Origin: a virus
Taxonomy: Duplodnaviria > Caudoviricetes
Length of the DNA: 64,000 nucleotides
Strand: one strand, 5' to 3'
Virus record (IMG/VR): IMGVR_UViG_3300042507_004106
Shown: one piece after another, positions 1 through 64,000 of the stretch
Layout of the letters: each line of letters begins with the position of its first letter
Numbering within the stretch: position 1 is the first letter of the stretch
Position numbers and translations under genes: made by a program
The notes under the pieces: generated by a model
What the model was told of the DNA's origin: nothing
What the model saw: only the letters and a program-made list of their open reading frames with translations
Databases searched by the model: none

Positions 1-678
1 GGTGGCGAACACATTGAAACCAGCGGAGGGTTTCACGAACCGACCGATTTTCTTCAGGAAGACACCCTTACCTTCCAGAACAGATTGCAGGCACAGAATC
101 TTGTTGGAAGCAAGGTCAATCTCATCCAGCAAGAGGATTGCACCACGCTCCAGTGCCTCAATCACAGGACCATTGTGCCAAACAGTCTCACCATTCACAA
201 GACGGAAACCACCGATAAGGTCGTCTTCATCGGTCTCAATCGTGATGTTGACGCGAATCAGTTCACGCTTAAGTTGGGCACACGCTTGCTCCACCGAGAA
301 CGTTTTACCGTTACCCGAAAGACCCGTAATGAACGTAGGATAAAAGAGACGGGACTGAACAATTTTTTTGATATCGTTAAAATTACCAAACTTGACGAAG
401 GTATCATCTTTATCAGGAATAAGGTTTTGTTCCACAGCGGGGAGAGCAGCGGGGGCTTGATAAGAACGCTCAATCTCTTCAACACGTTCTTGAGTCACTT
501 CCAGATTCCAACGCCCACGAGAAGTCTTGAAAGGTTCCAGGCGACGGGTCACGGTCTGGTAGTTGAGACTACGAGAAGCACAGAAACCCTTCAGGTCACC
601 AGAAGTAATTTCAGAACCGTACAGTTCTTTGATGGATTCAATCAGTTGGGCGTCGTTCACAGAAGATTTGCGAGGCAT
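1..678 (-). CDS. cobS: CobS-like / MoxR-family AAA+ ATPase (3' end runs off the window)
   Basis: Manual translation from ATG at 678: MPRKSSVNDAQLIESIKELYG...FITGLSGNGKTFSVEQACAQL...GAILLLDEIDLASNKILCLQ; Walker A GLSGNGKT and Walker B LLLDE. Not in the ORF track because it has no stop inside the window. Confidence 0.9.
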   Translation of the reverse strand, partial: MPRKSSVNDAQLIESIKELYGSEITSGDLKGFCASRSLNYQTVTRRLEPFKTSRGRWNLEVTQERVEEIERSYQAPAALPAVEQNLIPDKDDTFVKFGNFNDIKKIVQSRLFYPTFITGLSGNGKTFSVEQACAQLKRELIRVNITIETDEDDLIGGFRLVNGETVWHNGPVIEALERGAILLLDEIDLASNKILCLQSVLEGKGVFLKKIGRFVKPSAGFNVFAT

Positions 679-710
679 GGTGTAGTTGGGTCGTTTGTTT
701 CAACAGACTT

Positions 711-770
711 ATTATACACACAAAAAAGGGGCAACCGAGTGCCCCTTGTGACGGTTTGGAAAGTGGTTGC
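711..770 (-). promoter_or_regulatory. Early-type promoter for cobS with upstream 24-bp motif
   Basis: -10 TATAAT at 711-716; motif GCAACCA-CTTTCCAAAC-CGTCACA at 747-770, 30 nt upstream of the -10 box. Confidence 0.7.
722..747 (-). terminator. Intrinsic terminator hairpin overlapping the promoter
   Basis: Minus strand AAGGGGCA-CTCGGT-TGCCCCTT followed by a T-run. Confidence 0.75.
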
Positions 771-941
771 TCAGAGATCAACCTTTTTAGGGGCTTCAGC
801 AACTGCTGGTGTTGGTGCTGGAGCAACTACTGGAGCTGGAGCAACCACTGGAGCTGGGGCAACGACTTGTTCAACTTTTGGAGTTTCTACAACAACTGGA
901 GCTGCTGGTTTTGGTTGGAATAAATCGGTAAATCTACTCAT
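771..941 (-). CDS. 56-aa Pro/Ala/Val-rich hypothetical peptide
   Basis: Manual translation MSRFTDLFQPKPAAPVVVETPKVEQVVAPAPVVAPAPVVAPAPTPAVAEAPKKVDL; fills the gap between cobT-like and cobS. Confidence 0.7.
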   Translation of the reverse strand: MSRFTDLFQPKPAAPVVVETPKVEQVVAPAPVVAPAPVVAPAPTPAVAEAPKKVDL

Positions 942-971
942 CGTCGGTAATAGAATTCGGCAAAGTATTTA

Positions 972-3122
972 TCAGGCGACCAATTCCACAAACTCACCCA
1001 GAATTTTCTTGTTCATCTTTTTAGTTTTGAGACTCTTCACAAAAGCAGATTTGATTTGTGCCTTTGTTGCATCCTCCGCAACGGCAAACTCAGAATCTTG
1101 AGAAAGAGTGCTCGCAGACAGACCGAAATAGGAATGATACCCAGAGTTCTTGAGGGTAAATGCCTTCTCTTTTTTCCAAGCATTCATCACCTTATCATAC
1201 TCCGAACCATAATATCCACAATAACGGCGAATAAAATGACCAGCATCACGGGACTCAAGAACACGAATACCGATAAAGTTAATATCAGTAAACTTGTCCC
1301 GCAGATTGTGAAGAAGAACCTCAGTGAATTCTTGCTTCTCAGAATCACAAGAATAAGTCATTCCAGTCTTACGGTCACGAAGGAAGGCATTGAAACCAAT
1401 GTGAGCAGTGCCCATAAAAGGGTCATCCTCCCAGCGGCGTTGAACCTCACGATGATATTTCACAAGGCAACCCTCCCCGTCAGTCAGAACCACACACTGA
1501 ACTTTCTGAAGTTTGTTCTCCTTCTGGAACTTAGGGAGAATCTGATGAAGAGAAATCAGTGCCTCATTCAAAGGAGTGCCTGAAAGATTCATTCCCAGAG
1601 GGGCAGAATAGTAGCAGTGAGAGTTATAGCAGAAAGATTTAGCAAGACGGAAGATGTTCTTCATCTGTTCTTCCAGAGTGTTTGCATTCACTTTGCTGGT
1701 GAGAAGGTTCATCATAGAGAACCATTCACCAACCTGAACAAGACCATCCCTCTTCTTATAGGCAAGTTCACGAATGTTTGCCTTACCATCCTCGTCATAC
1801 CTCACCAGAGGATAATCGCTGGTGAAGGCATAAACCTCAAACGGAATCGCAACTTTCTTACAGAACCAAATCAGGTTGAAGAGTTGCTTGACTGTATCCA
1901 GCATCACATTGGACATAGAACCAGACCAGTCCAGAACGAACACCAGACCGTGATTCTTGCCGTCAGCGAGAGTTGTAACCTTGCGGAAGATATCTTCATT
2001 GTACTTGTAGGTATGCAGTTTGGAGCAGTCCAAAACACCAGTACGGGCAGTTGATGCACGGGCATAGGAGTCTGCTGCCTTGCGGCACTCAAACTCTTTC
2101 ACCAGATAGTTGACTTCCTTCTGAGCAGAACGCTTGAATTCCACATACTGCTTATCAACTTCACCAAAGATATTTTCATATGTCCATTCGCGTTCTTCAA
2201 GAAAATTACTCCAATATTCTTTACACTTGGAATGAATCTCCGAATTAGGAACAATCACCTTATCCAAGTCAAGTTGAGGCAGTTCAAGGTAAACATTCTC
2301 AGAAGAATCATTACCCACAAGTTCTTTCAGTGCCTCTTCCAGAGAGTCCATCGTCTTGACTTCAGGTTCTTCATTCTTCTCACCACCTTCATTTGTGGGT
2401 TGCTGTTGCTGCTGAGAATTCTCATCAGAAGTAGCAGCACCATCAGAACCTTCAGATTCAGGTTGCTCACTTTCACCTTGCTCCTGGTCAGTAAAATCAG
2501 AAGCGGGTTGATTATCAGCACCACCCTGCTGCGACTCAAGATTGTCCAGAGAAGTCTTTGTTTCTTCCTGTTGCTTCTGCTTACAATACTTATAGAGTGC
2601 CTCTGCAGCAATCAGAACATCGGCAAAGGTCTCAGTATCGGCAATCAGATTGATGATTTCAGTCTCTTCACCACGCTCAACAGGAATATCTACATAGTTA
2701 CCAATCTTGAACCACAGGTTTGCACGGTCAGCAAGATTATAAGTTTCCAGATTATCATCTTTGATTTGAAAGAAGTCATCATCGGCAAGTTCCTTGTAAC
2801 CGTTATAGAAAGTCTTGGCGAGACCAGCATAACGACGCTTCATCAGTTTCTCAATACGAGCATCCTCCACCACATTCACAAACTGTGGCGGAATCTTGTG
2901 CTCCTTCAACCAATCCTCATCAGGCGTATAGAGAGCGTGACCCACCTCGTGACCCACCAGAAGGTCATAGACGGTGTTGCTTGCCTTCTCCCACATCGGC
3001 AGAGTCAGCACACGGGTGTGAACATTGAAGCAAGCAGTCTCCACTTTCTTGTGCTCAACCACAAGATCTTCGGTAGCAAGAAGTTTGGCGAGTTGAGACT
3101 TGATTTCGTGGCGGACGGTCAT
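972..3122 (-). CDS. CobT-like protein: N-terminal HExxH metallopeptidase-like region, acidic linker, VWA domain
   Basis: Probable start MTVRHEIKSQLAKLLATE (ATG 3122); GHEVGHAL (HExxH); VWA MIDAS motif VLDWSGSM and later VLTDGE; adjacent to cobS as in T4-like cyanophages. Confidence 0.85.
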   Translation of the reverse strand: MTVRHEIKSQLAKLLATEDLVVEHKKVETACFNVHTRVLTLPMWEKASNTVYDLLVGHEVGHALYTPDEDWLKEHKIPPQFVNVVEDARIEKLMKRRYAGLAKTFYNGYKELADDDFFQIKDDNLETYNLADRANLWFKIGNYVDIPVERGEETEIINLIADTETFADVLIAAEALYKYCKQKQQEETKTSLDNLESQQGGADNQPASDFTDQEQGESEQPESEGSDGAATSDENSQQQQQPTNEGGEKNEEPEVKTMDSLEEALKELVGNDSSENVYLELPQLDLDKVIVPNSEIHSKCKEYWSNFLEEREWTYENIFGEVDKQYVEFKRSAQKEVNYLVKEFECRKAADSYARASTARTGVLDCSKLHTYKYNEDIFRKVTTLADGKNHGLVFVLDWSGSMSNVMLDTVKQLFNLIWFCKKVAIPFEVYAFTSDYPLVRYDEDGKANIRELAYKKRDGLVQVGEWFSMMNLLTSKVNANTLEEQMKNIFRLAKSFCYNSHCYYSAPLGMNLSGTPLNEALISLHQILPKFQKENKLQKVQCVVLTDGEGCLVKYHREVQRRWEDDPFMGTAHIGFNAFLRDRKTGMTYSCDSEKQEFTEVLLHNLRDKFTDINFIGIRVLESRDAGHFIRRYCGYYGSEYDKVMNAWKKEKAFTLKNSGYHSYFGLSASTLSQDSEFAVAEDATKAQIKSAFVKSLKTKKMNKKILGEFVELVA

Positions 3123-3143
3123 AGATTTGTTGCGTATGAAGTC

Positions 3144-3201
3144 ATTATACAAAAAAAGAGGGTGGTGAGACCCTCTAATGGACAGTTTGGAAAGTGGTTT
3201 C
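3144..3201 (-). promoter_or_regulatory. Early-type promoter for cobT-like gene, with hairpin/terminator and upstream motif
   Basis: TATAAT at 3144-3149; hairpin AGAGGGTCTCACCACCCTCT-T7 at 3151-3176; shares GTTTGGAAAGTGGTT with the element at 754-768. Confidence 0.7.
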
Positions 3202-4103
3202 TAGTCGTGCTCACCCATTGCCTTTTGTTTACGGAGTTTCTTAGCACTCTTAGTTACACCACCAGGACCCTCTGAAGGATAATCGTGGTCTTGACGAGTA
3301 CTTACACCATGAGCAGCACCTGCTCTTGCTCTCTCCCTATCATCAGAAGTCATTCCTTTTCTTGGGGAATCATCTGGAGTTCTATTAGCAGGATTAGTTC
3401 TTCTTAACATTTTCTTGAGGAAAGGCTTTCTCTTTGCAGTCATTCTAGTTTGTCTTGCTGCACCATATGCCTTTGGAGTAGCACCGTAGGAACCTTCTTC
3501 TTCATCTAGAACTTCTTCAACAATACTCTGCTTCCACTCTTCACTCATATTCGCCATAATAGCAAGAGCTGCCTTATTGGTGTCTGCGTAACCTTCGGCA
3601 ACTAGGTGCTCAAGGATGTAGTCAAAAAGGTCGGTTTCTTCTGCACGAAGTTTTGCTAATACTGCACCAGCAACTTTCTTACCACGCTCTTCGGAACCAT
3701 AACGCTTACCTGCTTCTTTAGCAATCTTTGCAAATGCTTTACCAGGCTTACCAATATCTTCGCCTGCCCTTGCTGCTTTTGCAGAGTATGTTGCTTCATC
3801 AAGTTCTCCAAGTGCTTTTGCTTTACGAACTTTATTTGGTCTTAACGCACCACCGTGTCCAGTTTCCCCATAAGCAGCATCTCTTCTTGCCGCTCTTTCT
3901 GGTGCTTTTTCTGGATTGTGAATACCTGCTCTGCGAGTAGGTGAAGTCTTTTCTGCTTCACGCTTATCTTTTTGCTTTTGACGACTTCTTTGTTGCTTGA
4001 AGTCTTTCATCGTCATACCTTCATCAAGTTGCTCTACTTCCTGTGAAGTATAAACAGAATTAAAGGCTTCTAGCAACCCAGCGTATTCTTTTTGAATATC
4101 CAT
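3201..4103 (-). CDS. Hypothetical modular protein, probable internal head protein
   Basis: 300-aa ORF under a late promoter; basic modules separated by LDE/EE motifs resembling gp21 cleavage sites. Confidence 0.7.
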   Translation of the reverse strand: MDIQKEYAGLLEAFNSVYTSQEVEQLDEGMTMKDFKQQRSRQKQKDKREAEKTSPTRRAGIHNPEKAPERAARRDAAYGETGHGGALRPNKVRKAKALGELDEATYSAKAARAGEDIGKPGKAFAKIAKEAGKRYGSEERGKKVAGAVLAKLRAEETDLFDYILEHLVAEGYADTNKAALAIMANMSEEWKQSIVEEVLDEEEGSYGATPKAYGAARQTRMTAKRKPFLKKMLRRTNPANRTPDDSPRKGMTSDDRERARAGAAHGVSTRQDHDYPSEGPGGVTKSAKKLRKQKAMGEHD

Positions 4104-4123
4104 TTTTATAAAGACTTTTTAGA

Positions 4124-4131
4124 TATTTATA
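4124..4131 (-). promoter_or_regulatory. T4-type late promoter TATAAATA
   Basis: Exact TATAAATA on minus strand just upstream of the 4103 ATG and directly after a terminator hairpin (about 4131-4162). Confidence 0.75.
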
Positions 4132-4261
4132 AAAAAGAAGCGTCCCGTGAGAGACGCTTCTTGAGTGCTTGGCGACGTGCCTTTGCTTGTCGGAGTGCTT
4201 GCGGTTTGAGTTTCCGCTTCTGCTCCTTTTTACTGTGATGCTGCCAGTTTGGAGTGTTCAT
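4127..4261 (-). CDS. 44-aa basic hypothetical peptide
   Basis: Manual translation MNTPNWQHHSKKEQKRKLKPQALRQAKARRQALKKRLSRDASFL; ATG overlaps the stop of the upstream GIY-YIG gene. Confidence 0.6.
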   Translation of the reverse strand: MNTPNWQHHSKKEQKRKLKPQALRQAKARRQALKKRLSRDASFL

Positions 4262-4917
4262 TGGTCTTGTGTTGATGTGGATAGATTACTATCTGCATTT
4301 ACGGAAGTCAAGGAGTCCAGTTGAGAAAGTGTCCTATTCTTATATCTGTTTAGTGCTGCCTGCCTTATTTTTTCTTTTGCTTCTGGTGAGTGGGTTTTAC
4401 CTTTCATAGGATTATTCTCACACATTTTTAAACTCATATTTTTTTTAAACTCATCACTTTGAGTTTTACCATACATTCCATTTTTTTCTCCAGAATTTTT
4501 TCTTCTGGGATCACCTTTCATTTTTTCAATAGTTTCTTGGGAATGTTTTTTTCCCAACATAGGTGGCGTCTTTTCTTTTAATTTTTCTATTGTTTCTGGG
4601 GAGTGTTTCCAACCAGAATTTATAGTCATTCCTCCACCACCAAGAGAAACATTTAATAAATTAGAATTTTCAGAAATATATTTTATTTCTAAGTTTTCAA
4701 TATAAGAAGCATCTTCACTTTGTTCCAAAATAGATAGTTCAAAATTTTCAATCCCGTATTTTCTAATAGAATTATAAAATTTGGGACAGTCATTTTTCTT
4801 TTTTTCAGTTTTATATGCATACTGATGTTTTTTCCACCTTTCTTCTGGTTTAAGAGAAGTTATACCGATGTATTTTTGCCCTGTAATTTTATTCTCAATG
4901 CAATAAAGACTATACAC
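4258..4917 (-). CDS. Free-standing GIY-YIG (Seg-like) homing endonuclease with NUMOD3 repeats
   Basis: SLYCIENKITGQKYIGIT (GIY-YIG); repeats GWKHSPETIEKL, GKKHSQETIEKM, GKTQSDEFKKNM, GKTHSPEAKEKI. Confidence 0.9.
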   Translation of the reverse strand: MYSLYCIENKITGQKYIGITSLKPEERWKKHQYAYKTEKKKNDCPKFYNSIRKYGIENFELSILEQSEDASYIENLEIKYISENSNLLNVSLGGGGMTINSGWKHSPETIEKLKEKTPPMLGKKHSQETIEKMKGDPRRKNSGEKNGMYGKTQSDEFKKNMSLKMCENNPMKGKTHSPEAKEKIRQAALNRYKNRTLSQLDSLTSVNADSNLSTSTQDQ

Positions 4918-4957
4918 TGAACTAAATGAGAACTGAACTATAATTATTTATAAAATA

Positions 4958-6673
4958 CTAAAGTTCAGTTTTATATGAAAACCCACTTTTCTTCTCAAAT
5001 TTAATAGTGGAATCAAACTTATCTTGAAGATCTGTTTTATGAGAAATTACAAAAACATTAGTATCTTTAACTACATATCTAATAATTTTTAAAAATTCAT
5101 CGGCACCAAAACCATCAAGAGAAGAGTCAAAAACTTCATCAAATAAAAGAATATTACAATTTACGGAGTTTTTGACTCTTGCAACTTCACGCCAAGCAAA
5201 CAGCAAACTCAAATCAATTCTTGCCTTTTCACCTTCAGAAAATGAAGAGTATGAGAAATCTTCGTGAATAGGAGACTTAACACTTTCATTAAATTCTGAA
5301 TCCAATTCAAAATTAATGTAAAAATCCATCATCTGAAGATAACGATTCACCTGCTGATTTATGAAAGGAAGATACTTCTTGATGATCTTTGTCTTTACGC
5401 CATCATCCTTGAGTAAGGAATAGGCAAAATCGTAATAAACGATTTCTTCTTTTTTCTTTGAAAGGTCTTCAAATGTTTTTTGGAGATTTTCTTTGAATTC
5501 TTCTAACTTCTCATGCTCAGTATTTCGGTTTTCAAGTTGATTGGTAATAGTTTGAATTTCATTTTCAAGATCTCGGATTTGTCTCTGGTTGAGGGAAATC
5601 CTAGTATTGTTTTGAGAAATCTCATGATTGAGTTTCGTAATCTCCTTAGATAGAGCAGTGAATTGACGCTCTCGTTCCTGTTCTAACTTTATAGTCTCCT
5701 CAAGTTCTTGAAAACCTTTCTGGAGTTCCTTTGCTTTATTTTGAGCGTCTGCAATTCTATCTAGGCGAAATCTTTCATCAATATCCTGAGTGCAGGTAGG
5801 GCAGACCGTATTTTCTGTAAAAAACTTATGCTCTTTAGTAATAACAGATACTTTCTGGGAAATTTTACCTTTGAGATTGTTTAGTTTTACTAACTTATCA
5901 TCAGCACCAATAAGTTCTTCCTGTTCTGCAGTATACTTAAAAATATCTTCCTCAATACCAGAGTTATCCTTCATATAAACGCCAATTTCTTTGTCTAGAT
6001 TGGTAATCTTTTCCTTATTGGAGTTTATATTGGCGTTACCACGATTCTCCAACTCTTCGATGAAGTTTTGCTGCATCTTCATCTTGTCTTTCAAATTTTC
6101 TTTACGCAACTCAAGAGATTTAACTTGATCTTTCTGTGTGCGAATTCTATCCTTGATGAGATTATTCATCGCAGAGAAGATGCGAATATCCAAAAGATCT
6201 TCAATCACTTCACGACGATGTGCCGTTGGAAGTTGCATAAACGGTACAAAGGTACTGCTACCCAGAATCACAATCTGAGTAAAAGACTTGTAGTTTACCT
6301 TGAGAATATTCTCTTCCAGAATTCTCTGATTCGCACGGTCATCTGCTTCCTTATGCAGAGATTGACCATTTACTTCAATATCAAAAACATTTGGTTTGAT
6401 ACCGCGACGAACAAGATAATCACGATTATTCGCAGAAAACTCAATTTCAACCAGACAATCCTTTTCGTTAGTTGTGTTGACTAGTTGAGGTTTATTAATT
6501 TTTCTAAATGGTTTATTGAAAAGAACAAAAGTAAGTGCATCCAGGATTGTAGATTTACCTGCACCATTTGTTCCAATAATCAAATTGGTATTGTTTTTTT
6601 CAAAATCAACTTCAGTCCACTGATTTCCCGTGGAGAGAAAGTTTTTCCATTTAATCTTGTGAAATACTAACAT
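4958..6673 (-). CDS. gp46: gp46 recombination nuclease ATPase subunit (Rad50/SbcC-like)
   Basis: Walker A GTNGAGKST, coiled coil with CPTC zinc hook, signature FSEGE, Walker B LLFDE, H-loop ISH. Confidence 0.97.
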   Translation of the reverse strand: MLVFHKIKWKNFLSTGNQWTEVDFEKNNTNLIIGTNGAGKSTILDALTFVLFNKPFRKINKPQLVNTTNEKDCLVEIEFSANNRDYLVRRGIKPNVFDIEVNGQSLHKEADDRANQRILEENILKVNYKSFTQIVILGSSTFVPFMQLPTAHRREVIEDLLDIRIFSAMNNLIKDRIRTQKDQVKSLELRKENLKDKMKMQQNFIEELENRGNANINSNKEKITNLDKEIGVYMKDNSGIEEDIFKYTAEQEELIGADDKLVKLNNLKGKISQKVSVITKEHKFFTENTVCPTCTQDIDERFRLDRIADAQNKAKELQKGFQELEETIKLEQERERQFTALSKEITKLNHEISQNNTRISLNQRQIRDLENEIQTITNQLENRNTEHEKLEEFKENLQKTFEDLSKKKEEIVYYDFAYSLLKDDGVKTKIIKKYLPFINQQVNRYLQMMDFYINFELDSEFNESVKSPIHEDFSYSSFSEGEKARIDLSLLFAWREVARVKNSVNCNILLFDEVFDSSLDGFGADEFLKIIRYVVKDTNVFVISHKTDLQDKFDSTIKFEKKSGFSYKTEL

Positions 6674-6926
6674 TTTTAGGAGGAATTACGATATCGTCAG
6701 GAGTGATCACAGCATACTTGTAATTATACAGTTTACAAGTCTTTATTGCAAGGTCGTCGTCAACTTCAACGACATCCATTTCTTGATCTTCTTGGTCTTC
6801 AAGCATCAATGCATAACGAGTAGCATCGTCTTCTTCTTCAAAGAGAAATAAGACTTTATGCCCATATTGATCTTGAACGGCATAGGCACCATCGTCCTTT
6901 CTATCTTTGAGAGTGAGAAGAAACAT
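6651..6926 (-). CDS. Hypothetical protein between gp47 and gp46
   Basis: 91-aa ORF abutting gp47 and overlapping the gp46 start. Confidence 0.75.
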   Translation of the reverse strand: MFLLTLKDRKDDGAYAVQDQYGHKVLFLFEEEDDATRYALMLEDQEDQEMDVVEVDDDLAIKTCKLYNYKYAVITPDDIVIPPKNVSISQD

Positions 6927-7961
6927 TTATTCTACCTCGCAAGCTTGTCGATAAAGATCTTGAAAAATACCTTTGATAACATTCTTATCAAATTCAAATT
7001 CTGCTTCGTCAATATAGCGATTTAGAATAGACATTGTATTTTCTTCTTCATCAATCTCAAAATCTTCGTTCTCTTGAATTTCAAAATTTTCTACGATTTT
7101 GAGATCTTGGATTCCCGCAGTGTAAAGTTTATCAATAAACTTCTCAAAATCTTTTGGTTTGGATTTTTTGCGGACAATCACCTTTACAATTTTGTTTTCA
7201 TATTCAGTTGTATCAAATATTTGATACGGAGTATCCTCATAATAAATGTTATAGAATAATTTATAAGGATTGTTGATTGGAGTATGCTCTAGAGTTTCGG
7301 TATCAAAAATATGAAATCCCCGAGTATCGTTTACATCCGTCCAATACATTTCATAAGGATTGCCTAGATAGAAGACTTTTCCATTGTTTGATCGAGTGTG
7401 ATAGTGTCCCGAGTAGACCCGTTCGAACTTCTCAAATAGTTTGCTTTCCAAACCATGCTCCATGATGAGTTGTCGATTAACTCTAAATCCTTGGAGCTCC
7501 AAGTGCCCCAACGACACCCGGCAAGTAGTCTTTTCAATAGTTTTGAGAGTTTTTGTTTCATTTTCTTGATTAATCCACGGTAAAAATAAAATGTCTAGTC
7601 CACCAATATTAACTTCTGCCGCGTCACTATAAGTCCTTATATTAGAGTAAGTCTGAAGAAGAAGTTCTGGAGAGTTTACACTATTGGTATTCTTATAGTA
7701 AGTATCATGATTACCAATAATCATATGAACTTCATATTTTTTAAGGGGGTCAAACACAACCCTCTTTGCCCATTCAAGACTTTGATAGTCAATTGATTTG
7801 CGACTATCAAAGGCATCTCCCATATGAATGACTGCCTCTACTCCATGCTCTTCAAGGGCGGGGAAAAATACATTCTTGTAAAAAGTTTCAAAATAATCAT
7901 GAAGATGTTTAGATCCTTTTTTCGCACCGTAATGGGTATCGGTGATGATTGCTACCTTCAT
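6927..7961 (-). CDS. gp47: gp47 recombination nuclease subunit (Mre11/SbcD-like)
   Basis: Phosphoesterase motifs DTHYG, GDAFD, GNHD, GHYH. Confidence 0.97.
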   Translation of the reverse strand: MKVAIITDTHYGAKKGSKHLHDYFETFYKNVFFPALEEHGVEAVIHMGDAFDSRKSIDYQSLEWAKRVVFDPLKKYEVHMIIGNHDTYYKNTNSVNSPELLLQTYSNIRTYSDAAEVNIGGLDILFLPWINQENETKTLKTIEKTTCRVSLGHLELQGFRVNRQLIMEHGLESKLFEKFERVYSGHYHTRSNNGKVFYLGNPYEMYWTDVNDTRGFHIFDTETLEHTPINNPYKLFYNIYYEDTPYQIFDTTEYENKIVKVIVRKKSKPKDFEKFIDKLYTAGIQDLKIVENFEIQENEDFEIDEEENTMSILNRYIDEAEFEFDKNVIKGIFQDLYRQACEVE

Positions 7962-8473
7962 TTATTGCGGTATTGAATGGCGTCTTTGATGCTATTATAC
8001 TCCGAACTGTGCCCAGAAAGCAAGCTGTCGTCAACCATCATAACCTCATCAAACCCAGTTCGTTCGATGATCTTGGTCTTAATATCCAGTTGCTTCTTTT
8101 CCTTTTGAATTCTCCTCAGGAATGCGTAGTGAATAATCTGAGTGAAATAAGCGAAAGGATTCTTAGACTTTTCTGGATCAAAGTTATGAATGTACTGGAC
8201 ACAGTTTTCAATTCCATCAGAAATCATATCCTCACGGAACATATAATTCACAAAGTTTGGTTTATATGAAAGGTGAGTGGCGATCTTGAGAAAACATTCG
8301 CCAAGATAATTCGGAATCGGTGGTTTACCTTCCCAATGCTTACCCCTATCTTCCTTAGTGGGGTTTCTATTGAATTTCTCATTGAATGACTTTTCAACTT
8401 TAGAGCGATAAACGACCATCGCTTCTAAAAGTTCTTTGTTATTCACATAATGTTCAGTTTTCTTCTTAGGCAT
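7958..8473 (-). CDS. gp55: gp55 late-transcription sigma factor
   Basis: YLGECFLKIA...REDMISDGIENC...NPFAYFTQIIHYAFLRRIQKEKKQ. Confidence 0.96.
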   Translation of the reverse strand: MPKKKTEHYVNNKELLEAMVVYRSKVEKSFNEKFNRNPTKEDRGKHWEGKPPIPNYLGECFLKIATHLSYKPNFVNYMFREDMISDGIENCVQYIHNFDPEKSKNPFAYFTQIIHYAFLRRIQKEKKQLDIKTKIIERTGFDEVMMVDDSLLSGHSSEYNSIKDAIQYRNK

Positions 8474-8505
8474 AGCATTGGATTTATATCATATAGGTTA
8501 TGCTT

Positions 8506-8556
8506 ATTATACCACAACTATGGGGGCTTGACAAGTGGTGAAAATGTGTGTAGACT
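8506..8556. promoter_or_regulatory. Back-to-back sigma70 promoters upstream of gp55
   Basis: Minus: TTGTCA(8534-8529)-N17-TATAAT(8511-8506). Plus: TTGACA(8528-8533)-N17-TAGACT(8551-8556). Confidence 0.65.
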
Positions 8557-8583
8557 ACCTTTGTCCCGGTTGAAGATCAGATT

Positions 8584-8994
8584 CTAGCTTTCTTTAAGAC
8601 CCTTAAAGATTCTCTCAAGTTTCTTGCGAGCATCTTCGACTGAAGAGACATATCCCATCTTAGAAGAGGGTTTTACCTTTCCTGTTGGACTATAAACATC
8701 TACAGTATCGTTATCTTCAATGTAGTTGTTGTAAATATCAAGAATTCTTTTATCTTTAGTTTCAGTCATAGTGATAATCTTATCAAGTTTTACAATAAAG
8801 AAATCATCATCAGACATTTCCATCCATGGTTTAACTTTAAGATAAGTTCCTTGTTGACTATTATTGTATATCTTCATTGTAACTGGATTCTGAAGCACTA
8901 AAACTGGATCTCCATCGTTTTCATCTATAAAGACTAACGATAGAATTTCTTCACCTGATACCAGTTTTATAATTGCGTAAAACTCTTCTCCCAT
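8584..8994 (-). CDS. Conserved hypothetical protein (possible Sm-like fold)
   Basis: 136-aa ORF coupled to uvsW; N-terminal IIKLVSGEEIL beta-rich pattern; usual uvsW-gp55 neighbour. Confidence 0.75.
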   Translation of the reverse strand: MGEEFYAIIKLVSGEEILSLVFIDENDGDPVLVLQNPVTMKIYNNSQQGTYLKVKPWMEMSDDDFFIVKLDKIITMTETKDKRILDIYNNYIEDNDTVDVYSPTGKVKPSSKMGYVSSVEDARKKLERIFKGLKES

Positions 8995-10457
8995 CAGTTC
9001 TTAAAAGGTATAGTTACAATATCGTAATTAAAGTTTTCTTCATTATAGACTTTGATTCGTTCAATTAAATGATTAAGAGTATAATTTTTTCTTGACTTAT
9101 AACTGATATCATCAGCAATATCATATAGAGTTGCTTTTGTTTTATTATTTCCTTTTCTTAAGACTCGTCCGATTGATTGGAGGTTTCTGATTCTTGATTT
9201 ACTAGGGGAAGCAAAGATAACATTATGTAAATTTCGGATGTTAATACCAGTAGAAAAAGTGCCGTAAGAAGCAACGATGATAGCATTGTTTTCCTTTTCA
9301 GTAATTTCCCTGACCTTTTCTCGATCTTCGGTATCAACACCACCATGTACAAAGAATACATGACGATTTTCAGCGATACTCTTATTTATGAGATCATATA
9401 AAGGTTGACCATGACCTTCGACTCTCGAAAATAGAATCAGAGTATTTCCTTTAAGATCAAGCGCAAGATTCTTGATAAACTTATTGCGTTTTTCGTGATT
9501 AATAATATATTGAACTTCTTCCTCAAAGTTCTCAAACTTATTCGGTGGGTGTTTCAATAGAAGAATGTTGATGTCTAGTTTTGCAACATGACCCTTCTGC
9601 ATCAGTTCGTCAGTTCTGATGATTTTGTATGATGGTCCGAATAATCCTTCCAAAACCCACTTATGAGTTTGTGATCCATCCAGTGTTCCTGTAAATCCAA
9701 ACCGATACTTACAATCGGAAAGTTTGGACATTATAGATACTAATGACTTCGATTTGAACTGGTGTGCTTCATCTCCGACGACCACATTAAATCTTGAAAA
9801 GTATTGACGGGGAAGTTTGTAGATGGACTGCCAGGTTGTGATAATCACCTGAGAGTCAGTTTCTCTTTCTTTTCCAGCGTAAATTTTGTGGCAAAATGAA
9901 CCCACGTCCCATCCATAATCTGCAAAGTCTTTATACATCTGCTCTACAAGGGATGTCGTTGGAACGACTATCAGAGTATTTTGCCCTTTCTCAACGTAAT
10001 ATCTCACAATCGAATATATCATCAACGACTTTCCAGAAGCAGTTGGAGATATCAACAACTTTCTATTATGTCGTAAAGCGTCGTATACTCCCTCAACTTG
10101 ATATTCCCGAGGGGCGTATTTGCTAATTGAATGCATATAATCTTTCACACCTTCTTTGGAAATCATTTCATTGATTTCAAAGGGAAGACCATAGAATTTA
10201 TTATCTAAAAACTCATATGTATATTCGTGATTCTCGCAAAAGCGAATGAGTTTGTCTAGAAGACCTACGTATATTTCACCAGTTTGTGTGTTAAATAAGC
10301 GAATTTTTCCATCCCAGTGCCTACTTCTATACTGGGGCATAAAACGACTATTGGGGACTTCAAAAGTAAATTGGTCCGCCAATTCATAGTAAACGTGAGG
10401 TTCCGCCTTTACTTCAAGATAAACCTCATTTTTTTTAGATATCACCAAATGAGACAT
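8994..10457 (-). CDS. uvsW: UvsW SF2 helicase
   Basis: PTASGKS, DEAH, GFTGT, QSIGRVLR. Confidence 0.96.
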   Translation of the reverse strand: MSHLVISKKNEVYLEVKAEPHVYYELADQFTFEVPNSRFMPQYRSRHWDGKIRLFNTQTGEIYVGLLDKLIRFCENHEYTYEFLDNKFYGLPFEINEMISKEGVKDYMHSISKYAPREYQVEGVYDALRHNRKLLISPTASGKSLMIYSIVRYYVEKGQNTLIVVPTTSLVEQMYKDFADYGWDVGSFCHKIYAGKERETDSQVIITTWQSIYKLPRQYFSRFNVVVGDEAHQFKSKSLVSIMSKLSDCKYRFGFTGTLDGSQTHKWVLEGLFGPSYKIIRTDELMQKGHVAKLDINILLLKHPPNKFENFEEEVQYIINHEKRNKFIKNLALDLKGNTLILFSRVEGHGQPLYDLINKSIAENRHVFFVHGGVDTEDREKVREITEKENNAIIVASYGTFSTGINIRNLHNVIFASPSKSRIRNLQSIGRVLRKGNNKTKATLYDIADDISYKSRKNYTLNHLIERIKVYNEENFNYDIVTIPFKN

Positions 10458-10486
10458 ACATATAGTTCACTTCTATACATATTTAT

Positions 10487-11014
10487 TCATCTCTTATAAC
10501 CTTGCGATCTCCTCTCAGCGTAATATTTTTTAAGAGACTCACTTTTCTTTCTTTTTTCTTCTTCACTTTGTTTTTGACCTGTTCTACTTTTATTACCTTT
10601 CCCTATTTCAGATAATTTTTGTCTTGTTTCTTCACTGTGAGTTTGTGCGCCGACTAGACCTTTATTCCATACTGACCTGCCTTTGTGCGCCTCAGACATT
10701 TTTTTCTTACTTTCTTCTGTATGTTTTTTTCCTTTCATACAAGCAAACCCCCTTTCTCCACCCTCAGTAACATTTACTAATATTCCTCCATCAATTTTTC
10801 TACCATATTTTAAAATAAGTTCTTTTTCTTTTTCAAGAGCAAGTTCTTCTGTAAGGTTATTCAATAAAATAACTATTCTATCTTTTTCTGGAATATTTAC
10901 AAATTTGTGTGTTTTTTTATTTTTTTGGTACGCTCTTCTTCCAGTACCTTTTCCAATATAATAAGGACTTCCATCTTCTCTTAAATAAGCATAAACATAA
11001 AAATCGCTTCTCAT
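10487..11014 (-). CDS. Free-standing GIY-YIG-type homing endonuclease with NUMOD3 repeats
   Basis: FYVYAYLREDGSPYYIGKG; GKKHTEESKKKMS, QTHSEETRQKLS, QKQSEEEKRKKS; own late promoter TATAAATA at 11036-11043. Confidence 0.88.
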   Translation of the reverse strand: MRSDFYVYAYLREDGSPYYIGKGTGRRAYQKNKKTHKFVNIPEKDRIVILLNNLTEELALEKEKELILKYGRKIDGGILVNVTEGGERGFACMKGKKHTEESKKKMSEAHKGRSVWNKGLVGAQTHSEETRQKLSEIGKGNKSRTGQKQSEEEKRKKSESLKKYYAERRSQGYKR

Positions 11015-11065
11015 TTGAGGTTTCAGTCGCTAATGTATTTATAATAAAAAAGAGGCATTTCTACC

Positions 11066-11497
11066 TCAATTATATCCTGCGGTAAACTTCGACCATTCTA
11101 TGCTATTCTTAATTTGATAAGTTCTGTTAGATATGCACTTAATAATCTCTTCAAGAAATTTGAGCATAATATCGTAGTATCTTATCTTCAACTCCACTTT
11201 ATTTAACTTCTCATCTGCGTCCATATACCTCTGTATGGCGTCCTTTTCTCTTACCTTATACGGAAATGGTTCTTCGACGTAAACCTCTGCTGGTGCCTTT
11301 CCTGTGTAGTAGTTATAGCGTTCTAGTTTTACTCTGTTGAAAGTTTCTCTTGCCTTTTCTCTCAGCAGAGTGATTGTATTGTAGATTGTATAATACTTTG
11401 CATGTAGTTGTGGAATTTTTAAAGATTCATCATGTAAATTATCAGGATCAATGACAGAATCTTTCTGCCACATCTCCTGTATTTGCTCAAGATTCAT
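11066..11497 (-). CDS. uvsY: UvsY recombination mediator
   Basis: DSVIDPDNLHDESLKIPQLHAKY...RTYQIKNSIEW; position between gp3 and uvsW. Confidence 0.9.
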   Translation of the reverse strand: MNLEQIQEMWQKDSVIDPDNLHDESLKIPQLHAKYYTIYNTITLLREKARETFNRVKLERYNYYTGKAPAEVYVEEPFPYKVREKDAIQRYMDADEKLNKVELKIRYYDIMLKFLEEIIKCISNRTYQIKNSIEWSKFTAGYN

Positions 11498-12039
11498 AAA
11501 GCTTGACCGTCAGTGCCTAGGATGTTATAGACAGTATACTTGAAAGTCACGTCTGCTGTAAAGTACTGGATATCAGTTTGTGTTGAATCAAATTCAAGAG
11601 ATGATAATCCTACTGGGAAAAGATCTTTAAATTTAACAATAGCACTCGTATTATAGCTGCTGTCGAGAACGTACAGACTACCATCACTAAATGCTTCTTT
11701 TGGATCGAGAATATCATCTCTATCTGTAATTAAATCTTTGTATTGCTGTGTAGTTTCTGGAAAACCAAGACCAGTTAACCAATTATGAATCGCCATATAA
11801 TTTTCCATATTTTCATCAACAATAAATCTCAGAATTAAATCACCATATTGCAACTTGCCTCCAGGAACATCCAGATCCTTAAGGTAAGTCGGTTGTTGTA
11901 GAACAGAAAGAGTGATTTCTGGTATTCTTGCCGAGTTACAAAAAAATGGAACAGTTGGTTCCTTTGCTAGAGTGAACTTAAAACCAACTGGCGATAAAAA
12001 ATTTCTATTCGTAATTTGGTTTGGGAAATTACAAGCCAT
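11494..12039 (-). CDS. gp3: gp3-like tail tube terminator / tail completion protein
   Basis: NFLSPVGFKF...GGKLQYGDL...ENMENYMAIHNW...FKDLFPVGLSSLEFD. Confidence 0.85.
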   Translation of the reverse strand: MACNFPNQITNRNFLSPVGFKFTLAKEPTVPFFCNSARIPEITLSVLQQPTYLKDLDVPGGKLQYGDLILRFIVDENMENYMAIHNWLTGLGFPETTQQYKDLITDRDDILDPKEAFSDGSLYVLDSSYNTSAIVKFKDLFPVGLSSLEFDSTQTDIQYFTADVTFKYTVYNILGTDGQAL

Positions 12040-12042
12040 TTT

Positions 12043-12573
12043 TTACCTCTTATTGGGTTTTACCTTTGCTGTTTGCGAATCTTGAGCAGTTTTCACATAA
12101 ATTGTTTTCTTTCCAAAATCTCTTGATGTAATTTTTGGATTTCCCGAAACATCTCTAGCTGTCTGTAACGCTAAATCGTAACTTGTTGACTTATTATAGT
12201 TTCCAGCAGGTCCAAAATTACCAGTGTCTGATACTTTAGTTGTTGCTATGGGTGCCTTTGTCCCTGGAGCCATCGTCATTTGTAGTTTTGTACCAAATGG
12301 AGTTGATGGTTTATTACTAGTTCTAGATGCATATGGGACAGCGACTAATCGTTGCTTATCATTAAAACGTTCTCCACTAGCAGTTAATGAACCTGGGGTG
12401 TCTGCTTTACTATAAGAACTAACATTTACGGGTTTCCACCCATATCTCTTTTGCTCAACATCGCTATGAGGTTTTGATGTAAATTTTCCAGTTTTCTTAT
12501 CAAGAACTCCTGGTTTATAGTTTTTATATGCTAAAACTTGAGCTTCTGATAAAAACTCTTTAAACGTTTTCAT
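12043..12573 (-). CDS. Putative internal head protein with capsid-targeting N-terminus and RlpA-like (DPBB) domain
   Basis: Probable start MKTFKEFLSEA (ATG 12573); LTASGERFN...LVAVP...PFGTKL...VSDTGNF...YDLA pattern. Confidence 0.7.
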   Translation of the reverse strand: MKTFKEFLSEAQVLAYKNYKPGVLDKKTGKFTSKPHSDVEQKRYGWKPVNVSSYSKADTPGSLTASGERFNDKQRLVAVPYASRTSNKPSTPFGTKLQMTMAPGTKAPIATTKVSDTGNFGPAGNYNKSTSYDLALQTARDVSGNPKITSRDFGKKTIYVKTAQDSQTAKVKPNKR

Positions 12574-12593
12574 CTTTTTATTTGTATTTAGAT

Positions 12594-12621
12594 AAAAAAA
12601 AAGAGGGTCCAAAGACCCTCT
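12594..12621 (-). terminator. Intrinsic terminator after gp23
   Basis: AGAGGGTC-TTTG-GACCCTCT followed by a long T-run. Confidence 0.85.
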
Positions 12622-12641
12622 AGATCGAGTTGTGAATTAAA

Positions 12642-14045
12642 TCACATCAGGTTAGCAACCTTGACTCTTCTGTAGTAGGTGTTAGCATTGGTGGTCAGAG
12701 CACCAGCGCCTGGGGTAAGACCCTCAGCGAATGGGTTAGCAACCATTCCGTAACGGGTCTTAAAGCCGATCTTAGGCTGGAAGGTGTTCTCGCCAACGGC
12801 ACGTACCATCTGGAGAGGTACATATGGGCAATAGAACAGACCAGCATCGTATGGGCTAGAACCCTTATAACCAACAACATAGAACTGGTTAGGTGCTACG
12901 TTTGCCGAATATGGGTCAATGTATACGCGATACTTACCTTGGAGAACACCAGCGAAGGTGTTACCGGTGTCGTCAACGTTCAGGTTAGCGTTGAGTGCAG
13001 GGGTGTAATCGAGAACACCAGCCATTGCAAGTGCCGAAGCAACGTCAGCAGAGCAAAGGATAGTGTTACCCTTTCCTCTACGAGTTTGCTGAGCAATCGC
13101 GTTAGCGTCGCGCTCGATCTGGAAGATCAGACCCTTGAACTTCTCAACCGACCAACGACCGTTGGAGTCAACGTCGAGGTCAAAAGTACCAGCGGTAGCG
13201 GTATTGACTTGAGCACCAGGCTTAGCAATCTTGTAGATGGTTCTGATAACTTCGCGGTTGATCTCAGCAAGAATCTCAGTTGAGAGAATGTTTGCGAGTT
13301 CAGCCTCAGCATTCAGACCGTGGATTGCCTTGAGGTCCTGAGCAAGCTCAAGTGAGTACTCAGCCTTGAGGGCGCGTGACTTAGCGGTTACAGTGACCTT
13401 CTCGATTGAGAATGCCATCTGGTTGAACTGATCAGATTCGCCAAGCGATTCTGCGTTGTCAGTTCTCATTCCTTGACCAACGTTATAAGCACTGTCGCCA
13501 GGAGCAGCGTTATTTGCTTGGTTGCTTGGATCTAGAACTGATGGATTTGATCCGCGCTGAGCGGTAGTACCCATACCAACAGCACCGTTTGTCCAACCTT
13601 CGGTCTGGTCGAACGATGCACTTTGACCAGAGAATGCCGAATCTACTTCGTTGTAGAAAGTTTCGGTTCCAGACTGGTTGGTGTAACGTGAACGCATTGC
13701 GAAGATCAGTCCAGTAGGACCGTTCATTGGTTGAACGCCGCAGAGATCATAGGCGATCAGGTTAGGCATCGAACGACGGATCAGTGAGATCAGTACGGGA
13801 TCGAAACCTTGCATAGCACCGGTGCTTGCAGCACTAAATCCAGTACCAGCTCCAGTGCTGGTTCCGGTGCTATTGGTTGGGGACTCATAGAGGAACTCAC
13901 GCTCTTCGCGGATGGTTCTCTCTTGGTTTTCGAGCAGGATTGCGGTTACAGCTCTACGATGTGAATCTTTGATAGGATCAAGACCATCATAGTCGAGGAG
14001 CGGTGCCCACTTCTCCTGCAGATGCTCGGTATTGAACATTTGCAT
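12642..14045 (-). CDS. gp23: Major capsid protein gp23
   Basis: FDPVLISLIRRSMPNLIAYDLCGVQPM, KSRALKAEYSLELAQDLKAIHG, FQPKIGFKTRYG. Confidence 0.99.
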   Translation of the reverse strand: MQMFNTEHLQEKWAPLLDYDGLDPIKDSHRRAVTAILLENQERTIREEREFLYESPTNSTGTSTGAGTGFSAASTGAMQGFDPVLISLIRRSMPNLIAYDLCGVQPMNGPTGLIFAMRSRYTNQSGTETFYNEVDSAFSGQSASFDQTEGWTNGAVGMGTTAQRGSNPSVLDPSNQANNAAPGDSAYNVGQGMRTDNAESLGESDQFNQMAFSIEKVTVTAKSRALKAEYSLELAQDLKAIHGLNAEAELANILSTEILAEINREVIRTIYKIAKPGAQVNTATAGTFDLDVDSNGRWSVEKFKGLIFQIERDANAIAQQTRRGKGNTILCSADVASALAMAGVLDYTPALNANLNVDDTGNTFAGVLQGKYRVYIDPYSANVAPNQFYVVGYKGSSPYDAGLFYCPYVPLQMVRAVGENTFQPKIGFKTRYGMVANPFAEGLTPGAGALTTNANTYYRRVKVANLM

Positions 14046-14092
14046 TGGATTTTACCTCTTTAGAAGTGTTAGTTTGATTTATGATTTAAAAA

Positions 14093-15247
14093 TCACTTTT
14101 TAGAAACTCTTTGGAGAGTCTGAAGATATGCACTCATTGTGCTTCCAACTTCTTGAGCATTGCTCATATCTGTTGATTCAGACAGATTTTCACTAGCGTT
14201 TCTTTGAGTACCAGCAGTTCTGGTTGAGAAATAAGATTCTCTCAGAGTTACTAGCTTCTCACGATAGCTCTCTTCACCATCAAACTCAACATTTTCGGCA
14301 AGAGAAGCGAGTTTGTCCTTCTGAGAAAGTGCAAGACCCTCAGCGACTTCTGCAAAGATTACATCAGCAACCGACTCGGCTAATCTTCTATTCAGAGCAA
14401 CATTTCTTTCAATTTGCTCGTTGAGTTTTTCTTCCATTTCATCAAGTTTATCTACCATACTCTCGATAACATCATATCTATCTTCAGGGATTGTTACATA
14501 ATGATCTTCAAAAAGACTCTTCATTCCTGCAAGGAATGATTCGGTCATTTCAGTCTTAAGACCGTGCTCAACTGCGAGTGCATTCTCTTGAATCCACTCA
14601 TCAGCAACATACTCAAGGTATGCATCAACACGCTCAGTAAGACCTTCTTTAATTTGAGCAATCTCTTCAATAAGAGTTGCTTCATACTTTGATTCTAGAT
14701 CTTCTTTGATTTCAGCAACCTTAGATTTGATTGCTGCTTCGAAGATGGTACGTGCTTTCTCTTGGAATTCCTCAGAAAGCTCTTCACCTGCAAGAAGAGC
14801 ATTAACATCCTCTTCGATGTCGAACTCTTCTTCCATTTTCTTTTTCTTACCACCCTCTTCCTCTTCTTCTTCCTCCTCTTCTTCTTCCTCTTCCTCTTCT
14901 TCGTGCTTAGCTTCGGTTACTTCCTCTTCACCGATTTCTAGATCTTCTTCATCTTCGACAAGATCCTCTTCATCTTCAACCTCTTCCTTAGCAAGAGATT
15001 TCATTGGCTCGGCAGCTGCTGCTTTAGCATTAACTACATTTCTCACTTGAGCAAGAGTTGCGCCTGGAGTTTTGAGTGCTGCAGACCCGTCATCTGGACG
15101 ATAGTTTTCTGGTGTAGGACCACCAAGATCTTCCCAACCACCAGTCTGTCCTGGAGTTGCTCCATCCAGGTGATGCATTGGTTCGGCAGGTGCAGCCCCT
15201 TTGGTTACTACGTTTTCCATTTCTTGTAAATTTCTACCAACGGACAT
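14093..15247 (-). CDS. gp22: Prohead core scaffold gp22
   Basis: Acidic coiled coil, LSEEFQEKARTIFEAA, YLEYVADEWIQEN; directly upstream of gp23. Confidence 0.95.
   Translation of the reverse strand: MSVGRNLQEMENVVTKGAAPAEPMHHLDGATPGQTGGWEDLGGPTPENYRPDDGSAALKTPGATLAQVRNVVNAKAAAAEPMKSLAKEEVEDEEDLVEDEEDLEIGEEEVTEAKHEEEEEEEEEEEEEEEEGGKKKKMEEEFDIEEDVNALLAGEELSEEFQEKARTIFEAAIKSKVAEIKEDLESKYEATLIEEIAQIKEGLTERVDAYLEYVADEWIQENALAVEHGLKTEMTESFLAGMKSLFEDHYVTIPEDRYDVIESMVDKLDEMEEKLNEQIERNVALNRRLAESVADVIFAEVAEGLALSQKDKLASLAENVEFDGEESYREKLVTLRESYFSTRTAGTQRNASENLSESTDMSNAQEVGSTMSAYLQTLQRVSKK
14840..14905 (-). repeat. GAR trinucleotide tract encoding a poly-Glu run in gp22
   Basis: Plus-strand TTC/CTC repeats; protein shows about 17 consecutive E after KH. 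Confidence 0.85.
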
Positions 15248-15286
15248 TTTAGATTGATTGTGTTATAATCTATATTTATTTATAAT

Positions 15287-15937
15287 TTAAAGATTTGAAA
15301 GAAAATCTTGGAACATTTGAACTTTATGTTCCTGGAGTGTTCTTTCATCAATTAGAGTGTTAATTCTACGCTTTGTAGATTCTGCTAGTCTTTCACGAAG
15401 GATTCCTCCTTCCCAGACCCACTCTTTACCTTCCATAATTCCCTGAACAAAAGCGTCAGGGGCAGAAGGATCGGCAACGATGTCAGCAGCAGTTGCTAGC
15501 ATAAAATCTTCGCCAACAATTTTATGACCCTCATTGGTCATCTTGAGTGATCCTACACCACGAGAAGAAACACCTAAGCAAACACCTTCATCGATAAGTG
15601 ATTTTGCAATCTTACCCATCGGGGTTTCAAGAAGTTGTGCTTTTCCTCTGAAATTGTTTCCTTCCCTAGTAAGAGAAACAATCTTATGAGAAACGCGATC
15701 AAGATTTACTGTTGGACCATCTGGGTGTCCAAGTTCTCCAAGAGCGCGACCTTTGTTGATAAAGGATTCTGTATATCTCTGAACTTCGCGAGAGAGTGTC
15801 TCCATAGGATACATTCTTCCGTTACGGTTACAGATATCACCTTGAAGGAAAACACCTTCAATATACATTTTCTTTTGAGATCCTTTTCCTTCGGTAATAA
15901 ATTCTACCTTTGAAATTTCTTCTGTGATGAGTTTCAT
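15287..15937 (-). CDS. gp21: Prohead protease gp21
   Basis: NRNGRMYP, ALGELGHPDGP, GVSSRGVGS, DIVADPSAPDA. Confidence 0.97.
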   Translation of the reverse strand: MKLITEEISKVEFITEGKGSQKKMYIEGVFLQGDICNRNGRMYPMETLSREVQRYTESFINKGRALGELGHPDGPTVNLDRVSHKIVSLTREGNNFRGKAQLLETPMGKIAKSLIDEGVCLGVSSRGVGSLKMTNEGHKIVGEDFMLATAADIVADPSAPDAFVQGIMEGKEWVWEGGILRERLAESTKRRINTLIDERTLQEHKVQMFQDFLSNL

Positions 15938-15939
15938 TT

Positions 15940-16467
15940 TTATTCGGAAACTAGTTGAACGACTTCTGTAATACTTAGATTTGTTGAACCGCCAACTGCA
16001 AGAGCTGAAACTTTTACACTTCTGGATAAAGTAGATCCTGTTGCTGTAATTACACCAACTACAGTTGAAGTATTTGCGGCAATCGTAACTGTACTATCTG
16101 TTATAGAAGTTACTAATTGATGAACAGTATTAATACCTGCAGGTTGAGCATTTTCAATCGTTACATAATCTCCAACCAGGAATGGATTTCCTGCATTATT
16201 ATCAAAAGTAACCACTGTTGTTGTTCCAGTAGTGATTCCAGCAATTTGCTGCTTTGCAAGTCTCTCTTTCAAAACTTCATTTGCGAAAGGAGAAATAAGC
16301 AATGAATTAACAGTAGCTACAGGATCGCCACCAGTTTCTACATATGCTGCAGTGGATCCAGCAGCAACTCTAATGTAACCACTTTTGAGGGCAATTGGAT
16401 CACTTGTAGTCGCTGTGGAAACCGTTGGTGAAATTCTATTTACATTTTGAACGATTTTTATCGCCAT
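15940..16467 (-). CDS. Hypothetical beta-rich virion protein
   Basis: 175-aa Thr/Val-rich ORF within the head operon. Confidence 0.7.
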   Translation of the reverse strand: MAIKIVQNVNRISPTVSTATTSDPIALKSGYIRVAAGSTAAYVETGGDPVATVNSLLISPFANEVLKERLAKQQIAGITTGTTTVVTFDNNAGNPFLVGDYVTIENAQPAGINTVHQLVTSITDSTVTIAANTSTVVGVITATGSTLSRSVKVSALAVGGSTNLSITEVVQLVSE

Positions 16468-16634
16468 TACGCTTCATCTCCGGATTGATCTTCAGTACCA
16501 AACATTACTGCTGCTATTTCAGGTCTAGCAGCATCTACCTTATCTGCGGCTTTAGCATAAAGTAATTCTTTGATTTTGTCGGAAACATCTGAAGGTGCTC
16601 CATCGGTCGCAATCAAATCGATAAGTTCTTCCAT
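16467..16634 (-). CDS. Small prohead core protein (gp67/gp68-like position)
   Basis: Manual translation MEELIDLIATDGAPSDVSDKIKELLYAKAADKVDAARPEIAAVMFGTEDQSGDEA; late promoter TATAAATA at 16660-16667. Confidence 0.7.
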   Translation of the reverse strand: MEELIDLIATDGAPSDVSDKIKELLYAKAADKVDAARPEIAAVMFGTEDQSGDEA

Positions 16635-16662
16635 AAAAAAATGTGTGCTAATATAAGATTAT

Positions 16663-18357
16663 TTATATCTTCCCACCTTTGGGTTCTTTGATTTCTACTT
16701 CTGGGGCGCTAATAGTTGGTTCAATTGGAACTTCTCCACCTGCTCCTTGTTCTATAGCCTGCCCAGCAGATTCACCAGCTGGTGGTAATGGATTGCCCAT
16801 TTCATCTACTGGAGCATTGGGATCTGGGAGAATACCTTTTTGGATCTCATCCTCAATTTGCTCATCGATTTCAATAATTTCGGAATCAGTTTGGCGAAGA
16901 ATTTTTCTACGAACATATTCTGTAGAATAATACTTACCAATATATGGTTCTACGGTAGTTAAGAGAGTTAGGCGATTGGTGAGTAATTCTGCCTCTTTAA
17001 GTTCTGAGAAATGGTTATCATATAAGAAGTCATATTGAATATGATCCTCCATTCTTTCCCAATCTTCTGGAGTTACTACGTTCTTCAGAAGAAGTTGTGT
17101 ACGAAGCATGTCATTGAACATTTGAGCAAAACGCTTTCTCAAACGTCCAACGAACTTCGAAAACTTAAGTTCATCGCGAAGAATCTCAGATGAGCGACCT
17201 AAGTTAAATCCATCACCGGAACCGGTAATTCTTGATTCTGGAACATTTAAAGATCTATAAAGTTTTCTCTGGAAATAATCAATATCACTAATTTCACCAA
17301 GATTTTGTCCACCAGGAAGAGTAGTAATTTCTGTACCTCTACCACCTTCACGGCGAGGAAGCCAGAAATCCTCAAGCATACTCATGAATTTCCGATCGTC
17401 ACGGATTTCTCCAGTGTTTGCATCGTAGACGAGTTTGTTACGATAGCGACTCATTACCTCTTTAAGATATTGTTCCGCTTTAACTTTTGGGAGATTACCT
17501 ACGTCAATATAAAAAATACGACGTTCTGGTGCTCTAGATAACCTATAGATAACTAATGAATCCTCAATCATTCTCAATTGATTGAGTGCCTTAATTGCTT
17601 TATGGAGATATGAAAGAACCGTTCCCTTATTTCTATCTACAAGACCAGATGTGCAATAAGTAATAGAATCTTTTGCAATCTTAATCGATCCTTTTGATGC
17701 ACCACTCAAAGAACCCATTGGATAGTTCGGCATTGGGCTATAGATAAAATACTCTTCAATATCTGAGTATGATGCTTCAGAATCTAAAGATTGTGCATTA
17801 GAAGTAAGCCTACTTACAATAGGTTCATTCTTAATGCCCGTCATTTTCTTCTCTTGACGAACATGTTTCATTTTCATTGGATCAATATACCTGAGTTCTT
17901 TGATTCCCTCCTCAGGTTTTTTGATATCAATGACTTTTAGATAATATAAACGACCATCTACGTACCAATTTCTAAAAATTTCGTGACTTTTTCTATCAAA
18001 GTCCATCATCTCTTTGATAGACTTAAATTCCTCTCTTATAATTTTCTTTAATTTATCACTAGCATTTAAGTTTGAAAGTTCAATTTCTACTGGAGAATCA
18101 TAGAGATCACTTACAATTGCTTCATTAACAACATCTTCAATGGCGCTATCGCATTCTGGGTGTAAAGCCATTTCGCGATAGCGACGCATCAAATCAAATT
18201 CAGTCCTATAAACACCCTCAATATCTACATATTGTCCATAAAATCCAGATTGAATATAATAATCAACCCCGTCCTCATCGGTTGGAGGGACGGGGGAAAC
18301 TATAGATTTGGATTTGTCTTCGTTATCTTCAATCGAAAAACCAAAAAGTTTCGCCAT
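16663..18357 (-). CDS. gp20: Portal protein gp20
   Basis: YREMALHPECDSAIEDVVNEA, LRMIEDSLVIYRLSRAPERRIFYIDVGNLPK, EDFWLPRREGGRGTEI. Confidence 0.98.
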   Translation of the reverse strand: MAKLFGFSIEDNEDKSKSIVSPVPPTDEDGVDYYIQSGFYGQYVDIEGVYRTEFDLMRRYREMALHPECDSAIEDVVNEAIVSDLYDSPVEIELSNLNASDKLKKIIREEFKSIKEMMDFDRKSHEIFRNWYVDGRLYYLKVIDIKKPEEGIKELRYIDPMKMKHVRQEKKMTGIKNEPIVSRLTSNAQSLDSEASYSDIEEYFIYSPMPNYPMGSLSGASKGSIKIAKDSITYCTSGLVDRNKGTVLSYLHKAIKALNQLRMIEDSLVIYRLSRAPERRIFYIDVGNLPKVKAEQYLKEVMSRYRNKLVYDANTGEIRDDRKFMSMLEDFWLPRREGGRGTEITTLPGGQNLGEISDIDYFQRKLYRSLNVPESRITGSGDGFNLGRSSEILRDELKFSKFVGRLRKRFAQMFNDMLRTQLLLKNVVTPEDWERMEDHIQYDFLYDNHFSELKEAELLTNRLTLLTTVEPYIGKYYSTEYVRRKILRQTDSEIIEIDEQIEDEIQKGILPDPNAPVDEMGNPLPPAGESAGQAIEQGAGGEVPIEPTISAPEVEIKEPKGGKI

Positions 18358-18388
18358 TTTATAAACTTAATACCTTGTTATATACTAT

Positions 18389-18979
18389 TTAGTTGATATC
18401 AGAACCGCCTGCTGCTGAAGAAGTGCCCTTAACTGCTTCCCACCAGTGAACTTGAAGTTCAACTGTGAATTCCTGAATAGAATCAGTTCCATAATCAAGA
18501 GGAATTGAACTGATGCTAGTTGGGAATAAATCGTACATATGATATGATCTTAGGATAGATCCATCACGATTTAATTGGTGGACATAAGCATCTGCTTCAT
18601 ATTGAGTTGGGTCTGTTTGTCCAGTGTTATCAGAAAGGCGGTTGATGTAGTTCATCCACTGCTCAAATGCAGATCTAATCGCAAAATCCGTGTCGTTAAT
18701 GACGGTAATTGTCCAGGACTCAAAGCTGCGATCTCCAGCAAGTTTTAGAGTTCTCCCTCTAAATGCTACCTCAAGAGAGGTTACGTTTGATGATGGGATA
18801 GCAGCTGCCTTTACAAGAAATCTGGACTTATCAAGAACTACATTATCAACGTTGATTGCTGAAGGAAACGCTAATTCAACCTCAAAGAGGTTACTTCTAG
18901 TACCGCCACCGGTTAGTTTACTCTTGAAGTCAGTAATCTTCCTTAAAGGAATATTATTGATTTGTTCTCTGGTTGCCAT
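18389..18979 (-). CDS. gp19: Tail tube protein gp19
   Basis: RSNLFEV, FRGRTLKLAGDRSFESWTITVINDTDF. Confidence 0.96.
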   Translation of the reverse strand: MATREQINNIPLRKITDFKSKLTGGGTRSNLFEVELAFPSAINVDNVVLDKSRFLVKAAAIPSSNVTSLEVAFRGRTLKLAGDRSFESWTITVINDTDFAIRSAFEQWMNYINRLSDNTGQTDPTQYEADAYVHQLNRDGSILRSYHMYDLFPTSISSIPLDYGTDSIQEFTVELQVHWWEAVKGTSSAAGGSDIN

Positions 18980-19001
18980 AGTTGTTAAACCTCTAGGTTA
19001 A

Positions 19002-21152
19002 TTAGAATGTTCCGATTACTTCTTCAAAGTCAACACCAGTCTTGGTGGCGATGAAGGTCAGACCGATGAAGTTAATCGATCTGGAAGGTTTAATATAGAT
19101 ATCAGCAACGAATTCATTATTATCTATAATAGCAGCTGTGTTATTTGTTTCATCACAAACAACAACGTAATCAAAAATACCTCTCTTAGCTTGAACATCA
19201 CGGAGGAAAGGTTCAATAGTGTTTACAAAGTTCGTTCTAGTGATCTCGTCATTGAATTCAAAGAGTTGATCTTTTGCTGCCTGGGAAATAGCGTCCTCAA
19301 GATAAACAAAGAGACGACGAACATTGATTCTATCAAATGCTGATGCCTTAGCAAGAGCAGTTCTATCTCCAAAGAGAATAATTCCAGCACCTGGTGAGAA
19401 AATAACTGGATTAACTCTATTGCTATAGAGGCGATCTCTTTGTGATTTTGATGGGTTGTAAGGTAGTTTTACTGCGTTCAGAATTGCGCCTCTTGAAGTT
19501 CCTGCGGGCGAATACCAAGGGAAGTTATTGATATCATTACGAGCACAAAGACCTGCAATGTCTCCATTCAGAGGAACATATCTGAAAGTATTTGAGAATC
19601 TATCATACATGTACTTATATCCACTATCAAATACTGCATATGACGAAGAAGCAATTGAAGAGTAGAATGATAGAACGTTAGATGTGATAGTTTCTGCAGA
19701 ATTTACTGTTACAGCAGTTTGTGATGATGTATCAGTAATTGCTGCTCCCCTATATGGTGAAATGAATGCGATCGAATCTTTTCTAAGTTCTGCTACAGAG
19801 ATTAACTTGTTTGCAAGTGCTTGAGCAGTTTCTTTACCATATCCAGCAGATCCCATTAAGAGGAAGTCTACCTTAAAGTTCTCTGTATTTTCAAAAAGAT
19901 CATATCCAGCAGAGAGATTTGATAGATCTACAGTTAGAGCTCCTGCAGTTGTTAAACCTACTGATCCATCGTAATTTTTGCCGCCAGTTAATGTATTCGT
20001 TGTTGCTCCAGTAGCAGCAAAGGTAATTCCTTCAGCTGGTTGATCCCAACCGATATCGGTAACTTTGGCGAATCCAGAACTAAATCCTGTAGTTACAATA
20101 CCTGCAGGTGCTCCGCCAGCGAAAACATACTCGGAATTAGTTGCAAGATACTTTCTCCAATAGGATGGAGATCCTGCAGAAAATTCAGCATCGGTTGCTT
20201 TAGAAAGACTTAAATGCTTTTCTAGAATGGTTCCTGCATTTCCAGTTACCTCTCCGATAGCATCAATAACTACAACGTGAACTTCATCAAATCTGGAATT
20301 TCTTGCATCAGCGTATGCAGTGGTCGATGGTCTTGGTGCTACATTATTCCAGTTAATTGATGATGTGGTTGTTAGACCAATTGTTTGTTGATCAAACCAA
20401 TCAAACGATAAAGAAACTGCAGTAGTTGAAACTCCAACACTGCTGTTATTGATTACTGTTACATTACCTGTAGTTGTGAATGAATATAAACCATTTGGTT
20501 GATAATCAACTGCAGTTTCGGTTCCTGCAACAGATACCTGACTTAAAACTTTTACGCCGATCGTACCTGAACCAATCTCAGTAATGATTCCTTTTAAATA
20601 TCCAGATGCTGCAGAAGTTGCACCAACACCAGCAACGATACCGGTTAAAGCTTGGGTAATTCCGTAACCTACAACAGCTCCAGTTGTATTGATTCCGAGA
20701 ATTTGGTCTGCCTTAGCATCAATAATCGCTACTTTGAGACCATTTGCCCAAGAACCAGGGTTCTTTGATGCAAATACAACATCAGCAATAGTATTATCGT
20801 CGTAACCAAGTTCTTCGTAATGCTGTAAACTCTTAATTTTTACACTGGATGCAGTTCCAACGAAAGCATTTCTCAGTTGTGCATCATCAGCTCTTACAAC
20901 TCTGAGTGAACCACCATAAGAAAGATATGATGATGCAACTAACCAATGCTCATAGTGCTTATCTACTGAGTATGGTTCTCCAAAATTGTTTAACAATGCA
21001 TTTTCATTTTCTACCAAAGTTGGAGAATCTACAGGTCCTTTAGCAAATGGTGCTACAATTGCACCTATTTTGTTTGATGAAGGAGTAGCTCTTCCAATTG
21101 TTAAATCAACTTCCCTTACTACAATTCCAGGAGATGCTAAATTTAGCGGCAT
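19002..21152 (-). CDS. gp18: Tail sheath protein gp18
   Basis: SPGIVVREVDLT, PWYSPAG, FDRINVRRLF, FEFNDEITR. Confidence 0.98.
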   Translation of the reverse strand: MPLNLASPGIVVREVDLTIGRATPSSNKIGAIVAPFAKGPVDSPTLVENENALLNNFGEPYSVDKHYEHWLVASSYLSYGGSLRVVRADDAQLRNAFVGTASSVKIKSLQHYEELGYDDNTIADVVFASKNPGSWANGLKVAIIDAKADQILGINTTGAVVGYGITQALTGIVAGVGATSAASGYLKGIITEIGSGTIGVKVLSQVSVAGTETAVDYQPNGLYSFTTTGNVTVINNSSVGVSTTAVSLSFDWFDQQTIGLTTTSSINWNNVAPRPSTTAYADARNSRFDEVHVVVIDAIGEVTGNAGTILEKHLSLSKATDAEFSAGSPSYWRKYLATNSEYVFAGGAPAGIVTTGFSSGFAKVTDIGWDQPAEGITFAATGATTNTLTGGKNYDGSVGLTTAGALTVDLSNLSAGYDLFENTENFKVDFLLMGSAGYGKETAQALANKLISVAELRKDSIAFISPYRGAAITDTSSQTAVTVNSAETITSNVLSFYSSIASSSYAVFDSGYKYMYDRFSNTFRYVPLNGDIAGLCARNDINNFPWYSPAGTSRGAILNAVKLPYNPSKSQRDRLYSNRVNPVIFSPGAGIILFGDRTALAKASAFDRINVRRLFVYLEDAISQAAKDQLFEFNDEITRTNFVNTIEPFLRDVQAKRGIFDYVVVCDETNNTAAIIDNNEFVADIYIKPSRSINFIGLTFIATKTGVDFEEVIGTF

Positions 21153-21187
21153 CTTTATTCTCCGTCTATCCAGAATTATTCTAAAAG

Positions 21188-21195
21188 TATTTATA
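21188..21195 (-). promoter_or_regulatory. Late promoter for gp18-gp19
   Basis: Exact TATAAATA; other exact copies at 15277-15284, 30256-30263 and 39497-39504. Confidence 0.75.
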
Positions 21196-21212
21196 ATTTC
21201 CTATGGTTTAAT

Positions 21213-22907
21213 CTATCTGTAGTCCCACATATAAGATCTGTCTCCATACTCATCTAAATTCCAAACTTCTAGTGGTTTATTATCGGATGATCCTGCAAAC
21301 ATCCACCTGTCTCCAGTTCCGTGTTCTACAAGAATATCCATTTCATCTAATCCATCAGATATAAAACCGAATGGGGACATATCTTGCTCAATTTGATTTT
21401 TCTGCTCTTCATAAATTCTTTTACGGACATCATTATCCGTCATTTCTTTGAAATAATCCTGAGCAACTAACCAAGAGAAGATTACAAGACACATCGCTAA
21501 GTCGTCATTACAACCTTCTTCTGCTTCAAATGAATTATGCTTTTGTGCAAATGTTGTTAATTCTGATATAATATCATAATCTACCGTAAGGAGTTTATCA
21601 TCCTCTAATAAAGTTTTGAGGTTGGAGCATCCCAACTTTTTAACTGCAGCAGTCATACGAACTCCGAGTTGGGATTTTTTACCACTAAATCCAGATCCAA
21701 CAATTTGCCCAGCACGACCACGCATCGCACACATTAAAACATTATCATACTCAAGATCAAAATGAAGAATATTAGATACCTGATCCCCAATATCATTAAC
21801 TTCAATTAATAACCAAGCATCATTGTATCCTTTTGCTACCTCGTATATAATACTTGGAAATAGCATCGGTTTAATCTCATTATTTCTATACTTCGCTACA
21901 ACTTTATATGGAAAGTTAGTTATATCAAAAACAATAAATGCAGAGTAGTCGTTTCCAAGACCTCTTGCAACGTCAACTGTGATTAGGTAGTTATGCTCCT
22001 CTTTTGGATTTACATATACATCTAATCCAGCATTTCTCTTAATCGGATCTTCATAAACAAGATTTCTCAATTTTGATGGATTAATAAGAGTATTAACCGA
22101 TCCTAAAAACTCACACTCAAACTCAACTTTGAACTGTTGTTCGGAAGTGTTCGCAATCGTCTGTTCCTTCCACGCAGCGTCCCTTCCGGGCACTTCAGAC
22201 CAATGAACATCAGTAGGTACATATTCGTTCTTGCCGCGTTCAGCGTCATGCCACATACGGTAGAAGTGGTTCATACCGCGTGGTGTTGAAACGATGATTA
22301 CCTTCGTGCTCTGTCCAGAAGAAATAGTAGGATAAACAGATGCAAAGAAGTCATCAGCAATGTGATTTGGAATGAACGCGAATTCGTCAAGAAAGATGAC
22401 ATTATAGGATCCGCCTCGGACAGCAGATGAGGAAGTAGAGTTAGATGAAATTTTGGATCCATTTTCTAGTTCCAGAGATCCTTTATTCCAAGATATAATA
22501 CCTTGTTGCATCCATTTTGGTAAGTTCTCATAAGCAAGTTGTAATCTACCAAGTAAATCTCTAGCAGTAGATGCTTTGTTTGCTAAAATAGCTATGTTTA
22601 CATTATCGTTGAATACGGCATAATGTAGTAAGTATGAGACGCAAGTTGTAGATTTACCCGTCTGCCGGGGCATCTTACAAATATTAAATCTGTTCTTGTG
22701 AAAGTTTTCAATCAACTTCTCTTGAAATGGATACATCTCAAAAGGAACTAGACCGTGATCAAGAGATACGATCTTAATATAATTTCTAGCAAAATATACA
22801 GGATCTTCTTTACACTTTAAGAACTCAATAATTTGTTCTTCAGTGAATTGAATTTGTGTATTCGCTTTTTTCAGGTTTGGATTTCCCAAATAGATATTAT
22901 CACTCAT
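21213..22907 (-). CDS. gp17: Terminase large subunit gp17
   Basis: PRQTGKST, FLDEFAF, VSTPRG, DVARG, DDLAM; no intein-sized insertion. Confidence 0.98.
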   Translation of the reverse strand: MSDNIYLGNPNLKKANTQIQFTEEQIIEFLKCKEDPVYFARNYIKIVSLDHGLVPFEMYPFQEKLIENFHKNRFNICKMPRQTGKSTTCVSYLLHYAVFNDNVNIAILANKASTARDLLGRLQLAYENLPKWMQQGIISWNKGSLELENGSKISSNSTSSSAVRGGSYNVIFLDEFAFIPNHIADDFFASVYPTISSGQSTKVIIVSTPRGMNHFYRMWHDAERGKNEYVPTDVHWSEVPGRDAAWKEQTIANTSEQQFKVEFECEFLGSVNTLINPSKLRNLVYEDPIKRNAGLDVYVNPKEEHNYLITVDVARGLGNDYSAFIVFDITNFPYKVVAKYRNNEIKPMLFPSIIYEVAKGYNDAWLLIEVNDIGDQVSNILHFDLEYDNVLMCAMRGRAGQIVGSGFSGKKSQLGVRMTAAVKKLGCSNLKTLLEDDKLLTVDYDIISELTTFAQKHNSFEAEEGCNDDLAMCLVIFSWLVAQDYFKEMTDNDVRKRIYEEQKNQIEQDMSPFGFISDGLDEMDILVEHGTGDRWMFAGSSDNKPLEVWNLDEYGDRSYMWDYR

Positions 22908-22913
22908 AATAAG

Positions 22914-24224
22914 TTACCTACTAATTTCTTCCCAGTCCATAGACCCGTGAATATCTGCACCATTAGCATTGGAAGAAGCAACGAGAGAAAGTTCATAAGG
23001 TGTCCCATTTAATGCATCTCTTTCTAACTGAAACTTGAATAATGCCTCTTTAAGAATATCAACCGGTGTTGAACCTTGATTAGACCCGTACAAATATCCA
23101 GATGCTAATATTCTTCCACCAGTATAAGTTCCACCATCAATTTTATATTCAACAGAACTATCAAGACCAGCATCATTCCAAGTTCCACCAACAGATGTTC
23201 CAGATGCTCTTACTTGCCAGTTATAAGTTGCATTATTTGTAATACCAAGAATTGAAAGTGCAGTTAGAATTACAATTGCATCCAATCTATTTGGTGTTGC
23301 TTTAAGGCGAATTGATATAACTGTATAATAAGTTCCTGCCGTTGTTAAATCGACTGGTGTTTGAACAGGTGTTCCAACTGCCTGCTGCAATCCACGCAGT
23401 TCATAACCACCTTCTGAGATAACAGTAGAACAAACCTGTTTGAGTGTGCTTGCACTAGTTGTAATTCCAGTGTTAGCAATCTCATATCTCAAAGGAAGAG
23501 ATGCTGTTGTAATATAAGTTGATTGAATTAAGTTTGCGTGATGAAATGAGTGTGCATGAATAAACTTTCCATCAATTACGAATCCAAGTCTTACTGTACC
23601 AAGTCCCAGCCACTCAATATCCATCCAAAGAATTTGTGCTTTGGAGATATCTAATGTAATACCAGAAACACCAGTTCCATCTAATTTATCAATATTCCAA
23701 TCAGATTGTGCAACTGAAGTTGAAGTTCCAGTAGATAAACTTCTTTCTACAAAATAAGGTGTTGTTCCATTAATTTCAAAATACATTCCGTTATCAGCAC
23801 CAAAATATCCAACTCTTTGTCTTAAGTTTGTTTTTGGTGTAGCAGGAATGAAAGTATTTAAAACAAGTAATGATTTCCCTGGTTGATAAGAGAATACTTT
23901 TGTAGTTTCTCTAATAACAGAATCACCACTTGTAGTTCCAATTCCAATATTGACTAATCCTTGAGCAGTTACAAATCCAACTGTAGAACCAGTTCCTACA
24001 ATCAAACTATTCCAAAGATTGTTGTCTCCATATCTATGAGAGGAATCAAATAAGGTAAGTGGTTGAGATGTTCTAGTTCTTCCAAAAGCATCTGGATTTA
24101 CACTTACAGGAAATCTATTATAGTTATCAACAACATTTCCATCCCTCGTTGCGATTAAGGGAACCTCAAAAAGTGTTCTTTCTTGATTTAGAAAGTCTTG
24201 TTCATTTTTATTCCACTGTGCCAT
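22914..24224 (-). CDS. Putative virion structural protein
   Basis: 436-aa beta-rich ORF (DAFGRTRTSQPLTLFDS...) between gp16 and gp17. Confidence 0.7.
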   Translation of the reverse strand: MAQWNKNEQDFLNQERTLFEVPLIATRDGNVVDNYNRFPVSVNPDAFGRTRTSQPLTLFDSSHRYGDNNLWNSLIVGTGSTVGFVTAQGLVNIGIGTTSGDSVIRETTKVFSYQPGKSLLVLNTFIPATPKTNLRQRVGYFGADNGMYFEINGTTPYFVERSLSTGTSTSVAQSDWNIDKLDGTGVSGITLDISKAQILWMDIEWLGLGTVRLGFVIDGKFIHAHSFHHANLIQSTYITTASLPLRYEIANTGITTSASTLKQVCSTVISEGGYELRGLQQAVGTPVQTPVDLTTAGTYYTVISIRLKATPNRLDAIVILTALSILGITNNATYNWQVRASGTSVGGTWNDAGLDSSVEYKIDGGTYTGGRILASGYLYGSNQGSTPVDILKEALFKFQLERDALNGTPYELSLVASSNANGADIHGSMDWEEISR

Positions 24225-24227
24225 AAA

Positions 24228-24536
24228 TTACTCACCCCACGATAATCTTTCTGGTCTGTATCTTTCTGCGTTTTTAACTTTTATAGAAGTAGATTCTGCT
24301 GGATAGATATTATGAACTATCGCTCCAGGATATTCTTTTTGCAGTTGCTCTGCAAGTTGATTTTTATCCATCATCTTACCTTCAACTTCCATACGATATA
24401 ATCTTCCTTGCCAAACTACATCTGCAAGAAAAGATTCGGTTGCTGTCTCTGGTTGAGATGAATTCATATAGAGATTTCCATTGAAATCTCCAGCAATATT
24501 GATACTTTCTGAAATGAATTGTTGAAAAGATTTCAT
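24228..24536 (-). CDS. Putative internal head protein with capsid-targeting-like N-terminus
   Basis: Starts MKSFQQFISES, resembling the T4 IP targeting sequence MKTYQEFIAE. Confidence 0.65.
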   Translation of the reverse strand: MKSFQQFISESINIAGDFNGNLYMNSSQPETATESFLADVVWQGRLYRMEVEGKMMDKNQLAEQLQKEYPGAIVHNIYPAESTSIKVKNAERYRPERLSWGE

Positions 24537-24537
24537 T

Positions 24538-25962
24538 TTAGTTGCAGTTCCAACGACGGAGGGCTTTGTTGATTCTGGAATCTGGATCTCTTGCAGTTTT
24601 TGTGGAAGTCAGTTTTGATTTCATTCCAGACATACGACGGCAGAATGAAGCACGACGTTTTGCTCTTTTACCTTCTGGATTTTTTTCAGTTACTGCAGTT
24701 TGAAGTTTTGAACCTGGATTCTCGCGACGATATGCATTAACTGCTTTTTGACTTAAACCATCAGTCTTATCTTGACGATTAACTTTTTGCCAGTCTTCCG
24801 ATAATCCAAAGTCTGCTCTCCAGTTTGAATATTCCTCTACCTTCATTTCACCACTATCGATATAATCTGCGGCAGCATCAATATAATCTGCTGCTTTAGT
24901 AATTTTTGATTGAACCCACGCTTCAATATTACCTTCGCCCTTCATTTTTTTACGAAGTCTCTTTGCAGCAGAGATGATTGTAGAAATTTCTGAGCGAGCC
25001 ATTGAGTGCTCATGATCATAAGACTCTGGAAAATTACCAGGATGTACAGTTGCGATATTATATTTTAATTGATTAGTTGTTAGTGCTGAAGGAATTGAGA
25101 ACATATCCCAATACTTTGGTCCATATTTGCACTCACTTCTAGTTTCATCTTTTTTGCATTTTGGACAATATCTGATCATTGATTGTTCCTCCTTTACTGG
25201 TACACAATTTGGGACCATTTTTTTACCTTTTTTCTTCATTCCTTCTTGCTTATATCCATCCCAACAATCTTCTGATTTAGTTCCCCAGTTAGCAGCACCA
25301 ACCTTACGGCACTTAACCAATGCTCCTGATGCATATGCACTTGGCCAAACATCATATCTAGATTTTACTTTTTGATAACAAGCATCTTTCTTACCACTAC
25401 CCTTGCCTGGTTTATCTTTAACTTCTTGTAAGTTCATTTCTTCAGTTCTTACGTTTGTTGGTTTAGCGCCACCAGTTTTTTCTGGTTGATTTGGATCTAA
25501 TCTATTTTTTCTTCTTCTTGCCGCCTCTTCTTCATCTTTAGACAAAGATCTTTTCATTTTTGAACTTCCGCATTTTGGAGTAGAAGTTTGACCTGGTTGA
25601 CGGGCACAAGGTTTACCTGCCCATTTTCCACCTAACTGAACCCACCCCCTTTTACCATCAGATGATTTAGATTTATTAAACCAATCGTGAAGACCTTGAT
25701 CCCCAGAAGTAGTTTCTTCTTTCACATCCTTAAACTTTTTATGATGCTTTTTAGCATCTGACTCCATTTTTTTCAAACGAGTATAATAATCTGGAATTTC
25801 ATCTAGATGTTGAAGAGCAATATCTGTAGCAAGATCTTTATCTCTAGTATGCTCGTGCTCAATAGGAATTCCCATTTCAAGTTGCTTTCTTATGAAAGAA
25901 GCATCTAAGCGATGTTTCTTCGCAATTTCTTCAACTGTTTTATGGGGTTTGACCTTATGCAC
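24538..25962 (-). CDS. Modular multi-domain protein, probable processed internal head polyprotein
   Basis: 474 aa made of short, mostly basic modules bounded by Glu motifs; first module resembles DUF5661 (GIPIEHEHT...IALQHLDEIPDYYTRL). Confidence 0.75.
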   Translation of the reverse strand: MHKVKPHKTVEEIAKKHRLDASFIRKQLEMGIPIEHEHTRDKDLATDIALQHLDEIPDYYTRLKKMESDAKKHHKKFKDVKEETTSGDQGLHDWFNKSKSSDGKRGWVQLGGKWAGKPCARQPGQTSTPKCGSSKMKRSLSKDEEEAARRRKNRLDPNQPEKTGGAKPTNVRTEEMNLQEVKDKPGKGSGKKDACYQKVKSRYDVWPSAYASGALVKCRKVGAANWGTKSEDCWDGYKQEGMKKKGKKMVPNCVPVKEEQSMIRYCPKCKKDETRSECKYGPKYWDMFSIPSALTTNQLKYNIATVHPGNFPESYDHEHSMARSEISTIISAAKRLRKKMKGEGNIEAWVQSKITKAADYIDAAADYIDSGEMKVEEYSNWRADFGLSEDWQKVNRQDKTDGLSQKAVNAYRRENPGSKLQTAVTEKNPEGKRAKRRASFCRRMSGMKSKLTSTKTARDPDSRINKALRRWNCN

Positions 25963-25977
25963 AATAATAAAAAATTA

Positions 25978-26409
25978 TTACTCTTTATTATTTAGAAAAC
26001 CTTGTTTGAGTAGTTTTGAAAGTTCTGATGTAGATCCAACAAATACCGCATTGTTTGTAACGTTATTGGTTGTTTTAACTACATCTTCTTCAACATCTTT
26101 AAGTTTCTTTTGAAGATCAATTAGTTTATCTGTAACATCTCCAACAGATTTAATTAACTGACCTGCAACTTCATATGCTCTTGGACTCCCTCCCTCTCCA
26201 GCAAGTTCCATTATTCCATTAATCGCCTCTTGACCCTTCTCAATCAATGAATACAAATTTGCACGAGTGTATTCATAGTCTTTTTTTATGTCGTCAGACT
26301 TTAATGGTGCAATATTTAATTGCTCTTTTACTTCGTCTACTTCGACTATTTTACTCTCGATGTTGAGAGCATCGTCCAATCCCTCATAATTATTCTTCAT
26401 AATTCTCAA
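25978..26409 (-). CDS. gp16: Terminase small subunit gp16
   Basis: DYEYTRANLYSLIEKGQEAI...PRAYEVAGQLIK...NNAVFVGSTSEL. Confidence 0.92.
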   Translation of the reverse strand: MRIMKNNYEGLDDALNIESKIVEVDEVKEQLNIAPLKSDDIKKDYEYTRANLYSLIEKGQEAINGIMELAGEGGSPRAYEVAGQLIKSVGDVTDKLIDLQKKLKDVEEDVVKTTNNVTNNAVFVGSTSELSKLLKQGFLNNKE

Positions 26410-27203
26410 ATATCAGTTTGTTGTGTTGGACTAAATGTTTTTGAGTCCGAAAAATCTAACCATTCCTCATCAAATCCAAAATTATCACCAGGTTCTGCAT
26501 CGTAAGGATCTGGTTGAACAGTGTATCTAACTTCTCTCTTAGCAGTTTGTCTATTCGCATCGGTATACATATCAACCTGAACCTTACGAATAAGACCATC
26601 AGTGGTATCTGCAATAGGACCAAACAGATATGCTTTTACTGTAAAATTGAAAGTATAGATCAAAATTCTTCTTGTAGAAAAATCACCTTCATAATCATCG
26701 GTAAAAGATACATTATCTAAAACAACAGGAATATCCCTCTTTTCCCCAATTGAATCAACTAAATCTACAGTTAGATTAAATGAAGGTTGGAAATAAGGCA
26801 AAATTTGCTCAACAACTTGTAGAGCATCATCTTGAAGTTTGGTCATTAGATTCAATTGGAATCCAATATTATATGGAACTGGAAGAAAAACCTTCTTAAG
26901 ATTTGACCCATCACATGCTCTAAATGTTTGTGTTACATTTGCTTTTCGAGTCGGATCATATTGAATGGAATTCATTTCAAATGCCAGTCTAGGCAAAGTC
27001 ATGGCAATTGGTTTATTAAGTTCAGGTTGCTGCTCAATTCTTGCTAAGAATTTTTGAATGGGTCCATATGCTAACGGAACCTTCATCTCACTAATACTAT
27101 CTCCAGAAGAATCTTTATGTCGTATATAAATTTCATTAAATAATGTGCCAAAGGCAATTACTGTTCTTCTTATTATTTCATGATAATAATAGTTTCCTAA
27201 CAT
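26406..27203 (-). CDS. gp15: Tail sheath stabiliser / completion protein gp15
   Basis: YYYHEIIRRTVIAFGTLFN, VPLAYGPIQKFL, QVVEQILPYFQP. Confidence 0.95.
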   Translation of the reverse strand: MLGNYYYHEIIRRTVIAFGTLFNEIYIRHKDSSGDSISEMKVPLAYGPIQKFLARIEQQPELNKPIAMTLPRLAFEMNSIQYDPTRKANVTQTFRACDGSNLKKVFLPVPYNIGFQLNLMTKLQDDALQVVEQILPYFQPSFNLTVDLVDSIGEKRDIPVVLDNVSFTDDYEGDFSTRRILIYTFNFTVKAYLFGPIADTTDGLIRKVQVDMYTDANRQTAKREVRYTVQPDPYDAEPGDNFGFDEEWLDFSDSKTFSPTQQTDI

Positions 27204-28594
27204 TAGAAGGTCCCAAATGGATTAGATTCTGTGAAATCGATGATGCCGTCCGCAGCATTTTCAATTTCTATATTTTCACTATATTTATCATATAGATCCC
27301 AATTATTATAAGATTGTACCGAATATATTGCACTAGATGCTGCTCCAACAACAAGTTCTCCAGGATAGAATCCTTTAGTTGTGACGTTATCTACAAAAGA
27401 AACCTTAAGAATCTTAGTATCACTATCCCAATATTTAACACGAGCTCTTGTTCCAGAACTCGATCCAAATACTTCCTCATTAAACAGATAAGTTCCAATT
27501 CCAGATAAAACTGGTGGTGGAGCAATGATAACTGTTGGGGCAACAGTATATCCAGAACCAGGATTTACAATCCTAATAGAACTAATTGATTGTCCAGCAC
27601 CAACTATTGCGATAGCAGATGCTGTCTGTCCAGAACCAACAGATCCAACAATGCTCACTATTGGTGAATTTACATATCCAATACCATTGTTTGTAACATC
27701 AAATTTCACAATTCCACTTCTAATAGTTTCAATAGAACAAGTGGCTAATGCATCAGATCCACCTCCTCCAACTATAGAAATTATTGGCGCAACTGTATAT
27801 CCTGCACCAGCATTTGTAAGTTGAATAGACTGAATTGAATAAACTCCAGCTCTAGAGGTTGTAATTGCTACAGCAGATGCATTTATGCCACCTATTGGTG
27901 CGGATGAAATTGCTACAGTTGGAGTAGTTGTATAATCATATCCATCATTGTTTAAAAATATTTGACGTATATATCCAGTACCAATTGTCGATGTAGCTTC
28001 TGCTGTAGATCCTAAACCAATTAATTGTAATGTGCTGATATATCCCTGATCTTCTATTTGCGTATCAATTTCATCAATACTTGTATCAATGACCTCATCT
28101 TCATATTCAAATAGTTCACATCTCAATTCATAGACATATAACTTACCTAGTTGATAAAAATTGACTTCATGCTCTACAAATTTTACTTCAAAAAGTCTTT
28201 GTCCCAATGGAAAATAAACCAAATCTCCTTCCCTTGGTCTTGAAGCAAGAACAATTTCATCATCATTTAAACCATCTAAAAATGGAGATATAAAGTCTTC
28301 AAAACGTTCTTTTGAAATAATCAGACTTAATTCATCCTTTAAACTAACACCAAATTTAGTTAATAAGTCTCCCTGACCAGTATATCCATCATAGTTATTA
28401 ATATATGCTTCAATTGCGAAATTATCATCAAATCTTGATGATTGGATTTCTTTTAAGATAGTTTGTTTCCTTACAAATTTTCTGGGTATATAAGTCACCT
28501 CTATACCATAAATTCTCAACTGCTCGTTAATTAATTCTTGAACGAGTCTCTGTTCATTTTGTGATCCCTGTAAGAAAAATGGATTAAGAGTCAT
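27203..28594 (-). CDS. gp14: Neck protein gp14 with Gly-rich insertion
   Basis: RPREGDLVYFPL, FYQLGKLYVYELRCELFEY, FTESNPFG. Confidence 0.93.
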   Translation of the reverse strand: MTLNPFFLQGSQNEQRLVQELINEQLRIYGIEVTYIPRKFVRKQTILKEIQSSRFDDNFAIEAYINNYDGYTGQGDLLTKFGVSLKDELSLIISKERFEDFISPFLDGLNDDEIVLASRPREGDLVYFPLGQRLFEVKFVEHEVNFYQLGKLYVYELRCELFEYEDEVIDTSIDEIDTQIEDQGYISTLQLIGLGSTAEATSTIGTGYIRQIFLNNDGYDYTTTPTVAISSAPIGGINASAVAITTSRAGVYSIQSIQLTNAGAGYTVAPIISIVGGGGSDALATCSIETIRSGIVKFDVTNNGIGYVNSPIVSIVGSVGSGQTASAIAIVGAGQSISSIRIVNPGSGYTVAPTVIIAPPPVLSGIGTYLFNEEVFGSSSGTRARVKYWDSDTKILKVSFVDNVTTKGFYPGELVVGAASSAIYSVQSYNNWDLYDKYSENIEIENAADGIIDFTESNPFGTF

Positions 28595-29436
28595 TATCCA
28601 ATAAAGTCGTAAGGTGGAAGTTCATAATCCATAGACATTCTCTGTCTAATACTTTCTATTTCTTTCTCAGCATCGTCATATATTTCTCTACCATTTAGTT
28701 CAATTCCTCCAGGAAGCTTAACTCCTCTGAATTTAATTAAATTTTGTCCCCATTGTCTTTTCATTAATGCAGTTAAATAACGCTTCAAGAAACTATCGTT
28801 ATAAACTCTAGTAAAATCATTTGGGTCTAAAATTCTATAGCAATCAATTACAATAAATGTATCTTTTGCCTTTGAATCCCAATCTATATCCAAATATAAT
28901 CTATCTTGCCTTTTATTAAATCTAATTTGTTTGTCAGTAGAAAGGAGGAAGTCAATATCTTCAAGGTAAGTTTTTACCATTGCATATTGTAAAAGTTCAA
29001 CGGAATTAAAATAATATAAATCATTTAGGAATAATTGATATTTAATGCTCCACATACCAGCGGAGATTGAACTAGTATCAAATTTAAAGATTTTTTCTAT
29101 ACCTATAACACTATCAGGAACCTGAATGAAGTTAGAATTCTCATAAAAATTAAAAGTTGTTGAACCTATACCAGATATATTTCCAGTTGTTGTAGTTGTT
29201 ACAATTCCAACTCCATTTGTACCTTTTGCTTTTCCTCTATCAATATCTTCTTGAGTGATTTTGTATTTCAAATACATTCTTTCCACACCATCAAAGTGTC
29301 TTTCCTGGAAATATTGTAAAGCATCATCAACTAAGTCATCAATTTGTTCATCCGCCAAATTAATTTCTAGTACTGGAGCACCTAACTGTCTTAAGCAATA
29401 ATCAATAAGTTGTTGTCTACTTGCCGGTTTTGACAT
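28594..29436 (-). CDS. gp13: Neck protein gp13
   Basis: Probable start MSKPASRQQLIDYCLRQLGAPVLEIN; KRQWGQNLIKF, LPGGIELNG. Confidence 0.95.
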   Translation of the reverse strand: MSKPASRQQLIDYCLRQLGAPVLEINLADEQIDDLVDDALQYFQERHFDGVERMYLKYKITQEDIDRGKAKGTNGVGIVTTTTTGNISGIGSTTFNFYENSNFIQVPDSVIGIEKIFKFDTSSISAGMWSIKYQLFLNDLYYFNSVELLQYAMVKTYLEDIDFLLSTDKQIRFNKRQDRLYLDIDWDSKAKDTFIVIDCYRILDPNDFTRVYNDSFLKRYLTALMKRQWGQNLIKFRGVKLPGGIELNGREIYDDAEKEIESIRQRMSMDYELPPYDFIG

Positions 29437-29438
29437 TT

Positions 29439-29891
29439 TTAATAGGATCCTCCATCTATAACACTTGCCCAAGAGGGAATTCCTGAGCTATTGGTTGAAA
29501 GTATATAGTTTGTTTCCGATATTGCTGAAAAAGTTGATGCAGTAGAAACGAGTTGATCATTGGCATCAAAATAAGCGATTCCATATGGTTCGCCCGCTGG
29601 ATAATAAAATGATTGTCCAACAGTAAGAATACCTGTTACATTGGCGTTTCTAGCAGTAAATTCATCAAATCTTAAATCATCGCTGATATATAAATCGCCA
29701 TCAATATATACATCATTTTTAAAGGTTGCAACTCCAACAAATGTCGATATCCCACTCACATTTAATTGAGTGACGGATGCTATACCACCAATAACATTAA
29801 ATGATGTTGCAGATGAATCTGACGATCCTCCAAGACTCGAAACTACTTTAATTGTATTTTGTTGTCCAACTCTAACTTTGATATCGGACAT
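29439..29891 (-). CDS. Hypothetical virion protein with fibre-like motifs
   Basis: 150 aa; LNVSGISTFVGVATF motif; C-terminal IDGGSY. Confidence 0.65.
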   Translation of the reverse strand: MSDIKVRVGQQNTIKVVSSLGGSSDSSATSFNVIGGIASVTQLNVSGISTFVGVATFKNDVYIDGDLYISDDLRFDEFTARNANVTGILTVGQSFYYPAGEPYGIAYFDANDQLVSTASTFSAISETNYILSTNSSGIPSWASVIDGGSY

Positions 29892-30232
29892 TATCGAGTA
29901 ACTCCTTCTCTTACAAGAACCATTCCTTCAATTACTCTTGTTTTTACCCCAGATTTGGTAATCACAACATCATAAACGTATCTTCCAGGTTTTAAACTTT
30001 CAGTTTGGCTGGAAGTTAGAGAAATGGTTATTTTACCCAAAGATGCTGGAGAAGAAATTAATGTTGTAAAAGTAGTTGCCGTCGAACTTCCAGCATATTT
30101 TCTCATTTGAGCAGAAACTGTATAGTCAGATAAATCAAGAGAGGAGTTTGAATCACTTTCTTCCAAATCGAATGTTTGATTAAAGTCTGCTCCAGAGTTA
30201 ACTACAATATTACTGACATATACTGCCGCCAT
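29891..30232 (-). CDS. Hypothetical Ig-like adaptor (fibre/baseplate-associated)
   Basis: 113 aa; GADFNQTF...AQMRKY...GKITISLT...GRYVYDVVI...RVIEG. Confidence 0.65.
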   Translation of the reverse strand: MAAVYVSNIVVNSGADFNQTFDLEESDSNSSLDLSDYTVSAQMRKYAGSSTATTFTTLISSPASLGKITISLTSSQTESLKPGRYVYDVVITKSGVKTRVIEGMVLVREGVTR

Positions 30233-30258
30233 TTATCTTTTTAAGCTCTACTTTTTAT

Positions 30259-30435
30259 TTATATCTCGATAGAACCTATAGATTTAATAACCTCTTGTTG
30301 CTTTAAGTATAGTTTGCAATACATCTTTGAAAACTTTTTCAATTCTTCATGACTAAGTTCATCAATCATTCTTGAATACTTTTCAAATTCAAACATTTTA
30401 TCTATACATTCAAGTTCAATATCATTTAGATCCAT
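30259..30435 (-). CDS. Small hypothetical protein
   Basis: Probable start MDLNDIELECIDKMFEFEKYSR. Confidence 0.65.
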   Translation of the reverse strand: MDLNDIELECIDKMFEFEKYSRMIDELSHEELKKFSKMYCKLYLKQQEVIKSIGSIEI

Positions 30436-30625
30436 TAATAATCTCCTTAAGTAATGATTTAATCTCATCAATATCTTTTTTCATTTGATCAAGCTCTCTT
30501 TTCTGAGAATCTCTATTGTTTAAACTATTTACGTACTGGGTGTATGAATAATTATCACAATTAATTATAGCACCCGAGATCTCATCGCGGTATAAGTTCG
30601 GGTGCCCTTTTACTGGTATCATCAT
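30422..30625 (-). CDS. Small hypothetical protein with C-terminal coiled coil
   Basis: MMIPVKGHPNLYRDEISGAIIN...LDQMKKDIDEIKSLL; coupled to the upstream giant gene. Confidence 0.7.
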   Translation of the reverse strand: MMIPVKGHPNLYRDEISGAIINCDNYSYTQYVNSLNNRDSQKRELDQMKKDIDEIKSLLKEIINGSK

Positions 30626-33600
30626 CTAATTGCAATACTCCTTAAATCTTTGAATCTTGGTGCATACGCTTGATTAGTTCCAGACATTACAATCTTAATT
30701 GTATATCCAGTGAACTCCCCAAGATTGTTAGCAGTAAAATCATATTCTAGGAACTGATTTTCCAAACTTGATGGTACAAATGTATCTGGTAATCCGCTGT
30801 TATTTGCGGGATTAATTACATCTGGATATCCATCTTGGTTAGCATCAATAGTTAGATTATTATATCCAGGGAACAATTCAAATGATTGTTCAACTTCACT
30901 AGAATCTGGTCTAATCAAACTGTATAGGACTCTAAAGTCCGCTGATGCGTGTCTGTATGCACCTATAATTACTTTCAGTGATGTTGCTGGTTGAGATAGT
31001 CTTACTGTATTTGAAACGTATACAGCAGCATGTGGATCGTCTAAGAAAGAGTTAACTCTATTATCCACAATGTAATTAGAGACTGGACTATTCAATCTGC
31101 TGCTAAGAAGTTGTGCAAAACAATTCTTCCAGAAGATCATTGGTGAAAGATTATTATCAGATGTTGATAGATTTATCTTCGCAGTAAATGATTTGTTTCT
31201 CAGTAATCCACCAAGATAAGTCTGCTCATTAACATTTGAGCAAATAATTCTTGTAGAAGAAAGTTTGTTTTCAACTCCAATTTCAACATCTTCGTATCCT
31301 TGATCTTGGAATGAAATTTCAGAACCATCCACACTTGTTCCACTTACAGATCTAATTTGTGCCGAAACTTCAGTTGACGCTCCAGGAACCAATGTTGCTA
31401 TTACGGGAATGATATTATCATATTGAATATTCTCTGTTGCCTGTACTAAACTTCCACCGCCAGAGTATTCTGCACTAAATGATAGTTGTGGTGTAGAATC
31501 TAAACTTGCGTCAGAACTTCTGTCAGTTACATTTGAATCAAAGTTTGATCTATCAAATTCAATGTAGTAACTATCAATATCATTACCAACGTCACTGATA
31601 TCATGAGTTTTATTAATTCTCCTCAGAGAAACTCCACTTACTTCATACTTGTAAACTGTAGAACCTGATGGATGATCCAGGATCAGAGTGGAATCAACTC
31701 CTCTTGTGATAGTTAAGAGCTGTCCTACACCAATACTTTCATATCTTATGATTTCATTTTCAATCTTAATATAACCTGGATTGGTAGCACTAACTATTAC
31801 TCCCTCAAATGTTGTGAAGTTTGATGTTGAAGCAACACTAACAGAAGTTCCAGTTGATTCAAGTGTTGCCGACAATGTTGTTGGGGCAACGTCTGATTCT
31901 ACATTATAAAGTGTTAGTTTATTGTTAGCTGCGTACATTCCATGATCAAAATGGTTTACTTTCATAAAGTTACCATTATAAATTCCACCTACAGCAGTTG
32001 AAGATAAAATAGAAGTTCCTGCAGCAGATATTGCTGTATTGGAGTTATCATAATAGACCAATGTGGAAACACCGACAGTTGTGAATGATTGACCTTGGAC
32101 GTTGGAAATGTATAAAGTATCTAAACCAGTAATTCCAGTAATTGTTATTCTTGCATTATTTCCAGATGCTGGCGAAACATCAGATGTTGTAATTCCAACA
32201 ACATCACCAACTGAATACCCATTACCACGAGCAGTAGTAGGAGTTACTGCAGTAATAACTCCGTTTGTTGCAGTTATGTTTAGTCTTAAACCAGACCCAC
32301 TACCTGAGATAGCATAGGTTCCAACATTTGATGTTGTAGTGTAGTTTGATCCTCCAGTTGTAATACCAACAGTAGCTACTGAACTTCCGGTTCCAACAAT
32401 ATAACCATAATTGTATGGTTTAACAACTTCACCAATCTTTCTTCCAGTTGTAAGAATTCCAATCATATTACTATCGGTTGTGGTTGTTATGCCGATAGCA
32501 AATCTCTTAGGTAGAGTTGTGATTGGATTATTTTGAAGAGTAGGAACATATCCATTACTCTCATTAAGAGTTGGGTTGTGGAACAGCACACTTCCAGATG
32601 TTGCTACGAAGTCAGCTTTATAAAGTTTGAACTTAAGATCCTGATATTGATTTGCTGTCCAAATGGATCCGTTTTGTGACTTGAACAGACTTCCGATAGC
32701 GAACTGTCTGGTATAACGTACACTTTCTGCATCTGGTAATGTCGCAGTATTTACTGTTCTTTCACCCATTTCAGCAATCCAAACTTCGTATTGATCGGAT
32801 TGTGGTGCTAGAAGAACAATTGCATATTCTAAACCAGGGGACAGGTAGATTGGATAATCAAATGTAACTTTTGTTGCTACAGTCGCATCGCTAGAAGTTT
32901 CAATTTGCTCTGGCTTAAGGGTAACGGGATTTCCAATAACCGTTCTAGTTGGAGTGCCCAATTCAACTGTCCTAACCTCAACAGTTAGTGGGGAATTATT
33001 TTGGTCCTTATTAGCAAAATAGATATCTACAGCAGTCAAGTATGCACCATTTGAATCATCATTTGGAGAATTTCCATTTGTATCTTCTATGCTACCACCC
33101 ACTGAGAATGATTGTGCTAGAGGATCAATAAAAGTTCTAGTAGTTATTAGCTGTCTAGTAATATTTGTTATTGTATCAGTTGTTGTAATTATTCTTTGTC
33201 TACTTTCCCAGATTCCCTCTGCTCTATAAACTGTTTCTGCGGACGAAATTAAGTTACTACCAGGTAGGGGAATTTGGTTAGTTGAACTTGATGTTAACTT
33301 ATAAACCTTTGATCCAGTTGCAATTCTTACTGGTGGTGTTGGATTTGTATTGGGATCTCTTAAGAAAAATGCCCCCTGAAGATCGCCATAATTATCAGAA
33401 ATTAATCTGATATCCTTTACATATGCAACTGCGCCACTTGTCTGACCAACTAGTTTCATACCTGTGGTGATATATCCAGAGTATAGCCCTTGTGCTTCTT
33501 GGCACAGAGAATCAATATCAACATTCAAAATTTTCGATGTTGCACTATACGTCGATGGGATATTTTCACTCTTAACATATGGGTTGATATTATATGTGGT

Positions 33601-36600
33601 TGATGGGGAGCTAAATGGACCTTGCTTGTGATTAGGTGCAGCAACTCTAAACTGGATAAGAGGACTATATAAACCTGATGCAGATGAAATCCAACCAGTA
33701 ACTGTTTCACCTACAGAGAATGCTTTTGAAGCACCATAGTTCTGTAAAGATGAATTAGTAGCAATTTCGATTAATTTTGGAACAAAATCAACTTGACTAT
33801 TTCCATCTAAGAATTGATATACTCTTGTAAGTGGTTTCAGATTAACCGCATCAAATGCGGTATTACGAGATCTCATAAAGAGTTCTGTGCCACTAGATAC
33901 AAGTATATCTTCAATATTGGTACTAGATTCTATATTAGTAGTAGTTTCAGTATCAATAGTAGTTCCAGCTCTGCCTCTGCGAGGACCCCTAACTCTTCTT
34001 CTTCGACGTTCAACAGAACTTAACCACAGCAAATTAGTTTGGTTAATAGTTACATCACCAAGTCTAATTGTTCTTACCCAACTATCACTTGATGGATTGA
34101 GTTTAACTGTTCCACTATAAGAAACGACATGGAATGGGTTTACATTCTCCACCCTTGTTGCTAATGGTTGCTCAATCCAACCAATAGAATTATACTTTAA
34201 CGTAATCACATCGTTTGTTTTTTGAACATTAGGATCGTAAAGTGTAAAGTTAGTACTTAAGTCCAATGTTTCATTAGTAAATGCTTCTGCAGATACTGGA
34301 AGAAGATTGATACTATTTCTACTAATTTGAGGTATTAGTTCCGAATTAACACTATCAACCTCTATAGAAGACGCTGCAACATTTATCAGGTCACTATTCT
34401 TAAAGTCATCGACAAAAAATCCCGTTTTGAATCTATTAAATCCTTGAGCATCTTGAATTTGTAGAGTTTGAGTGTTTAATTCAAGAAGAGACAATGAAGT
34501 AACTCTTTCAAGATTTTCTACCCTATTCTCAATTAACCCAATATCTCGCATTGTGTATCTTCTATTATCCACAAGAGAAACAGAAGCATCCTTTGGATTG
34601 TATAGGTATGGTGGAAGAGCAATAGTGGCAATTTCCATCACATCATCCGATTTTGATGGTGCTTTTGGATCTATAGATGGAGTTCCCTGAAGAACTATAA
34701 AATTGCCCAGTTTATCCAGATACAATTTATCAATTCTTCCTAAGTAGAAACTATAACCAACTAGAGCACCTTCATTTGGTGAAAGAATTAATTTTGGATC
34801 TGTTCCAAAAGATCTTGATGCAAAATCAAATGGGGAGGAAGTTGCTGAAGTGAAAGGAGATACTCTTGGTCTGAAATCTAAAGTATCAGAAGCTCTTAGG
34901 TTATTTGCCCCAATAGTTGGAATATCAGATCCATATCTTGCGGCATCATAACTATTAACTGTAAATACATCCCCTGTATCTCCAGTTGGTACTTCATAAT
35001 AATCAAAAACTACCAACATTTTCTTTGTTGGGGCAGACTCTCCTGCGTTTCTTATAAGTTTCGAATAGTCGTAATATTGTTCTTTTTGACCCTTATCCAG
35101 GGTAAATTTACTGGTAATATTTTTATAACTACCTGCAGTTATTGATTGTAACTGAGTATTGATATTAGACTCTTCAAATTTAATATTTTCTCCTTCAACA
35201 AATCTATTAGTATTCAGATATACGATACCCAAAGTATTTGCTGAAGGCTTAGATACAATTCTAGCAATTGCCTTACTAGATTCTCCCGTTATATTTTCAC
35301 CAATAATTGCATTTGTATCAACATTAGAAATAGAACTAAACGTAACAGTATCTAAAGTTGGGGTAGATGTGTTTAATGACTCATAAACTGCTATGACTTT
35401 AACAACGTCTGGATAATTTAAAGAGATCTCCTCATCCTGAACTCGCAATCCATAGAATTGATTATAATCCAATCCATCATTAATCGATGTGCTGATTCCA
35501 GTTCCGGATTCTGGATACTTAGAATACACTACATTGATAGTTTTACTTCTAGTGAATTGCTTTAACTTACTTTGAACGCCGTTTTTAATAAATGTTGCAT
35601 TAATAGCAGCAATATCTTTATTTTCAATATTTGAAAATGTTACCTGATTATTTGATAGAGTTACTTTATCTGGGGTTAAGCTTTCGGTAGTTCCATCAGA
35701 GTAGTGAATGGAATATCTTTCCTCATCAAATGGTTGGAATCTAGCAATCGATGAAGTTATTCCCAAATCAAAGTTACCTGTATCAACAGTAAGAGTATTC
35801 GATGAAGGAGTCAATACAGAATTAGATTGTGCAGTAAATGTTAATAATGAATCACTTAAATTTGTAGAAGAAATATTCGAGTTTGGTAATTGGGCATAGA
35901 GATATCCTTTATCTTCATTTCTAATCTTTGGTGCACCAATTGAAAAAGTAGTGGTTGTTTGTGAAATTGGAAGCCCACCATCACATATTCCAGATACCGA
36001 ACTTATACCAACAAGAGTCATTCTTGTTCCATCGGCAGATACTGACTGAACTCTGTTATAAGTTTCAGTATTAAATCCTACTCTTTGATACCTGATAATT
36101 GCATCTGAAGAAATTCCAGAGAAAATCTTACCTGCTGCAGAAACAGAACCATTGGACTCAATAGTAATTGTATCTGTCGGAGAAAATCCAAAAGCTGGTG
36201 CTTTATCAAGTTGAGTATCTGCTACGAATGCAGTTGAGAAACCAGAAACAGAAGTTGACTGGAAAACCGATTTAATATCGCTTGATGAATATGTTTTTAT
36301 TGATTTGATAGATCTTGGATATAGTTCTAACCCATTGATTAAAATTTGCTCGCCAACAATAAAACTACCAGAAGTTTGTCTAATAGAAATGGTATCTGAT
36401 CCAGACCCAGCAGCAGTTGCATATCCACTAGCACCGCTACTCTTACCTTTAATAATAGAAGTTGCTGGAAGTTGTACTGCAGAAACACCTTGATTTAATA
36501 CTAACTGTGTATACGTCTGAATATCATACAGATACAAATCCCAATTTGTAGAACTTCCGCTATATGCAGCATCAGTTAAATTGCAAGAATATACTCTTGC

Positions 36601-37914
36601 ATCTCCAATTTTTACTCCAGTTCCAGATATTGTAGATTGCTTTCTATTGTTATAAAGTTCAACAGATTCCTTTAATTTTGGTGCACCAGTGATATTGTTA
36701 ATTATAACCAAATTACCCATTTCAAATGGAATGTTCACATCAGAAATAGTTTGAGTAGTTCTTGGTTTAGGAACGTCTACAACTTCTATTCCTGTCTTTT
36801 CAATATCATATCCTCTAACATATGCCTTTCCGGGAGAAAACTTAATACACATTAAGTCATCTGATGGAGTATTTCCTTGTTCTGTCTTTTCATCACTGAA
36901 ATATACACCATCATTACCAAGTCTATTATTCAGAGAATTATTTAAAGAAAATTCAAAAGGATCAACTACATAGTCTCCAGATTCATCATAAGTTCTCTGT
37001 GCAAGATAATCTCTTATAACCGAATATTGGGACTTAGTTTCAATCTTCTTTATATTTCCATCTTGAACTCTTAAAAGTTCTATAAAGTTTGTATCAGATG
37101 CAATATCAGTTAAAAGTTTCTTTTGTAGTACTAGAGATATTTTAAATCTATCTGCTCCAGGTGCAGCATAATTTGTAAATCCCTTAGCGTTATCATACAG
37201 GGATGGATCATCTTTTGCAGTAATGATCTCTTCATTAACTATTAATCCAACTCTATAAGATGGAGTATTGGCATAATAATCCAATACAATTGTCTGTTTA
37301 GGAACTCTTACAAAAGTTCCCCTAACAAAATAGATACCTTCACCAATAGATGCGGCAGATCCAGTTGCCGTTGCACCATTTGTAATTGTTGTTGCGAAGG
37401 TGGTTCCTGCAGTTATAACGTTTCCGTTATATTCTACGTTTTCGGATGCGGTTAAAGACTCACCATTTTGAAATTGGCTAAAAGTAAAATCGTTATTAGA
37501 ATCTTGATATTTTACATACAGCGTAGTATATTCTACTTCTGAATTAGGAAGTTGGACTAATTGTATTGTAGCAGTTACGCCAGAAATACTTCCCGTAATT
37601 TTTTTACCTACAAAATTATTAATATAGTCTGAAATATTAACACCAAATGCCGTTGGATTCAATTTAACAGCATAAAACTGCCCATCGTAAACTATATTTC
37701 CAGGGATCACCATTGACCCCTCTTTAAAGATATGACTTCCGAAAGATTCTATTTGATCCTGGAGTATTGATTGTAAAGTGTTTAATTCCCTTACCTGTAC
37801 AGGTCTTCCAGGATTAAACAAAACTTTATAATAATTCTTGTCTTTAGCACCAATATTGGGCTCATTAAAATCATCATAATAAGGACTTACATTAAGATTA
37901 GTTTTTTGAGCCAT
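30622..37914 (-). CDS. Large virion structural protein (DUF4815 / VrlC-like)
   Basis: 2430 aa; NLNVSPYYDDF...YKVLFNPG..VQ.RELNTLQS N-terminus; RFKTGFFVDDF; GSLFKSQNG; follows gp8. Confidence 0.85.
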   Translation of the reverse strand: MAQKTNLNVSPYYDDFNEPNIGAKDKNYYKVLFNPGRPVQVRELNTLQSILQDQIESFGSHIFKEGSMVIPGNIVYDGQFYAVKLNPTAFGVNISDYINNFVGKKITGSISGVTATIQLVQLPNSEVEYTTLYVKYQDSNNDFTFSQFQNGESLTASENVEYNGNVITAGTTFATTITNGATATGSAASIGEGIYFVRGTFVRVPKQTIVLDYYANTPSYRVGLIVNEEIITAKDDPSLYDNAKGFTNYAAPGADRFKISLVLQKKLLTDIASDTNFIELLRVQDGNIKKIETKSQYSVIRDYLAQRTYDESGDYVVDPFEFSLNNSLNNRLGNDGVYFSDEKTEQGNTPSDDLMCIKFSPGKAYVRGYDIEKTGIEVVDVPKPRTTQTISDVNIPFEMGNLVIINNITGAPKLKESVELYNNRKQSTISGTGVKIGDARVYSCNLTDAAYSGSSTNWDLYLYDIQTYTQLVLNQGVSAVQLPATSIIKGKSSGASGYATAAGSGSDTISIRQTSGSFIVGEQILINGLELYPRSIKSIKTYSSSDIKSVFQSTSVSGFSTAFVADTQLDKAPAFGFSPTDTITIESNGSVSAAGKIFSGISSDAIIRYQRVGFNTETYNRVQSVSADGTRMTLVGISSVSGICDGGLPISQTTTTFSIGAPKIRNEDKGYLYAQLPNSNISSTNLSDSLLTFTAQSNSVLTPSSNTLTVDTGNFDLGITSSIARFQPFDEERYSIHYSDGTTESLTPDKVTLSNNQVTFSNIENKDIAAINATFIKNGVQSKLKQFTRSKTINVVYSKYPESGTGISTSINDGLDYNQFYGLRVQDEEISLNYPDVVKVIAVYESLNTSTPTLDTVTFSSISNVDTNAIIGENITGESSKAIARIVSKPSANTLGIVYLNTNRFVEGENIKFEESNINTQLQSITAGSYKNITSKFTLDKGQKEQYYDYSKLIRNAGESAPTKKMLVVFDYYEVPTGDTGDVFTVNSYDAARYGSDIPTIGANNLRASDTLDFRPRVSPFTSATSSPFDFASRSFGTDPKLILSPNEGALVGYSFYLGRIDKLYLDKLGNFIVLQGTPSIDPKAPSKSDDVMEIATIALPPYLYNPKDASVSLVDNRRYTMRDIGLIENRVENLERVTSLSLLELNTQTLQIQDAQGFNRFKTGFFVDDFKNSDLINVAASSIEVDSVNSELIPQISRNSINLLPVSAEAFTNETLDLSTNFTLYDPNVQKTNDVITLKYNSIGWIEQPLATRVENVNPFHVVSYSGTVKLNPSSDSWVRTIRLGDVTINQTNLLWLSSVERRRRRVRGPRRGRAGTTIDTETTTNIESSTNIEDILVSSGTELFMRSRNTAFDAVNLKPLTRVYQFLDGNSQVDFVPKLIEIATNSSLQNYGASKAFSVGETVTGWISSASGLYSPLIQFRVAAPNHKQGPFSSPSTTYNINPYVKSENIPSTYSATSKILNVDIDSLCQEAQGLYSGYITTGMKLVGQTSGAVAYVKDIRLISDNYGDLQGAFFLRDPNTNPTPPVRIATGSKVYKLTSSSTNQIPLPGSNLISSAETVYRAEGIWESRQRIITTTDTITNITRQLITTRTFIDPLAQSFSVGGSIEDTNGNSPNDDSNGAYLTAVDIYFANKDQNNSPLTVEVRTVELGTPTRTVIGNPVTLKPEQIETSSDATVATKVTFDYPIYLSPGLEYAIVLLAPQSDQYEVWIAEMGERTVNTATLPDAESVRYTRQFAIGSLFKSQNGSIWTANQYQDLKFKLYKADFVATSGSVLFHNPTLNESNGYVPTLQNNPITTLPKRFAIGITTTTDSNMIGILTTGRKIGEVVKPYNYGYIVGTGSSVATVGITTGGSNYTTTSNVGTYAISGSGSGLRLNITATNGVITAVTPTTARGNGYSVGDVVGITTSDVSPASGNNARITITGITGLDTLYISNVQGQSFTTVGVSTLVYYDNSNTAISAAGTSILSSTAVGGIYNGNFMKVNHFDHGMYAANNKLTLYNVESDVAPTTLSATLESTGTSVSVASTSNFTTFEGVIVSATNPGYIKIENEIIRYESIGVGQLLTITRGVDSTLILDHPSGSTVYKYEVSGVSLRRINKTHDISDVGNDIDSYYIEFDRSNFDSNVTDRSSDASLDSTPQLSFSAEYSGGGSLVQATENIQYDNIIPVIATLVPGASTEVSAQIRSVSGTSVDGSEISFQDQGYEDVEIGVENKLSSTRIICSNVNEQTYLGGLLRNKSFTAKINLSTSDNNLSPMIFWKNCFAQLLSSRLNSPVSNYIVDNRVNSFLDDPHAAVYVSNTVRLSQPATSLKVIIGAYRHASADFRVLYSLIRPDSSEVEQSFELFPGYNNLTIDANQDGYPDVINPANNSGLPDTFVPSSLENQFLEYDFTANNLGEFTGYTIKIVMSGTNQAYAPRFKDLRSIAIR

Positions 37915-37917
37915 TTT

Positions 37918-39477
37918 TTAAAATTCCAGGATAATTTTAACGTCTTCTTTTTGTCTAGAACTTCTTGTTACAGTGGGTCTATTATCAATATAAATTATGT
38001 CCCCTGACTTATTATTTATCTCAGGATTGGAAAGACCGTTTGTAAATTGAACTCCAAGATTTATAATTTTGTTTGAAATTGTTGTGGTAATTCCCGAGAA
38101 AGAACTATCAACAGATGCATTGAACCCACCACCAACTTTAACTATCTGATTTACATTATTAAAATCTAAAACTTTTCCTGTAGTGCTTAGACCAATATAG
38201 TCTGTCTGATCAAAAGTATTTGGGTTGAAATATAGTGAGCGATCTCTATAATATTTTAAAACTTTCGTTTCCGAGTCATATGAAGCAACGTATCCAACTG
38301 CAGTTCCATTAGTTACTGCTTGTTGAATTTTATCTCCTACAGAAATAGTTCCAGTTGGAGTTCCACTTAACCTTAATGCATAAGTTCCAGAAAACTCATT
38401 TGATGTAAAATTAGTCGTGTTTATTCCAGTAGTATCAAAAACTTTTGGATTCTTTAAGATTCCTACCTGAGCAAATTTGCTATCAATTGGAAAATCCTTT
38501 GTCGAATCATCAAATCTAGCATAAATTAAAATTTTATCTGCACCCAGTTCTTTGTAAATATCAAATCCGTGCCCTTTTGAGGGGGGAATAACTGGGATTA
38601 GTTCTGCGTATTGTCCAGGAACTGTCGATGTTCCTAAGTCAACTAAACCATAAGTATAATTTTTTCCACCAGAAGTTACTATAGTATCAGTAATTTTTCC
38701 AGATGAATCAACTTCTACAGTGACTGTAGCGCCTGTTCCATCTCCAATAATATTACATGATTGTCCTGATTGGAGAGAATAACCAGAACCGCCAGATTGA
38801 ATGTAAACCTTCTTTATTTGATTATCATTTAAACTAGAATTTCCATTTTCCCTAACCGCAACAACTTGAGGATCTGTAGAAGTATCCCAATCATTTGGAA
38901 CTGTAATATACTCAATTGAGTCGAATTTTATAATATCACTTGGTGAAATAGTATAAAGATACTTCCAAACATAACCATCTCCACTTTCTCCTGCGGGAGA
39001 TGGTTCTAAATCGGTAAAGGTTGGTTCATCTTGGGATGCATTTCCAGTTGTATTAATTCCAGATGATCCATTATCAATACAAATGTAAACTCTGTAATCT
39101 GAGTTTACAACATAGTAATTAGCATCATACAATCTCATAGACCCAGTTATGGGTGATGGATTTACCACACTATAATCTGGGCGATACATTTCGTATTTTG
39201 TACCTTCAACCCAATCTATTCTTTTTACTACTCTTCTTACGTTTGCACTAGTAATTTTTTTACCAAAAAGAATCGTTGATTCATAATGATTTAGATAATC
39301 AATATTATCAGTTGGATTTGGTGGTGTAGTATTCCAGTTGGAGTTCCTACCAAATCCAGAAGCGGTTGGATTTGATAATCCAACAAAAACATAATATGAA
39401 TTTGAAGAATCCTGAACGGAATCCACAAAACTGGATGCGTTCAGAATTCTAAACTGATCTGTTACAAGTGCAGACAT
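37918..39477 (-). CDS. gp8: Baseplate wedge subunit gp8
   Basis: RVYICIDNG, DGYVWKYLYTISP, SGDIIYIDNRPTVTRS...EDVKIILEF. Confidence 0.92.
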   Translation of the reverse strand: MSALVTDQFRILNASSFVDSVQDSSNSYYVFVGLSNPTASGFGRNSNWNTTPPNPTDNIDYLNHYESTILFGKKITSANVRRVVKRIDWVEGTKYEMYRPDYSVVNPSPITGSMRLYDANYYVVNSDYRVYICIDNGSSGINTTGNASQDEPTFTDLEPSPAGESGDGYVWKYLYTISPSDIIKFDSIEYITVPNDWDTSTDPQVVAVRENGNSSLNDNQIKKVYIQSGGSGYSLQSGQSCNIIGDGTGATVTVEVDSSGKITDTIVTSGGKNYTYGLVDLGTSTVPGQYAELIPVIPPSKGHGFDIYKELGADKILIYARFDDSTKDFPIDSKFAQVGILKNPKVFDTTGINTTNFTSNEFSGTYALRLSGTPTGTISVGDKIQQAVTNGTAVGYVASYDSETKVLKYYRDRSLYFNPNTFDQTDYIGLSTTGKVLDFNNVNQIVKVGGGFNASVDSSFSGITTTISNKIINLGVQFTNGLSNPEINNKSGDIIYIDNRPTVTRSSRQKEDVKIILEF

Positions 39478-39509
39478 TTGAATATAGTTTTTTCTATATT
39501 TATATTAGG

Positions 39510-42500
39510 TTACAAAGTCTTTTCAATTGGACCAATATTTCTAAGACCATAACCTCTTCTTTGGATAGTTGGGAATGTTGATAATCCAGAGTCAACTCTA
39601 TAAGAGGAAACAGTCAGAGATATTGGTGAAGAAGATCTAGAGAATCCAGATAACTTACCCCAGGAGAATTTACCAACAGATGGTCCTGTTGTTGCGATTC
39701 CAACTAAGGTTGATGTAGATGCAACGTTGCAAGTAATAATTCCAACAGAAGAGTTAAATGCGCTAATATGGTAAACATTATCTAAGAAAGATGTTCCAAC
39801 ACCAACTACATTAGAGTCATTATTAATGATCGATGTTACTCCCTGACCAACAAATGTATTAAAGATGTAGATTGGTTGCCCAGTTGAAAGATTTGTAAAT
39901 GGTGATAATGTAGGATCTAAAGTAAACTTAATCGCCAAATCCGTTCCAATTCCAGAAGTAGTTTGAATTCCGGTAATATCTCCAGAGAATCCTTGAACAG
40001 TAGTTATATTAGATACATTTTCATATACGGGATCTGATAATGGAACTAAAACTTGAGGAATAATAGTTGTGGTATATCCAAAACCAGGATTTGTAATTGA
40101 TACTGTTGAAAGAGATCCATTTACTATGCTTATAGATGCAGTTGCAGTGATTCCAACCCCAACATTAACTGATGGTGGTGCAGAAATACTTACAGTTACT
40201 GCCGATCCAACGTATCCACTACCTGCATTATTAATTACCAGAGATGAGATTGTTCCTGCGGAAGAAACAATAGCGGTTACAGCGGCAGACACTGGATCTG
40301 CTGCCCCAGATACGATAAATGCATCAAATTGAATGTTTCCTGGCGACACATTTTCATAATTAAAGAACTGTGCGTCATCAACATAAACTAAACTATCTGA
40401 AGAACTGAAATTACCAATAATCTTTGCTGTGGGATAAATTTGTGGTTCTATAGAATCTCTTGCTTTGGAGACTATTCCACCATCAATAACCTTATCAACT
40501 TTTTGCTTAGTCCAACTAATTGGTTTTTGATTTACAGTATCAATTCCCTGTAAAGTGTACAGATTCGTTTGAATCTTATCCGATGATGAAATATCAGTAA
40601 TTACTCTTGTGTCTTGAGTAACGGTGGATTGTAGTAGAGAGTTATTACTATAAACTCGGACATCATCACCAATCTTTAGAGTTTCATTTACATCGCGATA
40701 AACGCTATCAGAAGAACTTCCTCTGTAGAAGAATATTGAAATGTTATCTTCTGGTTTTGGTGCTTCAGTGAATGTAAATGAAGTTCCACCTGTGAACTGA
40801 TATGCAGTTTTTGGTTCCTGTAGAATTCCATTAATAAAGATAACTAATAGTGCATCAAAATCAATTAGTTGTGAATCGGGATCTGAAGAATTCTTTTCAA
40901 AACTGAGAAGTTGGGAGTTATAGAAGAGTGGGAATCTTGTTCTAGATCCATCTTGATAATCCTTAACAGAATCAATATAATCTAACTCACCAAATTGCCA
41001 TGCTCCAAATGAATCAGTAAATGTGTCTAAAATTGTTAATTGGAATTCAGATACTGGTGATGGTAAACCGAAGTCTGTAACTAGTCCCACTGGAGTAATT
41101 ACATCACCCTTCTTAAATCCATATCCAGATCTAGAAATGCTAAATCCAGTAACTTCAAATAGAGTAGATCCAACACCAACGGTAGAACTTGCACCAACTT
41201 CAACATTTAGAAGTAGTCCAACTCCAGTTTCAGTTGTTGTACCAATTCCTGCTCTAGAAACTCCAATTACAGGAAGATTTTCATAATTTGGTGCGGAAAT
41301 ATTGATAGTTGGAGTTGTATACCCAGAACCACCACCAACAATATTAAATGCTAGAGTTCCGCCAGCACCAACTGTTGCGCTAATAGTTGCTGCAGTTCCT
41401 GTATGACCAAATTCAGTGATAGCAATAGAAACAGGGTTTCTATAACCAGATCCATAATTACCAGTTGAACCTATACCGATAGCGACAATAGATCCACCAG
41501 CGCCAACTATTGCAGTAACCGATGCACCAACCAGAGGTGCATATCCAACACCTGGAGTTGATCCAAGTGATACAATAACTCCACCCCTTGGGAGTTGGTT
41601 CATATTTACATCAGATTCCGAAATAATAATTGATCCGTTAGTAGATGTAATTCCAGAGAAAACAATGCTACTAATTCCAACGTTAGTATTTTCAATAATG
41701 CTATAGTTATTACTCAAGTTATTTGATGTGGTTGGTGTTTGGAAGACACCATTTATAAGCACAATACCATTTCCACCAGTTGTACCGAATCCAACTGTGC
41801 TTATTCCTTGAGTAGATAATGTGTAAGTTTGACCTACACCTGTGAAGTTTTCTGAAATATCATCGAATAATTGATTTGTACTATAATCTTTTCTAAGGAA
41901 AACTCTTCCATTAAATGTAGACCTTGCTTCAGCAAGATTATCTACATCAGGTCCCAGTTGGTCCTCAATAATACCTTGTGGGGGACTGACGAAGAAAATT
42001 TCATTTCCAGAAATATTGAAAGATCCACGATAAACATCTACTGTAGAAGAATCTGCGTGTGTGGTTGCAGATGACCCAACAAATCCTCTTTGTACTTGTA
42101 CAAGAGGTACAGATCCAGTGAATGAAATCGGTCCAGACGTGGTTGTACCAAGTCCAACACTATTTACTTTCATATATTCATTATCAACTTTGATAATATC
42201 GTTAATATTAATGGAACTAATTCCACTCAAAGCAAAAATGCTAGAAGCAGATCCAATAGGGGAACCATTGTTTATGGTCTTACTAATCAGTGCATATGAG
42301 ATTGGATATTGAATGATATTATCAAGTGAAATTATTGACTTTTCATTCTTCTTAGCCATCTCTAACTGGTGAGCATTTCCTTCACCAAGAGAAGTAAATG
42401 TTACGCATATTCCAGCAAAAGCATATTCTCTTCTGGTTGATAATTTAAATGTATCATTATTAACCTTATATGCAAAAACTGTGGTTGGTAATCTATCAGT

Positions 42501-45500
42501 GACTACACCAACGGAATTTAAGGTAGACCCAATTCCAACTGATGTTGCACCTACACCTAAGAATGTAGATGTTGGTCTGTAGATAAGTTCTTCTCCAGTA
42601 TTGAAGAAGTGATTATCAATAGAGAACTCACCAGTTGCTGCATTTAAAATTGTGGAGTCTTTTGGATCAAACTCCTTCATAAAGATTGGATATCCTTGAT
42701 AGGTTAAATCAAAATTAAGTCTGTTTAGATTTTCACTATTTAATCCATAATAATTTGCAGTATGAAGAGAATTGATTATACTTGCATACTCTAAATTATT
42801 TGGTTGATTGATTTCATCAGCAATTTTATAGAACTTCTCATTGAAAGAGAGAATTTCAAATGATCCAGAAAGATTTTGGTCTGGATAGAATACCAGACTT
42901 GCTGTTGATCCGGAAATGTTTCCACCAAAAGATCCTATTCCTGAGGTGCTTCCTACAGATAAGAATGGATATTGTACTGTATAAGTATCAGATCCATCAG
43001 AAATCATCATTATCTGATGTAAAGCACTTGTTTCTCCAATACTTACCTTTACAACAGATTTTACTGATGTGAATAGAGTCGTATCAAGAGAAATAATTGT
43101 GGATGCTGAAGAGACAGTTGAAAAATCAGAAACATAGTTTACAGTTCTTTCAAATCCATCAATTTGCCCTGTCTTCTTAAATCTATAAGTTCCTATTCCA
43201 GATGCTGTGGTATTGAATCCAATATTCTTACTTCTAACAATAACATTATTGGAAGATGTATTTGTGTAATTGAGAGTTAGCACTCCACCCGAAATTGAAG
43301 CACCGAAGGATCCAATAAAGTTTCCAGTATATTCGCTATTGGAATCAAAGTAAAACTCAGTTAAGTTTGTATTGGTACCATCATGATCAACATATAGTTC
43401 AACATAATTCATCTCATTGGTTATTGTGTCTAATACGTGAATATTAGAATAGAGGGTTTCAAACGATGAAATATTTTTTGAAATCAGAGAAGTTGTTATT
43501 CCTGAAGATACGTTTGCATTGGATCCAATTAGATCAACAAATCCTACAGAATATGTTCCAATTCCTGAGAAGAATGTTGAGAAATTATCAGATAGAATCT
43601 TAATCTTATAATCTGTATTATATGGATCATAAGGTGTAAATTTGAGGTTGAATTCTCCAGTCTGATCAACATATCCTTCAACATCACCAACCTTACCTTC
43701 TAAGTTGCTGATACTTGCCTTCTCTAAAGTATAAACATCTTCATCATCGTTGATAACAACCAATTCTGTAAATTGAACCTGACTATAATCTAGGCTTGTA
43801 ATCTGAACAAGATAGTTATTGTATTTGGTTGATTTGTTTATGGGAAGGATGTTAGCAAAAGTTTGAACATCACCTTCAGAGCTAGAGAATTGTGAACTAA
43901 TATCATCAATTGAAAGAACACGATTAGTTCTACACTCAACATAGTCTGCTAATTTTATGTTGCTGAATTTCAAGAATCTTGAAGTGGATCCTACAGTATC
44001 AATATCAACAACTAGGTCAATATTATTAATTGTATCCACTCTACTTTCATCGATGATATCATATAAAATTGTAGTAGATTCTGTTACATTGGTAGATCCG
44101 CTACCGACACTTTGAGTAATTGTTGTATCTGCGAAATTTTTTAATCCAATTGGGTGTAGAATACTATTAACTGGGCTAACAATATCAACCCACTCTTGAT
44201 TACTTCTAACTGAGTAGGAAAGATTTTGGTAATAATCATTATCTGGAGTTACTTGACTATCTTCATCTAATTTTCCAGTATTATCAGACCAACCAATTTC
44301 TTGAGTTGATCCATAACCAACACTGAAGTTTCCAGTATTTGTTCCTACATTATCAATAGTAGCAATATTTCCCGACTGAACTCCACGAACTACTTGTCCA
44401 GAAGCAATTTTATAACTTCCAGATACTTTAATATAATTTTGATCATCTTGGGTTACTCTTAGATCCTGTATTTCAAATCCAGTTTCATTTCTAACAGATA
44501 ATTGCTCACCAATAATGAAAGGTGAATAAGTCTGAGTAACTTCAAATTGTGGATAGTTATTAGAATTTATTATAAAGCTGGAAGAATCTTGGACGGTCTT
44601 AGCAATACCTACATTTGTAGAAAGACCCGCCAGATTATATTCTAATTTTCTTGGTAAGAGAGTTCCTGCATTTTCATAGACACTAACAGTGAAAAATTCA
44701 TATCCATAATCTTCAGAATTAAATCCATCGCCATCAGTGCCGTACTTCTGAACACCCTCTACGTAGATTTTATCTCCGACAGAGAAAGGTTCAGTTCCAA
44801 ATCCACTCAGAGGAGTTACAAGATAGCAAGTAATTATTCCCGAAGAAGATCCTGTTATAGTTTGAATACCAATACCATTGGTATTGTTGATTGCTTTAAT
44901 TGTAACTGGGGTAGATGGGAGTCCTTTTGGTTCCTGTTCAATATCTACAGAGATAACAGATGTTCCTGAAAGATTTGCTACAAGGAGACCAGAATCAATT
45001 TTAGAACCAGTCTCACTATCAACAATAATTAAGTTTGGAGCACTGGTGTAATTTCTTCCATTATTGGTTATTTCAATAGAAGAAATTGTATTTGAGTTTT
45101 TAATTGTAAGTAGGGATGGTATTGTAGCAGTTGGTCTTAAAGTTTTGTCGGACGGATACTCAAATCCTTCATTTACAATTCTTGTTTGATTTACTTTTCC
45201 AACTGAGTCTGATTTTGCGATTACATAGGCACCCTTTCCATTAGCGGAGTCTGATCCTACAAATGATGGAATCTTTTTAAATCCTATTCCTGACGATATG
45301 GATCTAATTTTAGAAATACCACCAGAAGCAGTGCTAGAAGTAGTTCTATATTCAATAACATCACAATCTGAATAATTATAGTTCAGATTTTCTGGTAACT
45401 GCTGAAGGGATACTACAAAGGTGGTTTCACCAACACCAGAAATATTGTATGAACCATTATAAACACTATCTACAAATGCAATTTGAGAGTAATTAGTAAC

Positions 45501-48500
45501 TTCAGTGTCTGCAGTGCTAATATAACCAGACTTTTCTAAGTTATAGAACAACTTAGAGGGAAGTTCATTGTTATAGTTTATAGTCAACGATGCTGTTGAA
45601 GATAAACCTACTGTCCCAACTCCAGAAACAGAGAAAGAATTCGTAGATCCAATAGAAACAAATTCATCTTTAAAAGTTTGATCGTAGAATACTTTAAACT
45701 TATATCCAGATAAAGAACTATCTGATAAGTCAAATACTACATTATTATTAGCAACTACATTTAATGGTGGGTTAATTGGAGATAATTGATGAGTAGCTGC
45801 TGGAGCATTTGTTATATCAATAAAGAGTGGATCCGTAGTTGTAGCATCTACTAAAGTATCACATAACTTAATGTTATCGTTATCAACTTTATAAACATAG
45901 TAGAATCCAGTTGTTAATCCAGTAGCAGGTGCTGTACTTGAATATATGACCTTATCACCAGTATTAAAGATATGATTTTGTATTGTAATTTGATTTGTTA
46001 CCGTATTGATTCCCGCAGAATCAAATGATACTGGATTAATTATGATTCTTTCTCTAACGGAATCATATTTTACCTTGATTGATGTTGAAGTTCCAATACC
46101 AACCGAAAGATTTGGTTTTACTTCCAAATCAACCTTGTCTCCAGATAGTAGACCATGTGAGGTAGAAATTGAAACAGTTGATTTAATGCTATCAATATCT
46201 CCTTTTATCTGCTCAAAATTAGACTGAATTGAATATTGATAATTATCATCACCATTACTTCTAAAGAATAGACCATTTGTTGAAGTGGTTAATCCAATTT
46301 GAGTAACAATTCCAATATGATCAACAGATTTTTTAATCACATATACTACTTGCTGATCTCCAGAACTTGGGAGATTAAATGTAGCACTTGTAGATGTATT
46401 AGATACTGAGATTGGTGAAGAGGATGATAATTTTCTAAAAATTACTTGCTGATTATTTGCAAATGGATGATTGGGTAGGTAAATGGATTGTGTTGGGATT
46501 GAGGTTGGAATATTGCGGGTTCCAATTACAAAAGTGGTTGAGAATCCAACTCCAGAAGTGGTTCCTAAACCAACAGATTGTTTGGGGTTGAAGTAATAGG
46601 TGTCATTTACTTTAGAATCAAAATAAGAAACTGATTTATTAATTGTAAATGTATTTGGTATATAATTTACCGTTGTCGTTGCAGTATGTGCAGATCCAGT
46701 AGACTCTCTCACAACTCTCAGAACACTATCTTCATTGAAGATGTTGAGAACTGATAAAGTCTCTCCTTCAATCTTTATAGAACTTCCTATGGAAATATTG
46801 TCAGGAATTCTATTAACGTAAATATCCGTAACTACTCCAGCAACACTGTATACTGGGATATCTTTTGATAGTGAAGAAGTATAAGATGTAACTCCTATTT
46901 GAGTAAAACCATTTAATGGAGAAAGTTCTGTTGAGAAACCAGAAACTGTTACATAATCCAAGTTATTCAATGAATGATATGGGTCAACTGTTACTTTTAC
47001 TTGTGCCCCACTATCCCAAGTGAAAACAACATCATCGTAAGAAGTTACATTAGTGTTAATGTTATCAATTCTCTTACCAGTTAACTCAGAAATTTGAGCA
47101 GAAAGTCCAGATCCTCCAGTATTGTCTTGGTTGAATTCTACAGAATCTCCAACCTTATATTCATCACCTTCATTGATTATTTCATATGAAGTAATTGAAC
47201 CAGAAGATACTGACTCCACAATTGTTAGTTGATCAATAACATCATTAGATTCAATAATGAAATCATTACCAGCAAATTCTTCATTTACTTTGTATGGTAG
47301 TGTATTTCTAATCAGACCAGATTCATTGAAATCAAAAGTTTGATCTAGATTACTATTCTCCGAGATAAACTTAGATCTGTACTTATTACCAATAAAATAT
47401 GGGAATTGTCCAACAACATCTCCGTAGATATCCTCTTCAGAAGTAGCAAAGTATGCATAAACACCATTTGGAAACTCTGGGGTTACACAATATCTTCCAT
47501 TATATTCATCAAGATCTCCAGTATTAGTAAATACATAGTCTTCTACGAAGAATCCAGGATCAAAACCATTTGGTCTATTTTGAACATTTGTTGTGTTCAA
47601 AGAATATCCAGATATTAATCTCTTAATTTCTGAGTTATCATCACTAGCATTAGAATATCCATAAGAACCATAAATTGGGTTTCCATCATATGCCCATCCA
47701 ATAATTGGTGAGTGTTGAACTCCACTATCCGCAAATTCATCTTGAATCTTTTGTGAATATCCAGATACCGTATACTGTAAATTATTCAGTGATGAAATAA
47801 GGATATCATCAGCAAGTTCTCTTATATCATCTTCTTGTCCATATAAAACATTCTTATTAACAGTTAATGATCTTACTTGTGCATTTAAAACTTCATTTCT
47901 TCCAGATGATTCAACAACAAGTGTAGTATTGGATGCACCATATCCCGTACCTGGATTTATGATAACAACATCTACAAGTTTATTATTAACAATGACTGGT
48001 TTAATAGTAGCACCAGTACCACTACCATAGATCTTAATTTCTGGTGTGGAATAATATTCTGACCCACTATATTGGACATTAACATCTTCGATGCGTCCAT
48101 TTACAACAACAGGTTTTAACTGAGCGTTTTTACCATTCTTAATAAGAATTTTTGGTTTCTTGTGTAGATTTAAAATATTTGATCCATAATCAGATCCATT
48201 TTCATAAACATAAACGTCAACGATACTACCCTTTACAATTGGAGTAGATACAATTTGACCAACGAATTGTGTGCTTCCAATACCAGCAGTGCTGTATTGA
48301 ACCGATAGGGAAATTTCTGGATAACTGAAAATTTGATAACCCGATCCAGTGCTTTCAAACTTTACGTAATTCTTTCTCAAGTAGTTTGACGTGTTTGTTC
48401 CTGCTACTCCAGCATTTGCAATTTTAAAAGTATCATTATCTACTTTGAGAATGTAGTATTGATTTGATGTAGATACTCCAGAAATAGCAACAGGAACAGT

Positions 48501-51425
48501 TGTACCAACTCCAACAGTAGTAGAGTATATAACTAGATCTCCATCAGAAAAACCATGATTCTTAAAGTATACTGTGCTATTAACAGTTGAAATTCCAGAT
48601 GGACTTACCAGAAGTCTTCTGTTCTCATATCCACTTCCTGGATTAGTAACCTTAATCTGAGTTAAGGTCTTTTTAAGATCAGTTTCAAATTTGTGAATAC
48701 CAGAATTTCCTATGGTGGTGAATCCTACAGTATTAATTCCTGCTAGGTAATCAGATACAGTTTGATAAATCTGGATAGTGGTATCACTAATATATTTTGT
48801 AAAATATGTGGCTCCCTTTTTCAGGGTAATACCACTATCAGCATCAGATCCATTAAATGTACCTATACCTATTGATTGGTTGTTTACTGGATTATATGTT
48901 ATTTGTTGCCCATTAACAAGACCATGAGCCTTTGTAAAGGTTATAGTTTCGCTGGAAGTATCTAAACCGCCACCAAATCCAATCTGTCTAGCATCAAATT
49001 CTATTGCTCTTTTTCTTGTTTCAATTACTGGTTCAAATGTTGCACCCTTACCATTTCCACCTGTAACTGCAATTGATACGATTGCATCAACATCAAAGTC
49101 TTGGGGATTTACATAAACCTTCTCAAAGGATCCTCTAACAACAGGTTGGAGGAGAGCATTGCCTGAAGATGGTTCTAATAAAGGTGGGTTTATTACATCA
49201 AAATTTGTCCCACCATTTAAAACCTGAACCGATTCTAATGAACCGTAGTAAACCTTATCGTTTGTTTTATATCCACTAATTTCAACACCATTGACTAACA
49301 TTCCAACGAATGATACTGGTGTTGGATCTGAATCCCCATCCGCAATATTAACATTCAGTGGGAATTTTCTTAGAATCTTTTGTGGAGAGATAACCGATTC
49401 TTTTTGACTATTTAAAGTGAAATTATGAGTTCCTGATGTAAGAGGACCAAATTGAACATAATTATCAGACCCTATAAAGGATCTTGATATGTACAATCTA
49501 ATTTGACGCTTATCATTAATTACTTCGACATAATAAGTTCCCTCAGATAATCCTGAGATTGGAGTTTCTGATGGTTTGTAGTAGATCTCAGATCCTGTCT
49601 GGAAGGAAACTTTATCCAAAAAGTTCAGAATGGAATAATTTCCCGTTGTTACATCTTGACCAGAAACCGAAGATGCATTGTAACTGAATATTCCAATAGA
49701 AATCTGATAAGATGGAAGCGAGTTAGAGGCTACGTAAATGTATTCATCACCTTCAGTATAAACATTCTGAACATCACTGGTTAGATCAGAATACTCTAAA
49801 GGTACCTGAGAAGAAGTTGCAACTGATAATTTTCTTCTAATATCGTAATTGAAACTTTGATTGAGTGTGAATGTTCCGTTTGTTGTGATTTGTTTACCAT
49901 TAATTTGAGTTACAACCAAATCGGAAGCATCTAGAGTCTCACTATTTCTACTTAAGATATCAATAACATCTCCAACTTTCAAGCTGGACTTATCCACATC
50001 ACTCTTTAAAGTGACTTGTGATATGGTTCCAGATGCAAAAGTAGAAATTTGATATCTTGAACTGGTGTTATATGTCCAACTATTAGCAAAAATTTCTTTA
50101 TATGTTGGATTGTCTACTGGGTTCTCAATAATTTCACCCAAATTTTTAACTGAAATTTCTTCACCAGCATCAATTGGTGATGATTGTGATATAGAGTTAA
50201 AGTCTGATAGAACTCCAGTGATCCTTAACTCAACAAGATTTTCTGAATTGCCGTCTTCAAATCCATAATAAGTTTCATCCGAACGAATATTTTCTGTAGG
50301 ATTTATTTGCTCAACGATACCCGAGCATCCAAAAAATTGATTTATGCTCTTGCTAGTGTATTCAATTACATTATTTCCAGAATAAAGTTTTCCCGATTGT
50401 GGGAATCCAATAGTGGAATCTACAGTAATAACTTCGGATCCAATTGGAGCACGCTGAACTACTTTGGTACTTCCAGTAATTCCAAATTTTCCAGTAATGG
50501 TTGGGAAAGAATCATCATAACCAATGAAGAGTAAAAGTTTATAATAAACTTTATCTCCTCTCCTGATGACTTCTACTTCAGATACGGATGCGCTTGTATT
50601 AGCATCTGTACTTTTCTTAATCGTTTGTCCTGCTAGTAGAACAGGATTACCTGAAATTCTTTCTGCAACAACTACTAATCTTCTTACATAAGTTGCTGAA
50701 GATGGTTTAATCAGTGAATTTTCAAGATTAATAATCTTTGGAGTTTCTCCAAATAAAACATTGAATAGAATTCTAAATGATTCTTCAGTACCTTTTGATT
50801 GATATAATGTTCTTGCTTCCTTTACAAAATTTCCTACGTTTAACTCAGGAGCAAAATCTAAGTTTTCTAGTCCTGGTGTAAATGTATACTTGAGATTATT
50901 ATAAAACTCTTTTAAAAATAATGAACTTAAATTAATTACTGAAGTATTTGAATTGTGCTCCGAACCATTAGAAGTTTCAAAAATCAGATCGCCAACATAG
51001 TTTGATGTATTGTTGGGAGTAATACCTGCATTATATGTTGTAATTCCACTAAATCCACGGATACAACCAGTAAAAGTATTTGTTGTAATACCAGTGTATG
51101 TGATGATCTCATCATCAATCTTTAACAAACCGTAGGACTGTGGAAATCCTTTTGTACTGGATACTTGAATCGTTGCAGAAGATGCTGAAATATCCGAACT
51201 TAAAGTAGTTGATCCAACTACAACCTCCGGAGTCAGATTGTCTAATTTGATATATTCGTCTAAATTCTCAGCAATATCTACAGGACCGCCTTGGTATTCC
51301 TGAGAAATGTAATATTGCTTTAAAAATTCGGCAGCCTTTGGACTTTCATCTAATATAAATTCTGGAAGTTGACTATCAATAACTTGCTGTATTTTTACCC
51401 TAGATTCAAAACCAGTTTGTATCAT
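39510..51425 (-). CDS. gp7: Giant baseplate wedge initiator (gp7-like)
   Basis: 3971 aa between gp6 and gp8; YQSKGTEESFRILFNVLFG, HSPIIGWAYDGNPIYG, DNDYYQNLSYSVRS, HPIGLKNF. Confidence 0.85.
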   Translation of the reverse strand: MIQTGFESRVKIQQVIDSQLPEFILDESPKAAEFLKQYYISQEYQGGPVDIAENLDEYIKLDNLTPEVVVGSTTLSSDISASSATIQVSSTKGFPQSYGLLKIDDEIITYTGITTNTFTGCIRGFSGITTYNAGITPNNTSNYVGDLIFETSNGSEHNSNTSVINLSSLFLKEFYNNLKYTFTPGLENLDFAPELNVGNFVKEARTLYQSKGTEESFRILFNVLFGETPKIINLENSLIKPSSATYVRRLVVVAERISGNPVLLAGQTIKKSTDANTSASVSEVEVIRRGDKVYYKLLLFIGYDDSFPTITGKFGITGSTKVVQRAPIGSEVITVDSTIGFPQSGKLYSGNNVIEYTSKSINQFFGCSGIVEQINPTENIRSDETYYGFEDGNSENLVELRITGVLSDFNSISQSSPIDAGEEISVKNLGEIIENPVDNPTYKEIFANSWTYNTSSRYQISTFASGTISQVTLKSDVDKSSLKVGDVIDILSRNSETLDASDLVVTQINGKQITTNGTFTLNQSFNYDIRRKLSVATSSQVPLEYSDLTSDVQNVYTEGDEYIYVASNSLPSYQISIGIFSYNASSVSGQDVTTGNYSILNFLDKVSFQTGSEIYYKPSETPISGLSEGTYYVEVINDKRQIRLYISRSFIGSDNYVQFGPLTSGTHNFTLNSQKESVISPQKILRKFPLNVNIADGDSDPTPVSFVGMLVNGVEISGYKTNDKVYYGSLESVQVLNGGTNFDVINPPLLEPSSGNALLQPVVRGSFEKVYVNPQDFDVDAIVSIAVTGGNGKGATFEPVIETRKRAIEFDARQIGFGGGLDTSSETITFTKAHGLVNGQQITYNPVNNQSIGIGTFNGSDADSGITLKKGATYFTKYISDTTIQIYQTVSDYLAGINTVGFTTIGNSGIHKFETDLKKTLTQIKVTNPGSGYENRRLLVSPSGISTVNSTVYFKNHGFSDGDLVIYSTTVGVGTTVPVAISGVSTSNQYYILKVDNDTFKIANAGVAGTNTSNYLRKNYVKFESTGSGYQIFSYPEISLSVQYSTAGIGSTQFVGQIVSTPIVKGSIVDVYVYENGSDYGSNILNLHKKPKILIKNGKNAQLKPVVVNGRIEDVNVQYSGSEYYSTPEIKIYGSGTGATIKPVIVNNKLVDVVIINPGTGYGASNTTLVVESSGRNEVLNAQVRSLTVNKNVLYGQEDDIRELADDILISSLNNLQYTVSGYSQKIQDEFADSGVQHSPIIGWAYDGNPIYGSYGYSNASDDNSEIKRLISGYSLNTTNVQNRPNGFDPGFFVEDYVFTNTGDLDEYNGRYCVTPEFPNGVYAYFATSEEDIYGDVVGQFPYFIGNKYRSKFISENSNLDQTFDFNESGLIRNTLPYKVNEEFAGNDFIIESNDVIDQLTIVESVSSGSITSYEIINEGDEYKVGDSVEFNQDNTGGSGLSAQISELTGKRIDNINTNVTSYDDVVFTWDSGAQVKVTVDPYHSLNNLDYVTVSGFSTELSPLNGFTQIGVTSYTSSLSKDIPVYSVAGVVTDIYVNRIPDNISIGSSIKIEGETLSVLNIFNEDSVLRVVRESTGSAHTATTTVNYIPNTFTINKSVSYFDSKVNDTYYFNPKQSVGLGTTSGVGFSTTFVIGTRNIPTSIPTQSIYLPNHPFANNQQVIFRKLSSSSPISVSNTSTSATFNLPSSGDQQVVYVIKKSVDHIGIVTQIGLTTSTNGLFFRSNGDDNYQYSIQSNFEQIKGDIDSIKSTVSISTSHGLLSGDKVDLEVKPNLSVGIGTSTSIKVKYDSVRERIIINPVSFDSAGINTVTNQITIQNHIFNTGDKVIYSSTAPATGLTTGFYYVYKVDNDNIKLCDTLVDATTTDPLFIDITNAPAATHQLSPINPPLNVVANNNVVFDLSDSSLSGYKFKVFYDQTFKDEFVSIGSTNSFSVSGVGTVGLSSTASLTINYNNELPSKLFYNLEKSGYISTADTEVTNYSQIAFVDSVYNGSYNISGVGETTFVVSLQQLPENLNYNYSDCDVIEYRTTSSTASGGISKIRSISSGIGFKKIPSFVGSDSANGKGAYVIAKSDSVGKVNQTRIVNEGFEYPSDKTLRPTATIPSLLTIKNSNTISSIEITNNGRNYTSAPNLIIVDSETGSKIDSGLLVANLSGTSVISVDIEQEPKGLPSTPVTIKAINNTNGIGIQTITGSSSGIITCYLVTPLSGFGTEPFSVGDKIYVEGVQKYGTDGDGFNSEDYGYEFFTVSVYENAGTLLPRKLEYNLAGLSTNVGIAKTVQDSSSFIINSNNYPQFEVTQTYSPFIIGEQLSVRNETGFEIQDLRVTQDDQNYIKVSGSYKIASGQVVRGVQSGNIATIDNVGTNTGNFSVGYGSTQEIGWSDNTGKLDEDSQVTPDNDYYQNLSYSVRSNQEWVDIVSPVNSILHPIGLKNFADTTITQSVGSGSTNVTESTTILYDIIDESRVDTINNIDLVVDIDTVGSTSRFLKFSNIKLADYVECRTNRVLSIDDISSQFSSSEGDVQTFANILPINKSTKYNNYLVQITSLDYSQVQFTELVVINDDEDVYTLEKASISNLEGKVGDVEGYVDQTGEFNLKFTPYDPYNTDYKIKILSDNFSTFFSGIGTYSVGFVDLIGSNANVSSGITTSLISKNISSFETLYSNIHVLDTITNEMNYVELYVDHDGTNTNLTEFYFDSNSEYTGNFIGSFGASISGGVLTLNYTNTSSNNVIVRSKNIGFNTTASGIGTYRFKKTGQIDGFERTVNYVSDFSTVSSASTIISLDTTLFTSVKSVVKVSIGETSALHQIMMISDGSDTYTVQYPFLSVGSTSGIGSFGGNISGSTASLVFYPDQNLSGSFEILSFNEKFYKIADEINQPNNLEYASIINSLHTANYYGLNSENLNRLNFDLTYQGYPIFMKEFDPKDSTILNAATGEFSIDNHFFNTGEELIYRPTSTFLGVGATSVGIGSTLNSVGVVTDRLPTTVFAYKVNNDTFKLSTRREYAFAGICVTFTSLGEGNAHQLEMAKKNEKSIISLDNIIQYPISYALISKTINNGSPIGSASSIFALSGISSININDIIKVDNEYMKVNSVGLGTTTSGPISFTGSVPLVQVQRGFVGSSATTHADSSTVDVYRGSFNISGNEIFFVSPPQGIIEDQLGPDVDNLAEARSTFNGRVFLRKDYSTNQLFDDISENFTGVGQTYTLSTQGISTVGFGTTGGNGIVLINGVFQTPTTSNNLSNNYSIIENTNVGISSIVFSGITSTNGSIIISESDVNMNQLPRGGVIVSLGSTPGVGYAPLVGASVTAIVGAGGSIVAIGIGSTGNYGSGYRNPVSIAITEFGHTGTAATISATVGAGGTLAFNIVGGGSGYTTPTINISAPNYENLPVIGVSRAGIGTTTETGVGLLLNVEVGASSTVGVGSTLFEVTGFSISRSGYGFKKGDVITPVGLVTDFGLPSPVSEFQLTILDTFTDSFGAWQFGELDYIDSVKDYQDGSRTRFPLFYNSQLLSFEKNSSDPDSQLIDFDALLVIFINGILQEPKTAYQFTGGTSFTFTEAPKPEDNISIFFYRGSSSDSVYRDVNETLKIGDDVRVYSNNSLLQSTVTQDTRVITDISSSDKIQTNLYTLQGIDTVNQKPISWTKQKVDKVIDGGIVSKARDSIEPQIYPTAKIIGNFSSSDSLVYVDDAQFFNYENVSPGNIQFDAFIVSGAADPVSAAVTAIVSSAGTISSLVINNAGSGYVGSAVTVSISAPPSVNVGVGITATASISIVNGSLSTVSITNPGFGYTTTIIPQVLVPLSDPVYENVSNITTVQGFSGDITGIQTTSGIGTDLAIKFTLDPTLSPFTNLSTGQPIYIFNTFVGQGVTSIINNDSNVVGVGTSFLDNVYHISAFNSSVGIITCNVASTSTLVGIATTGPSVGKFSWGKLSGFSRSSSPISLTVSSYRVDSGLSTFPTIQRRGYGLRNIGPIEKTL

Positions 51426-51426
51426 A

Positions 51427-53349
51427 TTACGACCTCGTTAATTCTCCGTTTGAATAGCTTGACCTGTAAGAATCTTGTGTAAACACAACTCCAGATATAT
51501 CGTCACCAGAAGCAATTACGTCCTTAACCATATTTATTGTGCTTTTTGAAACATCAAATGAGACATAAAGATTCTTCAATCCAATGATATCGTTTGATTC
51601 TGGGAATGCCTGTATTTCAATAATATCGTCTTGAATATCGGTTGAAGTGATATTCAGTGTACCTAATAATATCTCTCCAGTTTCATAATTAACTGTTCCT
51701 GCAGATTGAACAATAACGGATGTTTTAATTGTAGAATCTGTGCCTACTCCTGAAAGAACAGTATAGGGTTTAACAATAGAAATAATTCCAGTCTTAAGAT
51801 CGGAGTTTGGAGTATCTGTGAGATAAACGGTATCGGATTCTCCAAAAATCTTGAATCCAGTTGATTTGATATTATATCCTGCAGGATTTACATGGAATCT
51901 GTTTCCATAGCATATTTCATACTGAGCAAGTTGATTCAGTTTTGCTTTCAGATCTCTTCTAATTCTAACTTTTGTAATGTTAGATGTGATCGCACTATCT
52001 GTAGAATCAATTACTTGTAAAATCTTACTGTACTTAAATCTACCACCAAATGCATTTAGATTTGGTGAACCTGCATAAGTTGTGAGGGAATTTACAACTC
52101 TGTTCTTAAGATCTTCTACAGTTGAAACTTGTGAATAGTTGTAGTAGATTGATGAATCTATTTCAACATATAAAACTTGAAGATCTACGATTTGTGGTTC
52201 AATTCCCGCTACCGTATATTGCTTAAGTTTATTTTGAATTTGTTGCTTATTAAAGTCCGATACATAAGTACCATTTTTTGGTTTAATACTGATCAAGACT
52301 TTTCCATATTGTGGTGGATCCAAATCTTCACCACCAACAACTGCTACTGATTCTGTATCTGGGTATATTTTAGATTTTAATATTGCCTCATAATCTCTTC
52401 CAGTTACAGCTCTATATTGAGATGAATAGATTCTTGGTGCGAAATATTTTACAGAGTCTATACTTTCAATATCAGATCCATTTTGGGATCTTTGATTTGT
52501 TGTAACTGTAATTGTGTTTGTTGGAATAATTGTATTCCCACTAGCATCCTTTAAAGATCCTGCGAAGGAGAAACCACTCACGCCGTTGCCTTCTTTTCCA
52601 TCAGTCACAATATAGGTAACTGTAATTACGGACCCATTTTCAAGTTTCTTACCAAAAAATCCATCACCAAAAAGAATCTGATATTTCTCATCCTGCACTT
52701 CTTGAAGCAGATAGATCTCTGAAGTTGAATTAATATCAAAGATATTATCTGCTAGAGAATATTCTCTACCTAAACCAGTATCGCTGGTACCCTTCACATA
52801 AACAACAATTGTTGATGAATCGATGAATGAATTATCTAAAATAAATTTCTGATCAAGAGAACCATCAACGACAAATTGCTTACGAAGGAACGTTCCTTCG
52901 CTAATTGTGAGGTTGCTAAACGTTGCAGTTCCATTGACTACTGATGAAGATATATTCTCCGAAACTGAGAAAGTATATGATGTTCCTTCTGCACTACCAG
53001 TGCATACCAGACCCGCCTGTAAGGTTAGTGTTGGGGTTGTTGAAGAAGTACTAACCTGAAAGGAAACAACTGCCTTAGAGGCGGTTCTGGAACGTGGTAC
53101 ATATCCAATATTTCTTGCTAGAGATACAACATTCTCTCTTACTGTTGCAGAATCTAAGAAAGATTCATTTACAACTAAGTTAGAGTTGAACGCTGTGATA
53201 TATGTGTTATATGCTAACGTATCAATCAGAACTGAGAAATTGGAACCCTCAAAGTCAAAATCTGTAAAGGAAGAATTTGCCCTAAGGTAATCCTTAATTG
53301 AAGTTCTGATCTGATCAAAGTCTAAATTTGAAAACTTAGTAAAAGGCAT
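51427..53349 (-). CDS. gp6: Baseplate wedge subunit gp6
   Basis: LDFDQIRTSIKDYL, FLDSATVRENVVSLARNIGYVPRS, QYRAVTGRDY. Confidence 0.95.
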   Translation of the reverse strand: MPFTKFSNLDFDQIRTSIKDYLRANSSFTDFDFEGSNFSVLIDTLAYNTYITAFNSNLVVNESFLDSATVRENVVSLARNIGYVPRSRTASKAVVSFQVSTSSTTPTLTLQAGLVCTGSAEGTSYTFSVSENISSSVVNGTATFSNLTISEGTFLRKQFVVDGSLDQKFILDNSFIDSSTIVVYVKGTSDTGLGREYSLADNIFDINSTSEIYLLQEVQDEKYQILFGDGFFGKKLENGSVITVTYIVTDGKEGNGVSGFSFAGSLKDASGNTIIPTNTITVTTNQRSQNGSDIESIDSVKYFAPRIYSSQYRAVTGRDYEAILKSKIYPDTESVAVVGGEDLDPPQYGKVLISIKPKNGTYVSDFNKQQIQNKLKQYTVAGIEPQIVDLQVLYVEIDSSIYYNYSQVSTVEDLKNRVVNSLTTYAGSPNLNAFGGRFKYSKILQVIDSTDSAITSNITKVRIRRDLKAKLNQLAQYEICYGNRFHVNPAGYNIKSTGFKIFGESDTVYLTDTPNSDLKTGIISIVKPYTVLSGVGTDSTIKTSVIVQSAGTVNYETGEILLGTLNITSTDIQDDIIEIQAFPESNDIIGLKNLYVSFDVSKSTINMVKDVIASGDDISGVVFTQDSYRSSYSNGELTRS

Positions 53350-53350
53350 T

Positions 53351-53752
53351 TTATCTTGCTGCCTCTAAGATAAATGAATATTGCTGCGTAGGAATTTCCT
53401 GCCCAATAATATCAAAAGATACAGTAACATCGAAGTTATTAGTATCTGGGGACGGTTCCACAATTACTCTAACATCAGTGACTCTTGGTTCAAAATTCCG
53501 AACAGTATTGATAATTTGATCTCTGATTACACTCGCAGTACCATAATCAACGAAATCAAATAAACTTGAACGAACTTTTGAACCAAGAACAGAATTAAAG
53601 AATCTTTCAGTTGGAATTGTTTCGACCAAATTACGAATAGAACGCATGATCGCACGTTCATTCTTCAGAACCGGCAGGTCCTTAGTAACAGGATGCGGTT
53701 CAAAGGATAAACTAATATCTTTGAAGGATCTAGATATCCTTGTAACGGTCAT
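53351..53752 (-). CDS. gp25: Baseplate wedge subunit gp25
   Basis: KNERAIMRSIRNLVETIPTERFFNS.LG, NFEPRV. Confidence 0.95.
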   Translation of the reverse strand: MTVTRISRSFKDISLSFEPHPVTKDLPVLKNERAIMRSIRNLVETIPTERFFNSVLGSKVRSSLFDFVDYGTASVIRDQIINTVRNFEPRVTDVRVIVEPSPDTNNFDVTVSFDIIGQEIPTQQYSFILEAAR

Positions 53753-53782
53753 TGGACATAAAATTTCTTTATTTATTTATGA

Positions 53783-54025
53783 CTATTTCCAGGGAGAACC
53801 GTACATTGCATCGGTTCCATACTCCCAGTCATCATAATCTTCATCGTTTCTAATTTTCTCATGCAACTCAACTTGTTTTTTGAGATCATGCTTTGGTGCT
53901 AGATCGTGCATAACCTCTTGAATGATTCTTTTTTGTTGTGGGTAATTGTAATCTGTGATGAGTTTTGAGGTTCCCCACATCTCATACATGTAATTTGAAT
54001 CTCTATCTACGGGTAGATTTGACAT
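53783..54025 (-). CDS. Hypothetical protein
   Basis: 80-aa ORF with RBS-like AGGAG upstream. Confidence 0.7.
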   Translation of the reverse strand: MSNLPVDRDSNYMYEMWGTSKLITDYNYPQQKRIIQEVMHDLAPKHDLKKQVELHEKIRNDEDYDDWEYGTDAMYGSPWK

Positions 54026-54096
54026 TGTGTTAGCTCCTGTTTTACAAATATAAAACAGAACTTTTATAAAGGAGGTTGCTATCTCCTTATTTCTAT

Positions 54097-54438
54097 TTAA
54101 CGCTCTACTTCTCTCAGAGAATAAGAGTCCGTGTCAAGATATTTAAGTATCTCTAACGCAATCAAACGTGGATTTCCTTCGCCACAAGTGTAAACATCTA
54201 CCGCTAGACAACCATTCTCTGGCCAAGTGTGGCAAGAAACATGACTTTCTGCAAGTGCGATCACAACAGTACATCCTTGTGGAAGAAAGCAATGAGAAAA
54301 AGTGTTCAAAATCGTCATCTTAGCGCGATTTATGCCTTTGATCATGACGTTTTGTAGAGATTCAACGTCATTGATCAGATCAAATTTAACATTATACACC
54401 TCTAACAGAAGGTGCTTACCCATTGAAAACTTTTCCAA
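54097..54438 (-). CDS. speD: Pyruvoyl-dependent S-adenosylmethionine decarboxylase family proenzyme
   Basis: GKHLLLEV, PQGCTVVIALAESHVSCHTWPE (ES self-cleavage site), AVDVYTCG. Confidence 0.92.
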   Translation of the reverse strand: MEKFSMGKHLLLEVYNVKFDLINDVESLQNVMIKGINRAKMTILNTFSHCFLPQGCTVVIALAESHVSCHTWPENGCLAVDVYTCGEGNPRLIALEILKYLDTDSYSLREVER

Positions 54439-54462
54439 CTCAAATTTCTGTTAAAAATTTAT

Positions 54463-55056
54463 TTATTGTACATAAAAACCCTGTCTAAAGTAGTCAGGAT
54501 CCTCAATGAAGGGCATATTTTCTATCTTTTCACCATCCCAAACAGGAATCGCAACTGAATTACCGTACCTAAAATCAGGATTTCTTCGAAAATGTACTTC
54601 AATTAGATTTTTACCAATAAATTCGCAGTTTATCCACTCATAATTGCCCTTTAAGTCTTTTAAAATGTCGGGAAATTCAACATTTCTATCAACTTTTTCC
54701 CATTTTTTCCACTTATAGTAAGGATCATTGGGGTCACGAGTGCCAAGTACGATTAAATCCGCCTTTTGATGGTGAAAATCAACACTTAAATGCTCTCCTT
54801 CAAAGATCTCACACCAAAATTCAGAAGGATGTATGTGATCCGTGTATTGTTCTAACCATTCTTTACGAGCAAAACGCCCCATGCCCATCAAATTGAAGGA
54901 TGGGCGCACAATATAAAAGTCGGGTCTGGGAACTGTGGTACCAACAGGACCACAAGTATAACCCAAAACCCGACTTAGAAATAATTTATTGTAAACCCAG
55001 AGGTCTGATGGATGTATTTGATTCCATTCATCATTACCATCTAGGTAATACATCAT
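54463..55056 (-). CDS. Putative ATP-grasp-like protein
   Basis: YIVRPSFNLMGMG, FWCEIFEGEHLSVD, INCEFIG.NLIEVHFRRNPD resemble ATP-grasp elements (pattern recognition only). Confidence 0.5.
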   Translation of the reverse strand: MMYYLDGNDEWNQIHPSDLWVYNKLFLSRVLGYTCGPVGTTVPRPDFYIVRPSFNLMGMGRFARKEWLEQYTDHIHPSEFWCEIFEGEHLSVDFHHQKADLIVLGTRDPNDPYYKWKKWEKVDRNVEFPDILKDLKGNYEWINCEFIGKNLIEVHFRRNPDFRYGNSVAIPVWDGEKIENMPFIEDPDYFRQGFYVQ

Positions 55057-55208
55057 CCTTTCCCCTGCCCTCTATATTTTTTACGAGCTTTATTACGAGA
55101 AGACGCAGCATACTTAGTTCCGTATCCATTTCCTTGACGAGATTTCTTAGGAGGTCCAGGATTATAAGAACCGTTCTTAGTTGGTCCAACCTTTGATTTT
55201 ACAGCCAT
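55053..55208 (-). CDS. 51-aa highly basic peptide
   Basis: Manual translation MAVKSKVGPTKNGSYNPGPPKKSRQGNGYGTKYAASSRNKARKKYRGQGKG; start and stop overlap the neighbouring genes. Confidence 0.75.
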   Translation of the reverse strand: MAVKSKVGPTKNGSYNPGPPKKSRQGNGYGTKYAASSRNKARKKYRGQGKG

Positions 55209-55372
55209 TAATTTTCTCCAATAATTTCAGTTTCAATTTCTTCAGGGCGTGGAGAACCTGTCTGATAAAATTCAATCGCCAGGTCCTCCATAATATCGAA
55301 ATATTCTTGCTCTGTAAGACTTGAGTAAATCTTTCTCCCCTTACAGATAATATTGTAAGAATCGTTAGACAT
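55208..55372 (-). CDS. Small hypothetical protein
   Basis: Probable start MSNDSYNIICKGRKIY (ATG overlaps the GT stop). Confidence 0.7.
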   Translation of the reverse strand: MSNDSYNIICKGRKIYSSLTEQEYFDIMEDLAIEFYQTGSPRPEEIETEIIGEN

Positions 55373-56130
55373 CAAATAATCCTTGATTTTTCGTGACCGA
55401 CTCTGATGCGAGGATCGCACCAAATTTCAAATCCTGCTTCTTTTGCATCCAAACAGAACGATACATCTTCTCCACACATATCCTGAACTTGACCAGACTC
55501 AAAGACTTGCATCTTAGGAGCAAACCATGGATACTTCATCTCCGAATGTTCAAATACACCGTTTTTAATCAGAACCCAACCAAAACCAGTGTAGTCAACT
55601 GTGAAAGGCTTACGACGCTTTGAGATGCTATCAACGGTTTCATGATTCATCACTCCACCATTACCACGGAAATCATCTTCATCCAACCAGTGCGCCACTG
55701 AGGTTGTGTGACCGTCCTCTGTAGCATACCAACCAGCAGCGATATCCTTTTCCATTAGAACTAATTGCCAGAATTTTTCTGTATTGAAAACAATATCAGA
55801 ATCAATCCAAAGTTGCCAATCATATTTAAGTTTTCCATCCCAGGGAATCTGATCAGGTCCACGCAGTACATTCGCACCTAAACATTTGCATCGAGCAAAG
55901 TTTACCATCGATGAATAGTCCTGCGAGATCTGAATGCTTGCCCCCGATTGCACAAGGTCAAAACACAGTTGCACGAAGTTCTTTAAGTATGTGTAAGATA
56001 CACCTCTACCAGGAAGACAAAAAACAATTGACTTTCCTTTTACCATTTCTTTTGCCAGATCATAGTCCCATTCTTGTGTGGGTGATGCGACTACGGGCGA
56101 TTTTGCTTTTACTGTAAATCCTTTAGCCAT
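55372..56130 (-). CDS. GT-A fold (GT2-like) glycosyltransferase
   Basis: LWIDSDIVF (DxD), TGFGWVLIK, GEDVSFC, GHEK; own promoter TTGACT-N17-TATGAT at 56181-56153. Confidence 0.8.
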   Translation of the reverse strand: MAKGFTVKAKSPVVASPTQEWDYDLAKEMVKGKSIVFCLPGRGVSYTYLKNFVQLCFDLVQSGASIQISQDYSSMVNFARCKCLGANVLRGPDQIPWDGKLKYDWQLWIDSDIVFNTEKFWQLVLMEKDIAAGWYATEDGHTTSVAHWLDEDDFRGNGGVMNHETVDSISKRRKPFTVDYTGFGWVLIKNGVFEHSEMKYPWFAPKMQVFESGQVQDMCGEDVSFCLDAKEAGFEIWCDPRIRVGHEKSRII

Positions 56131-56181
56131 AAGATAAGTTGTTTACTTCAGTATCATACTCTATTATGTAGAAGAAGTCAA

Positions 56182-56352
56182 TCAGTCTCTTTCTGATAAA
56201 ACGACTTCGTTACCCTCTAAGGTAAACTTAACTTCTGTGTCTTCGTACCATGAAAGATCGTTTATGATCTGCTCAGGTATTACAAGGTAGTATTCACCGT
56301 TAATTGGATCGACTTGTATCGTCTCAAAAATATCTCCGGAATTTTTTTTCAT
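56182..56352 (-). CDS. AbrB/MazE-like small DNA-binding protein
   Basis: Manual translation MKKNSGDIFETIQVDPINGEYYLVIPEQIINDLSWYEDTEVKFTLEGNEVVLSERD. Confidence 0.6.
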   Translation of the reverse strand: MKKNSGDIFETIQVDPINGEYYLVIPEQIINDLSWYEDTEVKFTLEGNEVVLSERD

Positions 56353-56549
56353 TTCAGTATATGATTGAACCTTTTCTGCTATTATATATTCTCCGGGATT
56401 TTTTGAATAGAGAGATATTGAAAGGTCGATCTGGGTCGTTTATAGCTTATGGGGACCCATTCATTATAACACGGGGGCGGGGTAGGGGACCGCAACCCCC
56501 CACCCACTGCCGATCACGAACGAATAAGACTGCCCCCACGAACAGCGGG

Positions 56550-56720
56550 TCACCCCCGCCCCGCGAATGCCTCAGAGTACTGGGCGGCGATGGCGACGGC
56601 GGGCAGACCCCAGTGGATGTAGGCGGAGGGGCGGGAACCGTTCTTCAGTTGGTCGTGGCGGGAGATCCATTTGATCTGGCGGGTCTCCAGGTCAGAGCAC
56701 ATGCAGAGGGGGAAGCGCAT
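56550..56720 (-). CDS. Early small hypothetical protein
   Basis: Start MRFPLCMCSD after promoter TTGCGA-N17-TACAAT (56774-56746). Confidence 0.65.
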   Translation of the reverse strand: MRFPLCMCSDLETRQIKWISRHDQLKNGSRPSAYIHWGLPAVAIAAQYSEAFAGRG

Positions 56721-56790
56721 CGGTCTGGGGTGGTGAACTGAGAGAATTGTACAGCATCGGGGGGCGGATCGCAACCCACCCCCTCACGAA

Positions 56791-57051
56791 TCAGATGCCT
56801 GCCATTGCGGCGACCAGCCGATCACGCTTGCGGATCGCTTCGGGCAGGATGAACCACTCATCACGCTTGCCGTTGGCGTGGCAGGTGGCGGCGAGGATGC
56901 GCTCCTGCTCCATGTCCACCATCAGGGCATGGATGGTGCCCTTGTGGCGGCGGGGGTCAAGACCCATAGAGCGCACCAGGTCGGAGCAGGTCATGGGGCC
57001 ATCGTTGATCAGGTGAGTGCGGATGGCGGCGCAGATGATGGAGGTGAGCAT
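56791..57051 (-). CDS. Early winged-helix-like DNA-binding protein
   Basis: Start MLTSIICAAIRTHL; GPMTCSDLVRSMGL...TIHALMVDMEQERIL...EWFI; promoter TGC-TACAAT at 57078-57086. Confidence 0.6.
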   Translation of the reverse strand: MLTSIICAAIRTHLINDGPMTCSDLVRSMGLDPRRHKGTIHALMVDMEQERILAATCHANGKRDEWFILPEAIRKRDRLVAAMAGI

Positions 57052-57088
57052 GGTTCGGGGTCCTGTGAACTGAGAGTATTGTAGCAGG

Positions 57089-57256
57089 TCAAAAGGCGAC
57101 CTCATGATCCCAGTAGAGATGCCACAGGGCGGTCAGAGTCTCCCGCTCCCGCTGCTGACGGTAGTGTGCCCAGGACTCGTGCTCAAAGGGACGCAGGGCG
57201 GCAGCGCGGGCAGCGGCGCAGCGCATCGCGTTGTCGGCCCAGGTGTGGTTGGTCAT
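57089..57256 (-). CDS. Early small hypothetical protein
   Basis: MTNHTWADNAMR...; -10 TACAAT at 57283-57288. Confidence 0.6.
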   Translation of the reverse strand: MTNHTWADNAMRCAAARAAALRPFEHESWAHYRQQRERETLTALWHLYWDHEVAF

Positions 57257-57306
57257 CGGTGGGGGAGGTGTCGGTTGAGAGTATTGTAGCAGATCGGGGG
57301 GGGGGC

Positions 57307-57468
57307 TCACTGCCCGTTGGTGTAGTCTCCGATGATGACCCCGTTGCAGCGGACCTGAGCGTAACCGTACTCTTCAGAGAGGTCCAGGCACAGGAGCCAG
57401 GCGCGGTCGGCGTCGGTGGTGGTGTTCTCCCAAGGAGCGGAGGGGCAGAACACGTCGTAGCGGGTCAT
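57307..57468 (-). CDS. Early small hypothetical protein (53 aa)
   Basis: Manual translation MTRYDVFCPSAPWENTTTDADRAWLLCLDLSEEYGYAQVRCNGVIIGDYTNGQ; -10 TATACT at 57492-57497. Confidence 0.7.
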   Translation of the reverse strand: MTRYDVFCPSAPWENTTTDADRAWLLCLDLSEEYGYAQVRCNGVIIGDYTNGQ

Positions 57469-57536
57469 GAGAGGTTGTCTGAACTGAAGTCAGTATAGCG
57501 GGTCGGTGGGGGGCATCGCGGCCCCCAGTGTGCGGT

Positions 57537-57734
57537 TCAGGAATTGGGCCAGAGGGCGTTGGCGATCTTATCAGCAGCGCCCTGCAGGTTGTCGCGGACG
57601 ATCAGGCGGAGGATCTCAGCACCGTCAGGGGTGGCGTGCATCTGGCGGATCATGCTAGGGGTGAAGCAATCCCAGGTGATCACATCAGCAGTCTGCAGGA
57701 GTTGGGCGTCGGCGTTGGAGATGGTGTGAGTCAT
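57537..57734 (-). CDS. Early small hypothetical protein
   Basis: MTHTISNADAQLLQ...; -10 TACAAT at 57757-57762. Confidence 0.7.
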   Translation of the reverse strand: MTHTISNADAQLLQTADVITWDCFTPSMIRQMHATPDGAEILRLIVRDNLQGAADKIANALWPNS

Positions 57735-57767
57735 GGGGTTCGTTGCGGTTGAGAGTATTGTAGCAGA

Positions 57768-57989
57768 TCAGGCGTCCCGTGCTGCTAGGAGCAGGGCATG
57801 AAATTTGTGGAATTCGTGGGTCATGCCAGGGGAGAGAGTCGGGCGTCCCTTGCTGCCGTGAGTCGGAAGGTGGAAGGTCTGGGGGATGCTAGGATGGGTC
57901 ACCTTGTCGTGACTGCCCCCTGATTTGATGGTTGCTCCTGCCTTCAGGAACTGGCGGCGGGCGTCGCGTACCTTGATTGGGGATGCCAT
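57768..57989 (-). CDS. hicA: HicA-family (mRNA interferase-like) protein
   Basis: 73 aa from MASPIKVRDARRQFLKAGATIKSGGSHDKVTHPSIPQTFHLPTHG; GSH...HP...P.H pattern of HicA. Confidence 0.7.
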   Translation of the reverse strand: MASPIKVRDARRQFLKAGATIKSGGSHDKVTHPSIPQTFHLPTHGSKGRPTLSPGMTHEFHKFHALLLAARDA

Positions 57990-58002
57990 AGGAGGGTCGG
58001 GG

Positions 58003-58170
58003 TCAGTGGCGGTCGCTGATGTCCCACACGCCCCAGCCGCCGTTGGCGTGAGCGTCGCGGACTTCGATCGCCTGCTGCCTCTGGGCGCTGGTGTAGGTTG
58101 CCCAACCATCGCTGTTGAGGTCGTCGCCGTAGCAGGCATTCCAGATTAGGTTCGCTTCGGTCAGGGTCAT
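58003..58170 (-). CDS. Early small hypothetical protein (55 aa)
   Basis: Manual translation MTLTEANLIWNACYGDDLNSDGWATYTSAQRQQAIEVRDAHANGGWGVWDISDRH; -10 TATACT at 58194-58199. Confidence 0.7.
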   Translation of the reverse strand: MTLTEANLIWNACYGDDLNSDGWATYTSAQRQQAIEVRDAHANGGWGVWDISDRH

Positions 58171-58239
58171 GAGTCGTTTGCTTTGGTTCCCATAGTATAA
58201 GACCCCCAGCGGCGAACCGTGGGGGTCTGGTGGTCAGAT

Positions 58240-58407
58240 TCAGAACTGGATCGGATCGGCGGTCGGGGCGCTGATTGCCGCATAATGGGCGGCGCAGTCA
58301 GCGATGCCTGCCTGCTCAACGTCGCTGGTGATGGTATCCAGGATCTGCAGGATGCTGTCCCCGTTGCTACCTTGGCGGAGCAGGGACAGGGCAAGGTCGC
58401 GGGTCAT
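58240..58407 (-). CDS. Early small hypothetical protein (55 aa)
   Basis: Start MTRDLALSLLRQG; -10 TACAAT at 58460-58465. Confidence 0.65.
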   Translation of the reverse strand: MTRDLALSLLRQGSNGDSILQILDTITSDVEQAGIADCAAHYAAISAPTADPIQF

Positions 58408-58465
58408 TTGGAATTCGGGTAGAAAGGTTGGCGGAGTCTTTAGGGGCGCTGCCGTTCCCATTGTA

Positions 58466-58627
58466 TCAGCGTTCGAGTTGCGCCAGACTGCTAGGGGCGA
58501 TGTGAGAGGGAGAACCACAGGAGCGGTAGAAGTCTACCATGCGGTCTGCCTCCTCTTTACTGGTGAACCACTGCGACCGCCACTCACAAGCGTTGTAGGG
58601 GGTCTGGTAACGGACTTCGAAGCGCAT
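58466..58627 (-). CDS. Early small hypothetical protein (53 aa)
   Basis: Manual translation MRFEVRYQTPYNACEWRSQWFTSKEEADRMVDFYRSCGSPSHIAPSSLAQLER; -10 TAGAAT at 58653-58658. Confidence 0.7.
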   Translation of the reverse strand: MRFEVRYQTPYNACEWRSQWFTSKEEADRMVDFYRSCGSPSHIAPSSLAQLER

Positions 58628-58813
58628 GGGGTCGTTTGCTTGGTATGGAAGAATTCTACAGGGTCAGCGGGAGACGATATCGCCTGCGGTGTGCAGTGCG
58701 CTTGCCGTCACACTGCGGATCGGTTCCAGCGGACCCCAGAGAGTGTAAGCGACGCAACCCAGAACCAGCAGTTTAAACATCAGAAATTTGCGATGGGAAA
58801 GTGAGAATCAGAA

Positions 58814-59074
58814 TCAGAAATCAAACACGTCGCCGTTAATCTCAGCGCGGTTGATCTTAGGGTCGTTCCACTTCACACCATCGGGAGTTTCTTTGGTGCC
58901 GAACTCATAGAATGCCTCAAGCAGATCCTCATAGCAGCAGATATCATTCTCACGGATGAAGGTATAAATGCCCTCATCATTCTCAATCCAGAGCACAACA
59001 TTCCAGGTCTCATAATTCGTCCAACCGTTATAGGTGCGGTCGGTGAGGTTGGTCTGGTAGGTGGTGGCGGGCAT
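58814..59074 (-). CDS. Early hypothetical protein with YNGWTNYETW motif
   Basis: Start MPATTYQTNL; -10 TATACT at 59097-59102. Confidence 0.75.
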   Translation of the reverse strand: MPATTYQTNLTDRTYNGWTNYETWNVVLWIENDEGIYTFIRENDICCYEDLLEAFYEFGTKETPDGVKWNDPKINRAEINGDVFDF

Positions 59075-59141
59075 TGGGTTCGTTTGAACTGAAGTTAGTA
59101 TAGGGGCAGGGAGGGGGGTCTGTGCCCCCCTGGTGGACAGT

Positions 59142-59894
59142 TCAGTAAGCGTCACAGCGGGCGTTGACTTCCTGCAGAAGTTTACCTACCTTGTCCTGCT
59201 GCAGTTTGATGACAACTTGACTGTTACGGTTTGCCTTACTGGCGCCCAGAAATGCATTGATGCCGTTGTTACTGGTCACCCGCAAACGCAGACCGCAATC
59301 ATACACATTCCCTTCAGCATCTACAAAGTACACCATGCGGGAAGATTTGCCGTTGCCTTTGAGAACAACAGAGTAACCCTTCTGAATGTAACCGACTGCA
59401 GGATGTTGCTCTGCAGCGAACACATAAAGTTCAGAAGTCTTGGTGTCGTTGATCACCAGATCAAACCCAGCATTGTGCTCAATCAGACCACGCTGCAGAA
59501 TCTCAATCACTTGTGCAGAGGTGAGAGAATCCAGGGAAAGTTCGCAGAGAGCATTGAAACTGTCGCGAATCTTCAGCACAAATTCTTCATCAGAACGCAG
59601 CGATTCGGGCATCTGACGGAGTTCTTTCATGTTAGAAAGAAAGTGGTCAAAGGTATCACCCAGCACGTCATTGTAGGCGCTGGTGTTGAACCAATCAAAC
59701 GAACCGTTGCTGATGCCTTCCTTACGCTTGATGCTGATCTTCTTATCACCAGCGACGGCATCTTCCTTACACTTAGTGCCGCCACGCTTCTCTACAGTTT
59801 CGCTGTAGATTTGCTTTTCATTCAGGATTTGAACGGTGAGGTCCTCATTCTTCACACCACCGTGATGAACAGAACCGTCAGTTTTGTAGGTCAT
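59142..59894 (-). CDS. Putative PD-(D/E)xK restriction-endonuclease-like nuclease
   Basis: Start MTYKTDG; GGTKCKEDAVAGDKKISIK; promoter TTGACC-N17-TATTCT (60017-59989). Confidence 0.55.
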   Translation of the reverse strand: MTYKTDGSVHHGGVKNEDLTVQILNEKQIYSETVEKRGGTKCKEDAVAGDKKISIKRKEGISNGSFDWFNTSAYNDVLGDTFDHFLSNMKELRQMPESLRSDEEFVLKIRDSFNALCELSLDSLTSAQVIEILQRGLIEHNAGFDLVINDTKTSELYVFAAEQHPAVGYIQKGYSVVLKGNGKSSRMVYFVDAEGNVYDCGLRLRVTSNNGINAFLGASKANRNSQVVIKLQQDKVGKLLQEVNARCDAY

Positions 59895-60039
59895 TTGTTT
59901 ACCGTGATCGACACGGGCGAATAGAGTAGGTTGGGCAGTCCTCACCTCTGCCCTTGGGGGGTCCTCCTTCCTCCCCCCTGGTGAACATAGAATACCCTGG
60001 ATTGGGGGGCAGGTCAACCCCCTGACCCATTAGCGTCGC

Positions 60040-60933
60040 TTATGCGACCTGAAACCGTCCGCTGTTGAAATTATGATAAGCGAACACCTCACGATTCACC
60101 AGTTTGAACATACCAAACTCATTGGTCATCACATAACCTTCGGCATCAATACGGTTGCCATTGATGTATGCTGCAGGTCCGTCATTGCGGCAGATAAACA
60201 GGCAGTCATCTTTGATGCTCTTTACCAATGCCCACAAACGAATCAGGTTAGCGTCACAATCGAAATCTTCTGCGACGATCTGATCACCCGAACGGATGCA
60301 AGCGTTGATCTGCTGTTTGATCTTTGCTGCTTCCTTCTCACTCACGAACTGAGCAGTAGTAGACATTTGACGGGCAAAATCTACAACCTCTTTTACATCA
60401 GCGAACGACTCTTGATTGTGCAGAATGTAAGCATCAGGTTTGATGAACTTCACCGTTTCAGTATCATTCCAGACGGCACGATCAGGCATTGCGACTGCAT
60501 CACGAAGGTCGCTCTCAGCATAATAGCAAGTGTGAGGAGCGATGATAATCTCTTGAGAAACTACCTCACCAAACTTGTAAGTGATCGTATTGGGGCAATA
60601 CTCATCACTACCGCCAAAACCAATAAAATCACCTTGAATGATAGCATTTGCGCGAGGCAGATAATCAAAGCAAGAATGCAGAATACGCGCAACTTCACCC
60701 TGATAGAATGCATCAATCTCTTCATGATTGTGTGCAATACGAATCTTTTTCTTGTTAAAGACTGCCTTGGTTCCTACAAAGAATTCACCACAGGCAGGGT
60801 CGATGCCCCATACAATGGCGGGAGCACCGTCGATCTTAACGGACAGGGAACCAGGATTCACGAACCAATCCAGAACGGACAGGTCGCCCGTGAGGATGGT
60901 ATCTTCGGGGTGTTCGAGGTGGGTGTTCTTCAT
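60040..60933 (-). CDS. MKNTHLEHPED-family protein with ligase-like nucleotidyltransferase motifs
   Basis: SVKIDGAP (motif I KxDG), IQGDFI, AEGYVM, FKLV. Confidence 0.7.
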   Translation of the reverse strand: MKNTHLEHPEDTILTGDLSVLDWFVNPGSLSVKIDGAPAIVWGIDPACGEFFVGTKAVFNKKKIRIAHNHEEIDAFYQGEVARILHSCFDYLPRANAIIQGDFIGFGGSDEYCPNTITYKFGEVVSQEIIIAPHTCYYAESDLRDAVAMPDRAVWNDTETVKFIKPDAYILHNQESFADVKEVVDFARQMSTTAQFVSEKEAAKIKQQINACIRSGDQIVAEDFDCDANLIRLWALVKSIKDDCLFICRNDGPAAYINGNRIDAEGYVMTNEFGMFKLVNREVFAYHNFNSGRFQVA

Positions 60934-60939
60934 GCTCTT

Positions 60940-61035
60940 AAGATACCAGGGATTCAGGGGCAGCACAAGCGGTAGGGTGCCACCTTACGAACTGGCACAG
61001 GGTGACCCTCTACGGGGTCTGTGGCGTCTTATACT
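60940..61035. promoter_or_regulatory. Symmetric bidirectional early promoter around the 24-bp palindrome
   Basis: Motif GGTGCCA-N10-TGGCACA at 60976-60999; minus -10 TATCTT (60940-60945) and plus -10 TATACT (61030-61035), each exactly 30 nt away. Confidence 0.65.
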
Positions 61036-61125
61036 AAGGTCACAAGCGAAGGAGGGGCGGGGTAGCCCTGAAGACGAAAAAGGTCGCCACTGGGGCAGCT
61101 TTGAAATAGTAAGAAAGAAAGTATA

Positions 61126-61158
61126 AAAAAAGGGAGGCAATCGCCCCCCGATTCTTTA
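61126..61158. terminator. Intrinsic terminator hairpin, possibly bidirectional
   Basis: Minus strand CGGGGGGCGATTGCCTCCC-T7; short TTCTTT on the plus side. Confidence 0.65.
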
Positions 61159-61503
61159 TGCGAACATGAACCCATCTTGGAATTCGTATTCATTGTAGAC
61201 AGGAGAAGTTCCTGCCTGCCCGATGAACTTGTGGACGAACCAATTGAAGTTGCGTTGAAACACACATTCGCCCTTGATTCCATGCTCTTGAAGAATAGCA
61301 TTCAGGCGCGATTTGGTGGTCACAGACTGATAACCACCGTCAAAGATTTGCACGAAGTCATCACCAATGGTGGCGATGTGATTGCCGTGCAGGAACACTT
61401 TAGACTCTTGAGTTTCAGGGTCAAAGGTAACCTCAGTGTTGCCAGACTTCCAGTTGATGGAGTCACGAATGGCGGCGTTCATCTGCTGTTCGATCTTACG
61501 CAT
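61156..61503 (-). CDS. Early hypothetical protein
   Basis: Start MRKIEQQMNAAIR; promoter TTGCAA-N17-CATACT (61557-61529). Confidence 0.75.
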   Translation of the reverse strand: MRKIEQQMNAAIRDSINWKSGNTEVTFDPETQESKVFLHGNHIATIGDDFVQIFDGGYQSVTTKSRLNAILQEHGIKGECVFQRNFNWFVHKFIGQAGTSPVYNEYEFQDGFMFA

Positions 61504-61592
61504 TGGGGGTTTCCCTCTCAACAAATACAGTATGGATCAGATCGGGGGCAATTGCAAGGGGTCTTGTGCCACCTTGTGGACTGTCACATGGT

Positions 61593-61742
61593 TCAGGAAG
61601 TGTAGAGTGCGAAGTTGTACTGTTGCTGCAAACGAGTCAGAATGTCATCCCAGAACTCTTTATCCTCATCGTCATTGTATTGGTTGTTATCTTCAACCAA
61701 ACGAATCAGATTGTTAAGATCGTCAGGAGTGAGATAGTTCAT
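61593..61742 (-). CDS. Early acidic peptide (49 aa)
   Basis: Manual translation MNYLTPDDLNNLIRLVEDNNQYNDDEDKEFWDDILTRLQQQYNFALYTS; TGATG-coupled. Confidence 0.7.
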   Translation of the reverse strand: MNYLTPDDLNNLIRLVEDNNQYNDDEDKEFWDDILTRLQQQYNFALYTS

Positions 61743-61897
61743 CAGACTTCATCCCTCATTTCAGAAAGTTTGTCATACAATGCAGAAACATCTACATTCA
61801 GTTGTTCACTCACGAAACTCCAATCATCATGAAACTCAATGAGTGCCAGAATGGCATCCAGTTCCTCAAATGTCAACGAAGTGAGAGTCATTGTCAT
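61742..61897 (-). CDS. Early acidic peptide (51 aa)
   Basis: Manual translation MTMTLTSLTFEELDAILALIEFHDDWSFVSEQLNVDVSALYDKLSEMRDEV; TGATG-coupled. Confidence 0.7.
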   Translation of the reverse strand: MTMTLTSLTFEELDAILALIEFHDDWSFVSEQLNVDVSALYDKLSEMRDEV

Positions 61898-62022
61898 CAG
61901 TAATCGTAGTTTGCGTTCAGGTACTCATTCACATCGAACTTTTCATCTTTCAGTTCGGGAATGTCCATGTCAAAGATCTCACCAGGAGCATCTTGAATCT
62001 CAGACCAGAGTTCATCAAACAT
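61897..62022 (-). CDS. Early acidic peptide (41 aa)
   Basis: Manual translation MFDELWSEIQDAPGEIFDMDIPELKDEKFDVNEYLNANYDY; -10 TACATT at 62047-62052. Confidence 0.7.
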   Translation of the reverse strand: MFDELWSEIQDAPGEIFDMDIPELKDEKFDVNEYLNANYDY

Positions 62023-62059
62023 GGTTTGTCTCTCAGGAACGAATGTAATGTAGCAGGAA

Positions 62060-62317
62060 TCAGGAACGCTTGGTGCGCTTCTGTGCCACTTTCACAGGCG
62101 GCACATCAGCATTCAGTTGTGCCAGCAGTTGATCCACAATGGTATCAACGAACTGCAGAACAGTTTGCATCATCTTACGGGTCTTTTCTTTGCCATTGTT
62201 CTCATTGAACGAACGCACAGCAAACTGTACAATTCCCACAACGATTGCGGAGATGGTAGCAACGTTGAAGATCAACGTGTCGATGAAAGTCCAGTAGAAA
62301 GTGTTGGTGGTTTTCAT
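62060..62317 (-). CDS. Early putative membrane protein
   Basis: Start MKTTNTFYW; hydrophobic LIFNVATISAIVVGIVQFAV; promoter TTGCAT-N17-TATGTT (62395-62367). Confidence 0.65.
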   Translation of the reverse strand: MKTTNTFYWTFIDTLIFNVATISAIVVGIVQFAVRSFNENNGKEKTRKMMQTVLQFVDTIVDQLLAQLNADVPPVKVAQKRTKRS

Positions 62318-62409
62318 AACAAATGGTGTGGGAGGTTGGTGTAGAGAATTCCTCAACCACGAATCAAACATAACAGGGGGGCAGCACGAATGCAACCCCC
62401 CTTGTACCA

Positions 62410-62556
62410 CTATCCCAACTGTCCCACGAACTCCTGAATATAATAATCCAGCGGCAATTCCAGACGGTTTGCCTCACTTTCCCATTCTTTCCATTCGGCT
62501 TCCGAAGCATCATTAATGAAGTCTTCGAAAGTATATTCAAAAGCGGGACCGCACAT
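62410..62556 (-). CDS. Early acidic peptide (48 aa)
   Basis: MCGPAFEYTFEDFINDASEAEWKEWESEANRLELPLDYYIQEFVGQLG; promoter TAGACT-N17-TACATT (62609-62581). Confidence 0.6.
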   Translation of the reverse strand: MCGPAFEYTFEDFINDASEAEWKEWESEANRLELPLDYYIQEFVGQLG

Positions 62557-62635
62557 AATCAAAAACTCAGGAACGAATGCAATGTAGGACGGATTGGGCA
62601 GGAAGTCTAGGGGTCTTGTGCCACCTTGTAGACTG

Positions 62636-62842
62636 TCACACCTCCGCCAATTGATTAATAATATTGCGGGCAAACTTCATGAAATCATAAGCAGTCACAC
62701 CACCTTTGTGATTGTCGATAGCATAACCATCCAAAACATCGGTTTGATTATACGTGTTCACAATCAGCAGGCAAGCATCATACAGTGCTGCAGAATGTTC
62801 TTCCTTGGAGTTAAACTGGAGAGCGTTGAAGGAAGGAAGCAT
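62636..62842 (-). CDS. Early small hypothetical protein
   Basis: Start MLPSFNALQF; promoter TTGTGG-N17-TATGTT (62893-62865). Confidence 0.6.
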   Translation of the reverse strand: MLPSFNALQFNSKEEHSAALYDACLLIVNTYNQTDVLDGYAIDNHKGGVTAYDFMKFARNIINQLAEV

Positions 62843-62989
62843 CAGGAATCTCAGCGACGAATGTAACATAACCGATTTCCGCCCCCACCACAAGGGGGAT
62901 TGTGCCACTTCTAGAATCGTCACATATAACGCTAGCATTATATTGTATTATAATATTATAACTGGTCCAGTTATAAAAGTGTCACAATA

Positions 62990-63139
62990 TCAGAATGGAT
63001 CAAATTCCTTGGTGCTAGCATAGACTTCTTCGTCACCTTCAAGATCTAATAATTCTTTCCAGTCTATATGTTCTACATCTAGATCATCATAACACATGAT
63101 GTCTAAATGTACACGTACTAGGCGTTTCTGTGCTATCAT
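62990..63139 (-). CDS. Acidic peptide (49 aa)
   Basis: Manual translation MIAQKRLVRVHLDIMCYDDLDVEHIDWKELLDLEGDEEVYASTKEFDPF. Confidence 0.6.
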   Translation of the reverse strand: MIAQKRLVRVHLDIMCYDDLDVEHIDWKELLDLEGDEEVYASTKEFDPF

Positions 63140-63170
63140 AGTACTAGATGCATATGTGTACTAGATTGTA

Positions 63171-63311
63171 TCATGCATAATGACGATACGCGAGATCTTG
63201 ATAATCATGCGCGTCTCGTGCATAGTCCTCGTCGAGCTCTTGTGTATAATACTCTTCGAGATCCGCATAATCGTTTGTGTATGTGTAGTCGAGATCGTAA
63301 TCGTCGTACAT
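63171..63311 (-). CDS. Tyr/Asp-rich peptide (46 aa)
   Basis: Manual translation MYDDYDLDYTYTNDYADLEEYYTQELDEDYARDAHDYQDLAYRHYA; promoter TTGCAT-N17-TACAAT (63369-63341). Confidence 0.65.
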   Translation of the reverse strand: MYDDYDLDYTYTNDYADLEEYYTQELDEDYARDAHDYQDLAYRHYA

Positions 63312-63313
63312 AA

Positions 63314-63395
63314 CTCGTCGAGCTTATTGAATACTAGTATATTGTAGCATAAAGCTCGACGAGATGCAAACTAGATGTGAGTTCTCGTCGAGCTT
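63314..63395. repeat. Three 12-bp CTCGTCGAGCTT elements in alternating orientation
   Basis: 63314-63325 (+), 63352-63363 (-), 63384-63395 (+); an 11-bp copy at 63228-63238. Confidence 0.9.
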
Positions 63396-63456
63396 CTAGT
63401 ACATATATATGCAATCTAGTTGATTTCTAGTCTAGCTTTATGTTAGAATACAAATA

Positions 63457-63825
63457 ATGTTTAGACTAGATTTTATAATGAGATCTCTACGAGAATTAAA
63501 TCCACTTCTAGAAGGATATTGTGCGACTTATGATGGTAAGGTAATATCTAGAAAAAATAAAGTACTTAAGCAATTCAGAAGGAACAAACAGTCTAGGTGT
63601 CCCTATTTAAGTATCAGTGTGTGGGATAAGACCTCTGGTTTTGCAAGACAATTCTTTGTACATCGACTTGTAGCGTATCAATATTGTGATTTAAATCTTG
63701 AAGATATAACAGGTCTTGTGGTTAATCATATCGATGGTAACCCTCATAATAACCATGCAAAAAACTTAGAGTGGGTTACGCAAAAAGAAAACGTACTTAA
63801 GTATCACAGTAACGTTATAACATAA
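63457..63825 (+). CDS. HNH homing endonuclease (HNH_3-type); the only confident plus-strand gene
   Basis: FFVHRLVA...VVNHIDGNPHNNHAKNLEWVTQKEN. Confidence 0.9.
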   Translation: MFRLDFIMRSLRELNPLLEGYCATYDGKVISRKNKVLKQFRRNKQSRCPYLSISVWDKTSGFARQFFVHRLVAYQYCDLNLEDITGLVVNHIDGNPHNNHAKNLEWVTQKENVLKYHSNVIT

Positions 63826-63883
63826 TTGCATGAGGTCTGTGTGAATTTTTGTGTCGGTCTGGGGATATTTGCGGGGGTGGGGC

Positions 63884-63912
63884 TTGACGAACTGCGAGTC
63901 TTATGCTACGCT
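63884..63912 (+). promoter_or_regulatory. Plus-strand sigma70 promoter
   Basis: TTGACG-N17-TACGCT with extended -10 TGn. Confidence 0.6.
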
Positions 63913-63925
63913 CGCTTAGCTCACA

Positions 63926-64000
63926 AGACCTGGAGGGGTTTATAAGGTACTGGAGGCATTTATAAGCATTTAGAGCACTTAGACCTGGAGGGGTTTATAA
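63926..64000 (+). repeat. Short direct repeats CTGGAGG(GG/CA)TTTATAA
   Basis: AGACCTGGAGGGGTTTATAA at 63926-63945 and 63981-64000; variant CTGGAGGCATTTATAAG at 63950-63966. Confidence 0.85.

Follow-up and report, generated by a model that had tools for sequence, protein, structure and literature searches.

Promoter-early stem-loops (PeSLs) have been described in the T4-type phages RB49/phi1, PST/T4 and nt-1/KVP40 (Arbiol et al. 2010, PMC2839356; Comeau et al. 2014, PMC4122927), and cassettes of this type were previously known from enterobacterial and vibrio phages related to T4 (PMC2839356, PMC4122927). Vibriophage nt-1 carries PmSLs, middle-promoter stem-loops with a MotA box (PMC4122927); cyanomyoviruses lack MotA/AsiA (PMC3152331). 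The hyperplastic or "ORFanage" region of cyanophage S-PM2 was found to have a single early promoter and two stem-loops, and PeSL shuffling was judged unlikely there (Puxty et al. 2015, PMC4503421). Here, we report a cassette array for which no published counterpart in cyanophages was found in the literature, a hyperplastic region whose promoter modules probably act as homology-driven crossover sites, as a cyanophage-specific form of the PeSL mechanism.

The window (the full 64,000-nt stretch of DNA analysed, to which all coordinates refer) matched T4-type profiles for the major head, portal, sheath, terminase, gp6 and gp46 proteins, and profile searches with the phage's proteins matched Kyano_Gp96 and DUF6267. 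The capsid protein was 83% identical to that of S-SRM01, the nearest isolate, and window-type DNA was present in lake metagenomes. By these matches, the phage is classified as a freshwater T4-like cyanophage of the Kyanoviridae, in line with the cyanophage identity proposed in an earlier note on this DNA. The array comprised 22 small genes (g1-g22, 35-297 aa) with 19 predicted promoter modules, bordered by an HNH gene on one side and the conserved g23/g24 flank on the other (Table 1). Eighteen promoters preceded the 22 genes, one each being common to g6-g7-g8, g12-g13 and g16-g17, and the 19th stood ahead of g23; the claim of one to three genes per cassette was borne out by these three multi-gene units.

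Like PeSL regions, the array is a hyperplastic region of a T4-type phage in which a promoter and a G-run/C-run stem-loop recur between small ORFans, and no dedicated recombinase was found in five relatives. It differs in having a cyanobacterial host, in that most GC-rich modules lack both a -35 element and an AT-rich upstream tract, in a hairpin that lies over the -35 position (upstream of -35 in PeSLs), in a palindromic box that precedes the -10 by 30 nt, in hairpins without U-tracts and in standing out as a strong GC island from an AT-rich genome; mini-circles and promoter and terminator activity are known for PeSLs and would be predictions for this array. With PmSLs it shares a repeated promoter and stem-loop cassette that has an upstream box (factor-binding in PmSLs) in place of the -35, but here that box is a 24-bp palindrome whose end lies about 30 nt from the -10, and in PmSLs it is TGCTT at -30. 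The S-PM2 "ORFanage" is likewise a block of small, variable, function-unassigned ORFs from a T4-like cyanophage, linked to gene pools of freshwater phages, whereas modules here are dense and junctions map to them. Integrons also have tandem small single-gene cassettes, imperfect palindromes between them and high turnover; here, no integrase was found in five relatives, and cassettes bring their own promoters.

A hexamer was found at each of the 17 minus-strand -10 coordinates listed previously, 16 fitting TAnnnT and one being CATACT, and 12 of the 17 ended 22-26 nt ahead of a start codon. TAnnnT ending 22-26 nt upstream preceded 14 of the 22 start codons versus 10% of the region's remaining ATGs (binomial P = 1.9e-9, all 22 genes). 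Two further -10 sites were added, TACAAT at 63165-63170 (g2) and the g23 site. A module profile built from seven window modules, run on the 64-kb window and related loci, matched only the array in the window and gave 104 sites in 39 related loci, every one in the direction of transcription. Most sites escape a generic sigma-70 scan for lack of a -35 element, a match to which was present in 9 of 72 relatives' modules versus 6% in shuffles. Of the 72, 34 had a half-box 29-31 nt ahead of the -10, and six window promoters had an identical 30-nt box-to-[-10] spacing (full box, 24 bp; 3' half, GTGGCACA-like). The proposed leader families were recovered as direct repeats of 28-69 nt (families D1-D6) specific to strand and region: five of six minus-strand GTGGYACA matches fell within the region, where TGnTAYRMT had eight matches on the minus strand and none on the plus strand. 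Stop codons inside the next promoter element, as had been claimed, were seen at g1, g14, g17 and g20.

Table 1. Predicted features of the cassette array (window coordinates)
Feature	Coordinates	Strand	Details
Whole cassette array	56353..63459	minus	Gene/intergenic map, GC profile, 80-relative comparison
g1 module	63312..63395	minus	13-bp hairpin 63351-63395, loop with TTTGCA; -10 TACAAT 63341-63346; MFE -19.7, z -4.5
g2 module	63140..63173	minus	g1 stop TGA forms extended -10 TGATACAAT 63165-63173
g3 module	62843..62924	minus	24-bp box 62901-62924; C5/G5 hairpin around TTGTGG; -10 TATGTT 62865-62870; repeats D2, D6
g4 module	62557..62640	minus	Box 62617-62640, 30 nt, -10 TACATT 62581-62586; repeats D2, D5, D6
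g5 module	62318..62411	minus	Half-box; G6/C6 hairpin 62376-62401 enclosing TTGCAT; -10 TATGTT 62367-62372
g6-g7-g8 module	62023..62104	minus	Box 62081-62104 within g5 3' end; -10 TACATT 62047-62052; repeats I2, D6; g6, g7, g8 coupled
g7	61742..61897	minus	Promoterless single-gene indel
g9 (Kyano_Gp96) module	61504..61588	minus	Box 61565-61588, TTGCAA, 17-nt spacer, CATACT 61529-61534; repeats D2, D5
Non-coding cassette	60934..61155		g9 terminator 61132-61149 (sole canonical hairpin + T-run); g10 promoter (box 60977-61000; -10 TATCTT 60940-60945, 6 nt before g10 ATG); conserved plus-strand ORF-less element behind TATACT 61030-61035, elsewhere in array in relatives
g11 module	59895..60039	minus	Hairpin around TTGACC; -10 TATTCT 59989-59994; 94-nt leader with second G6/C6 hairpin
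g12-g13 module	59075..59141	minus	Degenerate half-box TGTCCAC; G6/C6 hairpin; -10 TATACT 59097-59102; leader of TTCAGTTCA family (D1)
GC-rich cassette genes g12-g22	56550..59074	minus	GC3 0.64-0.86
g14 + g15 modules	58408..58663	minus	g14 -10 TAGAAT 58653-58658; g15 TGATACAAT 58460-58468, its -10 overlapping g14 stop
g16-g17 module	58171..58239	minus	9-bp hairpin 58200-58228 abuts -10 TATACT 58194-58199; MFE -21.4, z -3.4
g18 module	57735..57770	minus	Stop codon, then TCTGCTACAATACTCTCAACCG + leader (family D4); 40-nt unit in five copies in L046, also in other relatives
g19 module	57469..57536	minus	Half-box remnant; G6/C6 hairpin; -10 TATACT 57492-57497
g20 module	57257..57306	minus	Natural recombination junction; L085/L086, L046 comparison
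g21 module	57052..57091	minus	Second natural junction; L090/L096 comparison
g22 module	56721..56790	minus	10-bp hairpin; TTGCGA 17 nt before -10 TACAAT 56746-56751; MFE -24.0
Distal array boundary	56353..56549	minus	GC hairpins; TGTTATAAT 56466-56471; 113-nt AT-rich leader to g23

The 48 nt upstream of the -10 folded at a mean of -13.8 kcal/mol versus -9.1 for the region's coding windows (Mann-Whitney P = 2e-4). GC-rich stems, claimed for many promoters, were strong at about 8 of the 17 listed modules (-10 sites 56746, 57492, 58194, 59097, 59989, 62367, 62865 and 63341) and absent from the rest; fold analysis gave no hairpin at the g14 or g15 module, and that at 58200-58228 matched its earlier description exactly. 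Of 72 distinct relatives' modules, 57% folded at -12 kcal/mol or lower, with stems varying in sequence and even in polarity. Only the g9 terminator has a U-tract after its hairpin, which makes canonical intrinsic termination unlikely at the other hairpins. About half of the modules have no hairpin, which was counted against the crossover explanation.

GC content reached 0.44-0.62 per kb in the region versus about 0.34 in the backbone, confirming the enrichment noticed earlier, and fell abruptly at the distal array boundary; GC3 of structural genes was 0.16-0.32 and that of the backbone about 0.2, versus the far higher values of g12-g22 (Table 1). High GC3 in g19 and g22 orthologues held down to 50-60% identity, and the capsid gene was likewise GC-enriched. 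Most cassette genes were ORFans, and the suggestion that they carry host-takeover and anti-defence functions found no support beyond two hints, a HicA toxin-like g17 (57768-57989) and a predicted winged-helix protein, g21 (56791-57051), found in only 1 of 80 relatives.

Between the conserved flanks, nearly all 80 related loci differed in which genes they carried and in what order, the region being hyperplastic in relatives, and upstream regions of orthologous genes were mosaics of differing leader, hairpin and box parts. The alignment of indel breakpoints proposed in the earlier note gave a positive result, with variants switching inside promoter modules. Loci L085 and L086 were 99.9% identical to the window from 57301 downstream and unrelated upstream, crossing over at GATCTGCTACAAT in the g19|g20 promoter module; two other runs independently yielded Logan contigs with this type of junction (loose end at 57295). 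Locus L046 had a 1073-nt insertion at the g20 module, flanked by a 34-nt repeat (57272-57305), and an extra cassette at g22 between two copies of the latter's 65-nt module; identical 34-nt modules preceded unrelated genes. Loci L090 and L096 were 99.6% identical to the window as far as 57071 and diverged within the -10, past TGACCTGCTA, into different cassettes, a switch in the g20|g21 promoter module. Among lake variants, the g5 cassette was deleted from the hairpin loop (62392) to 62065, the g16 cassette was replaced (joint 57992->58189) and divergence began at the g19 module, at 57497 and at 57462. Gene g7 was missing from many relatives, its junction having the 7-nt microhomology CTGATGA at stop/start overlaps (joint 61738->61894, 7 nt fitting both sides). 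Window-type and variant contigs shared sample 3300042366. Metagenome assemblers may misjoin at repeats, yet the junctions recurred in independent assemblies and samples.

Among 85 de-duplicated indels in the 80 loci, 35 were flanked by promoter-module repeats of 14-83 nt (median, 30), 25 of which included the -10 and 5 the box or hairpin. Another 36 (42%) lay at promoterless stop/start overlaps (ATGA, CTGATGA; 0-12 nt microhomology), the window's g7 included. Module repeats are therefore not required for cassette turnover and form one of two kinds of seam. A further point against crossover at the modules is that inserting any promoter-plus-gene unit beside a similar unit would also give a repeat-flanked appearance. 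The five related genomes (one 100% complete, 234 kb) yielded no tyrosine or serine recombinase, as fits the claim of an integrase-free array. The PeSL-like shuffling put forward earlier was partly supported, and largely so by the breakpoint comparison; the second seam, the unsupported gene roles and the differing module speak against parts of it.

Selection against gene disruption would leave surviving junctions between genes whatever the mechanism, which counts against the crossover explanation and, together with the promoterless indels, favors an ordinary regulatory array in which early promoters and hairpins are alike by constraint, turnover proceeds by illegitimate or microhomology recombination plus selection, and repeats are non-causal. 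We consider this unlikely, given that the junction repeats are long and in register and that, in two variants whose flanks are 99.6-99.9% identical, the switch falls exactly in the -10 and leader; identical modules before unrelated genes and leaders conserved well past the promoter consensus argue for module copying, not convergence. That the variants are assembly chimeras at short metagenome repeats and the array is actually stable is the least probable reading: every comparison sequence is a metagenome contig, many contigs end near 57155-57400 and short-k-mer assemblers could be misled by modules as long as 70 nt, but the L085-type junction came from two JGI samples (L085, L086) besides the Logan runs, L090 was recorded in two sources, the 34-nt repeat barely exceeds typical k-mers, and hundreds of diverged relatives have different, internally consistent gene orders.

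An integron-like system, with the box and/or hairpin as an attC-like site for a dedicated phage or host recombinase, would account for the imperfect palindromes and hairpins between cassettes, the fixed box position and the adjoining HNH endonuclease gene. It is very unlikely in view of the negative recombinase search in five relatives, the many cassette borders with neither box nor hairpin, the constant box-to-[-10] distance, as for a promoter element, and crossovers spread across box, hairpin, -10 and leader with no single point, which indicates homology-driven rather than site-specific exchange. A reading given not quite an even chance takes the array as primarily a regulon, a box-hairpin--10 promoter class switched by a phage or host DNA-binding factor, with recombination a side effect and high GC an immediate-early tuning to a GC-rich host. 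The half-box modules without a -35, the exact spacing in six window promoters, the persistent GC3 of g19 and g22 orthologues and the GC-enriched capsid gene speak for it, as does the observation that cyanomyoviruses of GC-rich hosts remain AT-rich and depend on tRNAs of their own (PMC3152331); against it, no factor was identified, and the array's winged-helix g21 is rare among relatives. The regulon reading is compatible with crossover at promoter modules, not in competition with it.

Under homology-driven crossover, the accessory region would presumably be expressed early as tandem small transcription units. Each module opens with a palindromic box or its 3' half, where present, the end of which precedes the -10 by 30 +/- 1 nt; a G-run/C-run hairpin often covers the -35 position. 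Next come a host-type -10 (TACAAT, TATACT or TAYRTT; often TGn-extended) and a conserved initial transcribed region without Shine-Dalgarno, and the start codon lies 22-26 nt beyond the -10. Transcription would be started at each module by host RNA polymerase carrying its primary sigma factor, and the hairpin may insulate or stabilise the upstream cassette's transcript. As near-identical direct repeats of 25-70 nt, modules would serve the general recombination machinery (gp46/47-type recombination genes were located in the window) as crossover sites, and microhomology at overlapping stop/start codons within multi-gene cassettes would provide a second, promoter-independent seam. Cassettes would in this way be lost, gained and swapped among co-infecting relatives, with no need for a site-specific recombinase.

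The array (56353..63459, minus strand) is carried by a T4-type myovirus, in which it forms a hyperplastic region of small open reading frames (ORFs) whose content varies in 80 relatives. Profile searches identified T4-type head, portal, sheath, terminase, baseplate (gp6), and gp46 genes in the window, together with two Kyanoviridae-specific families (Kyano_Gp96 and DUF6267) inside the array, and the capsid protein shares 83% identity with its counterpart in S-SRM01, a freshwater Synechococcus phage. No close relative at the DNA level was found among isolated phages (just short matches of 72-88%); window DNA was contained in 24 lake-water metagenome runs (71-99% of sampled words), and the runs listed for the array region and for 56550-58400 included none of RNA.

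Most of the 22 small cassette genes (g1 to g22) are ORFans; two conserved, AT-rich genes, g23 and g24, come next, 3' of g22. The HicA-like g17 is the second gene of the g16-g17 cassette, with no recognized HicB-like neighbor. For the g21 model, the top PDB neighbors were all MarR, PadR, ArsR, or Z-alpha proteins with weak E values (~5e-3), and comparing the sequences of g10, g11, and g21 with PDB chains gave no meaningful match. A host-takeover and anti-defense role for the cassette genes, as proposed in an earlier note on this DNA, is a guess. The array is bordered on the opposite strand by an HNH-type endonuclease gene, beyond which 20-nt direct repeats run off the window.

Features of the array and its borders (window coordinates)
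Feature	Coordinates	Strand	Description
g1	63311..63171	-	First of 22 small genes
g17	57768-57989	-	HicA-type toxin profiles (phrog_18430, 1.7e-15; Pfam HicA_toxin, weak)
g21	56791-57051	-	86 aa; predicted winged helix-turn-helix (pLDDT 88)
g22	56720..56550	-	Last of 22 small genes
Extra -10 site	63165-63170		TACAAT, overlapping the g1 stop codon
Extra -10 site	56466-56471		TGTTATAAT
Predicted g10 -10 region	60933-60945		-10 ends 6 nt before the ATG of g10 (DUF6267)
Box of ORF-less element	60977-61000		Common with the g10 promoter
ORF-less element	61030-61156	+	Conserved, ~110 nt, antisense to the array
g9 terminator	61132-61149		Bidirectional; hairpin with T-run
HNH gene	63457-63825	+	Pfam HNH_3, weak
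D12 repeats	63884-64000		20-nt direct repeats AGACCTGGAGGGGTTTATAA

All 17 minus-strand -10 hexamers listed in the earlier note were found, along with two extra sites (see table). A TAnnnT hexamer ended 22 to 26 nt 5' of the start codon in 14 of 22 genes, versus 10% of other ATGs (P = 1.9e-9). The promoter modules fell into two classes. Between 56.7 and 59.1 kb, one- or two-gene cassettes begin with (C)TGC-TACAAT-ACTCTCA or TATACT-(G/A)ACTTCAGTTCA, and these module starts are 28- to 39-nt direct repeats. Between 60.9 and 62.9 kb, six promoters have in common a 24-bp imperfect palindrome (the box), whose 3' half, GTGGYACA, ends exactly 30 nt 5' of a TAYRTT -10; most promoters of this stretch also have a TTGnnn hexamer at 17-nt spacing and then the leader (A/G)CATTCGT. 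TTGnnn at the same spacing was also present in the module at 56746. These motifs are confined to this strand and region, and a profile built from seven window modules matched only inside the array across the 64-kb window. Among 72 distinct GC-rich-type modules of relatives, a -35-like hexamer was present in 9 (versus 6% of shuffles) and a TGGCACA-type half-box 29 to 31 nt from the -10 in 34. With so few -35 elements and a fixed half-box spacing, the module is therefore best described as box, hairpin, -10, and leader, and not as a textbook sigma-70 promoter. A generic sigma-70 scan was set aside, as it picked up few modules because they lack a -35.

The predicted -10 of g10 lies only 6 nt from its ATG, and this spacing is kept in divergent relatives with other hexamers (CATACT, AATACT), which suggests a leaderless g10 mRNA.

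A strong stem, usually G5-6...C5-6 over the -35 position, occurs in about eight of the 17 window modules, and the others have none; the example hairpin of the earlier note (58200-58228) was exact. The 48 nt 5' of the -10 folded at -13.8 kcal/mol, versus -9.1 kcal/mol for coding windows of the same region (group comparison, P = 2e-4), and 57% of the 72 modules from relatives folded at ≤-12 kcal/mol. The relatives' stems vary in sequence and even in polarity (C-run first) and differ in position within intergenic regions that are mosaic and align poorly, so that the evidence for hairpins consists of fold energies and the diversity of stem sequences. The hairpins may serve in the termination or stabilization of transcripts; a terminator scan found a T-run only in the g9 terminator, the sole canonical one. 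Rfam returned nothing beyond sub-threshold chance matches.

A conserved ORF-less element was also observed behind a plus-strand TATACT, ending at the g9 terminator. It was found in 14 relatives (75-88% identity) at varying array positions, and so it acts like a noncoding cassette. It has no Rfam match and is a candidate small RNA.

Using g10 as the query, 590 related stretches were retrieved from IMG/VR, and 80 of these entered the comparison. The flanks of these loci are conserved (g1 and g2 upstream; g23, g24, and gp6 downstream), and the set and order of cassettes between them differ in almost every locus. The side of g10 on which g9, g6, g12, and g19 are found depends on the locus; upstream regions of g12, g19, and g22 orthologues are mosaics of differing leaders, hairpins, and boxes. 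Each of g16, g20, and g21 was present in just 1 of the 80 loci, with g21 having 268 metagenomic homologues, some on contigs of >200 kb. A 434-nt insertion relative to locus L039 was observed in two loci (L040:14585-15018 and L055:6720-7153) in the AT-rich region downstream of g24 (g25 area); it has a 2-nt junction overlap and no promoter module, and it could be an intron or homing element.

Exact-protein look-ups recovered the window's own genome in many lake samples, plus two variants, and in both of these the junction lies inside a promoter module (at 57301 and 57071); the earlier note had proposed a test of whether breakpoints in relatives fall in the promoter repeats. The first variant (L085/L086, from two samples) matches the window at 99.9% identity between 57301 and 55494 and has unrelated sequence further upstream. 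It switches at the start of the g20 module, which reads ...TGA, a C-run, and GATCTGCTACAAT in the window and ...CGCTGA and TCTGCTACAAT in the variant; the upstream part consists of nine one-gene cassettes, two with modules identical at 34/34 positions. The second variant (L090/L096) is 99.6% identical from past the window's end down to 57071, where it diverges within the -10 of the g21 module. Past this point it carries eight other cassettes with near-identical 68- to 70-nt units between them, which comprise a hairpin with TTGACC in the loop, TATACT, and a leader. One sample (3300042366) holds both a window-type contig and a variant contig.

L090:7944-9586 is a cleaner PeSL-type (promoter-early stem-loop) array than the window's own: five consecutive genes of ~190 to 225 nt (8504-9514) are bounded by six near-identical 66- to 72-nt modules of the hairpin (TTGACC loop), TATACT, and leader type and flanked by two further cassettes with module variants. 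Three of the five genes are paralogues ending in WLGY, with the stop codon in or near the hairpin of the next module.

Contigs from four other public lake runs provided further junctions. The L085-type junction appeared again in two of them (loose end at 57295), and cassette-sized joints were found at 62065->62392 (g5 removed, hairpin loop to 3' end), 57992->58189 (g16 replaced), and 61738->61894 (g7 removed, with 7-nt microhomology). Loose ends at 56725, 56734, 57462, 57497, 57735, 57989, 62026, and 63313/63322 are leader, -10, or start-codon positions. Joints at 56751->61030, 57087->57730, 57091->57735, and 57295->57735 were not counted as deletions, as their sides were just 23 to 30 nt. The contigs yielded no report of a joint leading back from one module to its neighbor, as an excised mini-circle would give.

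All-against-all comparison of the 80 loci and the window yielded 85 de-duplicated indels of at least 80 nt each. Direct repeats of 14 to 83 nt (median, 30) flank 35 of them, with the -10 within the repeat in 25 and the box or hairpin in 5; for another 9, a promoter is no more than 40 nt away. Two segments of L046 are missing from the window: one of 1,073 nt between g19 and g20 (34-nt repeat, 57272-57305) and a cassette of ~200 nt between g21 and g22 (flanking 65-nt module, 56718-56782). Module repeats are clearly not the only seam for cassette turnover: 36 of the 85 indels map to overlapping stop and start codons (ATGA, CTGATGA, TGA...ATG) that have no promoter close by, leaving 5 outside all these classes. 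In translationally coupled groups such as g6-g7-g8 and their relatives, single genes are gained or lost at such overlaps.

The array is also a 6.6-kb compositional island in a backbone of ~34% GC. GC content per kb climbs from 44% to 62% along the direction of transcription and falls sharply at 56.45 kb, a gradient also seen in long relatives. GC3 is 0.64-0.86 in g12-g22 (56550-59074), compared with 0.16-0.32 for structural genes; the capsid gene has 0.49. In orthologues, g19 and g22 retain a GC3 of ~0.75 down to 50-60% protein identity, and g23, g24, and gp6 stay at 0.20-0.35; the GC richness is therefore old and maintained in these families of cassettes, as opposed to having been imported recently into this single genome. 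A tRNA array as the source of the rise was rejected, with zero tRNAs in the window (ARAGORN), as was a host origin of the GC-rich genes: when 185,579 species genomes were scanned with g21, a single short query of limited sensitivity, no match was obtained in cyanobacteria. The only two matches lay in metagenome-assembled genomes labeled Bacteroidetes and Rhodobacteraceae, perhaps mis-binned phage DNA. The contrast could reflect immediate-early genes tuned to a GC-rich host before phage tRNAs act (for background, see PMC3152331), GC-biased gene conversion within a recombination hotspot, or ongoing exchange in which a GC-rich pool of genes takes part.

On the simplest reading, the modules would be the lineage's host-type promoters, probably active and early, reused before nearly every accessory cassette. 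As repeats of 25 to 70 nt, they would then be acted on by general recombination, which is very active in T4-type phages and, as cited by Arbiol et al. (PMC2839356), needs <50 bp of homology in T4. The shuffling and its junction positions are seen directly in the contigs, and we infer homologous recombination as the cause. An integron-like, site-specific cassette system would instead depend on a dedicated tyrosine or serine recombinase acting at one fixed site. Such recombinases (PF00589 and PF00239) were absent from five related phage records, one of them 100% complete, while control genomes were positive, in keeping with the "integrase-free" label of the earlier note. Junction repeats span box, hairpin, -10, or leader, differing by event; the 57301 and 57071 junctions sit at different places relative to the -10, and the box keeps a promoter-like fixed distance from it. 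The absence of such recombinases from these five records, the scattered junctions, and the fixed box spacing together argue against a site-specific system. Independent assemblies and samples show the same junctions, which makes it unlikely that the variants are assembly chimeras.

The scheme of reused promoters and general recombination would be that of the PeSL model (PMC2839356, PMC4122927), with G-run/C-run stems and crossovers spread from stem-loop to ATG. That model defines a repeated intergenic motif with a host sigma-70-type early promoter (-35 and -10), an adjacent stem-loop, typically polyG...polyC, as transcription terminator, and mini-circles excised by recombination between neighboring motifs. 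The array resembles it in lying in a hyperplastic region of a T4-type myovirus and in having the insertion, deletion, and replacement junctions of close relatives within motifs. It differs in that its phage infects a cyanobacterium, most GC-rich modules have neither a -35 nor an AT-rich tract upstream, the hairpin covers the -35 position and, g9 terminator excepted, has no U-tract, a palindromic box stands 30 nt upstream of the -10, and GC3 contrasts extremely with the backbone. The PeSL-like interpretation of the earlier note is thus largely supported by the natural-variant junctions; it is qualified by the promoter-independent seam and by a module architecture unlike that of classical PeSLs. 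A distinct cyanophage system, combining a three-part promoter driven by a box factor with maintained host-like GC, is possible but rather doubtful. In it, the promoter may consist of the 24-bp palindromic box, a hairpin whose sequence varies while its pairing is conserved, and a -10 without -35, and may be driven by a box-binding factor. The host-like GC (GC3 up to 0.86, genome ~0.2) may be maintained because selection favors translation ahead of the action of phage tRNAs, or through GC-biased gene conversion if the array is a recombination hotspot. The modules would then be at once a regulon, transcript insulators, and exchange joints, and the exchanged cassette pool would be common to lake phages.

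PeSL-type arrays of cyanophages were not described in any paper found by full-text literature searches. The one cyanophage study found to consider PeSLs, that of Puxty et al. 2015 (PMC4503421) on S-PM2, judged them unlikely, and the S-SRM01 paper mentions neither promoters nor repeats. PeSL modular shuffling has so far been documented just for T4 relatives of enterobacteria and vibrios. In the lake populations, genomes that are otherwise nearly identical carry different sets of cassettes, with the joints inside promoter modules. These junctions are population-level evidence for the PeSL mechanism in Kyanoviridae, a family that ranks with the most abundant phages infecting aquatic primary producers. 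Cyanomyoviruses lack MotA and AsiA (PMC3152331), and the box/hairpin/-10 architecture without -35 offers a handle on how they program early transcription. The compositional island likewise offers one on the expression of the first genes of AT-rich myoviruses in hosts that are GC-rich. For the engineering of these phages, the array is a natural landing pad at which accessory genes could be added.

Follow-up and report, generated by a model that had tools for sequence, protein, structure and literature searches.

What is the function of a phage protein family that is labelled 'unknown function' both as DUF6267 (PF19782) in Pfam and as phrog_455? This question is raised by a gene that belongs to an array of small minus-strand ORFs within a 64-kb window, which is the whole stretch of viral DNA that was analysed (Table 1). 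Its product scores 258.7 bits with DUF6267, for which the cut-off is 27 (E 1.5e-76), is a full-length phrog_455 protein (E 3.3e-114) and has a homologue in Prochlorococcus phage P-SSM2, PSSM2_075, which is annotated as 'T4-GC 71' at the matching locus. No Pfam match besides DUF6267 was obtained for the protein, and a search of NCBIfam gave no ligase assignment. The original prediction was that the protein is a ligase-type nucleotidyltransferase and, more specifically, an early RNA repair or end-modifying enzyme that counters host ribotoxins. The window itself is assigned from its gene content to a T4-like cyanophage (Kyanoviridae), of which it is a part, because it carries the genes for a gp6 baseplate protein and Kyano_Gp96 and because the best cultured homologues of the protein come from Synechococcus phage S-SRM01 (67% identity) and P-SSM2 (50%). 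The genomes of these two phages served as proxies for that of the window phage in the searches for other ligases, for Pnkp and for the partner gene described below.

Table 1. Positions of the features in the 64-kb window.
Feature	Position	Strand	Details
gp6 baseplate protein gene	51427-53349
HicA-like ORF	57768-58139		Pfam 20.4 bits (cut-off 27), sub-threshold
Downstream ORF	59142-60017		291 aa
DUF6267 / T4-GC 71 / phrog_455 gene	60040..60933	-	297 aa, stop-free translation
Putative sigma-70-like promoter	60940..60968	-	TTGTGC (60968-60963), 17-nt spacer, TATCTT (60945-60940)
Inverted repeat	60977..60998	.	GTGCCA-N10-TGGCAC, just upstream of the putative -35 box
Intrinsic-terminator-like hairpin and T-run	61132..61149	-	directly after the Kyano_Gp96 gene
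Kyano_Gp96 gene	61156-61524		upstream neighbour of the DUF6267 gene

An in-frame GTG at 60966 offers an alternative, longer reading of the ORF. The ATG at 60933 is likely the start codon of the gene, because the homologues share the N-terminal sequence M-x-N-x-H-L-E-H and because the upstream GTG lies inside the putative -35 box. The putative promoter to which this box belongs was read by eye and is absent from the list that a consensus scan returned at its threshold. Its -10 box is separated from the ATG by about 6-7 nt only, and the mRNA may therefore be leaderless or nearly so. Since a terminator-like hairpin follows the Kyano_Gp96 gene, the DUF6267 gene would form a separate transcription unit. 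The downstream ORF has no match in Pfam, PHROG or PDB and is unrelated to the conserved neighbours of DUF6267 in other phages.

The four motifs named in the original prediction could all be located in the order given there, with KIDG at residue 33, QGDF at 100, EGYV at 265 and FKLV at 276, and further motifs are present at residues 5 (HLEHPED, N-terminal) and 54 (GTK). Their conservation was examined in an alignment of 35 representatives (A1), which are 28-57% identical to the window protein. E265, G266 and K277 are invariant in all 35 sequences, and at least 90% of them share K33, D35, G36, Q100, D102, V268, V279 and R281; the sole clear exception to the conservation of K33, D35 and G36 is a protein whose N-terminal part fails to align. 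Invariance or conservation of at least 90% is also seen for H5, H8, E10 and D11 of an N-terminal HxEHxED motif, for F52, T55, K56, F59 and K61 in the place of motif Ia (FVGTKSVFNK), for N115 and Y119, for H134 and T135 at the position of motif IIIa, for the helix residues N210, R214 and K241, and for F284, N288 and F289 near the C-terminus. The residues of the ligase-type motifs are therefore among the most strongly constrained positions of the family. We assign K33 to motif I, GTK54-56 to a Ia-like motif, QGD100-102 to motif III, PHT133-135 to a IIIa-like motif, E265-G266 to motif IV and K277/R281 to motif V. Deviations from the canonical forms are the presence of D in place of E in motif III and of one Lys plus Arg in motif V.

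Sequence comparison with known ligases gave no significant result. Neither phmmer nor a profile search (hmmsearch) against the PDB found a ligase for DUF6267. With hhalign, alignment A1 scored below 1% probability against T4 Rnl2 or Rnl1 alone and 2% against a 7-sequence RNA-ligase alignment (0.3-2% overall), and nothing was found against a DNA-ligase alignment. Both ligase alignments were built from 30 PF09414 loci, of which only seven RNA-ligase sequences were left because many of these loci encode LigD-type DNA ligases. The path of the non-significant hhalign alignment is colinear with the RNA ligases in motifs I, Ia, III and IV, pairing KxDG with EKxxG, FVGTKS with the motif Ia region of Rnl2, QGDFIG with FGEFAG and EGYV with EGYV, and the best local match to Rnl1 places EGYV..FKLV on E227-GYV..FK240-IK. 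The protein atlas gave a lead (0.78) from the window protein to PF09414. The failure of HMMER and hhalign to reach significance explains the label 'unknown function', and the case for superfamily membership has therefore to be made from the predicted fold and the motifs.

The AlphaFold2 model calculated on A1 is confident (pLDDT 94.1, pTM 0.88) and places each of the ligase-type motifs on a beta strand. The first of these strands (residues 29-33) ends at K33 and is followed by a turn, and the others comprise residues 98-106 and 129-138 as well as a hairpin (266-271/274-279). Three helices (residues 174-191, 199-215 and 228-246) form an insertion (174-246) between motifs IIIa and IV, and the chain ends 18 residues past motif V without an OB domain. 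The window protein is thus modelled as a bare nucleotidyltransferase domain with a conserved three-helix insertion in place of an OB or other C-terminal domain.

When the model was compared with 48,161 PDB chains by VIA-align, ranks 1 to 15 were all occupied by nucleotidyltransferase domains of ligases, with 146-189 residues aligned and Z scores of 5.2-8.3, of which those below 8 are middling by the tool's own warning. The best match is the Naegleria RNA ligase (PDB ID: 5cot) with Z 8.3 over 178 residues and an rmsd of 4.0, followed by T4 Rnl1 (Z 6.8), T4 Rnl2 (6.3), T. brucei REL1 (6.2), Trl1 (6.1), the putative ATP-dependent DNA ligase of Aquifex (PDB ID: 3qwu; 6.0), Rnl3 (6.0) and other DNA ligases (5.1-5.8). 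The argument for the fold is drawn from the membership of all fifteen top matches in one superfamily and from the nearly full coverage of the domain, not from single Z scores. Foldseek, which had been suggested as a check along with the original prediction, answered in part: most of its PDB matches are ligases, with capping enzymes among the weaker ones, but all are weak (E > 0.03, none at E <= 1e-3) and the ranking is clear only by VIA-align. In BFVD, the matches outside the DUF6267 family are mostly annotated as RNA ligases, with a capping enzyme in addition. In the structurally aligned ranges, K33 falls exactly on K35 of T4 Rnl2, within 4 residues of K99 of T4 Rnl1 and within 1-4 residues of the catalytic lysines of NgrRnl and REL1, which we take to be K170 and K87, respectively. 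A lysine at the position of motif I, conserved motifs and a model with ligases only among its fifteen best matches bear out the ligase-type nucleotidyltransferase of the original prediction. On the basis of the predicted fold and the conservation of the motifs, we conclude that DUF6267 very probably adopts the fold of ligases and capping enzymes, and that the gene product appears to be a lysine-nucleotidyltransferase that has diverged far from the rest of its superfamily.

The same observations bear on the possibility that DUF6267 is a catalytically dead protein of ligase fold with a structural or regulatory role, or that the motifs resemble those of ligases by chance. Such an explanation would agree with the non-significant outcome of all sequence-based homology tests and with the deviations in motifs III and V. 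However, dead enzymes usually lose their catalytic residues, whereas the invariant or nearly invariant residues in A1, despite identities of 28-57%, include exactly the motif positions K33, D35, G36, Q100, D102, E265, G266 and K277, and the confident model finds ligases in all fifteen top ranks. We consider this explanation highly improbable, and DUF6267 is probably competent for catalysis.

Comparison with individual ligases shows where the family stands within the superfamily. Ligases of the Rnl5 type (NgrRnl, 5cot; the Deinococcus DraRnl family) provide the best structural match and share with DUF6267 the same core, the order of the motif I Lys and motifs III, IV and V, and the lack of a C-terminal OB domain. 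In contrast, identity to NgrRnl is about 14% with no detectable sequence homology, and DUF6267 differs in a helical insertion of 70-150 residues between motifs IIIa and IV and in the invariant N-terminal HxEHxED. The NgrRnl structure reportedly contains an N-terminal OB-like module, which DUF6267 lacks. T4 Rnl1 (gp63) shares the fold and EGYV..FK(L/I)(V/K), and T4 Rnl2 (gp24.1) shares the fold, the pattern h-x-G-(D/E)-F-x-G-x-G and the superposition of K33 on K35, but the C-terminal domains by which these enzymes bind tRNA or duplexes are missing from DUF6267. The DNA ligases of the T4 gp30/PF01068 type have the superfamily fold in common with DUF6267, and their niche, empty in cyanomyophages, fits the replication module as the usual location of DUF6267; unlike them, DUF6267 lacks an OB domain, a DNA-binding domain and a latch, and its motif I is without the Arg of KxDGxR. 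Together with the helical insertion, the lack of an OB or C-terminal domain and the N-terminal HxEHxED, a partner of the HIGH superfamily of adenylyltransferases completes what the models present as a distinct architecture.

The RNA-ligase flavour of these matches and motifs keeps alive the reading in which DUF6267 is an RNA-repair ligase, an early enzyme that, like T4 Rnl1, would reseal tRNA or mRNA after cleavage by ribotoxins of the host (anticodon nucleases or toxin RNases). RNA ligases (Rnl5, Rnl1, Rnl2, REL1, Trl1 and Rnl3) are the top structural matches and stand above DNA ligases. The motifs are in the style of RNA ligases: motif I reads KIDGAP and thereby misses the Arg of KxDGxR, motif III (QGDFIGFGG) resembles FGEFAGPG of T4 Rnl2, and motifs IV-V resemble EGYV..FKIK of T4 Rnl1. 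In the window, the gene has a putative promoter of its own among small early-type genes. An RNA-directed enzyme, as originally proposed, is therefore still to be reckoned with on account of its closest structural relatives and of this promoter, but the part of the proposal concerning ribotoxins is not supported by the distribution and the context of the family, as described below.

DUF6267 is a large family, for which at least 7,748 clusters at 90% identity were counted among 8,000 candidates scored; at 50% identity, 1,141 representatives remain. It was found in 465-471 phage records, nearly all of cyanophages, and from these sequence records DUF6267 is judged to be carried by nearly all T4-like cyanophages; the other carriers are phages of Pelagibacter, Methylophilales, Stenotrophomonas, Vibrio and Pseudoalteromonas. 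Almost all annotations among the records viewed read 'hypothetical protein', and our literature search found no named mention or function for DUF6267 and no prediction of a cyanophage ligase. All 14 'genome' loci look like phage contigs within MAGs or assemblies. One of them, labelled 'Nonlabens xiamenensis' (L017), was considered as evidence of a phage of Flavobacterium or of a copy in a cellular genome and was rejected, its partner protein being 99.7% identical to that of cyanophage P-TIM40.

The gene is located in the replication/recombination module in S-RIM2, P-SSM4, P-HM1, S-PM2, S-SZBM1, pelagiphage HTVC008M and methylophage Melnitz. The usual order is gp43, uvsX, (2OG oxygenase), gp41, mazG, a small hypothetical, a hypothetical of about 350-480 aa, DUF6267 and a 'cytidyltransferase', and the triplet of hypothetical, DUF6267 and cytidyltransferase is kept in Stenotrophomonas phage DLP6. 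Upstream of DUF6267, the conserved neighbour (about 380 aa) gave a weak lead in the protein atlas to restriction-endonuclease-like families. In the window, P-SSM2 and S-SRM01, DUF6267 is unlinked from both the replication module and the partner.

The position in the replication module is of interest with respect to the ligases that these phages carry. Homologues of g30 and rnh have reportedly not been found in cyanomyoviruses, and cyanophage replication has been described as proceeding without DNA ligase and RNase H, for which host enzymes were assumed to substitute (Clokie, Millard and Mann 2010, PMC2984593). Consistent with this, our profile search for PF01068 and PF01653 gave no match in P-SSM2, S-SRM01, S-RIM2, P-HM1, HTVC008M and Melnitz. 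The RNA-ligase profiles PF09414 and PF09511, for which T4 served as the positive control, gave no match in P-SSM2 and S-SRM01, the two genomes searched. DUF6267 is a candidate for a distant g30 homologue. We reject a strict replacement of gp30 because DLP6 carries a gp30-type PF01068 ligase together with the DUF6267 cassette; the family is therefore more than a mere stand-in for gp30.

The 'cytidyltransferase' (T4-GC 190) forms one orthologous family across the phages with DUF6267 (35-45% identity) and occurs in 561 phage records, in which all cyanophage groups are included. Its association with DUF6267 extends to fusion: DUF6267 and PF01467 are joined in both orders in P0272, P0274, P0276, P0280, P0281 and P0284, the phrog_455 profile spans both domains, and the DUF6267 model is matched by an S-PM2 protein of 591 aa that BFVD lists as 'Cytidyltransferase-like domain-containing protein'. 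The partner gene was not found within the 64-kb window and is located elsewhere in the genomes of S-SRM01 and P-SSM2; the pair has therefore been separated in this lineage. Alignment of the partner reveals a HIGH-type motif (TFGRFNPPHAGH), which reads GRFNPPHAGH, and a SxSxxR motif. The AlphaFold2 model, with a pLDDT of 70.6 for the whole chain and of about 87 for its core (residues 38-222), matches the fold of PPAT and of NaMN/NMN adenylyltransferases in Foldseek (E about 1e-5). The partner shares with these enzymes the fold and both motifs, and differs from them in its variable extra domains (188 to > 1000 aa) and in its fusion with, or position next to, a protein of ligase fold; our literature search found no description of this combination. 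Its matches to the NMNAT models of NCBIfam are all sub-threshold, and some members have been named 'nicotinic acid mononucleotide adenylyltransferase' by JGI pipelines. In recent cyanophage papers, the protein is treated as an auxiliary metabolic gene product of unclear function or as TagD or cell-wall-related, and it was detected at low abundance in one virion proteome.

With context and partner at hand, the anti-ribotoxin reading can be weighed. The cuts made by ribotoxins leave 5'-OH and 2',3'-cyclic phosphate termini that must be healed before sealing by an ATP-dependent ligase is possible. Pnkp-type end healing (PF08645, PF13671) gave no match over cut-off in the related cyanophages S-SRM01, P-SSM2, S-RIM2 and P-HM1, while the T4 Pnkp control scored 83 bits; the partner of DUF6267 is a HIGH-superfamily adenylyltransferase, in contrast to the Pnkp of T4-type tRNA repair. 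A healing activity could, on the other hand, be hidden in the extra domains of the partner. The conserved context consists of the replication module and an adenylyltransferase and not of RNA-repair genes, and near-universal retention in cyanomyophages better fits a core function than an accessory counter-defence. A HicA-like RNase in the same array had been brought forward in support of the ribotoxin idea; the ORF in question is sub-threshold, lies about 2 kb from the DUF6267 gene in a GC-rich island of heavily overlapping frames (63% GC for the ORF compared to 34-35% for structural genes) and is not a conserved neighbour of DUF6267 genes. The lack of Pnkp, the replication-module context and the near-universal retention make the anti-ribotoxin reading less likely than that of a replication or repair ligase, and we regard RNA repair as unlikely.

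The partner also brings in another reading, in which DUF6267 would form a covalent intermediate and transfer AMP without joining strands. Together with its partner, such an enzyme would make or use an adenylylated small molecule (a NAD-like dinucleotide or ADP-X), or it would cap or adenylylate the 5' end of a nucleic acid or a protein. The recurrent fusion or adjacency with a HIGH-superfamily adenylyltransferase is in line with such a role: to our knowledge, all solved relatives of the partner catalyse ATP + phospho-X -> ADP-X + PPi with phosphorylated small molecules as substrates. The weak NMNAT-family matches and the JGI names of the partner point in the same direction, as do the capping enzymes, which share the fold and appear among the weaker structural matches of DUF6267, the lack of an OB or other known polynucleotide-binding domain in its model and its coexistence with a true DNA ligase in DLP6. 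Against this, the top structural relatives are all polynucleotide ligases with capping enzymes ranked lower, no enzyme acting on small molecules is known to us among the lysine-nucleotidyltransferases, and the replication-module context fits a nucleic-acid substrate. A transferase of this kind therefore appears unlikely.

The best reading of the models and contexts is that DUF6267 represents a new, divergent family of polynucleotide ligases working with a HIGH adenylyltransferase. A role in replication and repair is suggested because the pair sits in the replication/recombination module of most T4-like cyanophages. We give roughly even chances to the proposal that DUF6267, coupled with the adenylyltransferase, acts as a polynucleotide ligase in DNA replication, recombination or repair in phages without homologues of gp30, LigA, Rnl1 and Rnl2.

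From the observed motifs, conservation, contexts and fusions and from the predicted fold, we infer how such a ligase could adenylylate itself and join ends, on which substrate, and with what help from the partner. An enzyme-Lys-AMP intermediate would arise when K33 attacks ATP or another adenylyl donor related to it, with the nucleotide and metal presumably held by D35/G36, Q100/D102, H134 and E265 and the phosphates by K277/R281. The AMP would then be passed to a 5'-phosphate end, and attack by a 3'-OH would seal the break. The partner, adjacent or fused, may act together with the DUF6267 protein in this reaction. Acting on NMN, its chemistry would yield NAD+, whereas on a 5'-phosphorylated strand it would yield the App-intermediate of ligation; by analogy with its relatives, either product is plausible beside a ligase.

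Extending this proposal, DUF6267 and the HIGH adenylyltransferase might constitute an unrecognised two-enzyme ligation system and supply T4-like cyanophages, pelagiphages and methylophages with their 'missing' nick-sealing ligase. In such a system, the partner would either regenerate an adenylyl donor (NAD+-like, from NMN + ATP) or make AppN ends for sealing. We put this forward tentatively, as somewhat improbable in its full form. The missing RNase H or flap-nuclease step might, in turn, be supplied by the upstream neighbour of about 380 aa.

These results provide a testable function for Pfam DUF6267 and phrog_455, and also for the puzzling 'cytidyltransferase' of cyanophages. If the reading as a ligase is true, the enzyme may be useful as a reagent, and the coupling of an OB-less ligase with a HIGH-superfamily adenylyltransferase would add a new architecture to the end-joining enzymes. 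T4-like cyanophages are among the most abundant marine viruses, and the presence of a gene for a predicted ligase fold in their replication module makes the assumption that host enzymes complete cyanophage replication directly testable.

The early-type array at 56-63 kb of the window, to which the ligase-like gene belongs, is unlike the late genes in its base composition. Structural genes of the window have a GC content of 33-36% with a GC3 of about 0.2, and the ligase-like gene is at 46% GC. A GC-rich island (53-57% GC) is located within this array, where the HicA-like ORF reaches 63% GC. Because numerous ORFs on both strands of the island overlap, gene calls in this region are uncertain. The HNH_3 homing-endonuclease-like gene (E 1.3e-7) is low in GC (33%) and runs opposite to the early array around it. 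The giant ORF immediately downstream of the gp6 baseplate gene presumably encodes a baseplate or fibre structural protein.

Features of the window and of related DUF6267-bearing loci
Feature	Sequence	Coordinates	Strand	Details
Giant ORF	window	39510-51425	-	3,971 aa
GC-rich island	window	56000-60000
HicA-like ORF	window	57768-58139
ORF directly 3' of the ligase-like gene	window	59142-60017	-	250-291 aa
Putative promoter of the ligase-like gene	window	60940-60968	-	-10 box TATCTT; ATG at 60933
HNH_3-like gene	window	63457-63825	+
Conserved upstream neighbour of DUF6267	L022	4829-5977		~350-480 aa
Same	L008	4666-5814		as above
Same	L009	4750-5922		as above

In the putative promoter of the ligase-like gene, the -10 box ends 6 nt before the ATG, a spacing which suggests that the transcript may be leaderless. 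The ORF directly 3' of the gene has no match in Pfam, PHROG or PDB and shows no similarity to the conserved DUF6267 neighbours of other phages. Among the latter, the conserved upstream neighbour has no Pfam match and is placed by the protein atlas close to the restriction-endonuclease families HinP1I, HaeIII and MspI (0.93-0.94). This proximity only hints at a possible nuclease function.

The partner adenylyltransferase of cyanophage S-SZBM1, annotated as 'cytidylyltransferase', has been detected by LC-MS at low abundance in purified virions, as has the 457-aa product of the gene downstream of it (PMC9146016). The DUF6267 protein of S-SZBM1 could not be found in the text or main tables of that proteome study (PMC9146016).

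DUF6267-containing or adjoining genes of metaG-MbCM1 (NC_019443.1) and S-PM2 (NC_006820.1) are labelled 'NrdB ribonucleotide reductase', which looks like a mis-annotation. The DUF6267 gene is apparently present in two pieces (192 aa and 390 aa) in the S-PM2 record, whereas in BFVD a 591-aa S-PM2 'Cytidyltransferase-like domain-containing protein' matches the DUF6267 model.

All 14 DUF6267 loci filed under bacterial or archaeal genomes (L010-L023) lie on short or cyanophage-like contigs. The MAGs that contain these contigs carry labels such as Pirellulales, Clavibacter, Poseidoniales and Rickettsiales, and the contigs are therefore probably mis-binned phage sequences. One of them, L017 (NZ_RMVE01000006.1; 188,235 bp), comes from the bacterial isolate assembly 'Nonlabens xiamenensis strain 1Q3'. 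Its partner protein is 99.7% identical to that of cyanophage P-TIM40, its length is in the same size class as the P-TIM40 genome (188,632 bp) and the gp43-uvsX-gp41-mazG replication module order is present on it. From this identity, size and synteny, L017 appears to be the genome of cyanophage P-TIM40, and its presence within the Nonlabens assembly looks like contamination.
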